A DNA stretch of 61,770 nucleotides, filler included, from Jimgerdemannia flammicorona (Eukaryota): assembly GCA_003990765.1 (NCBI GenBank). It is 3 parts of 3 records of this genome, joined end to end, with 100 filler letters (N's around TTAATTAATTAA, not from the genome) between each part and the next. Parts side by side here need not be neighbours in the genome. Positions count along the whole stretch, not along the records: positions 41,253 to 61,770 come from RBNJ01001662.1; 2 more parts are not named here. One strand, written 5' to 3'. The notes beneath the pieces were generated by a model. The model was not told the origin of the DNA and did not search any database. It saw only the letters and a program-made list of their open reading frames with translations. The translations under genes and the position numbers were made by a program. Every line of letters starts with the position of its first letter. Within the stretch, counting starts at the first letter, position 1. Positions 1 through 61,770 of the stretch are shown one piece after another.

Positions 1-175
1 CCTTGCAAGCAATCTAAGAGATAACAAGACAGTTAAAGATAAGAAGTTTGAGGACTATAAGATCTTGGGAAGGCACTCCAATAAGAACTTGCTTATAACA
101 ACTTGAGTTAGTCTAAGAGATACACCTTGAAGAGAATCTGGCATATTTGAAGGACTCAGCGACCACTACGTGACA
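1..175 (+). mobile_element. 3' end of an LTR-like element (same family as 44347-49254), cut by the contig edge
   Basis: Near-identical reverse complement of 44347-44523 and ends in ...CTACGTGACA (CA terminus). It abuts the decayed LINE. Confidence 0.85.
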
Positions 176-3100
176 ATACATATAGCCAATATCTGGCAAG
201 CCTAATCTAAATAGCAAATATCCATCTAATAATTAATCACTCATCTCTCACCCCTCTTACTAGCCTCCTCTGAAGATCACTCCACCTCTTCTCTACCATA
301 GGCTCTGGTGAGTAGACCTCTAAGCAACTCTCAATTGTTCTTCAAAAGTCTTCCATTATCTCACACTCCTCTAACTAATGCTCAGAAGTCTGTACCACTC
401 TACTCTTCTATTTGATATTGAAACACTCCTTATACTCTAATACTCTTTCATCTACCAAATATCCTGACTAATAGTTCAATATTATATTTCACTACAAAGG
501 CCTCCATCATACTATTTAAAACTTAGGGGAAAGTCACTATACTATCTGCTTACTCTATAACCAAACTCCATTCTAGTCCCACTCCTTACTGATCTCCATC
601 TCATATCATATTACTGGCTATAGATCTTGTCTATGCTCTCACAGATACTCCATATCATTCTTCAAGCTAAAGTTATCCACTGGTATACCTCTCAATAAAA
701 GGCAGTCCCACCTTCACATTCTGAGTCTCCAGTCTTCCTCCCTCTCATTGTCTTATCATCTGACTCTAATTTGATGTATACCATCAACCACTCTCTATTA
801 GAATCTCTTAAATCACATCTTCTAACTTCTCTCTAGTATTACTAGAGATAGCAGATCACCAGATATACTATAGGAAGAGAACTATATCTCCCATACTTTC
901 TGTATAAGGAGTACTCACTTATAGTCTCTCAACTTACTAGCTTACTTTAATTACTATACTCTCAAGCAATGTAGACACTTAGTAAAGTCCACTAGCCTCA
1001 GCCTCCCTCCCAATTCACTGGTAATATTATTACCTCTCAGCTAATCTAACTTCTCTATCCTGTCTAGATCCAGAACCTGACTATCTTCAACAGCCTCTTG
1101 ACTACCTATACTGGAAAATCCAAGTGGTACTCCAGATACTATAACTTGGGCAGCCAGTATACATTCAGTACTATCATCCTTTTAGCTAGAGAGATGTAGT
1201 GACCACTCTACCCTAGAAGAGTATTTTTCCACTCAACTAACTACTGCTCTCACTATTCTCAAGACAGTAGAGACCTATATACAGAGAAGTAGATTCTCAG
1301 ATATATAACAGACTGCCTTACTTACTAGAAAAACTGCTCCAATTATATCTCTCTCTACTCTTCCTCTTTCTAACACCAGAGTTTCACACTTATATTAGTT
1401 TAACTTTGCACCAGAGTATCTCTCATACTATTCCACAGCCTCCTTCAGTACAGCCATGTCTTCTACAGAGCTCTGCCCAACCACTATATCATTAGCAAAG
1501 ACTCCTACCTTCTAATTCACTCTAAGAATATTTAACCTCTTTATCTTATACTGAATTCTGTCTAATAGAGGCTCTAGAGAGAGAGTATAAAGATTCAGTG
1601 ACAGTGGATCTCTTTGTAGCACTCCTCTGCCCAGGAGAAATGAAATCCCCCTATATCTATTAACCAATATTACCTAATCAATAATTGTCTGAACCTTGGG
1701 GGAATACCCATATACTTCAGTACTCTTACTAACTATACTTACTGGACCCTGTTATATGTCTTCTTTTAGTTTAGAAAAACTAGTTAACTCTCTACCCTCC
1801 ATGCTTCTTTAATAACTCTATATATCTATACTATCCTATCTTATATCATGTATCTCCTAATGAAGCCCCTCTATTCAGCCCCAGTACCTACTGAGTCACC
1901 CCTTGAAGCCTAACTACTAATATCTTTATAACTAGCTTACAATTTATATCTAAAAGTATAATTAGCCTTCAGTTCTTCTACTCCTCCTATCTCTTCTTAT
2001 TCTTATATAGTAGAGCTATCAGTCCTAGACACTATCCCCCAATCCACTCCCCTGATCCAATAACTTCATTACATATCTACATCATCTTCTCTAGAGCCAG
2101 CTCCACATCTGCCATCTTTTTCCAGAAATCTCATAGTAGGCTATCTTCCCTAGAAGCTGTTCTGAGACTTATTGTTATCAAAACCCTACATATCTCCCTA
2201 CCTTAGACAGATACTCCTAGGTCCCCAAGACCCTCTGCTGGACCCACCTCCTTCCCCCCAGGAGTCACTGGCCACCCTTCATCCAGTATTGAGATATCAG
2301 TCTCTGTACTCACAGCCTCATCCCACTTCTCTTCTTAAATATCCACCAGTTCATCCTTGCCCACTGCCACCACCTACCCCCCCTTCACTATCTCAGAGAC
2401 TCTAAAGTATACTCACTGAGCTCCCTGCATGGGCATATCCTCCACCACTCTGCCCCTTAAAGCTAGACCCTGTCTAATAAGAGACATAGAGGTTAGGGAA
2501 GACTCTCAGACCTCAAAGGTACCATCTACATAAGGGTCACATCTCTTTGCCTCCTCTCTCACATCTAGTCCCTTTACTATATTCTCTCTATCATTACTAG
2601 TCTAGACACTCTCCTTAGCTCCCCTCATGATTCCAACACCACTAGTATCCTTCTTTGCTCTTCTTTCCATATTTGCCAACAGCTCTCTCTGCCTCCTGCA
2701 TTCTTGGGACCTTTTCCATAGTTTCTTATCTACTCAAATTCTCTTTCCATTTACTACTTCCAAATGTATTGACTTGACATACACCTTCCAAGCCTTTGTC
2801 CTCTACTCTACAGTATCACTCAGCTCCTCTAATGCTTTCAACAGATCCTCTTCCTCCTCCTCACTCTCCTTCACCCTTGTCACCTTATATAAGAAAGCCC
2901 CCTAGACCATCACTGAAGGCCAGTCTCTAGCCTTCCTGATAGCCTCCTTCTCTGCCAACCAAATTCTAATATCAACATCTCCAGTCCAGAATGAGGTCTC
3001 CTCCTAGACCCAGAACCCAACATCAACCACCTCTCTATACTTGGCCATAACTTTCTTAACTCTCCTCTTTGTCTCCTTAGTAGTCACCATGGGCACCTCT

Positions 3101-4172
3101 TTTACCAGCAATTACACCACCCTGGGGTTCCACCTCAAGTAATATACCATCAGAACACACACCTCTCCAACTATTAGCCCAGCCTTCAGTACTTTCTCCA
3201 ATGGCCCAGCCTCCTCAAAGCCAACCTCCACTCCTTTCAGTCCCTTTGAAACTTTATGGACACAGCTCTAGCCACTTGCTTAGCAATCAGCCCCAGTATC
3301 ATTTTTGCCATCACTGCCAAGCCTCTGAAGCACAAAGTAACAGTGAATTCTAAGATCAACTTCTTGAATAATAGTCACTACCAGGTCCATTACACTATCT
3401 GCTAGATCTCCCATCTATCCAAGCCCTATCCTCTCAGCTCTTCCATCAGTAGTTACATCTGGATTTTTTTCCAGATTGGTAGTCCCACTGTCATTAGTTA
3501 TCACACTCACTCTAGCCACTATACCCTCAGCTCTACTACTCCTTCCACCAAGGGCTGCACCCTCATATCTGATTATCTATACCATCTTCTTGCCCTTCCT
3601 CAGCCAGTCCTCTAGCCCAGATGCTGGCTGCTCTCCTTTTGCTATATCTATGAAACTTACCCTCTCTGTTTTCTGCCCTCTGACCCTGCTCCCTCCCCTT
3701 CTATGACCTCCCATCAGCAGACCCCTCATACTCTCCCCCAAGCCAGGACCTCTCCCTATATGCTATCAGTTGAATATACTAGAGCCACTCTACCTAGTAT
3801 ATACCTCAGAATATATATTAGTTGTCATATTATTAGACTCCACTCTCTGAAAAGTGTGTTGTGAGTATTGCTAAAAGGTTGTATAATCTGAATATTACTG
3901 AAGAAAGATGATGCTCAAGCCTGTCTTAATTATATTACTATATCAGCTCTTTGTTCTAGTTAAGTATAGCTAAGATATCTGATCTAAGTAGTCTCAGACT
4001 CTCTAATAATCTCCAAGTACCACTACAGTATACTGAGAGTAGCTGAGAGTAATACTTACTATCTAACCACTTTACACTAATCAGAAGACCCTACTAATAT
4101 AGTATTCACCCCAGCTCTGATAACTATCACTAGTCTGATACCTAACTGATCTACTATAATCACCCTTCTGTC

Positions 4173-5718
4173 TAGTACTCCCAAAATGAATATTTGAATC
4201 AATTTGAAGTAAATATATATGGTATTCAAATCAAATTAATTCAATTTGATTCAAATATTGTTTTGATTTCCAAATTAGGACATATGAGTTTTTATCTGAT
4301 TTCAGTAACCTTAGTGTTATTAGAAAGCTATTATAGAGAGCTTTTCAATAACAGCTCCTTTCTCTGCTACCTTACTGGTCACAAGGTTTGGTAGGTGACC
4401 TTCCGAGTCCCCTTTCCCCTATTTTTACCCCCTCTACCTTGGGTTGGTTTACTGTGCCTGCAGGGGCATGGTGGGAGGAGGGCAATGGTGATAAGTTGCC
4501 CCTTTATCAGTATTGGATCAGTGCTTTCTCCACTTTTTTGTGGATTCTGGTGCCTTCGGCTACATCTAGGGTATACTTATTTGGGTATAGTGCCTTCTTC
4601 CTTTTGCCATTACCAACAAGGTGTTGTCTCGGTATATCTTGGGCTACATAGGGAGTCAGCCGACCTTGGGCATCAAGTGCTCAGTGTAGGTTACCTACAG
4701 GTCCTCAGTGTCTGTAGTGGGGCCCTCTGGCTTTGGTGAGCTTCCCAGTGAGTGTGGTTCTGACATAGGTGACTGCTTTTCAGGTGTTGTCGAGATGGGA
4801 GGGGAGATAGCCATCACAGATAGGAGGAAGAGTAATAACAGTGAACCAGTAGGGTACCAGACTGGGGGCAGTCATCGGGGCTGGGGCAGGTACTGCTTCA
4901 GTGGGGCCTTTTGATTGGTGTGGCATGGTTAGGTGGTAGGTGTCACTATCAGCTTCTTTTGGTGGTCAGTGGGGTTGGGCTCCAGTCATCAAGAGAGGTC
5001 AGGAGGCCCGAGGCTACCCATTTCAGGCATCTTGGCTACACTCAACTGGAACCAAGAGCTGACATGGCAATGTGATTGAGGTCTGCAGGCTTGAGTAGTG
5101 GGGTATTGGGGGTTTCCTCTTGCCTCACGTGTAAGTCCTTTACTCACCTCGACTGGGAGAACCAGGCCCTACCCACCATGTTGTGCTTTGATGAGGGTTT
5201 TTTCTTTATCTGTCATTCTCTTTGGGGTGGCAGGGGCTATTCTATTTGGCTTGGGCATGGCCTTGTATATATGTTGGGTTCTCAGGCATGTGCTTTCGGT
5301 CATTGGCATATGGTTGGGTTTCCCCTGGTGGTAGGGAGAGCATGGTGTGCAGAATGAGGTATGGGTCTAATTGGCCCTACTGCACCTGATATAGTTGAGC
5401 TGCTGGACAATAGCTAGTCTAGGTTAATGAGGGGGCAGTGCTTGGTGGGTGGTGGGGGAGGGTTTTGGCCTATATAGTCTAGGTTCTCTTCCAATAAAAA
5501 TCCGCGGGACATGAGTCCATAAAAAAAAAAAAAAAAGAGAGCTTTTCAATAATACTAGTTTCATCAAAATTAGATGAAAACTTATAGAGTTATTGAGAAA
5601 AATGTTTGTGTCCTAATTTGGAAATCAAAATAATATTCAAATCAAATTAAATCAATTCAATTTGAATACTATATATATCTACTTTAAATTGATTCAAATA
5701 TTCATTTTAGGAGTACTA
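4173..5718. mobile_element. hAT-like MITE (~345 bp once the nested insert is removed)
   Basis: TIRs of >110 bp (TAGTACTCCCAAAATGAATATTTGAATC... / ...GATTCAAATATTCATTTTAGGAGTACTA). Perfect 8-bp TSD CTTCTGTC at 4165-4172 and 5719-5726. Confidence 0.9.
4352..5535 (+). mobile_element. Non-autonomous ~1.2 kb poly(A) retroposon, copy 1
   Basis: AATAAA near 5493, poly(A) at 5521-5536, and a perfect 17-bp TSD AGAGAGCTTTTCAATAA at 4335-4351 and 5536-5552. Homologous end to end with the copy at 45802-49142. Confidence 0.9.
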
Positions 5719-5840
5719 CTTCTGTCTATCTATAATAGCCATCTCCCCTCCTATCTTGACTCTACTTAAGAAGTAGTTATCTATATCAGAACTATACTCA
5801 CTAGAAAGCTTGCCAAAGCTCAGAGAGCTCCATCACAGTC

Positions 5841-6110
5841 TGTGCTCTCAAATAAATCAAATTAATTCAAATTGAATCAAATTGAGAGTCTAATTTGAAT
5901 ACTATTTTTCGAAATATAATAACTTGACAAAAAAATATCCAAATTTAACAATCATTAGCTTGTTCAATTCCTCTTATATAGAGGAATCTAATAAGCTAAA
6001 GATCATTAAATTTGGATATATTTTTATTGAGTTATTATATTTCAAAAAATAGAGATCAAATTAAATCTTAAATTAAATTAGACTTTTGATCTAATTCATT
6101 GAGAGCACTA
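5841..6110. mobile_element. Fold-back AT-rich MITE (~270 bp)
   Basis: Imperfect palindrome over its whole length: ends GTGCTCTCAA/TTGAGAGCAC, centre TTCCTCTTATATAGAGGAA at ~5968-5986. No clear TSD. Confidence 0.75.
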
Positions 6111-6299
6111 TACCTATCCCTCCCCCCCTTTCCCCCCCACACTCATTCTCTATATACATATATATTCTTATAACTATATTCTTCCTCTAACCTATCTTTC
6201 TATCTTTATTATAATCTCTCTTTGATTCTACTTTTCTGAAATATATCTAGAAATCATCTGTATAGTCTGCAGAAGTCTCCCAGGTCTCCTCTATTATTT

Positions 6300-6960
6300 A
6301 ATCACTTATAGTACTGAGATCAAAGCAGAAATTCAAAAACTAGAACCTTTTTAAAGATAAGCAACTGGTTATATCTTGGCTAGAGATTGTGTAAGATCCT
6401 ATTATTAAAAATAAGCAGAAGTTGAAGGACTTCTAATAGCATATACAGCAGTTCTTTCAGACTGCTCTTCTAATATAAATTAATCAGAAGATAGTCTCTT
6501 GAACTGCTAGTGAATGATCTAGCAAATAATCAATAAGTTTGTAGACTGTTTTACTACCATTGAAGATCAAAATAAAAGTAAAAAAACATTAGAGGACAAG
6601 GTTGCAGATATTAAGATATTGTACTTTGAGAACTATAGTAAGACATTCACCATAGACCCCTTGTAGCATAAGTTGCACAATGCTCCAAAATAGTAAGAGT
6701 TCATTAGATAGTTAACTAGTAAGAAAAAGCACCAATTCACTATCTAGAATAAGGAGAGAGAAGAGGGTCTGCCTTCTATCTCTTCTTCTGAAAAAGAGTA
6801 TCTAAGAGAGTATAAAAGTATAAAAAGAGAGACCACAGAAGATATATTGATTACTACCAGTATAGAGAGGCTGATAAATAAGATAGAGAGGAAGAGCAAA
6901 GCTCATAGAGAATAGAGTCATATCCAGCAATATAGAGAATATGAGTAAGATGCAAAAGCG
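6300..6960 (+). pseudogene. Harbinger accessory Myb/SANT-NAM-associated ORF remnant
   Basis: 'KQLVISWLEIV*DPIIKNKQKLKDF**HI' and 'FTIDPL*HKLHNAPK*' match the Harbinger ORF2 patterns W-x-x-I-x-x-D-P-I...Q...FW and F...W..L...PKW, with Trp codons mutated to stops. Confidence 0.7.
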
Positions 6961-7282
6961 GTAGTACTAGCTGAAGTAGACCAAGATACTCTATAAACTG
7001 CAAAACTCTCAGAAATAAACTACTTCTTTTCATATTTTACTAATAAACTACTTATTCTCTTCTGTCAATAAAAGTACTTATTTTTACTATTTTACTCCTC
7101 TTCTCTCTTCTATTATCAAAGGTGTTTGATAAGATCATTTTGAAGCTAGTGGTATATTATAGAGGTTTGAATACTCTGATATCAATAGACAAACTTATCA
7201 AATATATAGTTTTTCTCATAAGGAGGAGAAATCAAAAAGAATAAGAACAGGTTATTATTGAAATCTAGTTTGTAAATTTTAC

Positions 7283-8350
7283 ATTCATCTTCAACAATTA
7301 TATTATATAAGATGATATATATAGTCATAATATTACTCAGATTCTCCTTTTATCAGAAATAAGCAGAACTGGAGACTAGAGAAAATCTGGCTTACAGAAT
7401 ACTGAACACTCTCTCCATATTCTTTCTAACTACTTCTTGCATTATGGCAAAGTATTTCTTCTTTATTTCTTGGAGTTGCAAAATGGTCTGAACCAGTATT
7501 GTCCAAGAGAGATAAATGTTATCTATGAGAAAATATCTCATTTGGTAGTTGTGACCATTGATCCTGAATATTATAACAGGTGCTCAACCACTCTGCAGCT
7601 CTGCAAAAAGTAGAGACCTATTTAGAATATTGATATCATTGTGGGATTCTGATATCTCAAAAAATATATATATTATATTCATAAGTTATATAAGGCAATA
7701 GCCTTGGTCAGGCTCATTTCTTTATTAGTATACTGGCTCTGCTAGACCATTGAATAGTTTTTCTAATTCCAGTATATATAGTTGAGACTATTCAATATAT
7801 CAGGAAAGCTTTACTATTTACTAACTATTAGAAGTCATTCTATATCATCTTGGTTGGAGCTATACAGATACTTATTATCAAATATATAGATAATAGCTTG
7901 ACAGAAGTATTTTAGACCTTGATGATTATAGTCTTACTATATATATATATCAATAGTATTAGCTGGTGTTCTATATGCTAGCTGGTAGATAATTGTGGTA
8001 TATTTCTAGATAAGCAAAAGTCTGAGATTTTCTAGAGTATCAGGTTTCTACTAAAAGTAGACATCATAAGTCTCTATAGCTTCTACAATGTAGAGGAAGA
8101 GTGAATGATATATTCTGAAGTATTAGTGGAAGACCTTTCTGCTGTAGACTGGCTCTAGAGCAAAGTAGTTCTTGATGATATGCTCATGACCTTACTAGAT
8201 ACCTCAATCCATATTTGGAGCTCTGCCCAGATATGAGCTGCTATGGTTTGACCATTCTTCAAGCAAATTTTCTGCTGCAAGGAGAACAATAGCTTGCTGG
8301 GCTTCTCCATTATTAAATTCATCAAGAAAGTCAGAGTCAGAATCTATGGC
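7283..8350 (-). pseudogene. PIF/Harbinger DDE transposase remnant (plant transposon protein type)
   Basis: 'HEHIIKNYFALEPVYSRKVFH*YFRI', 'QLAYRTPANTID', 'FPDILNSLNYIYWN*KN', 'SHNDINILNRSLLF', 'INGHNYQMRYFLIDNIY' and 'QEVVRKNMERVFSIL*ARF' are collinear with the Harbinger transposase consensus. Confidence 0.9.
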
Positions 8351-8719
8351 AAATGAGACATCTGTGGCAAACATATAGGTAGACCTATGTGGAAGTTGGT
8401 GGGTGGTGTGTTCAGTTTGACCCTCTATTTGCAGTGTGCATGCTGGTCTTGTTAGGACTAAATAAAATAAAGGTGTCAGGATAAGCCTTATCTTGGGTGT
8501 AATTTACCCCTAAATTTAACCCTCCTGGTGATGCTCTTAATATTATATATATATTACTCGATTGTATATTTATTCGAAATAGCTTATTACTCTTTATTAC
8601 TCATGATCAATATTCTTGACAAATAATATATGTAATTCTAGATCGCATCGCAGTTACAGGCAGAGCCACTTCAAGTCAAAGATATTCGACAGTGGTGGTA
8701 ACAAGCGTTTATCAAATCC

Positions 8720-9165
8720 GTGCTACTTTCCCATAGAGGTTACCGCTCTGGTGCTCAAATACATCCCCATCAACGAGAACTACGCCAAGAGCATGTTCAA
8801 GTTTGCCTTCGTCGAAAAGAGCTGGAACGAACCGCCCATCCCCAACCTAGGTAAATGATGCCATCATCACTTCCACGTCTCTTCATATGCGGGGACCTCA
8901 AGAAGATCATGCTGCACTTTTGCAGCCGCCCTCTTTAGCAAATCTCTTATCCATGCTGCCCAGTCCTGGCCCAACCTGACCCACTGATATTCAGAGCATC
9001 GGCGAACATCAGCACATGGAACCTTTCAAAATTCATCACAGTCTCAAGGTTTTGCGCATAATTGCAAATAGCTCGACCCACCCTTCTCCGACCATATCAC
9101 CGACGGCCCCCTCCGCTCCATCGGCGAGCACATGCAGAGCCTCAAAGTTCTTGATATAACTGCAT
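8720..9165 (+). pseudogene. F-box/LRR gene remnant
   Basis: F-box-like 'FPIEVTALVLKYIP...FKFAFVEKSW' followed by LRR-like 'DHITDGPLRSIGEHMQSLKVLDIT'. The frame is broken. Confidence 0.5.
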
Positions 9166-10685
9166 CAAATAATTAAATATATAAGAAGGTTAATTGTTTG
9201 CAATGGGGGCGTTGGGGCGTATCCCCTGTGTGTCATTAGTTTTTTAGTATCAGCAATATTTCACTACGCTCAGTCTGCCCGGTATCTACAAACTGGAATA
9301 AATAAATGCGCAATAACCCGCAAATCATTTGATTACGACCCCATGGGCACCGATCGGGCATCCATCCAGCTGGGCGGGTCAACCCTACCGAAAATGCTCG
9401 CATTAAAAAAATAAAATAAAAATAAAATAAAAATAAAAATAAACACGAGGCGGGGGATGACATTATACACATTTACAACATCCGTGAAAGAACAAAAAAA
9501 TCAATCGGGTTGCTATTACAGCTTCTCGGTAATAAAAGCAACAAAGCGTGAGAATTCTACTGGTTGCCATGTCCCTCGGATCTGTTTCCTTACCGGTTAG
9601 TGGTCGCTAAAACTTTTTTTTCCTCACGAGGAAATGAAGGGGGGGGGAGCTTCGTTACTAGATTTATCGCTCTCTTTTACATAAATAAATGTTGTGTTCA
9701 GTGTGAAAACCGTGCTCCCCTGATACCGGTTTGGCTGGTTTTCGTTTAGGGAACCAATTTTTTTTTTGCAAATTGCGATGGAGCAACAGTAACATTCACA
9801 GGTGACGTCACTTCAGAAAAAGGACAGCGCAAAGCGCAAAGAAAGATTCAGAAGCACAGCGCGGAGCAAGGCAGCAATGAAGCAGAACAAGACAGGTCGG
9901 TGGGGGACAGGCTCGTAGAACCCCGCGAGCGAAGCGAGTGACGGAGAAAAGACGCCGACAGACCGACCATAGTCACTGAAGCGCAAGTAGTCTACGCATT
10001 GTAATTTGAATGGTCAAAGATAGAAAGATATAGTGAATCAACTCCTTGGCGAAAGCCATGTCAGAGAAGGCGAAATAACATACCTCGTGAAAAGCAGATA
10101 ACCATATTGTAGAAAGCTCGGCGGGGCCACGATGTCGTAGATAAGGTCGGCGATCTGGTAAAGAATGCCGTCTGGGTGAATACCCTCTTGCCGACGATGT
10201 TGGCGGCGGCTTCTTCGGAGATATTGTACATTGATTGACGAACATAGAATAACTTAGTACTATCTAGTGAAATTTGAATACTTGGCAACATAAACGATCT
10301 GCTCACCTTTGGCTATCAAGCGGTATTTGTTTCACCACGAGATCGTCGTCGCTTCTTGGAATGTAGTGAACTATAGGAAACCTGATGGTAGCGGCTTTAG
10401 TACTATCTGGTGAAATTTGACAAACAATCTGCAAGAAAGCGATTGAATTTATCGTCGTCGCTTCCTGGAATGTAGGGAACTAAAGAAAAGAGGGCATTTA
10501 GCCCTAGGCTTGGCTACTCTTAGGATAGAGAAGGAAAAAACAGCTAATAGCATACAAGTGGCAGGAGGATTGACGGCGGTCTTCTCCAAGCGGCTTGGAG
10601 TGTTGTTCAGGTCGTCGTTCTGGCTGTCGTTCGACGTTGTGGAGAAATATATACACCGCGTCGAAAATTTTACTGCATTCACATA

Positions 10686-10860
10686 ATGATGACTTTCACG
10701 TCCCTTCGCGCCTTTCCCTTCCTCCTTTCATCGGAACCCCATGTCGGAGCACCAATCCTACCACATCCTCCACCACTACTATATAACTTCAAGCAATCTG
10801 CTATGTTGAACGACACCCCCAAGCCTTTCTTCGCAGGCCTGTCGGGATGTCAAGGGAGTG
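10686..10860 (+). pseudogene. Isolated first-exon fragment of a Tda10/D-glycerate-3-kinase-like P-loop kinase
   Basis: 'KPFFAGLSGCQGSG' ends at a GTATGT donor within the Walker A motif. No downstream GKT/S exon was found. Confidence 0.45.
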
Positions 10861-11479
10861 GTATGTACGGGTCACAAAAGAGAAGTTGGGATATAGGTGA
10901 AGGGAGATGGACGATGTTTGTATATACTATGCAAGTTGTCGAAAAGATACCTACTCCTTCTCGTCGTGCGGCCTATCTACGCGATACCAAAGGTTCCCAT
11001 CCTTCATCAATCGGCATCCTCCCCCTCCCCTCCTCTTCTTTAAAACAAATAACATTGTTGTACCAACTTCCCCCATTTGCCGTCCTTCCCTTTCCCTTCC
11101 CCGTCGCCCCCTTAAGCCGTTGTATTGCCTCCTCTCGCCAAGTCACGTACTCGGCATACCGCTTCGTGTTTCTATAGGATTGGAGCGAGATCTGGAGCAA
11201 GGCAGTTAGAATCAGTGTAAGGTGTAATGATGGTTTTAGCGATCGTTTCAAACCAGGAACATAACAACAAAGAACTAAGCAAAAATTCAAAAATGGAGTA
11301 ACAAATATAAAAAAAGTCCCCCCTGCTTACTATCGAAACAATTCCGGATGACGGCACATCTGCCGGACCATCACCACCCGTAGCATCGGCTGTTGCATTG
11401 ACAGCTCCTCTGTCTCCAACTCCGCTTCCATCTCCGTCTTCGCCTTCTCCTTTCCTTTGCCCGAACCCTTCGGCCTCTC

Positions 11480-12120
11480 TTCTTAGACACCATCCCGCTT
11501 CGCCTCCTCCTTCTTCTCCTCCTTCTCCTCCATCCCTTCCACATAATCCTCGGTCCTCTTCCTGCTTCTCAATCCTGCCACATCCTCGATCTCTGTCGCC
11601 TCGTCCGCTCCCTTCCTCTTGCGCTTCCTCGCTGTCCCTGCGGTCCTGAGCCGCGCCAGTTCGGCTTCGCAATGCTCCTCGATCGTTTTGATTTGGCGGT
11701 TGAGGTCGGCGGACGGGCAGACGCAATGAATCTGGACGGGGTGGGTTATGTAGCGATGAAGAGAGAGAAAATAAGTATGTGATGCACGCGGCTGTCAAAA
11801 GAAACTTGCGCGTCTGCAAACCATGCACTCTTCCAGGGCAGTTAATCGGGATACTAAAATCATAACTATCCGAACAACTCTTCTAATTAAGCACATATTA
11901 AATAGGAAATAACTTGAAGAGCCTACCGTGACAGCCTTACAACACACCCTGAACACCGCCCCTTCCACACCGGCTTCTCGAGCTCAGTCTTGGCGGCGTG
12001 CACCTACGAGGCGTTGAGAGAGCCGATGTACCGCTCGCATAAGTGAGCCCAGACACGCTCGACCTGCGGGACCACTGTGGTGCAAGGGAGTCGAAAGTCA
12101 TATCCTTTACTTGAGGTAAC
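11480..12120 (-). pseudogene. Possible decayed multi-exon gene of unknown function
   Basis: Coding-like segments ('VVPQVERVWAHLCERYIGSLNAS*', 'DLNRQIKTIEEHCEAELARLR...KRKRK') with an internal stop and intron-like spacers. Confidence 0.3.
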
Positions 12121-12422
12121 CACAGAAGATGTGAATTGCTTCTTTTCGGGATGTGAGAGGTCATAAACATCACATTGTTTGTACTGTTCACGGCGTAATG
12201 AATAGGCCAACTGGTATGCTATGATCATCATTGGTTGTGTCTGTGCAAAAGTGCGATAAAGCCAATCGCATAAAAAACGAAGCTCCAATTCAAACACTGG
12301 ATCAATATTTCTTTGCTACTTTATTCGTATGTCGTTCTCGATCTGTAGACAAGAATGGAAATCATTTCTTCAGCGAAGATCTTTTTGACTAATTTCCACT
12401 CAATTCGACTTCTGCGTCCAAT

Positions 12423-13527
12423 TCAAGGATTCACCCCCGCAATGGACCAATCTCCCGCATCATCCCTCCTCTTATACACCGTCCTGCCCGTATGCGGCTT
12501 TTCGTGAAGCCTGACATGATCCACCTCCTCCACCTCCATCACAAGCACAACGAACCTCTTGAACCCCTCCTCCAAAACCTTGGCCTTGTCCTTGTCCGAC
12601 TCGTGATGCTTGAATATCCCCTTCTCCTTGTCGGGAAGATGCTTGAACAGCCCCTTCTCCTTCTCGGGTATCTCAAGGCTCGAAAGCCAGGGGTTCGTCG
12701 CTGCGTCGGCAGACTCGGACTGCAGCTCCCCAGGGGTCGGCCACGTGTATGTGGCGCGGATGTCGTCCGGAATCAGTTGCCACTGCCGCTGACGCTCGGC
12801 GTCCCATGAAAAGCGCGTGCCCGACTTGTGCGGGATGAGCTGCGAGATCGACGAGAGCGCCTTTGCGGATTTGCTGATGTCAATATGGTTGAAGTGCGTA
12901 AGTAGGTGCGATGGGACCGCGGTTGAGGGGAAGATTTGAGAGTCGTGGTGTGCGACGGGATGGAGGCGGCCCGTGATGCGGAATTGGTCGCCCGTGGCGG
13001 GGAACCACCTGGCGAGGGAAAATGTTATTGTTAGGAAGATTTGATTAGTTGGACAAGGGGTGTAAGTACATACGGTTGGATCTAACAACCATACCGTCCA
13101 AAAAAAAAATCACCCAATTCAACCAACAAACAATAAAATTGACAGTAAACTTACCAGGACAGTTCGCCCCACGAGTTCTGCTGGATCTGCTCAATCTTCG
13201 CGGACCGTAGATCGGTGGTGAACACGGGAAGATCCGACTCCCACTCGGTGAGCCCGTCGTGCTCCTCGCCGGCGAAACCGCGAAAAACGACGTTTCGGTT
13301 TGCGGGCCTGCCGTTGGAGCGCACGGTGGCGAGCGAGAGATAGGCTGGTCAACAGGAGGAAGACAGAAGGAATCGTGAGTGACAGTCGGACCACGTGGGA
13401 AGAATTGCTCAGGACCCCATGGAAAGAAGCGAAGGGACCAACCCGCTTGCTTGTTCTCTTTGATGTTTGCGGCAAAACTCCGCTTGATAACGGCTTTCCA
13501 GGGCGGGGAGGCACGGTTGTTTGACAT
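12423..13527 (-). CDS. Pyridoxamine 5'-phosphate oxidase-like FMN-binding protein (3 exons)
   Basis: Spliced: MSNNRASPPWK... / LSLATVRSNGRPANRNVVFRGF...FTTDLRSAKIEQI / WFPATGDQFRITG...FVVLVMEVEEVDHVRL...W...VNP. GT-AG introns. Confidence 0.9.
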
Positions 13528-14121
13528 GTTGGATCTTTAATATGGGAAAGGTATGCGAAGATACTTTTTGACCGTGGGGAATGGAATGTCGGGAATTTGA
13601 CGAAACCAAGTCACGAACTCGTGTAACTTGACGTTCGCATTGGGTCGGTCATCTGCCAACAAATATGGTCAAAATCAAAAAATAAATACTAATACAATAG
13701 GGGCTATTCATTAATGGTCGGCATGCATAATTGCGCCCTGACGGCGTCGGAGATGCCCGCAGTATTCTCATCGCGGCCTGAAGAGTCTTTACAATAAAAG
13801 AAATTTTATTTGAGTATATTTCAAGTGGCGACGATTCCTGTCCTAATTTGATGTGGCTAAGCCACCAATGGAACAAGAAATCATCACAGTCGCACATTCC
13901 CTTAAACTTCTACCAAGCACGATATCCATTATTCCTTACCCATTCTATTTTTCGCGGGGCACTACCCCCGCTAGATGTTGGTGAACATTATCAATAATTT
14001 CGGCGGCGGAGGTTGGGGAAGGTGATAAGCCCTAATCAGGTGACGAAGATAAAGTCGGTGGGGTAAAACCTGACAAGGAAAGGGTCAGGTGTGGGGAAAA
14101 AGAAGTCATGTAAGGTATATG

Positions 14122-14183
14122 TTCTTTCGATGCGGTTTCTTTCGACGCGGTTTCTTTCGATACGGTTTCTTTCGATGCGGTTT
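14122..14183. repeat. 15-bp minisatellite, 4 copies (TTTCTTTCGAYRCGG)
   Basis: Seen directly in the sequence. Confidence 0.85.
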
Positions 14184-16469
14184 ATGACTAATCTTCACTG
14201 AACCCATGGTACAAAAACATGAAACGGATAGGAAATCTTATCACGTGCAAATTTGTGTGGCGTCGCGCGACAAGTTCGTACTCCCGAGTTAGGACATTTT
14301 TGTAAGGAGATGTTTATCTATATAAAAAGCATACCATGTCCACCACATCGATCGAACACATCGTTGTAACAGAATTTTACAGTGATAATACGATTTCGAC
14401 ACGCGAACACAAGCGCATCTTGCGAAATCGTGAAAAGGCGAAGTCGCCGAAAACACGAACACAAGCGGGGTCGCCGCAATCACGAATATAGATCACACAT
14501 GTAATACGCAGCTAGTAACTTTTAGGAAATCCGAAAGTTCGAATGCAATCTGCAATCAGCATGCAATACGCTTGGTGCGGTTGCTCTAGTTATAAATAGC
14601 CCATAGACCAAGGAGATTGAGTCCGAGGTGAGGCCGGGCAAACCGAATACAGAAGAATAGAGAACACGTTTTCTCAACGCAGAATTACGCACGATCATGC
14701 CTCTTCGCTATAAGCAAGAGCTCCCTTACACAAGAGGTCTGTGTATCTCGAATAAAGTATAGCACATGATTCATGTCGATCCGCTACATTATGGAAGTTC
14801 GCTTATCTTAACCACTTTGTATATGTCTGGGGCAATACGGTGGTCTGAAGAGCTTGCATATTGCTTGGTAGGTGAATCAGTTTCGCCAGGTTTTAAAACT
14901 CTGGGCATAAATGTACGCCGTAGTCTTTTGCGATTTGTGCATTTCGCAACGCATATACTGTAGGTAAGTTTAGTTAAAGCATACGGAGTTGATTTGGATG
15001 AAATTTAATCGGCTCGATTTGATTCGATCCAACACGAAAAGAAGCGAATGGTCACGTGTAATAAGTCAATCGATACGGTGGTATCTGTTTTCAACCTTTT
15101 CATGTGTCCTTTGTCACAAATTGACTGACGTTATTCACTAAGAATATGATAGTAATACTGAAACAATTGCGCGGATTTTGTAACGAAGTCGGACTTGCAA
15201 TAAAAGTCTTTGCTGGCTGCGGATTGTGTAGGCCGGGCTTATGGCTCGGGCTTCCGAATAAGCAGATTACGTGAGGTCTCTGCGTTGAAGGGCTCGCCCA
15301 AATGTCTTATCTCAGGGTCCACAATCAATGTTATTTCCGGTTATTGCTGCATTGTGGGTATAGATACTCCTTATATGTGGTTGGCAATCGGGCGTATACT
15401 GCGGATTACCCCTTTGACTGGCGATCGGCCCTCGTCTTGCCCAATTGACCTACACGATGGTGTTGGTAACCTTATGATTCTGGCCCCTTGTCCTCACGTT
15501 CGGATTCTCAATCATTTTGGTCTTCAAGTTTCTGGTGTGCGGTTGGTATTATTACATCAAGGCTGGCAATATCGACCGCATTGAAATTTACGTGGACCAC
15601 CAACAGAAATTTGGGGATAAAAACCAAGTTGTTATGGGAAACCTTGTTATGGGAAACCTCTGCATGTGACGATAACCCTGTGATCTGCGGCGAGCCCACC
15701 GGTACGCCCTGAACACACCCTTACTATACTTGTTCTGAGTGACAAGGTTGGAGCCGATTCGAATTAAACTTTGCTTGATTCGACTTGAGTCAGAAGATCC
15801 TTACCTCCTGAATTTCACATTGCTTGGTAGCCGAGTTTCGGCTAATTGGCATCGTCCACCTCCGCGGAGAACATACCTGCTACCAAACTAGAGTGTCTTA
15901 AGCGCGCGCGGAGTGAGTAAACCGACTTAGATGAGATCTGATTCGTTCGGAGCTACTTCAATGGAGAAAGGTGGGGCAAACATTGCAACTTGAACAATTC
16001 CCGTGTCTCGGAACCTATGGTGACTTTAAAAATAGATCTGTCTCACTAGCCTAGAGTGTTCTTAAGCGCGTGTGGTCGATGAGGCCCCGTCGGAGTAAAT
16101 CAACCAGATTTGACCTAGTCGGAAAATAACTATGGGAATTTACAAACGTAGATCTGTGTCACTCGCCATATTTAGTAATGATCCGAGGTATATTTACCCA
16201 GCACAGCCAATGGGTTCTGCACGAGATATTTTATTGCATTTTACATATACCACGAAAACTCCGCGCAAATAGATAATATCCATTTCCATAATAATATAAA
16301 CGATGTGAAATTATTGGATTGGAAGAAGAACAATACTATAGAAAAGGGTACGGGTAACAAAATAAGAGATCGAGTCCTGGGGACAGCATATAATTCAAAT
16401 TAGGTGCATAACACGGCCATCAGACCATCATAATGTTTTTCCTGACCAATATTTCCAACAACCTGGTCA

Positions 16470-16826
16470 TCACGCGTGAGTAATACAGAACACACCGATA
16501 GTCGAAGGCAGTTTCACAATCATGAAAACACCTTCGGGCCTTGAAAATATATGGACGCCTAGGGGGGTCTCTCTGAGCCTGGATGCTATCATATCTTGAT
16601 CGAGTTGGGCCTGGAATTCAAGCATGCTGGCGCTGTCGATCTCACGCTCGTGTGTGGCGAATTCCGGAGAATGAACAAACTCTCTGACAGCTGCCAAATT
16701 CCGGTCTAGGTAGATGGTCGCGTCGACGACGCCTGTACCAAGCTGGCATTGAGGAGGCGCGTCGATGTTATGCTCTGCGTTTTGTACGATTTCAGCTAGG
16801 GACGAAAACTGCAGATTCGACGACAT
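16470..16826 (-). CDS. Orphan 118-aa protein, paralog of 20065-20463
   Basis: Intronless ATG ORF sharing TIYLDRN...EFV.SPEFA..EREI.SASMLEFQ.QLDQDMIA...PLG.HIF..PE.V..I.KLPSTIGVFCITHA with its paralog. Confidence 0.65.
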   Translation of the reverse strand: MSSNLQFSSLAEIVQNAEHNIDAPPQCQLGTGVVDATIYLDRNLAAVREFVHSPEFATHEREIDSASMLEFQAQLDQDMIASRLRETPLGVHIFSRPEGVFMIVKLPSTIGVFCITHA

Positions 16827-19800
16827 GGCAGGCTTGAAATTTTACTGAAATGTATCATTTAAATATTTTTATGAGTTATTGAAGACCGTTTGCAATAAAA
16901 TAAAATAATCAATGACAGAATTCTCAGTAAAATGACTCGCACGTTTTGGAGGTTGCGAGAAAGGAGCGAAGTGTCTTGCTAGTGAGTTTTGGATGACACT
17001 TATATATTTCTTTTTTTATTTGCGGGCTTAATAATGTTTTTTTTTTTTTCTTTTAACGATAATGAGACGCGCACGAAGCTGCCGTGTATTATTTCATGGC
17101 GAACAAAGTACAAAAAAGACATCGAACCCGAATCGGGAAAGTTTTTTTGTCAAATTTGTCATGCTAATCCGACAAGATCGACCATCCAGTAGACAACGAC
17201 TCTCACGCATGGTAATAGGACAAAGGCGACGTGTGCGCCCATAGTCAGTCGACTGTTCACATGTCGCATGAAGTTAAACAGAGTGGTGGGAATTGGAGTA
17301 TGAAAAGAACCGGCCAATGATCGGATTGAAATATCTGCGGGCCAAGAAGGTTTTGACAATTATGCGACGTAGTACCTTCAGCGATTATTATTCCGGATTT
17401 TGACCTGAAACGGAAGTTGAGGCCTCGGGATCTCATCAGAGCTCTCCCCAGTGACGCCATACCACATATTAAGGAGGTCAAATGACATTTCGTGCGTGTG
17501 AGGCCTCGCGTGGATTGGAGAGTTCATGTGCACCGACTAGGCAATGGTTTTCGATAGCTGCACAAGCCATCACGCTTAATGTTTGGTCCGAGCTAGGGTA
17601 AAGAGCGATACTCTCCCCTGGTGCCCTGGTGCTTCGATGAAGTAACTATTGCTATTCTCCCGAGTACGCCCAATTCAACCCACTATACAGGATGGAGCTT
17701 GTGAATAATATTCTTGACATAATATTGAAGGCAGTTTCCGTGTCCCAAGTAAGCTCGACAGAACACGAAAGAGGTGGGAAAGGGCCATATACGGCTGGCG
17801 AAGAAAACCAAACCCTACTTCCGAGATCCAAAAGCAATCTTTCCTCGTATTCCTTACATTGGTCAAGCTTTGTACACCATCCCAATTGTAGCAAAGTGCC
17901 TCTCCATGACTTGACCCCGGAAGCCGTAACATTTGCGAATTGCCAACAAGACTAAGCGTAATAAGAGTCGGATAAGGTTTTTGCACCAATTAATGGTTAA
18001 AGAGAAAGCACGAACCATGTGAAAAGAAGATCCATTTTTGTATATAATGAACTCGATCAAACCCTAGTTTCAAAACGTGGATTGAACCTTAGCGTTCCGC
18101 AAACCGGGCGGACCGAAGTGTTTCAACCTAACTCGGCCAAACTCGTGTTTTTTTCTTTTGTTGAATTCCTCTCGGAGGATTGGTTCGGATATAACGAAAC
18201 AAAAAAAAAAAAACCCCCCGAGTAAAACTGAGCCGAATATATTCGGCGAATCAGCAACCATTTGAATCAGCTAGCCGAGAGGGTAAAAGTTTATTTGGGG
18301 AATAGGAATGGGTTCCTTCCTGTGAAGGATTTAGGTTTAATATTACATCAAGGTTTAGTTTGCGAGTTAATCAGAGTTTAATAGATCGAGTGGTGCGACC
18401 TTTTAAGTCAGTGGGTGTGCGGCCCGCACAACCGTAAACATATACCTCCGCGGAAGAACAGGGATCTCCTTCATTTTGTGTTTAATACTTCAATTTTGGT
18501 GGAACCGCGACAGATTTAGGTTCGTCTCATTATTTGTGCTCATGACAACCTCAACACTTGGAACTTCTATTTCGTTATCCCCACACTCTATCATCCACTG
18601 GTTAATTTTATATGCACTCCCCCTAGCTAATTTTATATGCATTAACCCGCTCTCTCCGCGGTTTAAATTTTATTTTTATACATCTCCAAAAATAACAACT
18701 ATCAAACGAACCTCACAATTCTTTTTTTTTGCTGGACCGTGACCCCCCTCTGTTTCGTACCACTCACTTATTCCAAGGGCTCTTCCAAAACAATATTATT
18801 GGCTGCAAACCGATCCGTGACCGACAACCCTGCAGTGCGTGACATCGCATTAGTCCCTGCAAGTCGCGTAACTTCTGGCCGCAGAAACAAAGAGGCATAT
18901 AAGATATGGTGGTAGGAGCGGAAAGCGACCAGCTTTTGTGGTCAAGGCAAAACGTATTAACATACGGTAGTAGAAACGGAGAGATGCTGCTAAGTATAGT
19001 AGAGGAGAGCCAGCCTTGCCAGCCTTGTAGTGGCGACGTGCCATTGTCATTGTGACTGCAGTGATATTTAAAAGCACGTGGACCAAGCTTTTTTTTTTTT
19101 TTTTTTTTTTTAAATATGTTATAGGTATATCATATATTGTGAAATAGACCGTATTAGAAACGGAGACTAAGCCGGGCGGGCTGACCGAGATTTCTTTCTT
19201 TGTGCCGTAGCGCAAGTTTATTATGCAAGGATATCCTCGTGGGGTCTATTCGGCAAATAAAAAAAATTGAAAATTAGAACTCCGCGTGAACCCAAGAATG
19301 GGGACCAAGCTTGCTTCTAATTATATGACACCATATGAATTCAATAAAACAAATAAATAAATAAATAAAATCCATTGGAAATAACACAAACAGATAACGC
19401 ACGATATTAATGATAGAGTAAGAAACAAGACGGACGCCAAGTCCTTCGGGGAGCTGGGAGTTATTCACATGCACGACAGTACCGACAAACAATTGGTCCC
19501 GCGCGTTGTCACGGCGCATACAACGTTGCACTAGGTCATCCAGGCTGGAGATTTTCACAGAACCTTGATTGTGGCTCTATTGACTATGAACGATAGTGGG
19601 TGTGCTGTCAATTGTTATGAACAAAATCTATGGCCTCGACCTCAAATAATAGATGGACGTTGCAATGGTTCAGCCGCCTAATATTCTCCCGTGACCCATT
19701 TTCGTAGATATATAGTTCTAGCCGCCGCCGCCGTCCTCTGCAGCATGCTTACCATAAAATAAACTCGTAAGCCGCCCTTCCACTAGCGCCTCATTTTGTT

Positions 19801-20064
19801 TGCACATCTATGCCCGAACATAGCTATATGCTTGAATATTTCGGTGGCAACTATATCCACCGGAAACCTTAATGACACCGTTAGATTTTATCAGATTTAT
19901 TACATATACCGACGGAAACTCGGTGCAAGTAGACAGCATTCATTTTCATAATATAAATGACGTAACATTATTGGATTAGAAGAAGGGATTGAATCGAGGG
20001 ATGACATAATTTAAATTAGGTGCATAATACGGGGTTTCCAGATTCAGACTTCCAACAAGCACGG

Positions 20065-20463
20065 TCATCGCGCGTGAGTAATACAGAAGACACCAATAGT
20101 CGAGGGGAGTTTTAAAATCACCAAAACATATTCGGGTGTTGGAAATATATGGAGGCCTAGGGGAACCGCTCTGATTCTGCATGCGATCATGTCTTGATCG
20201 AGCTGGGTCTGGAATTCAAGCATGCTGGCGCTCTCGATCTCACGCTCGTATATGGCGAATTCCGGGGAATTAACAAATTCGCTGAGAGCTGCAAAATTCC
20301 TATCCAAGTAGATGGTCGGGACCGAATTCGGCTGGGGCTGAAATTGCTGCGCGTCGGCGATGACGACGGCTGGACCAAACTGGCATTGACGAAGCACGTC
20401 GATATCATGTGCTGTGTTTTGTGCGGTTTCGGCTACGGGCGAGAACGGAGGATCTAACGACAT
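20065..20463 (-). CDS. Orphan 132-aa protein, paralog of 16470-16826
   Basis: Same conserved blocks as the paralog, an in-frame insertion, and many synonymous differences. Confidence 0.7.
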   Translation of the reverse strand: MSLDPPFSPVAETAQNTAHDIDVLRQCQFGPAVVIADAQQFQPQPNSVPTIYLDRNFAALSEFVNSPEFAIYEREIESASMLEFQTQLDQDMIACRIRAVPLGLHIFPTPEYVLVILKLPSTIGVFCITHAR

Positions 20464-20528
20464 CGCGACGCTTGAAGTTTTACTGAAATGGATTATTATT
20501 ATTATTATTATTATTATTATTTGGGGGG

Positions 20529-20628
20529 NNNNNNNNNNNNNNNNNNNNNNNNNNNNNNNNNNNNNNNNNNNNTTAATTAATTAANNNNNNNNNNNNNNNN
20601 NNNNNNNNNNNNNNNNNNNNNNNNNNNN
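20529..20628. other. Artificial contig linker
   Basis: N44-TTAATTAATTAA-N44, which gives stops in all six frames. Confidence 0.97.
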
Positions 20629-20784
20629 TGGGCGGGTGGGTGGGTGGGCGGGTTGGTCGAACGGGATGGGAAGGAACAAGGAGATTTAAACGCTCGTCAA
20701 CATAAATGTTGAGGGAGGCTGGTCGTCTTTCACGTCGGCTACCAATGTGGAATGATATTGTTCGCAAGAGGTCGCGTGGTTTAC

Positions 20785-20989
20785 CTATTGACAGCATAGG
20801 CTAAACATTAAGGAAAGGTTGAATGGATCAGAAGGCGCACAATTAAAAAATAAAAAAAAATAAAAAAGGAGGCCTTGGGCTCAAAAGTGGATGCGGGTGT
20901 GGCTTTTTGAACGTACCAAAGAATTCGACGACAATCTGAGTTGAACCTTTGAGTGAAATGCTATGACGGTTTGGTTGGATTGTTGCCAT
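20785..20989 (-). CDS. MAD2: Spindle checkpoint HORMA protein Mad2, 5' exons only (contig edge)
   Basis: MATIQPNRHSISLKGSTQIVVEFF / xYAVNS matches the Mad2 N-terminus (ITLKGS..IV.EFF.Y.INSIL). Confidence 0.85.
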
Positions 20990-21325
20990 TTGTGTTCTGG
21001 GAGAAGTTGCAGTAGTTGGAGTGGCGTCGAGGACCCAATGGATGACGACACGCGCGACTTCCAGTCCTCTGTCCTTTTGCTTTCGACACATAATAAATCG
21101 TCTCCTCTGATGTCTGCCATGTACAGCCTCAAGCCCTCAAGGAAAGGGAATGAATGAATCCTGCTTCCTTGCACCATGGATTGCCGCCTTCGCCTCAACT
21201 TGTCTTCGTTTTTCTCCCGTCCTCGCATACTTGCCGCTTTGGTTGCTGCTCGACCGTTGCTATAGCATGCGTGACCGCCTTACGTAGAACGCCACCGTCC
21301 CTCCATCCCAACATCCCAAACAACA

Positions 21326-22742
21326 ATGTCCGTGCTCCGCTTGTCCCTGCAGAACCCCTTGCTGACGTACGAACAGCTCGCCTCAACACCTTCACGTCAA
21401 GACGCCATCCCGGACGACCTGGAGGAGGACCTGCGGAATTTGGGTTGCGAGCTCATTCAGAGTGCCGGCATTCTGCTCAAAATGTACAATCTCTTTGTCC
21501 AAGGCATTTCCCATCCAATATACAGCCTTTGCTTAAAACCGAAAAAACCACCTCAATTATACAGGCCACAGGTCGCAATGGCTACAGCTCAGGTCCTGTT
21601 CCAACGCTTCTTCTACCTGGCCAGCCTCAAGAAATTCGGCATCGTGGTACGTCCGCATTCTGTTCTATTCTGTATCAAATTATTTTATCACACGGTGGCA
21701 AATGACCTCCCTCCCCGCCTCCCAAAACCTTTGCAGGATATCGGCATGGGCGCACTTTTCCTCTCCTCCAAGATCTGCGAGTGTCCTGTGCGCCTGAGCT
21801 ACCTGACGACCGTGTACGACTACCTCATCAAGCGGACCAAGGGACAGGAGAACCCCGACCCGATGGATGGGTTTTCGCAGGTTCGTACATGGGCGCATTG
21901 GGTATGATTGAGTTTGGGGCAAGCCCCCACCGTTAACATGATATACTGTTCGGGCCCCTCCCTTCTATTCCCTAACACTTCATTCTCGTTTCGCAGACGG
22001 CCTACGACATGAAGAATGCGCTGGTAGTGGCCGAGATGCAGATTCTCAAACGGCTCGGGTTCAACGTACACGTGCAGCTGCCGTACGGACTGATGGTCAA
22101 CTACCTACGCGTGCTGAACCTGACCGAGCACGAGCGTATCCCCAATAGGGCTTGGAGCTATCTGAACGATAGGTGCATGAGATTTTTTTTCTTTTTTCCG
22201 ATGTGGGGGGATGGAGTGGGCATGAGAATTGTAATGTTTTTGCTGTTGCAAAGCCTGGTCCGGCACCCTTGAATCCTATCGCTCATCTAATCCCTTAAAG
22301 CACACAAACCCTCAGCCTTCGCACACCGATTCACGTAGCCTACCCCCCACCCACAGTCGCCTGCGCGGCGATCTGGCTCGCAGCACGGGACGAGAAAGTT
22401 CGCCTTCCCGAGTCGCCTTCGCCGTGGTGGGAGCTATTCGACGCGGAGCTGGAGGAGGTGCGAACGGCAGCGGCGCACGTGGTGCGGTTGTACCGGCGGC
22501 GGCTCGACAGGCCGATCCTGCCGCTGACTAGCGCTGAGGTCGAGAGGTGGGCAAGTAAGGAAAAGGAGAGGACGAGGGAGGAGGCTGAGGCGAAGGTCGA
22601 AGCGGGGGAGATGATGGAGACGATGAAGGTTGAGATGGGAGAGGAAGGGGAGGTGAAAGAGGAAGAGGAAAAGGAAGCGCGAGAGCGAGCGGAGGCGACG
22701 TTGAAGGCTGTGGCGGGGACAGGAATGTGGAGTGGGGTGTAG
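21326..22742 (+). CDS. Cyclin L-like protein (5 exons)
   Basis: LQNPL...TPSRQDAIP.DLE.DLR.LGCELIQSAGILL / PQVAMATAQVLFQRFFY / IGMGALFLSSKI.E.P / EMQILKRLGFNVHVQLPY...AWSYLND / PPTVACAAIWLAAR...PWWELFD. Confidence 0.92.
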
Positions 22743-23271
22743 AGTAGGGGTCGGTAGTTGCGGCGGTCGGTCAAATGTAAATAGAAGTTCATATCGCTTT
22801 GTTTTTGTTTGAGACGGATGGAAGGGGGTAGAAAGGCTGGTATTCGTAGCTCGAGATCAAAACGGCGATAGGCTACCGATCCTTACTCGATGCTTTGCAT
22901 CGACAAGTGCTTCCCAACAGCCGAACCAGAGTGGAATGTCGACTCTTCACCACCCTTCATTATTTGGTAGCTTATCTTCCGATCTCGTGGTACACCACGC
23001 GAACATCCAACCAATAATAGCGGCGTCCAACCCACACACGAGACCTGCCTCGAGAAGAGGAAAAATGCGCAACCATCACGAGTCGTGAGTTATATTATAT
23101 ACAATAGATGAAATATGGCACAATGTAATAAAAAATGTCTGTCCGTGTAGTTTCGATCTAATATGAAGATGGGATGAGGTGCATATGCTATGGAAATAGT
23201 GTCCATTAAAAAAGGTTCATCCAAATGTCGTCCCACCGTTGACCTATCCCCTTGCCGTCGTCATTATCGCC

Positions 23272-25031
23272 TCAGACATATTGTGCAGGCCCCAAATCAT
23301 CAGACCTGTATCCCTTGCGGTCCTCTGGTCCCTCGCTGATGAGGTGCTGGCGTTCCACCTCGACAGAGTTGGCATAAAAGTTGGTGCGATCGCGGTAGAG
23401 GATGTAGTGCTGCGTCATGAAGAGGAGGTCAAAGGCCATGCTCAGGAAGCCCAAGCCGCTGTTGATAGTAGGTATGTGTGTGTTTTTCGGGGGGGTTAGG
23501 TTCGTGATGGGTTCATGTGAACAATTAAAGATGAGTAGTTTGGGAAAGCACTTACAATTTCACGGGGTCCTGGAAAGATGGTCGGAATTACGGGTACCCA
23601 AAAAAAAGGCCGAAAAAAAAAAAATTGTCAGTCGACATACCAATGATACTCCCATATCCTCCTCACACCCAAACACGAAGACTCACCCCTGTCACACCGC
23701 TCCAATCACCGGACAGATTAGCATCCAGAAACAGCTGACCGAGGGAGAGCACACCGCCAGTGAAATCCTACGAAACAGGAATGATGGAGTGTGAGGCAAA
23801 GATCATGAAAATATCGTTTTTTATCAGAACGCGCGGAAAAAAAAGACAGACGAGATGAACGAACCAGTAGAATGTTGTGGATGCTCCAGCCAACTGTGGA
23901 TTGGCGCCGATAGTTGAGGTGGGCCTACGTGGGTTTAAAATGTGTGTCAGTTTTCAAAACGAGATCCCAAAGTACCCGTTGCCCCCCCCCCCCCCCCCCC
24001 CCCCCCCCCATGTTCCCTCAAACACAACCATCACCATCTTCTCTCTCTCTCTCTCTCTCTCATATGCATCTCGCATTATCACTCCTCTCTTTTCCTACTC
24101 AAGTAACCCACCTGCGGCACATATTTGACGAATGAGATCGCTAGCTTGACGAAGCTGAGGTAGTACATGAGATCGATCCATTCGGCAAACTTAAATTGGA
24201 CGGCCGCCAGGACGATCGCAATGCCCAACGCCGACGTCAGGATCAGGGTACCGGCGGCGGGCGAGATCTTCTGATTGTAGTCACGCTGGATCAAGGAAAG
24301 GGAGGAGTTTGTGAACTTGCTCCAGATGGTCGCTCACCATTCGTTCCACACAATCGCATCGTAACACGTCACTCATCACAATAGACCACCTACTCACCCT
24401 ATACACTATAGTCTGCCACAGCGCGACGCTCGAGAGCACTAACGCGTGCACAGCAAATAGCACGTCGTTAGCGCGGACGATATTCTCTGCGCCACCATTG
24501 CGCTCGCGGTACTGCCGTTGGATCTCGTCGTTGAAGAAGAAAGCCATGTTAAAGATCTGCGTATGAGGTGAGACATCATGAATTAGTTGGCTAGCCTGAT
24601 TTGGATCGAGACGCAGGGAACGTACCGAGTAGCAGAGGAAGCCGTAGACATTGTAGTAGACGAAGTCCAACGAGAGACCTTGGACACTGCGTGAGGGTGA
24701 GTGGCGGCCAGGGAGATGAGCGGTGGTTTGTGCCGAGATGGGAAAGGAATGTGGAAAGGGATCGCTACCTACCTTTTCCTCTGGTGATTGAGGATGATCT
24801 GTGGGTAGAAGGAGACAGACCAGGCGATGAAGTACGTCTGTATCGTGAAGGAAACAACGAGTGGTCAGTTTGAGATTCTGTCTTGCGAGTCGGAGATCCG
24901 TTCAACATGGCCGGGATTTCCTTGATGGGGCGTAATGAAGATGACCATATGTTCACCCATCCTATTAGCTCCGAGACGATTTCCCCAAATCCAGCTGCGT
25001 GAATATTGACAGGCAACGGTATTGCCGGCAT
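23272..25031 (-). CDS. Cystinosin/Ers1-like PQ-loop lysosomal/vacuolar transporter (multi-exon)
   Basis: IGW / YFIAWSVSFYPQIILN / SVQGLSLDFVYYNVYGFLCY / VRANDVLFAVHA / KLAISFVKYVPQ / STVGWSIHNILL / DFTGGVLSLGQLFLDA / PVK / GLGFLSMAFDLLFMTQHYILY. Confidence 0.93.
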
Positions 25032-25987
25032 TTTTTTATTTTATTTTTTATTTCTTTAGTCTATGCGGTGTTGGAGAGAGTCTCTCGTAGGTGTTTGAGA
25101 TGGCAGGGTGGTGTGTAGGAATTTCTCTCGTCGATGGTATATATGCAAAGCGATGGAGTAGAGGAAGGTAGAGAAAGGTAGAGGAAGGTATACAAAGGTA
25201 GAGGAAGGTAGGGAAAGGAGCATAGATATCAGGATAAAGGCCAGGATTAGTAAGTTTTCGGCCCCTACGCCTTCTCCACATGGGGTGACTGACCAAAAAA
25301 TTGAACAAATGAGAACCCTCCAAAATGACGACATTTGAGATGTCGCAGCAGTGAAGTCGGCAGTGGCTTGTTTGTCCCTCTGACCTTTCGAACCGCTTTC
25401 GAACCGCTTTCGAACCGACACATGAGGATCATCGCGAAACCTCATGGGGACCCATTGTAGCGAGCAAATCCATTGTCGCCCACCGCGCGTTGAGGCACTG
25501 TTTCCTGACAAACATCAAGTGTTTACAACAACATATGACCATGAAATGTGGAACCACCTCAAACTTTGGTCCAAGAACCACCATTTTTGTACGGTATGTT
25601 TCATACTTCCGAACGCGTTATAGTAAGACGTGTGGGGAATATGCACACTATTCGTATTATAATTACTATTCATATTTATTATATTTATACTTTATCCGCA
25701 TTTGACAGATCGGTGGCTCAGATGTAAACAAACCCCGAAGTAATATCATTCGTATACTGAATTGAATATACATACGCTTGATCTGTTCCGAGGACCAACA
25801 GATCGCGCAGACGACCTCCGACCCCTTGCGACCCTACTGCCTCGGGCCAAACCCCGACCCGACATTCTGTCGTCAAAAAGTGCGCTAACATTCACCCCCA
25901 CCTCCATCTCTGAGTGAACCTGATCAATCAACGGACGGACAAACCCCTACTCTGTCACCCCGGATGCGGGTTTTCACGAAAACGGCC

Positions 25988-26158
25988 CGGCCAGATCCGA
26001 TTTTAGAGATGTTCCGTAACGAACGGGCCATCTCAAGGGCCGTGTATTAAATCAAACACGGCTAGGCCAGATCCCATTTTAGAGAGGCTCAATGCGTCTC
26101 AAGGGCCGTGTATTAAACCAAACTTCGAGGAAGAGGGCCGTGTATTAAATCAAACTTC
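25988..26158. repeat. Interleaved short direct repeats
   Basis: GGGCCGTGTATTAAAYCAAAC three times and GGCCAGATCCSATTTTAGAGA twice. Confidence 0.75.
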
Positions 26159-27020
26159 CATCTCGAAGAAGAGACCCGCGAAAACGCAAACAGAGCGTCG
26201 ATCGCTGTGACCTTGTTCCACTGATGAACTTGCTGTGTCCAGGTGATACATGTGTAGACGTACGATGCAAATAAATAAAAATGGCCCCAACATAAAAACC
26301 GCCGCCAGTGTCACTTAATTACAATAACACCTTCATAATGTGAGCGTATTATATATACATGAGTAATATCATAGAAGGTGGTGGGACCTCAGGGGCTAAC
26401 TCGAGGCACGGATCGAGCTCGTTACCCAAACACCATCACTGGGCCTGGGCGTCGATTCTAGGTCAGAACTCTCCGCGGAATCAATCTGGCTACCGGGAAC
26501 CGATGGAATATGCCGTGGCTAGGAGGCGGGTTGGCGTGGCGGGCGAGGCTTACAAGTGGGCAAAAATATTTACGTTGTTTTGACGTGTGCTACTACCAGA
26601 GCGCCGAATCCTGCGTTAGCGTGTTAAGGGTGACATACTACGTTATAGTTTTTTTTAGCCCTCGTTCGCCGCTTAGCACTTGTCAAAACCAAAACGGATC
26701 GCCGAAGCGAGCGCGAGCCTCACGATCGTCGGCTCCCCAATGTAAACGTGCAGTGCTAATTTTGTCCGGCACGGGGAGTTTGTTTTAGATATTCATAGAC
26801 TGCGCGGGCTGGCGGTTCCATGAGCGGTTGTCTCGGACGCGGTGCCGAGATATGTTATGGATTGGTGTAGTATCAAATGCAACCTCCCCTTTTCAGTTTT
26901 GCGACTTCGGCCAAGTACCCGTGAATTGCCGTAATTTCCGTCACTCGAGAAGCACAAAAATTCCGCATGTGCATGGGCATGGAATTTCCACTTGGCACGT
27001 TTTCCATGGCACGCACGTTC

Positions 27021-27102
27021 GAGGCTGATTTGGCCCACGAACCATGATTGCCAGCTCGATCTTTCGTAGATTTCTATACGCGTTTCTTTAGCCCATCGAC
27101 CT

Positions 27103-27142
<40 letters not shown>

Positions 27143-27416
27143 CCCCCAATGCCCCAGGACGGAGCGTATGGGAATAATAATAATAATAATAATAATTGGA
27201 TTTTGTATTCGTCGATGATGGCGAAACGCCCGAGGCCGATTTGGCCCGGGGCGATGACTACCACGAACCATGATTGGGAGCTCGATCTTTCGTAGATTTC
27301 CATAGGTCCATCGACCTTTTTTTTATTTTTATTTTTATTTTTTCCCCAAATGCCCAGGACGGGGCGTATGGGAATAATAATAACAATTGTATTTTGTATT
27401 CGTCGATGATGGCGAA
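27021..27416. repeat. ~200-bp imperfect tandem duplication containing poly(T) and (AAT)n
   Basis: Blocks GATTTGGCCC..ACGAACCATGATTG..AGCTCGATCTTTCGTAGATTTC..CAGGACGG.GCGTATGGGAATAAT..TTTTGTATTCGTCGATGATGGCGAA occur twice. Confidence 0.85.
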
Positions 27417-30210
27417 TTCGGCCTGGATAACGGCGCTAAACCGGTACCCAACAACGCAAACACTCACGCACATTGCCAATTCGCACGAGCACAGAAAGAC
27501 GTGATCGTGCGAACAAAGGACGCGCGCTGCTTCCAGAAGCCTGCCGCAGTGAGCCAAGAGTAATTCCGAACGGACGATACAAGATTTTCCAAAGATTTCA
27601 AGCTTTTCAGCACCGGCTATTGTTTACATCCTCCATCCAACGCAAGCTTTGTCCTCGACACGGTTCCGATTCCTACGCTTCCCGAGCCTCACCTGATACG
27701 ATCATCGATCATCCCACACACTTCGGGCCTGTGAACAGGGATGCAATGAGAAACGAATTGCCATCGTTCGACGTCGGATGAGGTGAGTATTTTACCTCGG
27801 GGCTTTTTGGTCCGTTCGCTCCGAACTAACGAAAATGCAATCCTTGGTTGGGTGATTATGTAGTATGTATGGCCGCGAAGGAGTGATCAAATCGCGCACG
27901 ATGCCCGAAATGGACGAAATGGCAGGCACGCACGCCATGCCCTGCGATAGTGATCGTTTGTTTTGCCTGTGATCGCGGACATCACCATGATCGTCGGGGG
28001 GAGTTTATTGCTACAAGACGCACATGTCATTCAAGCCTTGGCAGAGCCTGGGTACGGACCGAGGACTTGGGTACAGAAAGTGCATATGCCCGCGGAGAAA
28101 AAACAAGAAAAACAGGATGGAGGGCATCACACCTTCACGCGAAAATTTTGGCAGACGTGTGTAAATCCAGTTGGACCTACACATGAAACCAATGGCGAGT
28201 ATCACGCCCCAAGCTCCAAGAATCGCTTATCCACCAAAAGCCCCTTAACATTACTATTGATGTGCCCGACTTCAACTGGCAGTGCCGATGGCACGGTTCG
28301 ACGACTGCCTATTTTCCAGCCCGATCTCTGGTCGTTATCGTGCGGGAAGCACTTATGATTATCATGTGGTTGGGCCCGAATAGGGCAAAGGGCCGAACCG
28401 GGCTCGGTTCCGCGGCAAATGAGCCAGGACTGTTTGCGGGGGTCAGTGAGTCAGAGGTTGGAAAAACCTGCCACGGTCCGTTTTGTGCTAGCCACCGCGC
28501 GATAGTGTGCTGTCGAGCTGTCATTTCATGTGCAAACCGCGATGGGAAACCGATGTGGGTTTTCCCTCGACCCAGATTTCGATTGATACCGCAAATCGCA
28601 ATTCGCATATGGGTTATTTCAACGAAATTAAAGCCAACCGCAACCCGGCTGGGTCTGGTTCCCAAGGCCGGATGCCGCAGATATGGGAGTCGCAGTCCCG
28701 ACCTACCCCTACACCCCCGTATACATAAGCCAGCCAGCGAGCGATGGTGTGACAGACAAGGCTTCGCGGGTGCCCCAGCCTTTTTACCAGCCAAGCCAGC
28801 CAAGGTTGGACGAACTACTCAGTTTGTCAAGACCCGCCAATTTCCCCTTCCTTTGTCATGGAAACGATGCATACATTCTTCGTGCACCAAATGGTGACTG
28901 AGGTTCCCCGCAATATGCGAACTGATGTGTGTGACAGGCAGGGGGTTTCGCTATCGTGCTTGTAAGTGGCAAGATCGTCCGTCTGCTTGGGCGAAAATAA
29001 CAATTGAAGAAACGAGCCCGTCGGGACCTTTCCGAAGTATATGTAATTTTGCGTTGCGGTAAGGCGAGCAATCGGATGTAGCGTTTGTTTTCGTTTTGCT
29101 CGATGAATCGAGACCCAGGTCCTGACAAATGTCGCACGGATGGAATGAATAATTTGGGGCATATGACTCACCAGGAAGGGAGAGAAATTCGAGGCACGGA
29201 ATTAATGGTATTAATGGTTCTGCTTGGTATTATTACTTGGGCCGAAGGAAATGGAATGTTTTGAGAATACGCTAAATATGTTTGAGGGAATAAAGCCATA
29301 TTGGCTCTTTGTTAAATCGTTCGGGGGAAAGCTAAATCCACTCATCAGATTATGCTAATAAGTAAGGGATCCATTAACACCAAGTAATTTCCGCCAACGT
29401 GGCAGAATATCCACCGGAGTAACTTTCAAGAAACCGTGCGTTTGTCATCCCTACGCAGACTCAACCCCGCACTCTTTTGATATGCCGAACAGCTGCCAGG
29501 CCACGCGGTTTTTCACATGGATTAGACAGATTGGCACGCTTCTTCCAAACATCGCTCCTTCACCACACGACAAACATCCGAGGGAAAGGGATGATGGCCT
29601 TCGTTGAATGACAACGTTTGTTTGAAATGTACCTCCTGACACACGCCATCTTGCATCCGCGGTTTATTCTTGCTTCTACGTCATAGTATAACGAAGTCCG
29701 CTTTCTGTTTTGACATGCATGACACGGCCTTAGGCTCTAGAATTTGGACCCTTGACACGCGATAAGTCGGGTCACTGTCACAATCGAGGATTGGTGTTTG
29801 CCATGCGGAATACATGTCATACAACAAGGAAGTCAGCATTTTGAAAGGGGATACAATGCAAGTGACCTGATTACTAGGCTTTGCGAGCAGGCTAGAGGGG
29901 GGATTCTATGGTATTCGCAGATGAGCAGGTGACGAAACACGCAAGCCATTTACACGTGGCCAGCGCGAGCTATCGAGCCGAAAGTGCTGGGAGCCGCGCG
30001 GCCGCCGGGAGGCAAGTATTACCGGTTTGTGGTTTGTGGCATTTGAAAGCCACGTCCAATAGAAATCGGGGGCATCGGCTTTTTAGTTTAAGAGTTACCG
30101 TGGTAATCGAATGATGCGGGAACCAGACTATTTGGGGCGAGAGCGAACCGAAAATGGGGGCCACTTTTTTTTAGAATGGAATTCTAAATTTTTTTTTGAG
30201 GTGCCAAGTA

Positions 30211-30221
30211 ATATATAAAGG
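30211..30221 (+). promoter_or_regulatory. Putative TATA box
   Basis: ATATATAAAGG about 150 bp upstream of the ORF at 30368. Confidence 0.5.
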
Positions 30222-30367
30222 CCCGACTTCGCCCGCCGTCCTCCAGTTTCCGAAGCTAAGACTCACCGACAATACTAGATCGATAAACTACAGTAATCGC
30301 ACCTAGCAACAACCGTACCCCACCACCTTCAGTCCAAACCCAAACCTTTCCAACTTTACCTTGCGCA

Positions 30368-30661
30368 ATGGCCTCTATCCAAGCACAAAGCTTCAAGAAG
30401 ACGATCAAGCCTCGCCGCTCGTCGCTCTCGATTTTGGTGAACAACTTCATCAGTTCGTTCACCATTACCTCCACCGCGCCGCCGTCCCCCACCTCCTCCG
30501 TGAGCTCTGAGAAATCAGGTGGCTCTTACATTTCGGCTATGGAGACCGAGTACGTCTCGTTCCCACAGTTCGACGAGGACGAATGCTCCTCTACCGGTGC
30601 CCAGAAGCAGAAGGCGGATCTGGAAATGGAGCCTTACCTCGAGATCGCCATGGTGTGCTAA
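30368..30661 (+). CDS. Small Ser-rich, likely disordered 97-aa protein with a YVSFP motif
   Basis: Intronless with GC3-rich codon usage, an upstream TATA box, a CA-rich leader and a long 3' UTR-like tail. Confidence 0.7.
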   Translation: MASIQAQSFKKTIKPRRSSLSILVNNFISSFTITSTAPPSPTSSVSSEKSGGSYISAMETEYVSFPQFDEDECSSTGAQKQKADLEMEPYLEIAMVC

Positions 30662-31487
30662 ACCTTCCTGTTGGCAAGAAGTGGACTCGAAACATACATC
30701 ACTTCGCGTCTTCGGCAACATACACCCTCGCCTTCTGCATTCTACATAGCATCCGCACACTCACTTTAGACGAAAAAAAAAAACCGCCTCCCCCAACTGT
30801 AATTCTATGCCCCTTCACTTGTATATACTGCCCGCGCTCCTTTCCCTCCTTTTCTGAACCGCGCAGCCCGGCACTTGTGCCGCAGCTGTCTCGATGGCAG
30901 AGTTGCGGTCAACCTGACCATCCTGTCCTCCTGCCTTTCTTTTGTTTTTATTTTTCCAGCCTTTTTATTCGAAGGTTGCATGCAATCTTTGTTTTCATCT
31001 TCCTTGGACTTAATGAGCATTTCCTTACAGCCGATGTCTCATCGATGATGATTTGTATTCCTATCTTTACATGGTTTTATTCCGTAAAAACCACAATTTT
31101 GTGGGTTTTGTACAAAGTAAAATAAATCTAAGCGCCTCAGAGCTCTAAGCTCCGTCCAAAACAAACAATCCAATGGGTTCCTCATTTTTGTTGACATGCA
31201 CATGATTATACAGCACGCTGAGTGTTTCAAAAAAATATTGAAGGACCATTGACTTTACCCTAAAACTGCCATATATTGACTCTGAAGGGGTGGGCATGTG
31301 AGGGGTGAACATGTGAAGTCCTTCCGTATGCGCGTGCCTGCTGGGAGGAGTTGAACGAATGGTGGGTGAACGGTTGGGGGAAACACGCGCCTAGTTTCCC
31401 TTTTTTCCTTTTCCAATTTTAGCCCCTTTTAGCGGGGACTTGCAACATTCTCAGTCCGCCCATTCCAGCCTAACCTTCCCTTTCACA

Positions 31488-32041
31488 ATGTCGACACCAG
31501 CACGCGTGCAAATCTATGGCAGCTCCGTCTCCGGTAACATGAAGGTATATGACGCGTTCTATCTTGGCGCTTACGCACGAGGAAACTTCTGGCTTCCTCT
31601 CGCGATTACGCAAGTCCTCGCACTCAACCCCTCATTCCCCCCTCCCCCTCTCAGTACAAGTCGGGTATTACCAAGATCGAACAGGTGCTGACGATCCGCA
31701 AGATTCCATATGACTTCATCGACGTCGCGACGGACGAGACAGCCAAGATGTACATGAAGCGCAAGAACCTTGGCGTAACAACTGAGTTGCCGCAGATCTT
31801 TGTGGACGGCGAATACAAAGGGGTTGGTTGTTTGTTTACATTTTAGTTTTCCCGCCTTTTTGTTTAGGGACCAACAACCGCGTGGCACTCAACAACCAGC
31901 TCACCCCTTCTCATTCTACGTCATCCTTGGCGTCATCCTTGGCGTCATCCTTGGCGTAACTCCCTGCCGCAGCTCTTTGCCCAGTTCGAAGAAGCTGTCG
32001 AGTTCGACGAGTTGGATCAGTTCCTCGGGCTACAGGGTTGA
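31488..32041 (+). CDS. SH3BGR/glutaredoxin-like thioredoxin-fold protein (3 exons, ~97 aa)
   Basis: MSTPARVQIYGSSVSGNMK / YKSGITKIEQVL..RKIPYDFIDVATDETAK.YMKRKN...ELPQIFVDGEYKG / LFAQFEEAVEFDELDQFLGL. It lacks a CxxC motif, as SH3BGR proteins do. Confidence 0.9.
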
Positions 32042-34666
32042 TTTGTCGTTCCAGCAAATTTATTACCTAACCATGTAACTCCATGGAACCTGCACCGGCC
32101 CCGATCCTACTGAATTCGGGGGACACATGCTATTTTTCCCGCGCTTTTCGACCTTTTGTACGCACATAGCACTCAATAAACCAACGAAACTACAAAAAAG
32201 AAAAGGGGATTATGGAACGCCGAAGAACGAAAATTCATAATGTTAGGCCAGAAACCTATACGGGTTACCCGCGTTCTTGTGCCTCGGTTCCCAATCCATC
32301 CAACACACGATAATTCCGATAAACCGCCAGGGGATCTGCGGTCCTCTAATGATACAGAAGTACCCCCTGCAGGGACTATTGTTTTTTTATGAATGCGGAC
32401 AGATCGATTCGAGCATGGCGATTTGCTAAGTGATTTTACCACGGATAATGGCCAATTTCGGGAAGGGATGAAATGTTTTGGTGGCGCCACTCGCGCGTTT
32501 TGACGTGGGCGCTATATGTACTCCAACACGTCGATACGCCGAACAAGGGCCCTTGCATGCATGCAATATGGCGTCAGCATCGAGCAGTCAACCGGTATTC
32601 CCATCATCCCTGCAAGCGTGCTACCTCGTTTATTTTTCACCGCGGCTATAGATTGCTCACGTCCATCGTTATTTCTGGAATCAACAATGTCGATATTTTT
32701 TCTTTTTCTTTTTTTTTTTTTTGTTCCCCGTCAGTTCCCACCAGTTCCCGGTACTGTTACTTAAACATTCCAATAGCCGCAAATGTACTACCGAGTTACA
32801 GGGAGCGAACGAGCAAGCAGCCCAAACCCCGCTTGCATTGTGATCACCTAAGGCAGGTCCGCTTCGTCACGTATACGATTTTTTCCCGGTTGCAAGGGAA
32901 CTTACATATATATTCACATATATTCAGCCAATTACCCAAGTTAAGATGGTGGCATCTTGGCCAGCTTGGCAGGTGGGAAGATTTTTCCAGCTTGTGCGAG
33001 TGATGGTTTATGAAAGCGATCGGGGGGAGGGGGGTACAGTTGAGTGGTACACGTTGGCAAGTGTACCTCACACACGGAAATCCTGAAAGTATAGGCTATT
33101 GCGGGAGCAATGCAGATTGTGGTAAGTGCGCAATTATTTTAATTATTTTTGTTGTGCGAGGCACCCAACCGAGTGCGGCATGGGGGGGGGGTTTGTGGCA
33201 TGAGAGAAATTATAAAGAATTGTGTAAAAATATCACGAAAAAGCTATCTCCACGGACAAGAGTGTCCGACAATGACCAATAACGTAGGTATTTACTATAT
33301 CTGGCGACAATACAAATAGGTGAAACTTATCGAGAAAAATGAAAGACATGCTCCTACCACGTTTGTATCAAAAAAATTTTAATCATGGTAATTACGTCTG
33401 TTGGGGCAATTTTTCATTGAAAAAATAAATAAAAATAAAACAAAAAATTACATAAAACGTAACATAATTGTTTATTATTGTTTTAGTTGAACGTGGCAAA
33501 GTTGGGATGCGGAGCTATAGATAGAGAGCCGCGGCGCAATCCGCAGTTCCGCAGCACCGCCCTTTCGTCTATATACGCTTCCGACCAAAAATTACAATCA
33601 TTACAATTTATTCCAAGCAACAAACTCCCCAATCCGAACGGGACGATTCCTCCCCCCCCCCCTCGTGCCGCAACCGCCATCTGATCTGGCCGGATAATCG
33701 AGCTCGTGCGGGGTTTGCTTGTTAAATTTACATAGCCACAAGATCCGAATGAATTGGGAGAGTTCACTATGAAGCCTTCTGATGGTAAGGATCATCACTT
33801 CGATAAAACGATTTGCCCGTCTGAAATTAAATATCCTTGCTTTTACGGCGTTACGATTGACGATCATTTACCCCATGGTAATTTCCTTGACCGAGCTAGT
33901 AACATTGAGAGTAAAATAAACCACTTGCCACACCAGCAAACTTGCATAATGTCATAAGGAAGGGGAAGATCCCCTGTCCAGCACCCACGCCAAGGAAACG
34001 ATCGTGTTCCTCGACGGCGCTGGATCCTCTTGCAACACCCAATCATCCGAAGGTCATCCGACCAAAGCTGGTCACCTGCGTTAGATCATCTCGCTCCTGG
34101 GAGATCTTTGCCAGTGGATCGATCGAAGACAATCGTGTCCGATGCGTATTGTCTTGGAGGTCACTGCCAATAAAGGGATCATGCACTAGGGATTGGTTAA
34201 CCCCCTTACGTCGGACATAAGTGCCGGTGTCACGTGAACATTGGAACTAGTGGAGCGTTCTATACAAGGTCTTTATCGCTTTTTCAGGTCATTGACAATG
34301 ATCTCTAAATAAAAAATGGGGGACTAACATGCTAGTTGAACGAGGAACACTTATTGGGTAAAAAACCTTGTGAGGTGGACGATGTGAACGTCAGGAGTTT
34401 AGCCGTGGGATACTTGGTCTATACTCGCGTGACCTGCGTATTACAAGGCCGGACCTCAGATCTACGACGACGAGGCGCGGCTCGCCACACTGCTACTCTC
34501 CCACCACTTCTTATAATCCTGACCGATAATGGTAGGACGAAAGAAAAATTCCACGAAAGGAGACAGGGGTACATCTGCGTTTTGGTGATAGTGCGCATCG
34601 CATTAAACTCCGGCACATCGACCGCAGCATCCGATTAATGGTCTCAATGCAAAAAAAATAAAATAA

Positions 34667-34714
<48 letters not shown>

Positions 34715-35211
34715 CTCACAATATATGCACGTACACAGACTATTGCTAGAACGCAAGGAAAATTACTTACCGAAACAATTCAGCGTGTTGCATGCCATGT
34801 CGACCAAACTTTTTGTGGAACGCTATATGAGAAAGAAACACGTTATGAGAAACACTCATGGTGGAAGGATATGTCCGAAAGCCTTGATAACAGATATCGC
34901 TTTTTCGTTGATGGGGAGTTAACCTGGGCTAGCAATTCCGGATGGGAAAAGTGAGTGTGGTGTCAATGTCTACAGCGAGTGAGATATTTTCGCCTATCTC
35001 AACCATCAGTCTAAAGAGGGTTGCAAATTAGGAAATCTGAGCTTTATTACAGGGTACATAGGCTACAGTTAGCGTTATAGATCTTCTATGCTTATGGGGA
35101 TAAAGAAGAGATATTGATTGCTGTACTTCGTGTCGACGTGGCTTGCGTTACGATACCCGATAGCCTAATGTTGGCGGGAACCGATGCTCCCTCTTACAAT
35201 ATAATACAGGT

Positions 35212-36618
35212 CTAAGAAAAGTGTGGTGTCCGCCGAATGTTCAAGATCATCTTGAACCCCCGCCCAAGCCGCGAAAGCGTCGCGCGTAATTTACCTTTTC
35301 GCACGCGTTTCTCGGGCTGAACCTCGATCACGTTGGCCTTCTCCATCTTGGCTTCCTCTACACCATCCTCATTCCGCGGCCTCGCCCATCTCTTCCACAC
35401 ATTCGGCGCCTCCCGTCGAAACCTGCAGGGTTCCAAGTACCGCGCGGCGCCTCGATCCAGATGATCGGGGAGCACGATCTCCTCGAGCGTATCACACGCA
35501 GCTACAACGTCACGGATAAACGACTCGTAAATGTTTGGGCACGCCCTCAACGACAGTGACTTGATGCGCGGCCACATGCCGTCGCACACTATGACAGGAG
35601 CACCTCCCAGGAAGCACGGGCAGCCCTCGAGGTCGATGTATTCGAGCCTACGGCCGTGGCGGAGGAGGCAGTAGTAGAGGAAGTTGTTACTGAAGGACCC
35701 GACGTTAACAAGGCGGAGAGTACTGAGCGCGTGAGACCAACGGACGAGGGTAAACAAGCCATCGTATGTGAACGCCGGCATGATGTTGACGTTTTTGACG
35801 GAGATACTGACCTCGGCGAGGCGTCGGCAGGAGCGCGCCAGTGAAATAAGGACGGGATCGATAGTTTCGCGACGGTCGTGGTGCCTGTAGTGAAAGGAGC
35901 GTAGGTTTGACCAGGCGGGGACGACATCGCCGAGGTGGTCGTTGCGGAGAGTGCGGAGGCGGACGTCAATGAGGGCAGTGCAGCTGCTCAACGCGGCGTG
36001 GGTGTTGGAGTCGAGAGTGAATCTAGAGAGGACGAGGGATTCAAGGCGCTTGGAGAGAGCGACGATGAGGGAGTGAAAGGGGGCTCGGCGGGCGGGATCG
36101 CCAGAGCCGCCGTGGAGGTGGAGGTGAGATATGTTTCCACAGGCAGATTGGAGGTTGAAGATGAGCCGCGGAAGGCGGTGGAGGCGGTTGGGGCGCGGAA
36201 TGGTCGTGTTGAGATTGAAGCGGAGGAGAGTGAGATTGGGTGGTTGTTGTTCGAGGATATAGCAGAAGGAGAAAACGGTGCGATTGAAGTCGGAGTCGTT
36301 TGCGTCGTCGTGGTCGATGGGGATGGTCATCCTCTTTATGAGATTGAGGTGGTCGAGCCCGTTACGTCGGGATTCGGCGAGCAGACCGGCTATCCGGATT
36401 ATTTCATGATAGGTGTAGCTGTACCACTGGTTGTGGTGTTTGTGGTAGAAGAGATGGTTGAAAGTTGTGGGATCAACGAATTCATCGAGAAACGGGCGCG
36501 CCTCGGTGTGCCAGGCCTTACAGACTAAGGAAGAGGCGAACAAGTCGAGAGGTGGTACGGTGTACGGTGTTGGCACGAGGTAAAGAAACACTATATACAA
36601 GGTGTCAGGATTTAGCAT
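35212..36618 (-). CDS. Intronless F-box/LRR (RNI-like) protein, ~468 aa
   Basis: N-terminal F-box 'MLNPDTLYIVFLYL...LFASSLVCKAW' and LRR repeats (LEYIDLEGCP, IKSLSLRACPNI). The start is probably the ATG at 36618 rather than the longest ORF start. Confidence 0.85.
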   Translation of the reverse strand: MLNPDTLYIVFLYLVPTPYTVPPLDLFASSLVCKAWHTEARPFLDEFVDPTTFNHLFYHKHHNQWYSYTYHEIIRIAGLLAESRRNGLDHLNLIKRMTIPIDHDDANDSDFNRTVFSFCYILEQQPPNLTLLRFNLNTTIPRPNRLHRLPRLIFNLQSACGNISHLHLHGGSGDPARRAPFHSLIVALSKRLESLVLSRFTLDSNTHAALSSCTALIDVRLRTLRNDHLGDVVPAWSNLRSFHYRHHDRRETIDPVLISLARSCRRLAEVSISVKNVNIMPAFTYDGLFTLVRWSHALSTLRLVNVGSFSNNFLYYCLLRHGRRLEYIDLEGCPCFLGGAPVIVCDGMWPRIKSLSLRACPNIYESFIRDVVAACDTLEEIVLPDHLDRGAARYLEPCRFRREAPNVWKRWARPRNEDGVEEAKMEKANVIEVQPEKRVRKGKLRATLSRLGRGFKMILNIRRTPHFS

Positions 36619-37757
36619 GGATGAATGGCCGGTCTTCAACTTGCAGTGTTGTGAATTAGTATGGGCTATGCTCAGACGCGAGCATTCGGTTGATTGTGTT
36701 AAATCAGTCATTGTTGTGCAGCAAACACAGATTGGCCCCCGACCCCTCGCCAAAACAATCTTGTCGAGCTTAATGTTTGGCCAGCTGATTTGCATGGTGG
36801 GGTGTGCTCAAATAAACTTGATAAAACTCGAGAAAATGTTCAGAAAGTTGACGCCTAATCCTTCGAGAGAGATTCTACTGTGTCCTGCCCTCCAATATCC
36901 TGCATTCCATCACTGTAATTCTTGAGACGTGCATAGCTCTCTTGGACAAATTTTTGACCACCAATGCCGTGATATTTTTATCTATGATATAAATAGAAAC
37001 ATTGGGCGGAGTCCTTAAAAGCCCAAATCTCGTTATGGCGAACCTTTTCTTCACGGGTACTTGAATAGTAGTGTCCCATGGCTTTATTTAGGTGGTATTG
37101 TGCGAGTAATCGTTTGAATCATTCGTTACGGGGGTTGTGGGTAGGGGCGTTTGGATGCGTGATCGATGCTTGTTGGCAGGCTTAGATCGTGTCGTGTTTA
37201 AATTAGTAGATACGTTTCTGCAGATGGGTACGGAGATGTTCAAGTGTGCGTTGCGCCGAGATAAGAGGGGCCGAGCAAACAAATAAAAGATTGCATTGTC
37301 AGATAACAGCCGCCTGTGTATGAAACGGGAAGGGGAGCGGGCGGTTGCACGCTCGAAGAATATGCATTACGATACGGCGCTCTTTCAATGCAACGAATGC
37401 AACGGCGGCAATTATTTTAAAAGCAAAGAAATTCGAGTCCTTGACCTGTCGCGTTAAAATTTGCCCACATGAACGGTTACTCCTACATTTCTCACGAGCA
37501 GAGAAATTCAAAACATTTGCTGGCGTAGCTCTTGTCTTCGTCGTGCACGAACTACATGAAGTCAGACAATGTCTCTGCTCATGGAACGTGGCCCGTCAAC
37601 ATCGAAAATCTAAAAATCAATCCAGTGTCAAAAATAATGAAGATTTGATCTGAAACCTGATCTGAATCAACAGAATGACGAGAAAACGTAAATATATTTA
37701 TTTGCTCAGGCACGTGATTTTGTTGGATGAGATAACACATGGTGTTCGCTTCAAAGC

Positions 37758-37900
37758 CAAATCGTCGCCCTTTGATAAATAGGCAAATCGATGCCCTTCT
37801 GGCAAATCGTTGGCCTTTGATAAATCGGCAAATCAATGCCCTTCTGCCAAATCGTCGCCTTTCATCCTTTGGTAAATCGGCAGATCGACAAATCGTTGTG
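37758..37900. repeat. ~45-bp imperfect tandem repeat
   Basis: CAAATCGTYGSCCTTTGATAAATMGGCAAATCRATGCCCTTCTG, about 2.5 copies. Confidence 0.7.
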
Positions 37901-38344
37901 CTTGGGCAAATATTCGCCCTTGAAACCCTACCCTTGGATGTCAATTTGTGGTCACCTTTGATGGTCAGTTGTGCGGGATGTTTTCAGCAGGGGCAATCAT
38001 GATAGTGGGAAGTTGAATTTGAAGTCGTGTGATGTCCAGGCAGGCTTCCTCAACATCCTGTCAATCAAGGCCGGTCTGAAAATTTCGAAATATGATCTTA
38101 ATGGATCTGTTAGGAGCACTACTGGTGATAATACGCATCGCATTGATCTCCGGCTCATCGGCAGTCATCATATCGCATTAGCTAGGTAGATTCCACCCAT
38201 GTATACACACGCAAAAAAAAAAAGAGTATTGTTATAGAACTTCTGCACGTGATTTGAGCTACGACACCCGATAGTCTAATGCTGGCGGGAACCGAAGCCC
38301 CGCCCTTAATAATAATAAGAGGTTTTTCAAAATTTCCCAAGGAC

Positions 38345-39459
38345 CTAAGAAAGGTGGGAAAGATAATAGTTCAATCAAAGTGCTCTCATCGCCGAATGTT
38401 CAAGGCCATCTTGGACCGCTGCCCAAGCCGCGAAAGCATTGCGCGTAATTTGTCTTTTCGCACGCGTTTCTCGGGCTGATCCTCGATCACCTTGGCCTCC
38501 TTCACATTATCATCATCCTCATTCCGCGGCTTCATCCTCTCTTCCACACATTACGCCCCTCGCGTTGAAACCTTCTGGGCTCCAAGTACTGCGCGGTGTA
38601 CGGATCCAGATGATCTGGGAGCACGATCTCCTCACACGGTCACAACGTCGTGGATGAACGACTGATGTTGACATTTTCGACGACGATGCTGATCTCGGCG
38701 AGGCACGGGCAGGAGCACGCGAGGACGATAAGAATGTGGTCGATATTTTTGCGGGGTCATGATGCCTGAGTGGAAGGAGCGTAGATTTGGCCAGGCGGGG
38801 ATGACATTGGCGAGGTCGTCATTGTAGAGAGTGTGGAGGCGGACGTCGATGAGGACAGTGCAGCGGCTCAGCACGGCGTGGGTGTCGGAGTCGAGAGTGA
38901 AGTTAGAGAGAGTGAGGGTTCGAAGTGCACGGAGAGAGCGGCGATGAGGGAGTGAAAGAGGACGCGGTGGGCAGGGTCGCCAGAGTCGCCGTGGAGGTGA
39001 AGGTGAGATATGTTTCCACAGGCAGATTGGGGGTCGAGGATGAGCTGCGGAAGGCGGTGGAGGCGGTTGGGGCGCAGGATGGTCGTGTGGAGATTGAAGC
39101 TGAGGAGAGTAAGGTTGGGTGGTTGTAGTTCGAGGATAGAGAAGGAGGAAACGGTGCGGTCGAATTCGGAGTCGTCTGCGTCCTCGTGGTCGATGGGGAT
39201 GTATGAGATCGAGGTGGTCGAACCCGTTACGTCTGGATTCGGCGAGCAGGCTGGCCATCAGGATTATTTCATGGTAAGTGTAGTTGCGCCACTGGTTGTG
39301 GTACTTGTCGAAGAGATGTTCGAAGGTTGTGGAATCAACGAATTCATCGAGCAGCGGGCGTGCCTCGATACCAGGCTTTGCAGACTAAGGAGGCGAACAA
39401 GTCGAAAGGTATGATGTGCGGTGCCGAGACCTTTTGAGGCACGATGCCGGGATTTAGCA
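38345..39459 (-). pseudogene. Frameshifted, internally deleted paralog of the F-box/LRR gene at 35212-36618
   Basis: Collinear nucleotide homology, several frameshifts and a ~280-bp deletion in the LRR region. Confidence 0.9.
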
Positions 39460-39723
39460 TGGATGAATGGCCCAGGCTTCAACTTGCAGAGAGCATTCAC
39501 TTTATAGTGTTAGATCATTGTCGCGCAGCAAACACCGACAGGTCCCTGGACTCTTGCCAAAACAAGTCTGTCGGACCAGGCTGATTTGCATGATGGGATG
39601 TGCTCAAATGAGCTTGATAAAACTCGAGAAAGTTGGCATCCAATCCGTCATGAATGTTGAGAGGTTCTTCTGTGTCCTGCTCTACAGTATGCATTCGATT
39701 ACTTTGAGACGAGCGTAGCTCCT

Positions 39724-39763
<40 letters not shown>

Positions 39764-40979
39764 ACTACCAAAACATAATATTTATATTTACGATATATAG
39801 AGCATGGGTTGAGCTTACTTGGGTAGAGCCAAGTTACAGGAACCTTTTGCTCACCGGATATTTGGAAAGGTTTGCTATTATCAAATATCAAAACAGTAAT
39901 GTCCCCATGGTCGAGAGAGATGCGGTGGGACTCTCTATTGGGTGGTCTTGTGTGAGTGATCATTTCAATCATTCGTTGTGAGGGTAGGCAATGCAACAAA
40001 GGATCATATATATGGAAGTATGGAAATGGCCGAAATTTGCCCACGTGATGGACGCGGATATTTGTTTATTCTAGACCCGCAGCCATGAACAATTGCTCAT
40101 CACCATCGCATAGTATTTCTCACGAGTAGAAGGGTCCTAACACATTGACTGGCATAGCTCTTGTCTTCACCGTGCACGAAAAGAAGTCCCCCCTCAGCTC
40201 ACAGAACGTGGCTCGGCTTGTGGGGAGCTTGGACAACTCCATTTTCAAGTGCATGTATGTATACGAGTACAACATGCGAAAGGGTGTGCGTGTGCGTATG
40301 TGTGTGTGTGTGTGTGTGAAAGGGGAGGAGGGGGGAGGGTTCTAGATAGGTGGGACGGTGTTGGGCGCAAGAGGAAAGGGTCAAGGCAGCCTGAAATAAA
40401 CAAAGAAAATAGAAATGCTCTAATTGAAACAAAGAAAAGGCTAAATATAAAAAGGCAAGAGGTCATTGCCAAGTAAGGAATGATGATAAAGGAAGGGGAA
40501 AATCTAGGGTAAATATATGGAACAGGAATTTCGACGGTCAAAATAAACGTGTAACCAAAAATGTGCAAAAAGAAAATAAAAGCCTCGACTGTTTCTCTAT
40601 ACGCTACCATCTACCACCCACCGCATCATAGAGAATGTTTCTACATGTGTGATCCAATTTTAATACATGTGGGGGGATAAGTAAAACAAGGAGGGAAAGA
40701 TATCATGTACCAAACACCAACCTTCCCAATCCCTCCGCGTGCCGGAGCACAGCTCAAGCACGCCCAAAGACCCGTACCCAGCACCGAAGAACAAAGCAGC
40801 CGGATGGATCTGAAGGGGACTTCTAATGTGTATGGTATATAGAAATAGTATTTATATATCCGACCGCAGCGACTTTGTGAGAGGCGGCGAAACACGCTAT
40901 GCCATTTCCCAGAACCATCTTCTCTCCTCTCGAATATTCGACAAGAACCGATCCACCGCGGTCGCACCCCTCGGCGCTC

Positions 40980-41087
40980 TCAGTAATTGAGCTCGCGCAG
41001 GAAAACGGTGTCGGACTCCTGTCGTGAGCTGGGGTAGTTGTTGTAGTCAGTGTTGCTGTTGAGCTTTTCCGCGAAGCGTTTGGAGGG
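40980..41087 (-). CDS. Terminal exon of an unidentified gene cut by the contig edge
   Basis: After a CAG acceptor the frame reads PSKRFAEKLNSNTDYNNYPSSRQESDTVFLRELNY*, with coding-like codon usage. Confidence 0.55.
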   Translation of the reverse strand, partial: PSKRFAEKLNSNTDYNNYPSSRQESDTVFLRELNY

Positions 41088-41152
41088 CTGTGGGGAAAGA
41101 GGGTGTAGAGTCAAGGACAATAACGGGAGGGGGTTTTTTTTTTTTTTTTGGA

Positions 41153-41252
41153 NNNNNNNNNNNNNNNNNNNNNNNNNNNNNNNNNNNNNNNNNNNNTTAA
41201 TTAATTAANNNNNNNNNNNNNNNNNNNNNNNNNNNNNNNNNNNNNNNNNNNN
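41153..41252. other. Artificial contig linker
   Basis: N44-TTAATTAATTAA-N44. Confidence 0.97.
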
Positions 41253-43028
41253 AAAAAAAAAAAAAAAAAACTCAAAAAGAAAAGAAAAGAAAAGAAAAAC
41301 ATGGCGTTATTTTACGAACGATAAACTTGTACGTAGCACCACATATTGATCAATTTAAAATCTTGTACTGGTCAATCGTTCGAGAGTGGTAGATGATCTA
41401 AGATTGGTGTCCCGACCAGGAGAAAATTTGACTCCTGAAATCTACGTAGCTGAACACCTTGAACGCTTCCATAAACACAGATACCTTGCTGGATACCCTA
41501 ATTTATCGGCACATTCGGTAAAAGTGTAGCACCGTACGACCCGTAACGGCAGTTTCCTTCTCACCCCTAATGCGCTTGAATTTATTTTCGTGGCTCCGCT
41601 CACAAAAGTCAATGCAGCTTTATTTTGGAAGGGCTCGATGCTCAGCACCAGCTTTTGGGTCGTCGGGTCGTAGTTACCTCAATCAAACATTGCATATCGG
41701 GGTTAATCGTGGACTGGTGCCTTTTCAACTACAGCACACGGGTTGTCCGTCGCTCGGCGCCAATGCCACTAGATCAGGTATTGGCCCGTCTGACATACGA
41801 TGTAAAACGCACAGATGCCCGAAATCACTAATTTAACATTTCACAGGACACAGGACACAGGGCGCCTAGCCCCCGTAACGTATTGACGTCAGGTAGAATT
41901 TGACCAAATAACATCGGATTGAAGACCTTAGTTAACCGGTTCATCCAGAAACCCGTTTCAGAAGTTCCGCAGCATCTGAGATTCGATGCCGATTTTAGGT
42001 ATTTGTATAATTCTGATTGATCCAAACCGACAACAGCGGATTAAAGTATTCATAGAATTCTGCGCAAACGATGAAGAGAAAAGATCGTGACTCCTATTCG
42101 GGAATCTTTTGATTTTACAAATTGAGTTATTTGGAAACCCGCGGATAGTGCTATTGTGCCTCGCCGCGATTGTTTCCGGGTCGATAGAAACTCACGGAAT
42201 CTGACTGATGGAGTGATGGCAATGACAAGTAATGCTGCACCTTCAGATATACTCATCAAGCATAGATATAGATACATGAACGCAAACGGAGCCAATAGCA
42301 GGAATTTAAGACGCCATCAGTGTGCGCTAGTTTGCAGTTTGTAGTTCGCAATGTGTGCCTTGGAATTCGAAGTCTAGTTATTGATGTTTCAATCCGTATT
42401 TTTACAATGTTCTAATCTTTTCTTATCCCGAACGCCACGGTAATTGCATGACGAAAATATCTCATTGAAGAACGTTCAAAGCCTTTTGACCAATTTCTTT
42501 GAGGTATGCATATCCGCACGACATGAGGGTGGCAGCAAAACTCCGCAGTGTAACCACGCGCTTCGCATAGCCCCTCTGTGCTTGGGTGAACTGCAAATGC
42601 GTCCAGCATTGCAGCGAATTATATCACGTAGAAGAAGCGTGTGTGCTGGTAACTCTGTATTACAAAGTGGATAGTGTGAGGGATTTTTCTTTTACCCTCG
42701 TGGCATGTTACCATGAGCCTAAAATTAGGTGAGCTACGAAGCTGTTTTGCTTCTGGTTTCGTAAAAGTCGTCACGTAAAATACCAGGATGATAAAGAGCA
42801 TAAAAAAGATTAGTAATTCCATCTGTGCAATTTTTCTTCGGCACACTGTACAACGTTTTCCCTTTTCGTTTCCGTGGTGAAGTCGTTGCAGTCATCTGAA
42901 AAAGATTCTTACGCACAATGTGTGTGGAATTTGCATTCAGCACACATCCAGTACAGAGCTTTGTGCAAAATGTGTGCACGAAATATTGGATGCAGGATCC
43001 GGGGCTGGATCCTGCATTGACTTAAATA

Positions 43029-44113
43029 TAGTGCGGACTTTGGTACCAATTCTTCAAAGAATCATTTTGTGCTGAATTGGTGCCAGATAATTATGTACAG
43101 AGATAATGCTAGATATAATTAGTACAAAGTTTTGCAAAGAATCTGCACAGCAAAAATATATGTGCTAGATACTGTGCAAAATTCTACACATAACATTCTA
43201 TTGCCAGATTTGGTGTGGGGTCCTTAGGCATGAGTTGTAATTACATCTAGATATAAATTGGCTACTGATACGGTTATTTGTAAATTCAAGCTCCACGGAC
43301 ATTATATTCAGATACCCAAACACCACTTCTAGAGAAAGTAACTGATCGCATGACTTCATTGCTCAGTAATCGTCACTCAGCAGTCGATCGCTGCTCAACA
43401 GTCCACCGTCCAATTCGTCGTCCATCGTCGCTCAGCAGTCCGTCGCTGCTCAGTCCATCATCATTCGTTCTTCAGTTCATTGTAGTCGATCATCCCGTCC
43501 ATCGTCCATTCCATCATTGCTCAGAAGTTCATCATCCAGTCCATCGCCACTCAGCAGTCCATCACCACCCAGCTGTTGACCAGTTATTCTTAGCTGATGA
43601 TGGTGTTATTACAGCTCTCATGGACTTCTTGGCTCACATTAACCCCTATGGTGATCATACAACACTTTGGGACAAGATAATTTGATGGCAATACAAGTGT
43701 GATGGGACGATATGATGGACTGATGGAGATCTGGTACAGGTGGATTGGAATAAGTTTGTATAGTTTCTGTATCTAAATATTTGCAACTTGTATCCTTTGC
43801 CTTTTATATGACTCAAATGCATGGAGCACATAATACAAATTCTTTTCAATAAAGCTATATAGTGTAGAATTCATATGCACTTACGTGCAGAGTCCGCACA
43901 TTATACATATTCTGTGCCTAATGCAGAATCCATACATATATATGTATAGGGTCTGCACACACTATTTGTACATATTCTGTGACTAATGCAGAATCTGTAT
44001 ACACGGATTTAGTACATAATGCAGAGCTTGCACATAATTATGTATGCAGATCCTGTATAGGGTCCGCAGGATTCTGAGTAGATCCCACACAGGATCGGCA
44101 CCGAATTCGACTA
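43029..44113. mobile_element. Possible non-autonomous TA-flanked (Tc1/mariner-like) DNA element
   Basis: Degenerate ~25-bp TIRs (TAGTGCGGACTTTGGTACCAATTC versus the reverse complement TAGTCGAATTCGGTGCCGATCC), TA on both sides, subterminal GCAGAATC/TGTGCA repeats and CpG depletion. Confidence 0.45.
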
Positions 44114-44812
44114 TATTTTGTTTATTACCTAGTTAGCTTGTCACCCGTTGTGCTTACAGCACCTATGTAACTACTATTCGCCATTAAGCAGGAATATAAA
44201 CACGATTTTGACGGTACTGGGGTGAAAATGTAAACCGCTGTCGTACTGGGGCAACAATTGAGATGAAGCACAAGGTGTGAGAATTGTGGTGAATAGTATT
44301 GTGCGAAACTTTGTAGATTGAGAATTTTGAGGGCGTATATACATGGTGTCACATAGTGGTCGCTGAGTCCTTCAAATACATCAGATTCTCTTCAAGGTAT
44401 ATCTCTTAGACTAACTCAAGTTTGTTATAAGCAAGTTCTTATTGGAGTGCCTTCCCAAGGTCTTATAGTCCTCAAACTTCTTATCTTTAAACTGTCTTGT
44501 TATCTCTTAGATTGCTTGCAAGGAAGTGTATATATTGCACTGAGAGGAACTGACTTTATTTCAGAGGAAATAAGAGGGGTATTTATATAAAATATAATTC
44601 AATGGTTGCTAAGATATAAAGCTAAATATAAATTCCAATAACTAAAATAAAATGTCAGGACAGAAAAACTGCCAAGTTCCAGGGTCAGTACTGATGGTTG
44701 TATAGGTTTAGGATGCTGGCATAATTTTAGTAGTATAGGAAAATAGTACTGGAATAATTCAGTATCACATCAGAATGCTGGTGCTAGAATAATTCAGTGT
44801 AACCAAAGAACT

Positions 44813-45655
44813 TTAGAGCAGAATGTTCAAGACCATAGGGGCTTCATCCTCATCAGAGATCAGAATGTCTTCAAAGGAGATGAGGTCTGCAAATTTGTTA
44901 TTATCACATAGGTTATATGTTTTGTGTATATTATATATCTCACATATATTGTGCAGGATAATGTCATCACTGATGATATCATCATGTTTGATGGTGGCAG
45001 GAATAAGGATGTCTGGGGCTCTCTAGTCTATGAGGTTCTCTTCCACAAAATAGGGGACAAATGTGGGGTCTTGGGGAGGTCTAACCTGGATGCTTGGGCC
45101 TTGGAATACTGAGATCAATTCTTGCAAGAATTGGTCTGGGTTGTCCTGGAGGATAGGATGCCAGAAGTCTTCTACTTCATCACTATTGAGAGTAATAGTA
45201 GACTGGGCTTCTGTAGCCACTCTGGCTTCTAGTGCATTGATACAGTGGGCTGACAGGTCCCTGAAGTCTGAGACTCTAATATACTCCAAGTTGGGGATTG
45301 ACTATAGTGCATGCCTGAAGATCTGATGGATCTTCTTAGCTGTCCTTGTTTTGTATATATCTATGAGAGTGGTATCTTATAGCTCTTGAGTGCTGGTCTG
45401 TGGGAACTTCTGGTAGAGGAGGTTTCCTATCTTATACTCCTGTCATATTTAGAGGCATTCAGTAGCAATAGTGATCCTTGTTTCCATTTTATAGCAGTAG
45501 AGGATATAATAATAAGAGTCACCAGTACCTAGGTTGATACTAGGAGTTCTTCTTGAACAGGTCCTCATGGCTCTTCTAATGTCTTGGAATATCCTTTCTT
45601 CAACTGAGGTACCTTGGTGATTTCTTGATCTTGAGGTTTAGTGAGTAGCAGACAT
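44813..45655 (-). pseudogene. Decayed ~280-codon ORF inside LTR-like element A
   Basis: One frame interrupted only by point-mutation stops: ...ERIFQDIRRAM...QEYKIGNLL...AKKIHQIFRHAL*SIPNLEYIRVSDFRDLS... ending in an acidic tail. Confidence 0.7.
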
Positions 45656-45799
45656 TTTGTTTATGGTAAGTCTTTGAGCTATTTTGGGATTGGTGGGTCT
45701 TATTGGTTGCTGCTACTGCAGTTCTTTGATCCTTCTTTTATATTTCTCAAGATACCCATACTGTGGTCACAATGACTCACAGTTAGTCATTATTGCTTA

Positions 45800-45882
<83 letters not shown>

Positions 45883-46759
45883 GACTCAAAGTCCTACAGA
45901 TTTTTATTAGAAGGAAATCTAGACTATATAGGTCAAAACCCTCTCCCACCACTCACCGAACAATATTCCCCCATTAACTTAGGCTACTAAATTGTCTAGC
46001 AGTCCCACTGCTCCAGCTATACCTATCAAACACCAGCTATATTGACCTCCATGACATAGACTAGACTTGTCTGCTTACCAGGGCTGGATCATCATTTATA
46101 CATGAGAGCACACCTATATGTTGGATCTAGCAGCACCAGGACTGAATAAAGAATAGCCCCCCAGACCCCAAAAGAAAGCCCGAGGCAAAGAAAAAACCCC
46201 CTAACTAACCAATAGAGAGTAGAGTAGATTCAAAGTAAGTAAGTAAAGGACTTACATACAGAACCTTCCACAAAGAACTTACATATAGGCTAGGGCCAGA
46301 AAAGATCCCACTCCCACTCTCTGAGCCTGTGGGTCTCAATCACATTGCTATGTCAGCTCTCAGTTCCAGTCAGATACAGCCAAATAAGGAAAGTTTCATT
46401 CCCCAAGTCTGTAGGCCTTGATTGCATTACCACATCAGCTCCTGGTTCCAGTTGGGTACAGCCAGGATACCGGCCCCTATACTACTCTACCCCCTACCAG
46501 CGAATCAAAAGGCCCCACCAAAATATTGTTTACCCTAGCCCTGATGACTGCCCCCAGCCTAGTATTCTACTAGTTCACTGTTATTGTCCTTCCTCTTATC
46601 TGTGACAGCCATCTCCCCTCCCATCCTGACAACATCCAAAAAACAGTCATCTATACCAGAACTGCACTTGCCGAAAAGCTCACCAAAGCCAGAGGGCCCC
46701 ACTACAGGCACTGAGGACCTACAGATAACCTATACTGAGTACTTGACACCCAAGATCAG

Positions 46760-48827
46760 TGTAAGAGGGTTGCTTTTTAGGATAATCGTTACATAGTTCT
46801 GGAAGGGTTTTCTGGAGGATCTGGATATTCTAGAAGACTGTTTTCTTATGATCAAGATCAATTTCGTATAGAGTATGTCCTCTATGCTTATTGATTTCAA
46901 AATCAGGTTGACGTCTCAACCAAAGTCCTTTTTTTGGACTAGTTCTAGATGTTCAGGATTTTCCGTATTTCAGGAAGTTCAAGAAACTAAGACCAGCTTA
47001 GTTGAATTGATATATCGCTGCAGACAATACTCAATTAAGAAATTTCGTGATGGGGTTAGGAGTGGGACCTAACGGCAAGCGGGTTTACTTAAGGGTGGTT
47101 TGTGGGTTATTTGAATAGGTTTATTTGCTATTTATGATATTGCTATACTAGAAGTAGTTGTGTGAAGGGATATTGTGGGAAAGTGTTCAGGAATGTTCTT
47201 GTGTGTTCAGGTCTGAGATTCTGAGGTCTGGGGGAGGGGGTATTTATACTAGTGAGGGACTATCTGGACTATGCTAGATATGGATGTAGCACTAAGTGCC
47301 TTGCTGAGTCGGAATACAGTCACATAGTACAAGTGTGATCTGACATGTCAAGAGATTGTCTGACTACTGAGTCAGTTCACAGTCATGTCATACAATGCTA
47401 ATCTAACTATACTATGACTGCTAGGCTATTTATGGGTTTAGGCACTATCTGGGTAGTCCTTGATGACATCACCATCGATTGCATCATCTCTGATGAAGTA
47501 GTCATCTAGGAAGAGTGGTTCGTGGATTACTTCTCCTTGTTTACTGAGATAGTAATATATTGGGACTTCATCACCATCCCACAGAATAGCATCATCTGTC
47601 TCATAGGCTAGATAAGGTGTTGGTGGATGAAGGATGGGTGTATTGTCTTTGCTTTCATTGGATTTGCTGTCTGCATATCTTCTATAGGTTACAGCACTAT
47701 AAGTTGCAGGATTGTAGTAAGCTGGCGGCTGTGGTTCATGTCACTTGTACTCAGGTAGTGGAGTGGTTGGTTCAATCTCGAGGGTTGTCTGGAGGTACAG
47801 GTTGTGTTCTCCAGTCTCTTCATTGTAGTTGAAGTAATCGGGGGTGAATGCGGGTTGGTATTCGTGCCAGTGGTCATTGTCCCAATAAGTCTCGTATGCA
47901 GTTATGAACTGTTATACATAAGTTCATCGGCAAGGTTGGTGGAGTGATCAGGGTTGGCAGAGATCCTTGGCTAGAGGTCATGTTGGTATCAGAGGGATTA
48001 TTGTCTTCTGCTTTGTCTTCATTGAAGTGGATTATATCATAAATATCTTCATGGCATATCCAACTTGGGGCATTTGCAAGATGTGATCATTGGGGTGTGG
48101 GAAGGTTCTGTCTGTGGTTTCAACATACTTGAGGTACTTATGGTTGAGTTCTTATATCATGTCATCGATTTGGCCATAGGACAGGGTAGCAACCATTTCG
48201 CTGATAATAACTCGGAGGTGGGGAATAATGGTACTGTACTCGTAGAAGAGTTCTCGATGTTTGCAGGCGATGAGCTTCTGGTGTTGAGACATCTGGGTAA
48301 TGTCTGTATTGTGGTGGTGTTTGACTATGTCTTTCAGGAGGTGGCCGATCTGATAGTAGTTTGAGATTTGTCCGATTCGGTAGGCCTCGCTAAGTATGTT
48401 CAGGGCATTCTATCAGGCTTCCACAAAGTAGAGGGGTGCTAGACTATGGATATTTATGAGAGACAGAGGGGGTATAGCTTGGTTGATAATGGCATTCCAA
48501 ATGTCAGTACAGATACAGTTATAGATCTTGGTGGTCATGTTTGTGTGTTTGGAAGTTGTGGTTGTTTGTTTGTTTTGGTTCTCTGATTCGATGCATCTTG
48601 GTGCTTAGTATATATACATTTGGTCCTGATTGGTAAGATTCCGTTTGTGTAAATCTTGTGTTCTGTGACTTTATATTGACTCAGCTTTGTGTGCTGTGAC
48701 TTCGGTTTGACTCAGCTTCATGATCAAGCAGGTGATTTCCAGATTTGTTCAGAGGTCATGTGTGATTTCAGTGGTTTGTTCAGAGGGTGACATGTAATTT
48801 CGGTGGCTTGGAGGTTGTGCACTTACA
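46760..48827 (-). mobile_element. Long solo-LTR-like element B (2068 bp)
   Basis: TGTAAG...CTTACA termini and a 5-bp TSD ATCAG/ATCAA; the host retroposon sequence resumes exactly after it. Minus-strand TATAAATACCCC at 47237-47248 is followed by AATAAA near 47120. Confidence 0.85.
47438..48538 (-). pseudogene. Decayed ~366-codon ORF inside LTR-like element B, homologous to the ORF in element A
   Basis: MTTKIYNCICTDIWNAI...NYYQIGHLL...ACKHRELFYEYSTIIPHLRVIISEMVATLS... ending in an acidic tail. Its own TATA-like TATATATA lies about 70 bp upstream. Confidence 0.7.
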
Positions 48828-50402
48828 ATCAACCAACTCCCTACATAGCCTGAGATACACCAAGACAGCACCTTATTGATAATGACAAAAGGAAGAAGGC
48901 ACTGCACTAAAATGAATACACTCCAGATACAGCTGAAGATACCAGAAACTGCAAAAAAGTAGAGAAGACACTGATCTGACACTAATAAAGAGGCAACTTA
49001 TCACTATTGCCTCTCTCCCACTACCCTACAATAGGTACAGCAAACTAACCTGAGGTAGAGGAGGTAATAATTGTGGAAAGTAGACTTAGAAGGTTGTTTA
49101 TCAAACCATTTTAACTGGTAAGGTAGCAGAGAAAGGGACCTGGTCATCATTACTCATCTTGTATGCCATATGATCTCCTTGTGCTTCAATCTGGTGGCTT
49201 GCAAGGAAAGGCTGTCTCCTGTGCTGATGTCATCATTCTGGGGTCACCATTACAATGGTTTGTCGCATGGAAGTACCTAGTGTGAGCACTGTTGTGGGTA
49301 TTTATGGAGGTGGAAGACGGAATTATTTCAGAAATTGTGGGGCATTCTTATTCAACTACCACGTATTCTCAAATATTTGCGCATGCTTCCCGACATAACA
49401 TTTGACTTGGGAGGAACTTCGCCATCAGAATTCTCGTCTGGGCTTTGCAACTGCGAAATGCACAGGTCGAAATGGAGCGCGGTGGAACACCTTGTGGCAA
49501 ACGTATATACATATTACACCGAATTAAAAGCATCAAGGTCGAATATGAGGTAAGGCATCACGCAAACGCTTTCTCTACATCGCCATCCATGAAATCAAAG
49601 CTCATGGTTTCCCCCTCTCCCCTCCCCTCCTCCCCCTGTAAAAAAAAAAAAAAAAAAAAAATTAATACATAAAGGAACCTTTGACGTTCTCAAATTGAAG
49701 GCCATTGAGAACAAATCCCGGGCTTCGTTAACGACGCTGGCTTTAGCTTTATCGTTTCCTGGTTTGAGCTAACCCAGAACAACAGGCTGCCTGCAGCACC
49801 ATAAAAATATCACTGTTTCTGACATCGGCCAAGACAAAGCTGAATGTCAAATGTTTGGGGTGGACCATGACCTCGGAAAACAGAGGTCAATTCCAGCCGA
49901 GGAAGGTGGAAAAGCTGAGATTCGTGATATAAAGAAAAATTGTATCATTGTCTGACATGATGGATACTTTGTACCTGAGCACCATAGGCGATTAGTTGAG
50001 TGTGCGGGATGATAATCTATTTCTGATCTGAGGTTTCTGATAGAATATATTGTGGTACATAACGCGGATGCGATTCAATGTAATCTTAATCGCAACTTTG
50101 CAGTTGGGCTCTCTAGGATTATTCGACATAATTCGTACTAGGTAAATACAGCAAACTCTTTACAACATATTATATAAGTGCATATCGACTTCACCATCCA
50201 CAACGACATAAATGTACATAGATAATAGCATGCAGCGAAAGCTGTTGTATGTAAACCGGTTAGTTTGCACCCGAAAAAGAAGTACAACACCCCGGAATCT
50301 GGACTCGAACAAATCTCTTTGACGAGTTTCGGGAATAAATTGACAAAAAATATTGTTCTAATAGTCTAATGTCAGGAATTTGGAAATACGTGAAAGGTCG
50401 GT

Positions 50403-51231
50403 TCAAGAATTATTCTTCTTCGCCATCGCCGTCAAGTTGGCATTGGTTTCGGGGGCATTCCATTGTTGGAACTGAAAATTGCGTGTTAAATTTTACGATT
50501 TTGGTCTCAACTAAAATCAGAGGATAAGCATAAACTACAAACCCAATAGCGTTCGCCGCCGTCCACACAGGGGCGCATGTAGGCACTGGACAACGTGATT
50601 AAACGCATTCTCAACTCCAATTAATGCCCTGGTTGCGCGCAATAAATATGCAGAGGCGAACAGAGATCAAGGCTCACCTATCTCTATTGGCGTGATTTCC
50701 TGTAACGCATTGTCCATTATATGTGTTTCCAGGAGCTACGAGGCGGATGCGACCTCGGCTGTTATCCGTCGGATCTAGTTCATACGTAAACCCGACCGCC
50801 TGAGAACCCATGCCAAGCCAGCTGTCATTCCTGACGTACACCCTAGCGGAATATACGTAAACCTGGTTAGGAGAGGGTGCAGCAGTACGTACACCTACTA
50901 TGAAACGGTCGAACTTACTTTGCGCCGTTCCTGTATTTTATCGCCCATCGTCCAAGAGATGAATCGTAATACCAGTTGTAATTTTGATTCCCAGAGTTTG
51001 CGTTGCAATCGTTTATCCGGACTAGCTCGTTTCCACCGAAAGAATCAAAGCATTTCAATCCTGAAAACAGCTGGTGTTCAATATGGCATGGACTAAAACT
51101 AGCCCCTTTGACACTCGCACGTTATCATACTCACCGGCAGGCGAGAGATTAATAAAATTGTCCGCTTTCGCTTCACGAACGCCATTCGCGGCAAGGTAAA
51201 CAAGGACGACGATGCTGATCAACGATTGCAT
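50403..51231 (-). CDS. Secreted ricin-B (beta-trefoil)-like lectin, 5 exons, ~170 aa
   Basis: Manual splicing gives an open frame: signal peptide MQSLISIVVLVYLAANGVREAKA-DNFINLSPA / GLKCFDSFGGNELVRINDCNANSGNQNYNW... / ...GRIRLVAPGNTYNGQCVTG... / AYMRPCVDGGERYW / FQQW... All introns are GT-AG and a TATA lies near 51300. Confidence 0.75.
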
Positions 51232-53039
51232 TTTGGATCGTGTTGTGGTATATACGTCAAGGGAGGAAAGCCTCAATGCCGGTTCTGCATCGTGATATAT
51301 ATACTGTGGAAGCGGTGTCTAAATCCGTGCGATATATTTATTCTGGTTGATTCCTCGAGACCGATGGGTTGATTCTAAGGTCAGTTCTGGGGTTCCGGGG
51401 TTTCCAGAAATCGCTATACCTTCGAGCGATCTGCAGATCCTGCAGCCCGTTCGATGACAAATTAGATAGCTGTGGGCCATTGATTGGCCGGCAGTTATAG
51501 GGTTTGGCTATTTATGCTCATCACTTTCCGTGAATACCATTTCAAAGTGACGAATGGTGGAATTGAATATTTTCACTCGTTCCGAAGAGTCATTCGATAT
51601 TAGGATTGTGAAATGTCCACAGGGCTCGCCTTCCTCTTCCACTTTTCCCATTTGTGAAACCAACAATAGCTAGCACAAAAGGAAAGACCACGTTGCGCGG
51701 AGATCCTCACCGGTATGAAGGTTATGTTGTAAGGCAACTTGGCATGGCAGCAAGAGCATGGGACGGGTAATATTCAAGCCGTATACGAGGCTTGGCTATC
51801 TATTCCGTTCCTATATGTTCCTAAACTCAGGAGGCCTTCACCATATTGGGGATCATTGATCTGCAAACCGAAACTCGGTCACTTTGACGATCGCAAAAGT
51901 GGCGCCTAGGACTCTGCAATAACACTAGTGCCAGGTGAATATACGTCATCGAAAATGTCGATCCACTGACCTATTTCAATGGTGCCCATTGCCAACGTGC
52001 TATGCATTGATATTGATAAACTTAATATGGGCTGATCGGGTGGAACCCTAGCAACGGGATATACGGAAGGTGGAGACGTAGTTTGTAAAAAAAGTATTTC
52101 GACATATGCATTTATTGCATTTGAGGTGCCCAGCCCCGACACTCATATTGGCGAAACGTGCCAAATCGGTTTTGATGAAGAAACATATGACACCGGAATC
52201 CTGAAGGTCTTATGTATCTATCAATTTACCACATTTAGGCATTCGATGATCCGATTGTCTGGCCGCTGGTGTGGGCCATAGTAAATTCTTCGTGCTAAAA
52301 CCCAAAGATGGTAAGGACGAAATTGACGGGTCGTATTATTATATAGAATCGGAGCGAATGGCAGTGTGGACATAGAGTGGCGTATGCGTACAATTATTAA
52401 CATGATATATTTGCAAGAATTTATTCATGACGTCGATTTTATCCACGTAGCGTAAGTATTCCCTTTTTGGCCATACGGAAAGAGGTTTTACCCTTGGAAT
52501 AAAAATTGAAGCTGCAAAAGAACGATTTATTATTAAAGCATCCTTAATTTGTAACAGGTAAAAATATTATTAAAATAAATAATATATTTAGCATATATCT
52601 AAATATTGATATCTATAAGTTATAATAATACTCTATATATTAATATTATTATATAATTATTTAGTTATTAATAAGATTTGTTTTATAATTATAATGTGAG
52701 GTTGGAAAAATGTGAGGTTTGGAGATTAAGCAGCGGCGAAAACCGAAAGCCGGCAAAGCCGTTAGATGTTCGGCGCTCAGGGTCTTCGTACTATTTAGTC
52801 GTCATAAAGCTTTGCTCGAGGATTTCTGGTGAAAATAGGAATTGATAGGCAGGAAACCAGCCGTGGAGGCACAGGGCGGGATGCCTACTCTGTTGTAGCC
52901 CTAAGCCTTCCACACGTGCATCCTAAACCCAGCTTGGGGCAATGCAAGATGACAAAATTTAGCCGGAAATACAATTCACCGATAAACAAATGACTGTAAT
53001 TAGAACGACCATTCGAACAATGATTATCCGACTATTCTC

Positions 53040-53130
53040 TGCAGAATGACGATTAATCGCAGAATGACGATTAATCTCAGAATGACGAGCAGAATGACGG
53101 AAGGCGATTAACTATAGAACGTCGATTATT
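53040..53130. repeat. 18-bp minisatellite (GCAGAATGACGATTAATC)
   Basis: About 4 degenerating copies. Confidence 0.75.
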
Positions 53131-55459
53131 GTCCGCAGAACAATAACTAAACACGGATTAACTCGGATTTATTTGGAGCAGTTGATTTCCAAAAAAAAAA
53201 ACCGGTTATTACTTCTTTTTCTAATAGCCGACCAAAAAAAAAAAAAAAAAAAAAAAAAAATGTCATGTCAATTTTTTGCTATCTGGAAATACCAATCACC
53301 ATTTAGTAGCTATCCTCCTTTTCTTAAAAAAGGTTCTTTCATAACAACGCAAAATATATCGTCGCGTGCAAGAGTAAGAGGAACTTAATGTCGCAATAGA
53401 AGGTCAATGAGTACGATAACGACTGAGAGAGCATTGTCGATGGCACGAACAACACCGCTGCGCACCCGGATATCCAACTCTACAATCTGACTGCAATGTC
53501 ACCAATGTGTCTGATTATCGTCAGGCCGCCAATACCCAAGAGCCTGCTGACCTGGTAAGTGGACTGCAATGTTATCAATACAAGGTCAGTCCCTACTATA
53601 TCCAAAACATTGTTGACGACAGAATGCATGTGATCTTGTCAAAACTGCGGCAAACCGGCAAAACCCGATCAGTTTCAGGTCGTTTATTATTATTATTATT
53701 GAACGCACTCATATACACTATCGCAGTGGCAAATCAGTGCTGCAGTAATGCCTTACGTGCTGTGTTTCTTAGCAGAGCGGTTCGAAGGTGTAGAGCGCTT
53801 TCGAGTTTCATCTCGATCATGCTGAAATGCAGGTCCGATTCCAGCACATTTCAGACATTCCCGCACACTGCTGCACATTCCTGCACATCAATAATGGATG
53901 GGCCTGGACGATACGAGGAAGTACATGTTGACGAGATCTATGGAAAGTAATTTTTTATAGTTGACCTGTCAAACGCGGGGAATTGGGAGATTTAGTTGAA
54001 TACCACATCCATCATGACGTAGCTGAATTTGGTAAAGTTTATTAATGTCATCATTGGTCTCATGCCTGGTCTGCTGGCCTCTGATCGGTTTTTCCATGGA
54101 TACGGGTGTCGATGCCGAAGCGGTTAGCCCGCTCAAGAATTCAATTTGTGCTAAGCTAATAACAGTGACGGGGCTTCCTCCCGTCGACCCGGTCAGATAC
54201 AGTGCCAAGCTGCGACGGAGCAAAAAAAAAAAAAAAAAAAAAAAAAAGTGGGATGAGTCATGCGTGGAAGGTGTCAGGAGGGTACATCCCTTCCGAGTAC
54301 CGGGTCCATCTTCGTCTTTGTGGGAATCTTTTGCCATATAAAATAATGATAAAGTGTCGTGAGCCCGTGATGACATCGACGCGGCGATATTTTTTTTTCG
54401 CTCAACCGATCTCTGATGAATTTTAATTTGAATTCATTAGCAAATCACACATTATTACGTAGGCCCATTTCTGCCTCGATATAATTACAATTATAGTTTT
54501 CTCGACCGCAGCAATGATCCATAATTCAGCAGTTCGATTAAGTTAGGTGCCGCCACGAGGCCATTGGCTAGCTGCCGCCAAGGAGGCCATTTTTTTTTGT
54601 TGGTTACTTTGCGAAACTTCACACAAGGAAAGCTTCCATGCGGACTTGATGACCAATACGTTAAGCTCGGGGGCTGAATTTGCCACATAGCCAAAATTAA
54701 CAGAAAAAAAGTCTCGGCAAGCGCATCAATATACAAGGTCCGCGGATGTTCAGAATGTGGCGGAAGAGCACAAAAAGCAATATCACAAGCAATAATAGAG
54801 GTTGTCCGTCATTGGCGAGATTTGCTTATATAGACAACAAACGCTGCTTCTATTTTGTATATACAAATGTATCGAAGGTGTCGGATTCATAAATCCGCCA
54901 GTGATTGATAGGAGGGAAGGTTTGTGTATTGTCTGGATCTCATTTTTCGCCAAAATCAGCACAGTTGCACCGATGACAACATGTTATTTATTTTATTTCA
55001 TATTGAAGCGCCTGTTTAAATTATTGTTTGTGAAAAAAGGTTAAACCTCGACCATTAAATTAAAATCAGGGTTCAACAATAACAAATATTAATATCATCA
55101 GACGTCGGATGTGTTGTATTTTTGACTAAAAAAGCAATATTTAAACATTTAAATTAAGTACATGTAATCGCCGAGAATATCATTGCAACCCGGCCGTTCA
55201 TGCCGTGGGAATCATTAAACACATCTCGTCTTATATTCGCTTCAGTATGCCTTGATCAAATCACCAAAATTCAGCTTCAGAAAAATTGTCAACAAAAAAT
55301 CACACTAGCCTTAAAGTAATTATAAATAGAAAACGAGTTTGACTAAGCCTCGGTTGTTACACAAACGTCGCGATAGATAGAGACTCTATTTGGCTATCTC
55401 AAAAATGCTATAAAAATCGCAAGATTTACTGCGCAGAGTTTCCCTTCTTCTTCTCTCTC

Positions 55460-55735
55460 ATGTCTTCACGAACCAGCGAGTTTTACACATGCCCAAACTG
55501 TCCAGCCGTATATGGATTCCGGCGCGGTTTAAAAGGCCACCTGAAGAGACACTGCCCTGCAAACCAGGAGTGCCCGCACTGTCACTTTCGTATACCGGCG
55601 GACGAATGGCCCACACATGTTGAGGGTTGCCCTTCCCGTCCCATCCAGTGTCTCAACTGTAGAGGGATGTTCACCATGGACACAATCGTTAATCATCTAT
55701 TATCTTGTGAGGATGATCCGGCCAAGACCGTTTAG
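55460..55735 (+). CDS. Small 91-aa multi-zinc-finger protein
   Basis: CPNC-x12-H-x3-H(C), CPHC-x11-H-x3-C and CLNC-x11-H-x3-C (TRAF/C2HC-like). TATAAAAA lies about 50 bp upstream. Confidence 0.7.
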   Translation: MSSRTSEFYTCPNCPAVYGFRRGLKGHLKRHCPANQECPHCHFRIPADEWPTHVEGCPSRPIQCLNCRGMFTMDTIVNHLLSCEDDPAKTV

Positions 55736-57716
55736 GTGCTGCGCGCGGCGTGCCTTCCGTCGATTGGACTGCGCCAGCTGGCAAGCACGTTTTTCGGTGT
55801 CTGATTGGTTTTATCTCTCGAGATTGGGATGTTTATATTTCCTTCCACCAAAAACATTACATACATAAAAGCTTACAGCTTTGCTTGTATTCTACATTAG
55901 TTTTTCCTTCAATAGGACACAATGCATATAATTTCATCCGAGTGTAAGATACCTTCTTAAACATTATCCACTTATCATTGCCCATCTACGGAACGGTTAA
56001 TCCAGTCACTACTGAACATTCTGATACGAAGCGGTGGTCCGGATTGTGAGAGCTGTGATTTTGACACGCGCCGAGGGATCAGTCTTCCAGAGCGTCTATG
56101 GAGAAAAGTGGTTATTACGGACGATGAGAATACTCACCAACAAGTTGAGCGTTTACAGTACAGTACCCACCGGCCCGAGGCGCGAAGTATCGTGTTCTTG
56201 GCACAGCTCAGTTATCGGAATCAGGAAAGCCCGGCCTTTTGCAACGACTTCCACGGCATCGTAGCCAATATACGTAATTTTATTTCGTTGGGTTGATGGG
56301 TGTCAGTTGGCGTGGTAAACATTCCATAATTCGTTCTGCAAATTGTTTGTTCTATAGCAAGTGCTACTGCTCCCATACCATGTGAGAGTATTGGTAAGGA
56401 ATTCCTGTGCAGTCGCTTAAATTCGACGATTAGGTGATAGGCGAACCTATCGGGGCATCGGCATTTGACGTTCTGCGCCAGGCCTATTATGTGGATGCTC
56501 GTGTCTGCTTGCACGAGGATTCCATGCTCAAAATTGTGTTGACAAATATGTACAGGTTACCCCCTTAATCCCCCCCTTTTTTTTTTGACACTTGCATTTG
56601 CGGCTAGCGTTCCCGATCCGCTGGGCGGTTCGGGTCGGGTCGGGTTACGGAACACTATTTGTGGATCTATTTCCCAATAGCAACGCGATTCTTGTTTTCG
56701 AATAAAAATGGTAATCTACTTTCGTTTTTCCTCTCACTGAACTGTTCAATCGCAAACTTCACATCGCCGATACTGACACCGGAAGCCAACCTCCAGTTCG
56801 ACGTGAACTACTGACTGTGTGCGCACCCTGTTATCTATTATCTATTCTAAAATAGTGTTATGTTTAAGCGTTCACGTTGCAAGAAACTCAGCAACAAACT
56901 ACCTCAGCTAGAGACGATGCCAATGCTAATATCTTTCAAAGTCCGAACAAACAGTTTAAAGCAGCGTCGTGAATTTATTCGACAAGAACATGACACATCC
57001 AGATCATTCCAGCTGGTCATATTTATGTTTCCAGAAATCGAGAAGACGGAGCTGATGAAGCAGATTTATGCGCTTATATATCAACTTCTCGTATGCAGGT
57101 TCACTCTGGGGTCGGCTTTGTTTTGACACTTTGACACCTGATTTTATATTAGCGCGAAAAAAGCATAATTAAAATTAAAAATAGCCTTATTTCTTTGTTC
57201 CGACACCCTTTGCATCCTACGCCATCTGTTCCGGTTTCTGCTTGACTACCTTATGACCCTCCATGTGGGTTTGAGCATCGAGCTCTCGAGTACTGAAGCT
57301 GAATGCTCAGCGTGCTTTTCCCCCAAGGTCCCTTATCCAATGCCCCTTCCCACACACATAAACAACTTTTGGTAGCGCTTGAGAAAGCTAACCATAGAAT
57401 CCATGTTACTCTTCCACAGCTCCGGCGACATCCGTCAAGGCCTCCAACACGGTAGTATCTAATTCGGCTCCTCTTGAGCTGGTCACGGGCAACTGCTAAA
57501 CGGTGAGCGCGTTGGGGACATGGACGACGACGCCCTGTTGGAACTTGACAAGATGATGTATTCGTTGGTTTATCGTTTCGCGTCATTTGGCATTTGTCTG
57601 GTAATGGTCACGTGAGCAGACTGACTTGCGTGACTGGTCCATTCCATTTACGTTGTCTTTCTTCATTTACAAAACTCTTTCTTCATTTACAAAACTATAG
57701 TCTTGACCAACCAACA

Positions 57717-58862
57717 ATGTTGACTACCCTCCCTCCTGAACTTCTCCTCCACCTAACCTGCTACCTTCCTCTCCCGGCCCTGTGGCACCTCTCTAACACC
57801 TCGCGCGAGCTCCGGACCCTCTCACTCCAAACCTTACGCCACATCCACCACATCGACCTCGATGCCGAGCGCGCCCGTAACCCAAACCTGGTCCTCGTGC
57901 GCTCCGCCCTACTCCATCTCCCCAATGTCCGCGATCAACCCCTTGTCATCGACTGCGTTGCTCGCCACGTCTGGCAGCTCGTCATCGTTGACGGTGCAGG
58001 GGGCTGGGACCTGCCAGACCGCAGCCCACTCGATCGTATTCTCGAGCTCGTCTTCCAGCACGCTGTCGCTTGCTCCGGGAACTCTGAGCAAAAGCCCAAC
58101 GTTATCGCTGCCACCGCCACCGCCACCGCCACCACCACCGAAGCTCTAAGCTTAACCCTCACCAACGATCCCACCACCACCACCACCGACTCCACCACCG
58201 ACCCCACCACCCTAACCCCGCAAGCTCCCTACCTATCCTTTATCCTTTCGCTCTACCACGAAGCGACATCGACATTCACTCCGACGTCCCCGCCAACCGC
58301 CCTTCCACGATATGACATGGCTTTCCCATCCTCCGCCTGCCGCGCGGCTCTTTTCTACATGCAATCACACTCTCCTTTTATTGCCCTGACACTTCCGTCG
58401 TCCCGACCTGCACCGCAACGCCGCGCCCTCCGCCGTGCCCTGGCGGACATCACAGCGACATTTTCACTGGTCGCGGAATTGTATGCGCACGAGCTTATCG
58501 GCTCTAATTACCTGCTCATTCTCGTTGCGTACGGCGTTGCCATTATGGCGGCGCAGGATGAGGCTCTGGAGCGGGAGCGGATTGAGTGCGAGAGGAAGCG
58601 CGAAGCGTGCGGGAGCATTGACTTCGAGTTCAACACAAGCGCGGCGGACGCTCACGCTAAGATCTTGGCGGCGGCGCGGTTTGGTGTACTGCGAAATTTG
58701 CTTTCCGTGGTGGGAAGGTGCCTGGGGAGGCATGAGCGCGATGGGTATGCGAGTATAGTTAGGCTTGTGAAGTACCTAAAGGAAGAGACCGGGCGGGCTA
58801 GTGAGGCCTGGTTGGCCGTCATTAAGAAGGTGAGGAAGGTGAGGCAAGGGCTTCTTTTTTAG
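57717..58862 (+). CDS. Intronless F-box protein, 381 aa, with an unknown helical C-terminus
   Basis: N-terminal 'MLTTLPPELLLHLTCYLPLPALWHLSNTSRELR' is a canonical F-box. A Thr-rich linker follows. Confidence 0.85.
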   Translation: MLTTLPPELLLHLTCYLPLPALWHLSNTSRELRTLSLQTLRHIHHIDLDAERARNPNLVLVRSALLHLPNVRDQPLVIDCVARHVWQLVIVDGAGGWDLPDRSPLDRILELVFQHAVACSGNSEQKPNVIAATATATATTTEALSLTLTNDPTTTTTDSTTDPTTLTPQAPYLSFILSLYHEATSTFTPTSPPTALPRYDMAFPSSACRAALFYMQSHSPFIALTLPSSRPAPQRRALRRALADITATFSLVAELYAHELIGSNYLLILVAYGVAIMAAQDEALERERIECERKREACGSIDFEFNTSAADAHAKILAAARFGVLRNLLSVVGRCLGRHERDGYASIVRLVKYLKEETGRASEAWLAVIKKVRKVRQGLLF

Positions 58863-59534
58863 GTGCATTCCCAGCGCGATGATTCTAACATCCGATGAAT
58901 GGTCCACCTCAGGATCAGGAGCGCAAGATCAAAGAGGTCGAGGCCTATCTCCGCAACCTGCAAGACAGGTACCGCGACCGGCTGGGGCCAGAGCCCCTTT
59001 CGTTCTAAGAGGGTCAGTGAACGTTCGGGTTTAGGCAGCGTGTGGTTTTTCTTATTCCTTTGAAGGTGCGTGAGGCCGTTAGATTGTCCAGTCGTGCGTA
59101 GAACGAAGCTGATGGACGGGAGCAATTTGGGAGACGGATTTTTTTTGTTAACGAAAATTGCATTCAGTGCATTTCTATGTTGCCCCTTGGTCCTCTACAG
59201 TTTGATTTAATTTTCATTCATGACTCTTGTATCTGTCCCACTATATAATCCCTCCAGCGGGAATTGTACACTGTATCCGAATCCTATATCGGCATTCTCT
59301 CCCCATCTTTCCTATGAATTGTTGGAAATATTCAACTCGACAATCCTTACCAAGCATGATGCTTTTAACTGTATCACCACAAAATTCACGAATGATTGTT
59401 TATAAGGACCATAAAGAACCAAAAATACAATAATCCCAGATATTATACTACCACATCCACCATCCACCATACCCCTCTCCTCCTCTATCTCATCCATTCT
59501 TCCGCTGGATCCCTCTCTCCCTTATCCTCCAACC

Positions 59535-61180
59535 TCACCGCCTCCAATACTGCGCCCACTTGTGGATGGTTTCCATGACCTGCGGGAACAGCGCGTTGAC
59601 GGACTCAGTGATGAGCGACTGGAAGTAGTTGATGGCAGCCTCCTCCGACAGGTCGAGCCGGAACTTCTCCTGCACCTGTTTTCGTGATAATATGAGAGGA
59701 GGACGCGACGATCAGTGATGCAACATAGACACCAATACCCTCGCCGGCGCCATGTAAATACTTTTTTGCTTCCCACCAAATCACAGCAACATACCTTGAG
59801 CACGGCCTTATCTGGCTCAATTTTAATATCTGGCACATTCGCATCGACCATAAGCGCGAACAAATTGAGGATCAAATTAGCGTTCTTCCTGAGGATAATG
59901 AACGCTGTGAAACAGTGGCTGCGGAACTTTTGATAGTGGGCGCTGTTCGCACCGCCCATTGCTTCGATCATCTCCTTGCACAGCTTCATAGGCGGAGGGA
60001 ACGGCTTCGGATCACGCCCCAGGATGAACCCAAAATCCACGTGGAACAAGTTGCCGTCGGGGGAGAGAAGAAGATTGTCTAGGTGCCGATCGCCTACGCC
60101 TAGAAGGTAGGTGATTACGCAGTAGCCGGCTGTGGGGGGACGGAAGTATGTTCGAGGGAGGAAGTGTGGGTGAGACGATAGAAATAACCTTTGCACGAAA
60201 TACCACCCACCGCCATATCCCTCTCCAAAGAACTTACCGCAACTCTTGATATACGTATCCATTACCGTGGCATCAACTCCATACGTCGAGGGGCTATTCT
60301 CGTCGGGATGGTGGCGCCTGAGATAGGCCAACAAATTCCCATTATGTTCTGTGAGAACATTGGCGAGCGAGGCGGACGGGATGAATTGCATGAGGCCATG
60401 GTCGGAGCCCGTGGCAAGGACCTTGTAAGGGGTGAGGCGAAGGTCGAGGTTCTCCTTGCGTAGCAACTTGTCCATCAATGTGATGATCTGGATCACCAAT
60501 TGGTCCTGGCGGAGGTCGTCGCCCGTTTTGAATATTACCTGCGTGGGGATGTGCGAGGGATGTCAGTAAGGGTTCTCAACACGCCTTTGAGGCGACGATA
60601 TTATTAGCCATCACACACGCACCACGCACTACTCGTCAACACGTACTACTCGTCATACTTACAGGATACTCCCCCTCGTCGACCGTGGAGAAAAACAGCC
60701 TGAGGGGCTGCAGATTGCTGTTGTACACTGACGCTTTCTCTGTTTCCCGCAAAAAATGTATACAAACACAACATATACACTAGCGTCAGCACCCAAATGA
60801 TCTATATCACCTACTCCTCTTCTTCATCGCAGAAGAGTACAAAAAAAATACCCACCAGCCACCAAACCCCCGACCTCGAACCTCGGGTCCAGCGGCAGCG
60901 GCAAAGGAGCGAATGAGGCCAACGTGGGAAACGCGCTGGTGCCTCCTTTGGGGTCGGAGATCATAGAGCGGAGGCGCTCGATCTGTGCAAACGGGACAGA
61001 ACTGTCACAACTCGCCGCTCGAAAAATCCCAGCAACCAGGTATTCAATCAAACAGAACTACCATCGGCCTCACATCATTCCATTCATACCCAATGAACTA
61101 CTTTCCGACGTTACAGTCCTCACTTCATTCCATTCATACCCAATGAGCACCTTCCCATGTTACCGTCCTCCCCCACCACC

Positions 61181-61214
<34 letters not shown>

Positions 61215-61742
61215 CACGCACCTTCTTAGACCTAATCTCCTTCATTGCGCGTACGTCTCTCGAAATTTGCGACAGCGCAACGATAAGCTCGCTCTGCCTA
61301 CGCAGAATCTCGCGCCGGTTCGACATTGACGGAATCTAGGGGCCAAAACAAAACGCGGCCATAACCGCACGCGTACAAGAAGGTAAGGAAATCCAATATC
61401 ATTCTGTGCACATGATGGGCCGCAACCCCCCACACACATCCCTATATAAAAAATATATAACCACACCTCCTCCATGGCTTTCATGAAGTCGAACGCGACC
61501 TTCCCGTACATCTTCCTCCCAATCATCAGATCCTTCCCGTACATATTCACAGGCGTCGGATCTGTGCATTCGACCATAAGGTACCAATGGAAATAGTTGC
61601 CGAGCACGGGATTGCGCACCGCGCGCTCGATCAGGAACTGTGCTAAGGGGGAGTCCATTCCCGGGGAGTCCGTCACGCCCCACGCCGTAAAGTGTTCGAA
61701 TTTCAGGGCTTGTACGAGTTGGAGGAGATAAAGGAGAAGATC
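59535..61742 (-). CDS. VPS34: Class III phosphatidylinositol 3-kinase Vps34, 3' part (multi-exon, cut by the contig edge)
   Basis: [116 protein letters not shown] and [12 protein letters not shown]. Confidence 0.97.
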
Positions 61743-61770
61743 CTGTATGTTTTTTTTTTTTTTTTTTTTT

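Follow-up and report, generated by a model that had tools for sequence, protein, structure and literature searches.

Organization of the locus

The locus holds two elements with TG..CA ends, A and B, each carrying the remnant of one gene, together with a poly(A) retroposon, H2 (Table 1). In the window, the whole 61.8-kb stretch of DNA that was analysed, the three are nested: A is split by H2, which in turn is split by B. The two portions of A join across the H2 insertion (minus-strand order 49254-49159, then 45801-44347) to give an element of 1,551 bp with the termini TGTAATGG...GTGACA, i.e. TG..CA with short inverted ends. An exact 4-bp target duplication, ATGG, flanks it at 44343-46 and 49255-58. 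The boundary at 44347 is common to a second A copy at the window start (95.5% identity), after which no primer-binding-like sequence follows. B is flanked by ATCAG (46755-59) and ATCAA (48828-32), one transition apart, and the site without B is found both in a copy of the H repeat that has no interruption (H1, window 4353-5536) and in metagenome contigs, where 46754/46759 is joined to 48836. The TG..CA ends and target duplications that the first-pass annotation had described for A (~1.55 kb, 4-bp) and B (2.07 kb, 5-bp) are present as claimed. H2, which is separate from the LTR genes, has a 77-nt A run as its tail (45802-45878) and an 18-bp target duplication (49141-58 / 45784-801) whose two copies match at 14 positions and differ by a transition at each of the remaining four. 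In 4 of 4 runs the repeats are deeply covered and the flanks have a depth of zero, so A and B are considered to be multi-copy families.

Table 1. Coordinates of the elements, gene remnants and signals in the window
Feature	Position	Strand	Description
Element A (putative solo LTR), 3' portion	44347..45801	(-)	1,455 nt; terminates ...GTGACA at 44347
Element A (putative solo LTR), 5' portion	49159..49254	(-)	96 nt; begins TGTAATGG at 49254
Second copy of LTR A	1..175	(+)	last 175 nt, cut by window start
A, TGAGTCA site	45773-45779	(-)	36 nt upstream of TATA box
A, upstream TATA box ATATAAA (putative)	45737..45743	(-)	155 nt into LTR, 88 nt before ATG
A, gene remnant	44816..45655	(-)	280 codons, 6 in-frame stops (TAA x3, TGA x1, TAG x2)
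A, domain shared with B	45230..45592	(-)	residues 22-142; hhalign
A, TATAAATACCCC, candidate genomic (LTR) promoter	44576..44587	(-)	12-mer also in B and L001
A, AATAAA, candidate poly(A) signal	44555..44560	(-)
Element B (putative solo LTR)	46760..48827	(-)	2,068 bp, TGTAAG...CTCTTACA
B, TGAGTCA sites	48677-83, 48708-14	(-)	first abuts TATA box
B, upstream TATA box ATATAAA (putative)	48670..48676	(-)	152 nt into LTR
B, gene remnant	47440..48538	(-)	366 codons, 9 in-frame stops
B, domain shared with A	48158..48514	(-)	residues 10-128 of P0002; hhalign E 6e-5
B, TATAAATACCCC, candidate genomic promoter	47237..47248	(-)	window motif search
B, AATAAA, candidate poly(A) signal	47120..47125	(-)
Poly(A) retroposon H2	45802..49140	(-)	splits A, hosts B; separate from LTR genes

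Gene remnants of A and B and their relatives

The minus-strand frames lie where they had been annotated and have the lengths given there, and both carry stops. Their ATG codons are found 243 nt into the LTR in A and 290 nt into it in B. Neither frame is open in the window: both copies are dead, with changes that are mostly C-to-T and G-to-A. The A frame has seven uninterrupted relatives in metagenome contigs (138-271 aa, 51-73% identity), in which the positions of the A in-frame stops align with Q or W. B has one uninterrupted relative, P0004 (247 aa, 60% identity, covering B 116-367). A sequence search with B residues 1-140 found no relative, so the B amino terminus rests on one sequence. The JGI metagenome scan yielded a single locus, L001, a contig with an open 323-codon frame accompanied by identical TATAAATACCCC and AATAAA motifs. 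The DNA of A and L001 aligns in the coding part only (68%). Over 215 core codons pN is 0.257 and pS 0.71, and the differences are distributed 74/43/111 by codon position; judged from codon comparison, A evolved like coding sequence.

A profile search of 1.84 billion representatives returned only six members of the family, the B family contributing none, and IMG/VR scans with both alignments gave no match. No Pfam family, gag, pol and transposase included, matches the A or B frame or the seven uninterrupted relatives; the single row, for P0013, is sub-threshold (12 bits, E 0.23, cutoff 27 bits). This bears out the first-pass statement that neither ORF has a gag, pol or transposase motif.

Kinship of the two proteins

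The two frames had been aligned by eye over three motifs (I..DI..A, Y.IG.LL and A.K....F......IP.L) and over their acidic tails. The amino terminal part of this homology is supported; the tail match is not. Comparison by hhalign of the A-family profile with the first ~120 residues of B gives E 6-7e-5 (score 40.4, probability 62-66%), and all three motifs fall inside this one significant alignment; a second hhalign alignment, of the acidic tails, has E 0.34 and lends no support. No counterpart in A was aligned to the remaining ~240 residues of B. The absence of obvious DNA similarity between the elements was also noted correctly, as their non-coding parts do not score above shuffled sequences (111 vs 99 +/- 8 and 109 vs 104 +/- 7).

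The frames might instead be unrelated, their likeness arising from chance or composition, with each LTR family carrying an orphan gene of its own. Such an origin would be in line with the missing DNA similarity, with the middle and tail regions that do not align, with a BLASTP comparison of A and B that is not significant (E 1.2), with the first hhalign result (E 0.029, probability 1.7%) and with a final hhalign probability that stays at 62-66%. It is nevertheless improbable. The score of B lies ~12 SD above 130 shuffles (mean 13.6, SD 2.2, maximum 20.1) and the reversed B sequence is flat at 14.9. The signal grew to E 6-7e-5 once distant family members were added to the profile, and the three collinear motifs recur in one distant member, P0025. 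Moreover, an hmmsearch of the A-family profile against the six-frame translation of the window recovers nothing besides A and the B amino terminus (B E 1.2e-5, 48158-48556). Profile comparison with its controls thus supports that the A and B genes are related, as far as their sequences tell, over the N-terminal ~120 residues only.

Features of the protein family

An AlphaFold model predicts a confident helical N-domain, with a mean pLDDT of 78-97 in 10-residue blocks over residues 61-160. Foldseek searches of PDB and BFVD found no match at E <= 0.001, the PDB sequence search none at all, and the ESM Atlas searched with P0006 and P0004 no usable match. In a fold comparison of residues 64-166 (VIA-align) the best row is the VirB core (Z 4.0, rmsd 3.9 over 76 residues), followed by other helix-turn-helix folds, SopB and ParB (Z 3.4) and KorB and Spo0J (Z 3.0), all below the level at which a fold is named, Z 3-4 rows being common for helical models. 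The shared N-terminal domain is an undescribed family that no known family or fold fits.

The last 70 residues are acidic in 8 of the 8 proteins examined (K+R/D+E 4/12 to 4/21). The first 40 are basic in P0005, P0006, P0013 and P0021 (8-10 K+R vs 2-4 D+E), the corresponding K+R/D+E counts being 1/1 in B, 4/3 in P0023 and 3/7 in P0025. In the A family the amino terminus features an arginine-rich stretch and the carboxyl terminus a leucine-rich ..LNFLL.

Signals around the genes

The common minus-strand layout that had been proposed (5' end, ORF, TATAAATACCCC, AATAAA, CA) is present in both elements. The window contains two exact matches to the TATAAATACCCC motif, and each frame has one of them downstream; when up to one mismatch is allowed there are 3 matches vs 0.22 expected. 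It precedes AATAAA by 27 nt in A and by 123 nt in B. Upstream of the frames, each element has a TATA box and TGAGTCA sites (Table 1), and 4 of the 10 TGASTCA sites of the window fall in A or B. The upstream TATA boxes are putative promoters. Placement of the gene in U3 depends on reading TATAAATACCCC as the promoter of the genomic RNA; if the upstream TATA box drives that RNA, the gene would be in R, not U3.

Probable identity of A and B as LTRs

A purine tract adjoining the first base of an LTR and a tRNA-primer site following its last one are hallmarks of LTRs that border an internal region. Both were looked for next to related copies, in 15-30-nt consensus ends of metagenome contigs with at least 85% likeness, where 24 of 470 loose ends are listed. 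Among the matches listed, a purine tract (..CAGGAGGAAGA, then TG) stands directly 5' of the first base of A (49254) in 5 contigs in X1, and another (..AAGAAGGGGAGAG, then TG) adjoins the 5' TG of B (next to 48828) in 5 contigs of X2 and 4 of X5. After the 3' CA of A, a tRNA-primer-like sequence (CA, then ACT-TGGTGCCCATTGG) is read in 7 contigs, all agreeing, among the matches listed; the primer-like TGG... begins 3 nt past that CA in related contigs. The primer-binding side of B is absent among the same 24 of 470 loose ends. Because related copies show purine tracts for both elements and a primer-binding-like sequence for A, A and B are regarded as solo LTRs, a reading that these flanking sequences support.

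Within the window, no RT, integrase or gag domain was found by Pfam among 139 long frames, and no tRNA gene was found. A and B could be read, as the first-pass annotation offered in the alternative, as short coding elements of a new class: complete mobile units of a non-LTR type with TG..CA ends and one gene each. Both units do stand alone between target duplications here, with no gag-pol nearby. Isolated LTRs between target duplications are, however, the ordinary product of LTR-LTR recombination, and the purine tracts that border the 5' TG in A and B alike in related copies, with the primer-like sequence after A, count against this alternative, which is very improbable. Another candidate, an accessory ORF of the internal region lying between pol and the 3' LTR, was rejected: in related copies the purine tract adjoins the first base of the LTR, and the ATG is inside the LTR.

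Comparison with known systems

Apart from these elements, a whole gene inside an LTR appears to be known chiefly from a retrovirus of the mouse, and none of the papers found describes it for retrotransposons. In MMTV the entire sag gene lies likewise within the LTR and is therefore present on every LTR copy. The Sag product is membrane-spanning and exerts its effect on the T cells of the host. The A/B protein differs in being soluble-looking, helical and acidic, in belonging to a non-animal eukaryote and to a retrotransposon with no env in view, and in having no sequence relation to Sag (no Pfam match at all). The term "LTR-encoded ERV protein" is applied to MMTV Sag in PMC11998498.

The accessory ORFs (aORFs) of other retroelements, namely plant aORFs, rice Retrosat2 ORF0 and bdelloid rotifer ORF3, resemble the A/B gene in being extra genes beside gag-pol with no assigned function. 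Types of rotifer ORF3 occur across very different retroelement types, as stated in PMC5408684. The aORFs differ by their location in the internal region, while the A/B gene comes after the purine tract, inside the LTR. Retrosat2 was considered as a precedent for an LTR-borne ORF and discarded, since ORF0 is placed upstream of gag-pol in PMC3485330. The phrases "within the LTR", "in the LTR" and "inside the LTR" are absent from the plant aORF review PMC7264820. A functional parallel may lie in foamy viruses. Their Tas/Bel1 protein is an element-encoded activator with an internal promoter of its own that feeds back on the LTR. The A/B protein, if it is an activator, would similarly be produced from its own second promoter and feed back on the LTR. 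No sequence or fold relation of Tas/Bel1 to the A/B family was found, and the Tas gene and its promoter map close to env, within the internal region rather than entirely inside the LTR.

Proposed organization and function

A and B are probably solo LTRs of two LTR-retrotransposon families, each with a complete accessory gene inside, the two genes sharing an N-terminal helical domain. The accessory gene would be positioned between the 5' end of the LTR and the TATAAATACCCC/AATAAA pair, which would provide the promoter and the poly(A) signal of the genomic RNA. The TATA box ~150 nt into the LTR, with the TGAGTCA sites, would make of it a self-contained transcription unit terminated by the poly(A) signal of the LTR itself, so that the protein could be expressed from a solo LTR as well as from a 5' or a 3' one. 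After the common ~120-residue helical domain, the two gene products would continue with middles that are not related to each other and end in acidic C-terminal regions.

As to function, the Z 3-4 fold rows and the residue composition tentatively suggest a nuclear DNA-binding activator acting on the element's own promoter. A role in RNA export or in anti-silencing is the next most likely, either being compatible with the same anatomy. Rev and Rem export or stabilise unspliced retroviral RNA, and the A/B protein might be such an RNA-handling factor for unspliced element RNA rather than an activator of transcription. The arginine-rich amino terminus of the A family (P0005, P0006, P0013, P0021) and the leucine-rich ..LNFLL at the carboxyl end fit this role, which is unlikely all the same: no RNA-binding family or fold was matched, and the basic amino terminus is missing in B (1/1), P0023 (4/3) and P0025 (3/7). 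A precedent among LTR retrotransposons is CERV, an accessory protein of Cer1 required for export of its genomic RNA, as described in PMC10309623. Less probable still is a protein that counteracts host silencing of its own family, whether by small RNAs, by DNA methylation or by repeat-induced mutation, a role that the first-pass annotation had put forward as possible. Being present on each LTR, such a gene would be in a good position for action in trans, the family is present in several LTR lineages and the repeats of this genome are heavily mutated by transitions; nonetheless the window copies are mutated themselves, and no similarity to known suppressors or to any other family was detected. 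Each LTR might also be a self-contained gene for a sequence-specific trans regulator of every copy of its family, with solo LTRs sustaining family activity and recombination having carried the module from one LTR lineage to another, unrelated one; this wider scheme is doubtful.

Significance

Retrotransposon LTRs are regarded as control regions that do not code for protein. A conserved LTR gene would be copied at each insertion and would persist on every solo LTR as a potential gene, and it would be an element product hidden by the masking of host annotation pipelines. Note that the interest of the present copies is tempered by their being dead. A new accessory protein family across LTR lineages would bear on how retroelements gain retrovirus-like regulatory genes. 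The layout also cautions that "solo LTR" may not always mean "non-coding". If the trans-regulator reading is true, scattered solo LTRs would keep feeding the activity of the family after the elements themselves are gone.

Nested Organization of the A, H2 and B Elements

The region 44347-49254 comprises three nesting levels, every one on the minus strand. Element A is split by H2, a copy of the poly(A) retroposon family H, which in turn hosts element B. An 18-bp duplication (GATGAGTAATGATGACCA / GATAAGCAATAATGACTA) flanks H2; its copies are identical at 14 of 18 positions, all four mismatches being transitions. The second copy of the family, H1, aligns within the window to 49136-48836 and then straight on to 46757-46503. 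The 2,068 bp of B are thus an insertion in H2, and the same joining of 46754/46759 to 48836 is found in contigs of sequencing run X2. The sizes (1.55 kb and 2.07 kb), target duplications (4 bp and 5 bp) and TG...CA termini that the first-pass annotation had assigned to A and B are correct and agree with the nested anatomy.

Features of elements A, B and H (window coordinates; the last six rows are numbered from the first base of each LTR)
Feature	Position	Strand	Description
Element A, 5' portion	49254-49159	-	begins TGTAATGG
Element A, 3' portion	45801-44347	-	terminates GTGACA; A total 1,551 bp
A target duplication ATGG	44343-46 and 49255-58		both sides of A
Retroposon H2	49140-45802	-	splits A; A run of 77 nt at 45802-45878
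Second H copy (H1)	4353-5536	+	AATAAA, 16-nt A tail, perfect 16-bp duplication GAGAGCTTTTCAATAA
Element B	46760-48827	-	2,068 bp; TGTAAG...CTCTTACA; flanks ATCAG/ATCAA
A frame	45655-44816	-	280 codons, 6 in-frame stops
B frame	48538-47440	-	366 codons, 9 in-frame stops
TGAGTCA	A 119; B 114 and 145		
ATATAAA	A 155; B 152		upstream TATA
ATG	A 243; B 290		
TATAAATACCCC	A 1311; B 1580		
AATAAA	A 1338; B 1703		
LTR end	A 1551; B 2068		

Evidence for A and B as LTRs

Logan contigs of at least 85% likeness from four runs (two soil metagenomes and two of 'organism A') were compared with 44000-49600. None of the four runs covers the unique sequence on either side (depth zero at 44000-44186 and 49423-49600), yet A, H and B have high depth, showing that they are multi-copy families. 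Off the A 5' end (49254), five X1 contigs (agreement 0.99) read ...CAGGAGGAAGA immediately before TG, a purine tract on the minus strand; off the B 5' end (48828), ...AAGAAGGGGAGAG precedes TG in five X2 and four X5 contigs. At the A 3' end (44347), seven X1 contigs agree fully on CA followed by ACT-TGGTGCCCATTGG, which looks like a candidate tRNA primer-binding site. Run X9 has another flank at 49254, with poor agreement (0.61), as expected if part of the copies are solo or 5' LTRs. Note that the consensus contig ends are short and derive from related copies, possibly of related organisms, and that none of the 24 loose contig ends listed (of 470) is on the B 3' side.

The contig ends beside A and B support their assignment as LTRs bordering an internal region. 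The LTR reading proposed initially thus gains purine tracts (A and B) and a primer-binding-like sequence (A) in related copies. In the window, A and B each lie directly between their own target duplications and are therefore read as solo LTRs. A further copy of the last 175 nt of A, at window 1-175 (95.5% identity), is not followed by a primer-binding-like sequence. The window has no tRNA gene, and no RT, integrase or gag domain was found in its 139 stop-to-stop frames of at least 90 aa.

Gene Remnants and Their Relatives

Neither the A nor the B frame is open in the window. A has seven relatives (138-271 aa, 51-73% identity) on metagenome contigs of 0.8-1.6 kb, and other members of its cluster reach 323 aa on contigs of at most 2.4 kb. 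The positions of the A stops are occupied by Q or W in relatives. The sole relative of B is P0004 (247 aa, 60% identity), which spans B 116-367. The metagenome contig L001 (1,345 nt) carries an open 323-codon A-family frame, then GTATAAATACCCC and AATAAA. Its DNA alignment with A is limited to the coding part (68% over 733 nt); in 215 core codons the differences at codon positions 1/2/3 number 74/43/111, with pN 0.257 and a saturated pS of 0.71. Judged from these sequences, the A and B frames are remnants of real genes. The A family is scarce in protein databases (6 matches in 1.84 billion representatives by profile search). Pfam has no family for the two frames, in keeping with the reported absence of gag, pol or transposase motifs, nor for the seven uninterrupted relatives.

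A and B have no DNA similarity (best E 0.39), as was noted from the start, and the alignment of their non-coding parts is not above shuffles. BLASTP between the proteins is not significant (E 1.2), and hhalign of B with a profile of close A relatives only gives E 0.029 (probability 1.7%). Four distant members retrieved by the profile search (P0022-P0025) were then added. The widened profile aligns to B with E 6-7e-5 (probability 62-65%, score 40.5) over 116 columns (A residues 22-142, B residues 10-128). In the controls, 130 shuffles of B score 13.6 on average (SD 2.2, maximum 20.1) and reversed B 14.9, versus 40.4 for true B. An A-family HMM built without B and run on the six frames of the window matches only A and the B amino terminus (48158-48556, domain E 1.2e-5). 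On these profile comparisons, the amino-terminal domains are taken as homologous. The by-eye alignment of the first-pass annotation stands over this domain, its motifs I..DI..A, Y.IG.LL and A.K....F......IP.L all lying inside the significant hhalign alignment. For the acidic tails it is not supported: hhalign places its second alignment elsewhere, at E 0.34. The tails are alike in composition: K+R/D+E in the last 70 residues is 4/12 to 4/21 in all eight proteins examined.

Layout Inside the LTRs

Exact TATAAATACCCC occurs at two sites in the window, one in A and one in B, and again in L001. We infer that it is a candidate promoter of the genomic RNA, which would place the gene in U3. The upstream TATA would then be the candidate promoter of the gene itself, whose mRNA would be ended by the LTR poly(A) signal. 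Were the genomic RNA driven by the upstream TATA instead, the gene would be in a very long R. Four of the ten TGASTCA sites of the window are inside A or B (6% of the window), a modest enrichment that is a lead only.

Protein Structure and Possible Role

The AlphaFold model (16 aligned sequences; mean pLDDT 64.5, pTM 0.56) features a confident helical amino-terminal domain (pLDDT 78-97 as 10-residue block means, residues 61-160) and a tail of low confidence. Foldseek against PDB and BFVD gave no match at E <= 0.001, and the ESM Atlas search returned nothing. VIA-align (48,161 chains) ranks the VirB core domain highest (Z 4.0); the range for SopB, P1 ParB, KorB, Spo0J and further helix-turn-helix proteins is Z 3.0-3.4, over residues 64-166. 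The tool itself warns that helical models commonly reach such values.

From such weak hints, the preferred mechanism, possible but rather doubtful, is that the protein acts as a nuclear regulator, which would bind the LTR of its own element and activate it through the acidic tail. The protein may alternatively act in RNA export, as an arginine-rich amino terminus and a ..LNFLL end in four A-family proteins suggest, but B, P0023 and P0025 have no basic amino terminus. An anti-silencing role may also be considered.

Other Features of the Window

The H family (~1.2 kb) has the signature of LINE-mediated insertion: AATAAA, poly(A) tails 16 and 77 nt long, and target duplications of 16-18 bp. A three-frame Pfam scan of the H1 sense strand found no coding domain. 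The 110-bp inverted repeat that brackets H1 (4173-4282 and 5609-5718, 90% identity) suggests that H1 inserted into a small element of foldback or MITE type. Strand bias is very strong in the 4-kb stretch 176-4170, with a GC skew of -0.38 to -0.51 across 1-4000. This stretch probably represents a non-LTR retroelement that has mutated heavily; a sub-threshold RVT_1 match (E 0.008, 16 bits, cutoff 29.6) lies at ~1376-1637 on the minus strand.

Differences between the 44347-49254 copies and related contigs are nearly all transitions (X1: A>G 176, T>C 144, G>A 117, C>T 82; 26 transversions). Window-specific C-to-T changes on either strand account for 33 of the 40 best-supported differences, and the following base (A 15, T 8, G 6, C 4) reveals a mild CpA bias.

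A direct-orientation pair of ~1.4 kb (35231-36939 and 38390-39721) is 76-79% identical; a 531-codon open frame without Pfam match (35215-36807, minus strand) overlaps its first segment. Another direct pair (16228-16880 and 19885-20518) shares ~75-78% identity, across stretches of 100 and 470 nt. A host class III phosphatidylinositol 3-kinase gene of Vps34 type (59525-61769, minus strand; E 1.8e-91 to the fly enzyme, 1.4e-83 to yeast Vps34) confirms the eukaryotic chromosome context.

A New Accessory Gene Family

Full-text searches of the openly accessible literature gave no retrotransposon whose LTR contains a gene. A plant aORF review lacks the phrases 'within the LTR', 'in the LTR' and 'inside the LTR' (PMC7264820), and rice Retrosat2 ORF0 is placed upstream of gag-pol (PMC3485330). 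The nearest layout is that of MMTV sag, termed an 'LTR-encoded' protein in PMC11998498. The gene carried by A and B represents a new accessory gene family inside retrotransposon LTRs, whose two representatives are, by profile comparison, related over one domain.
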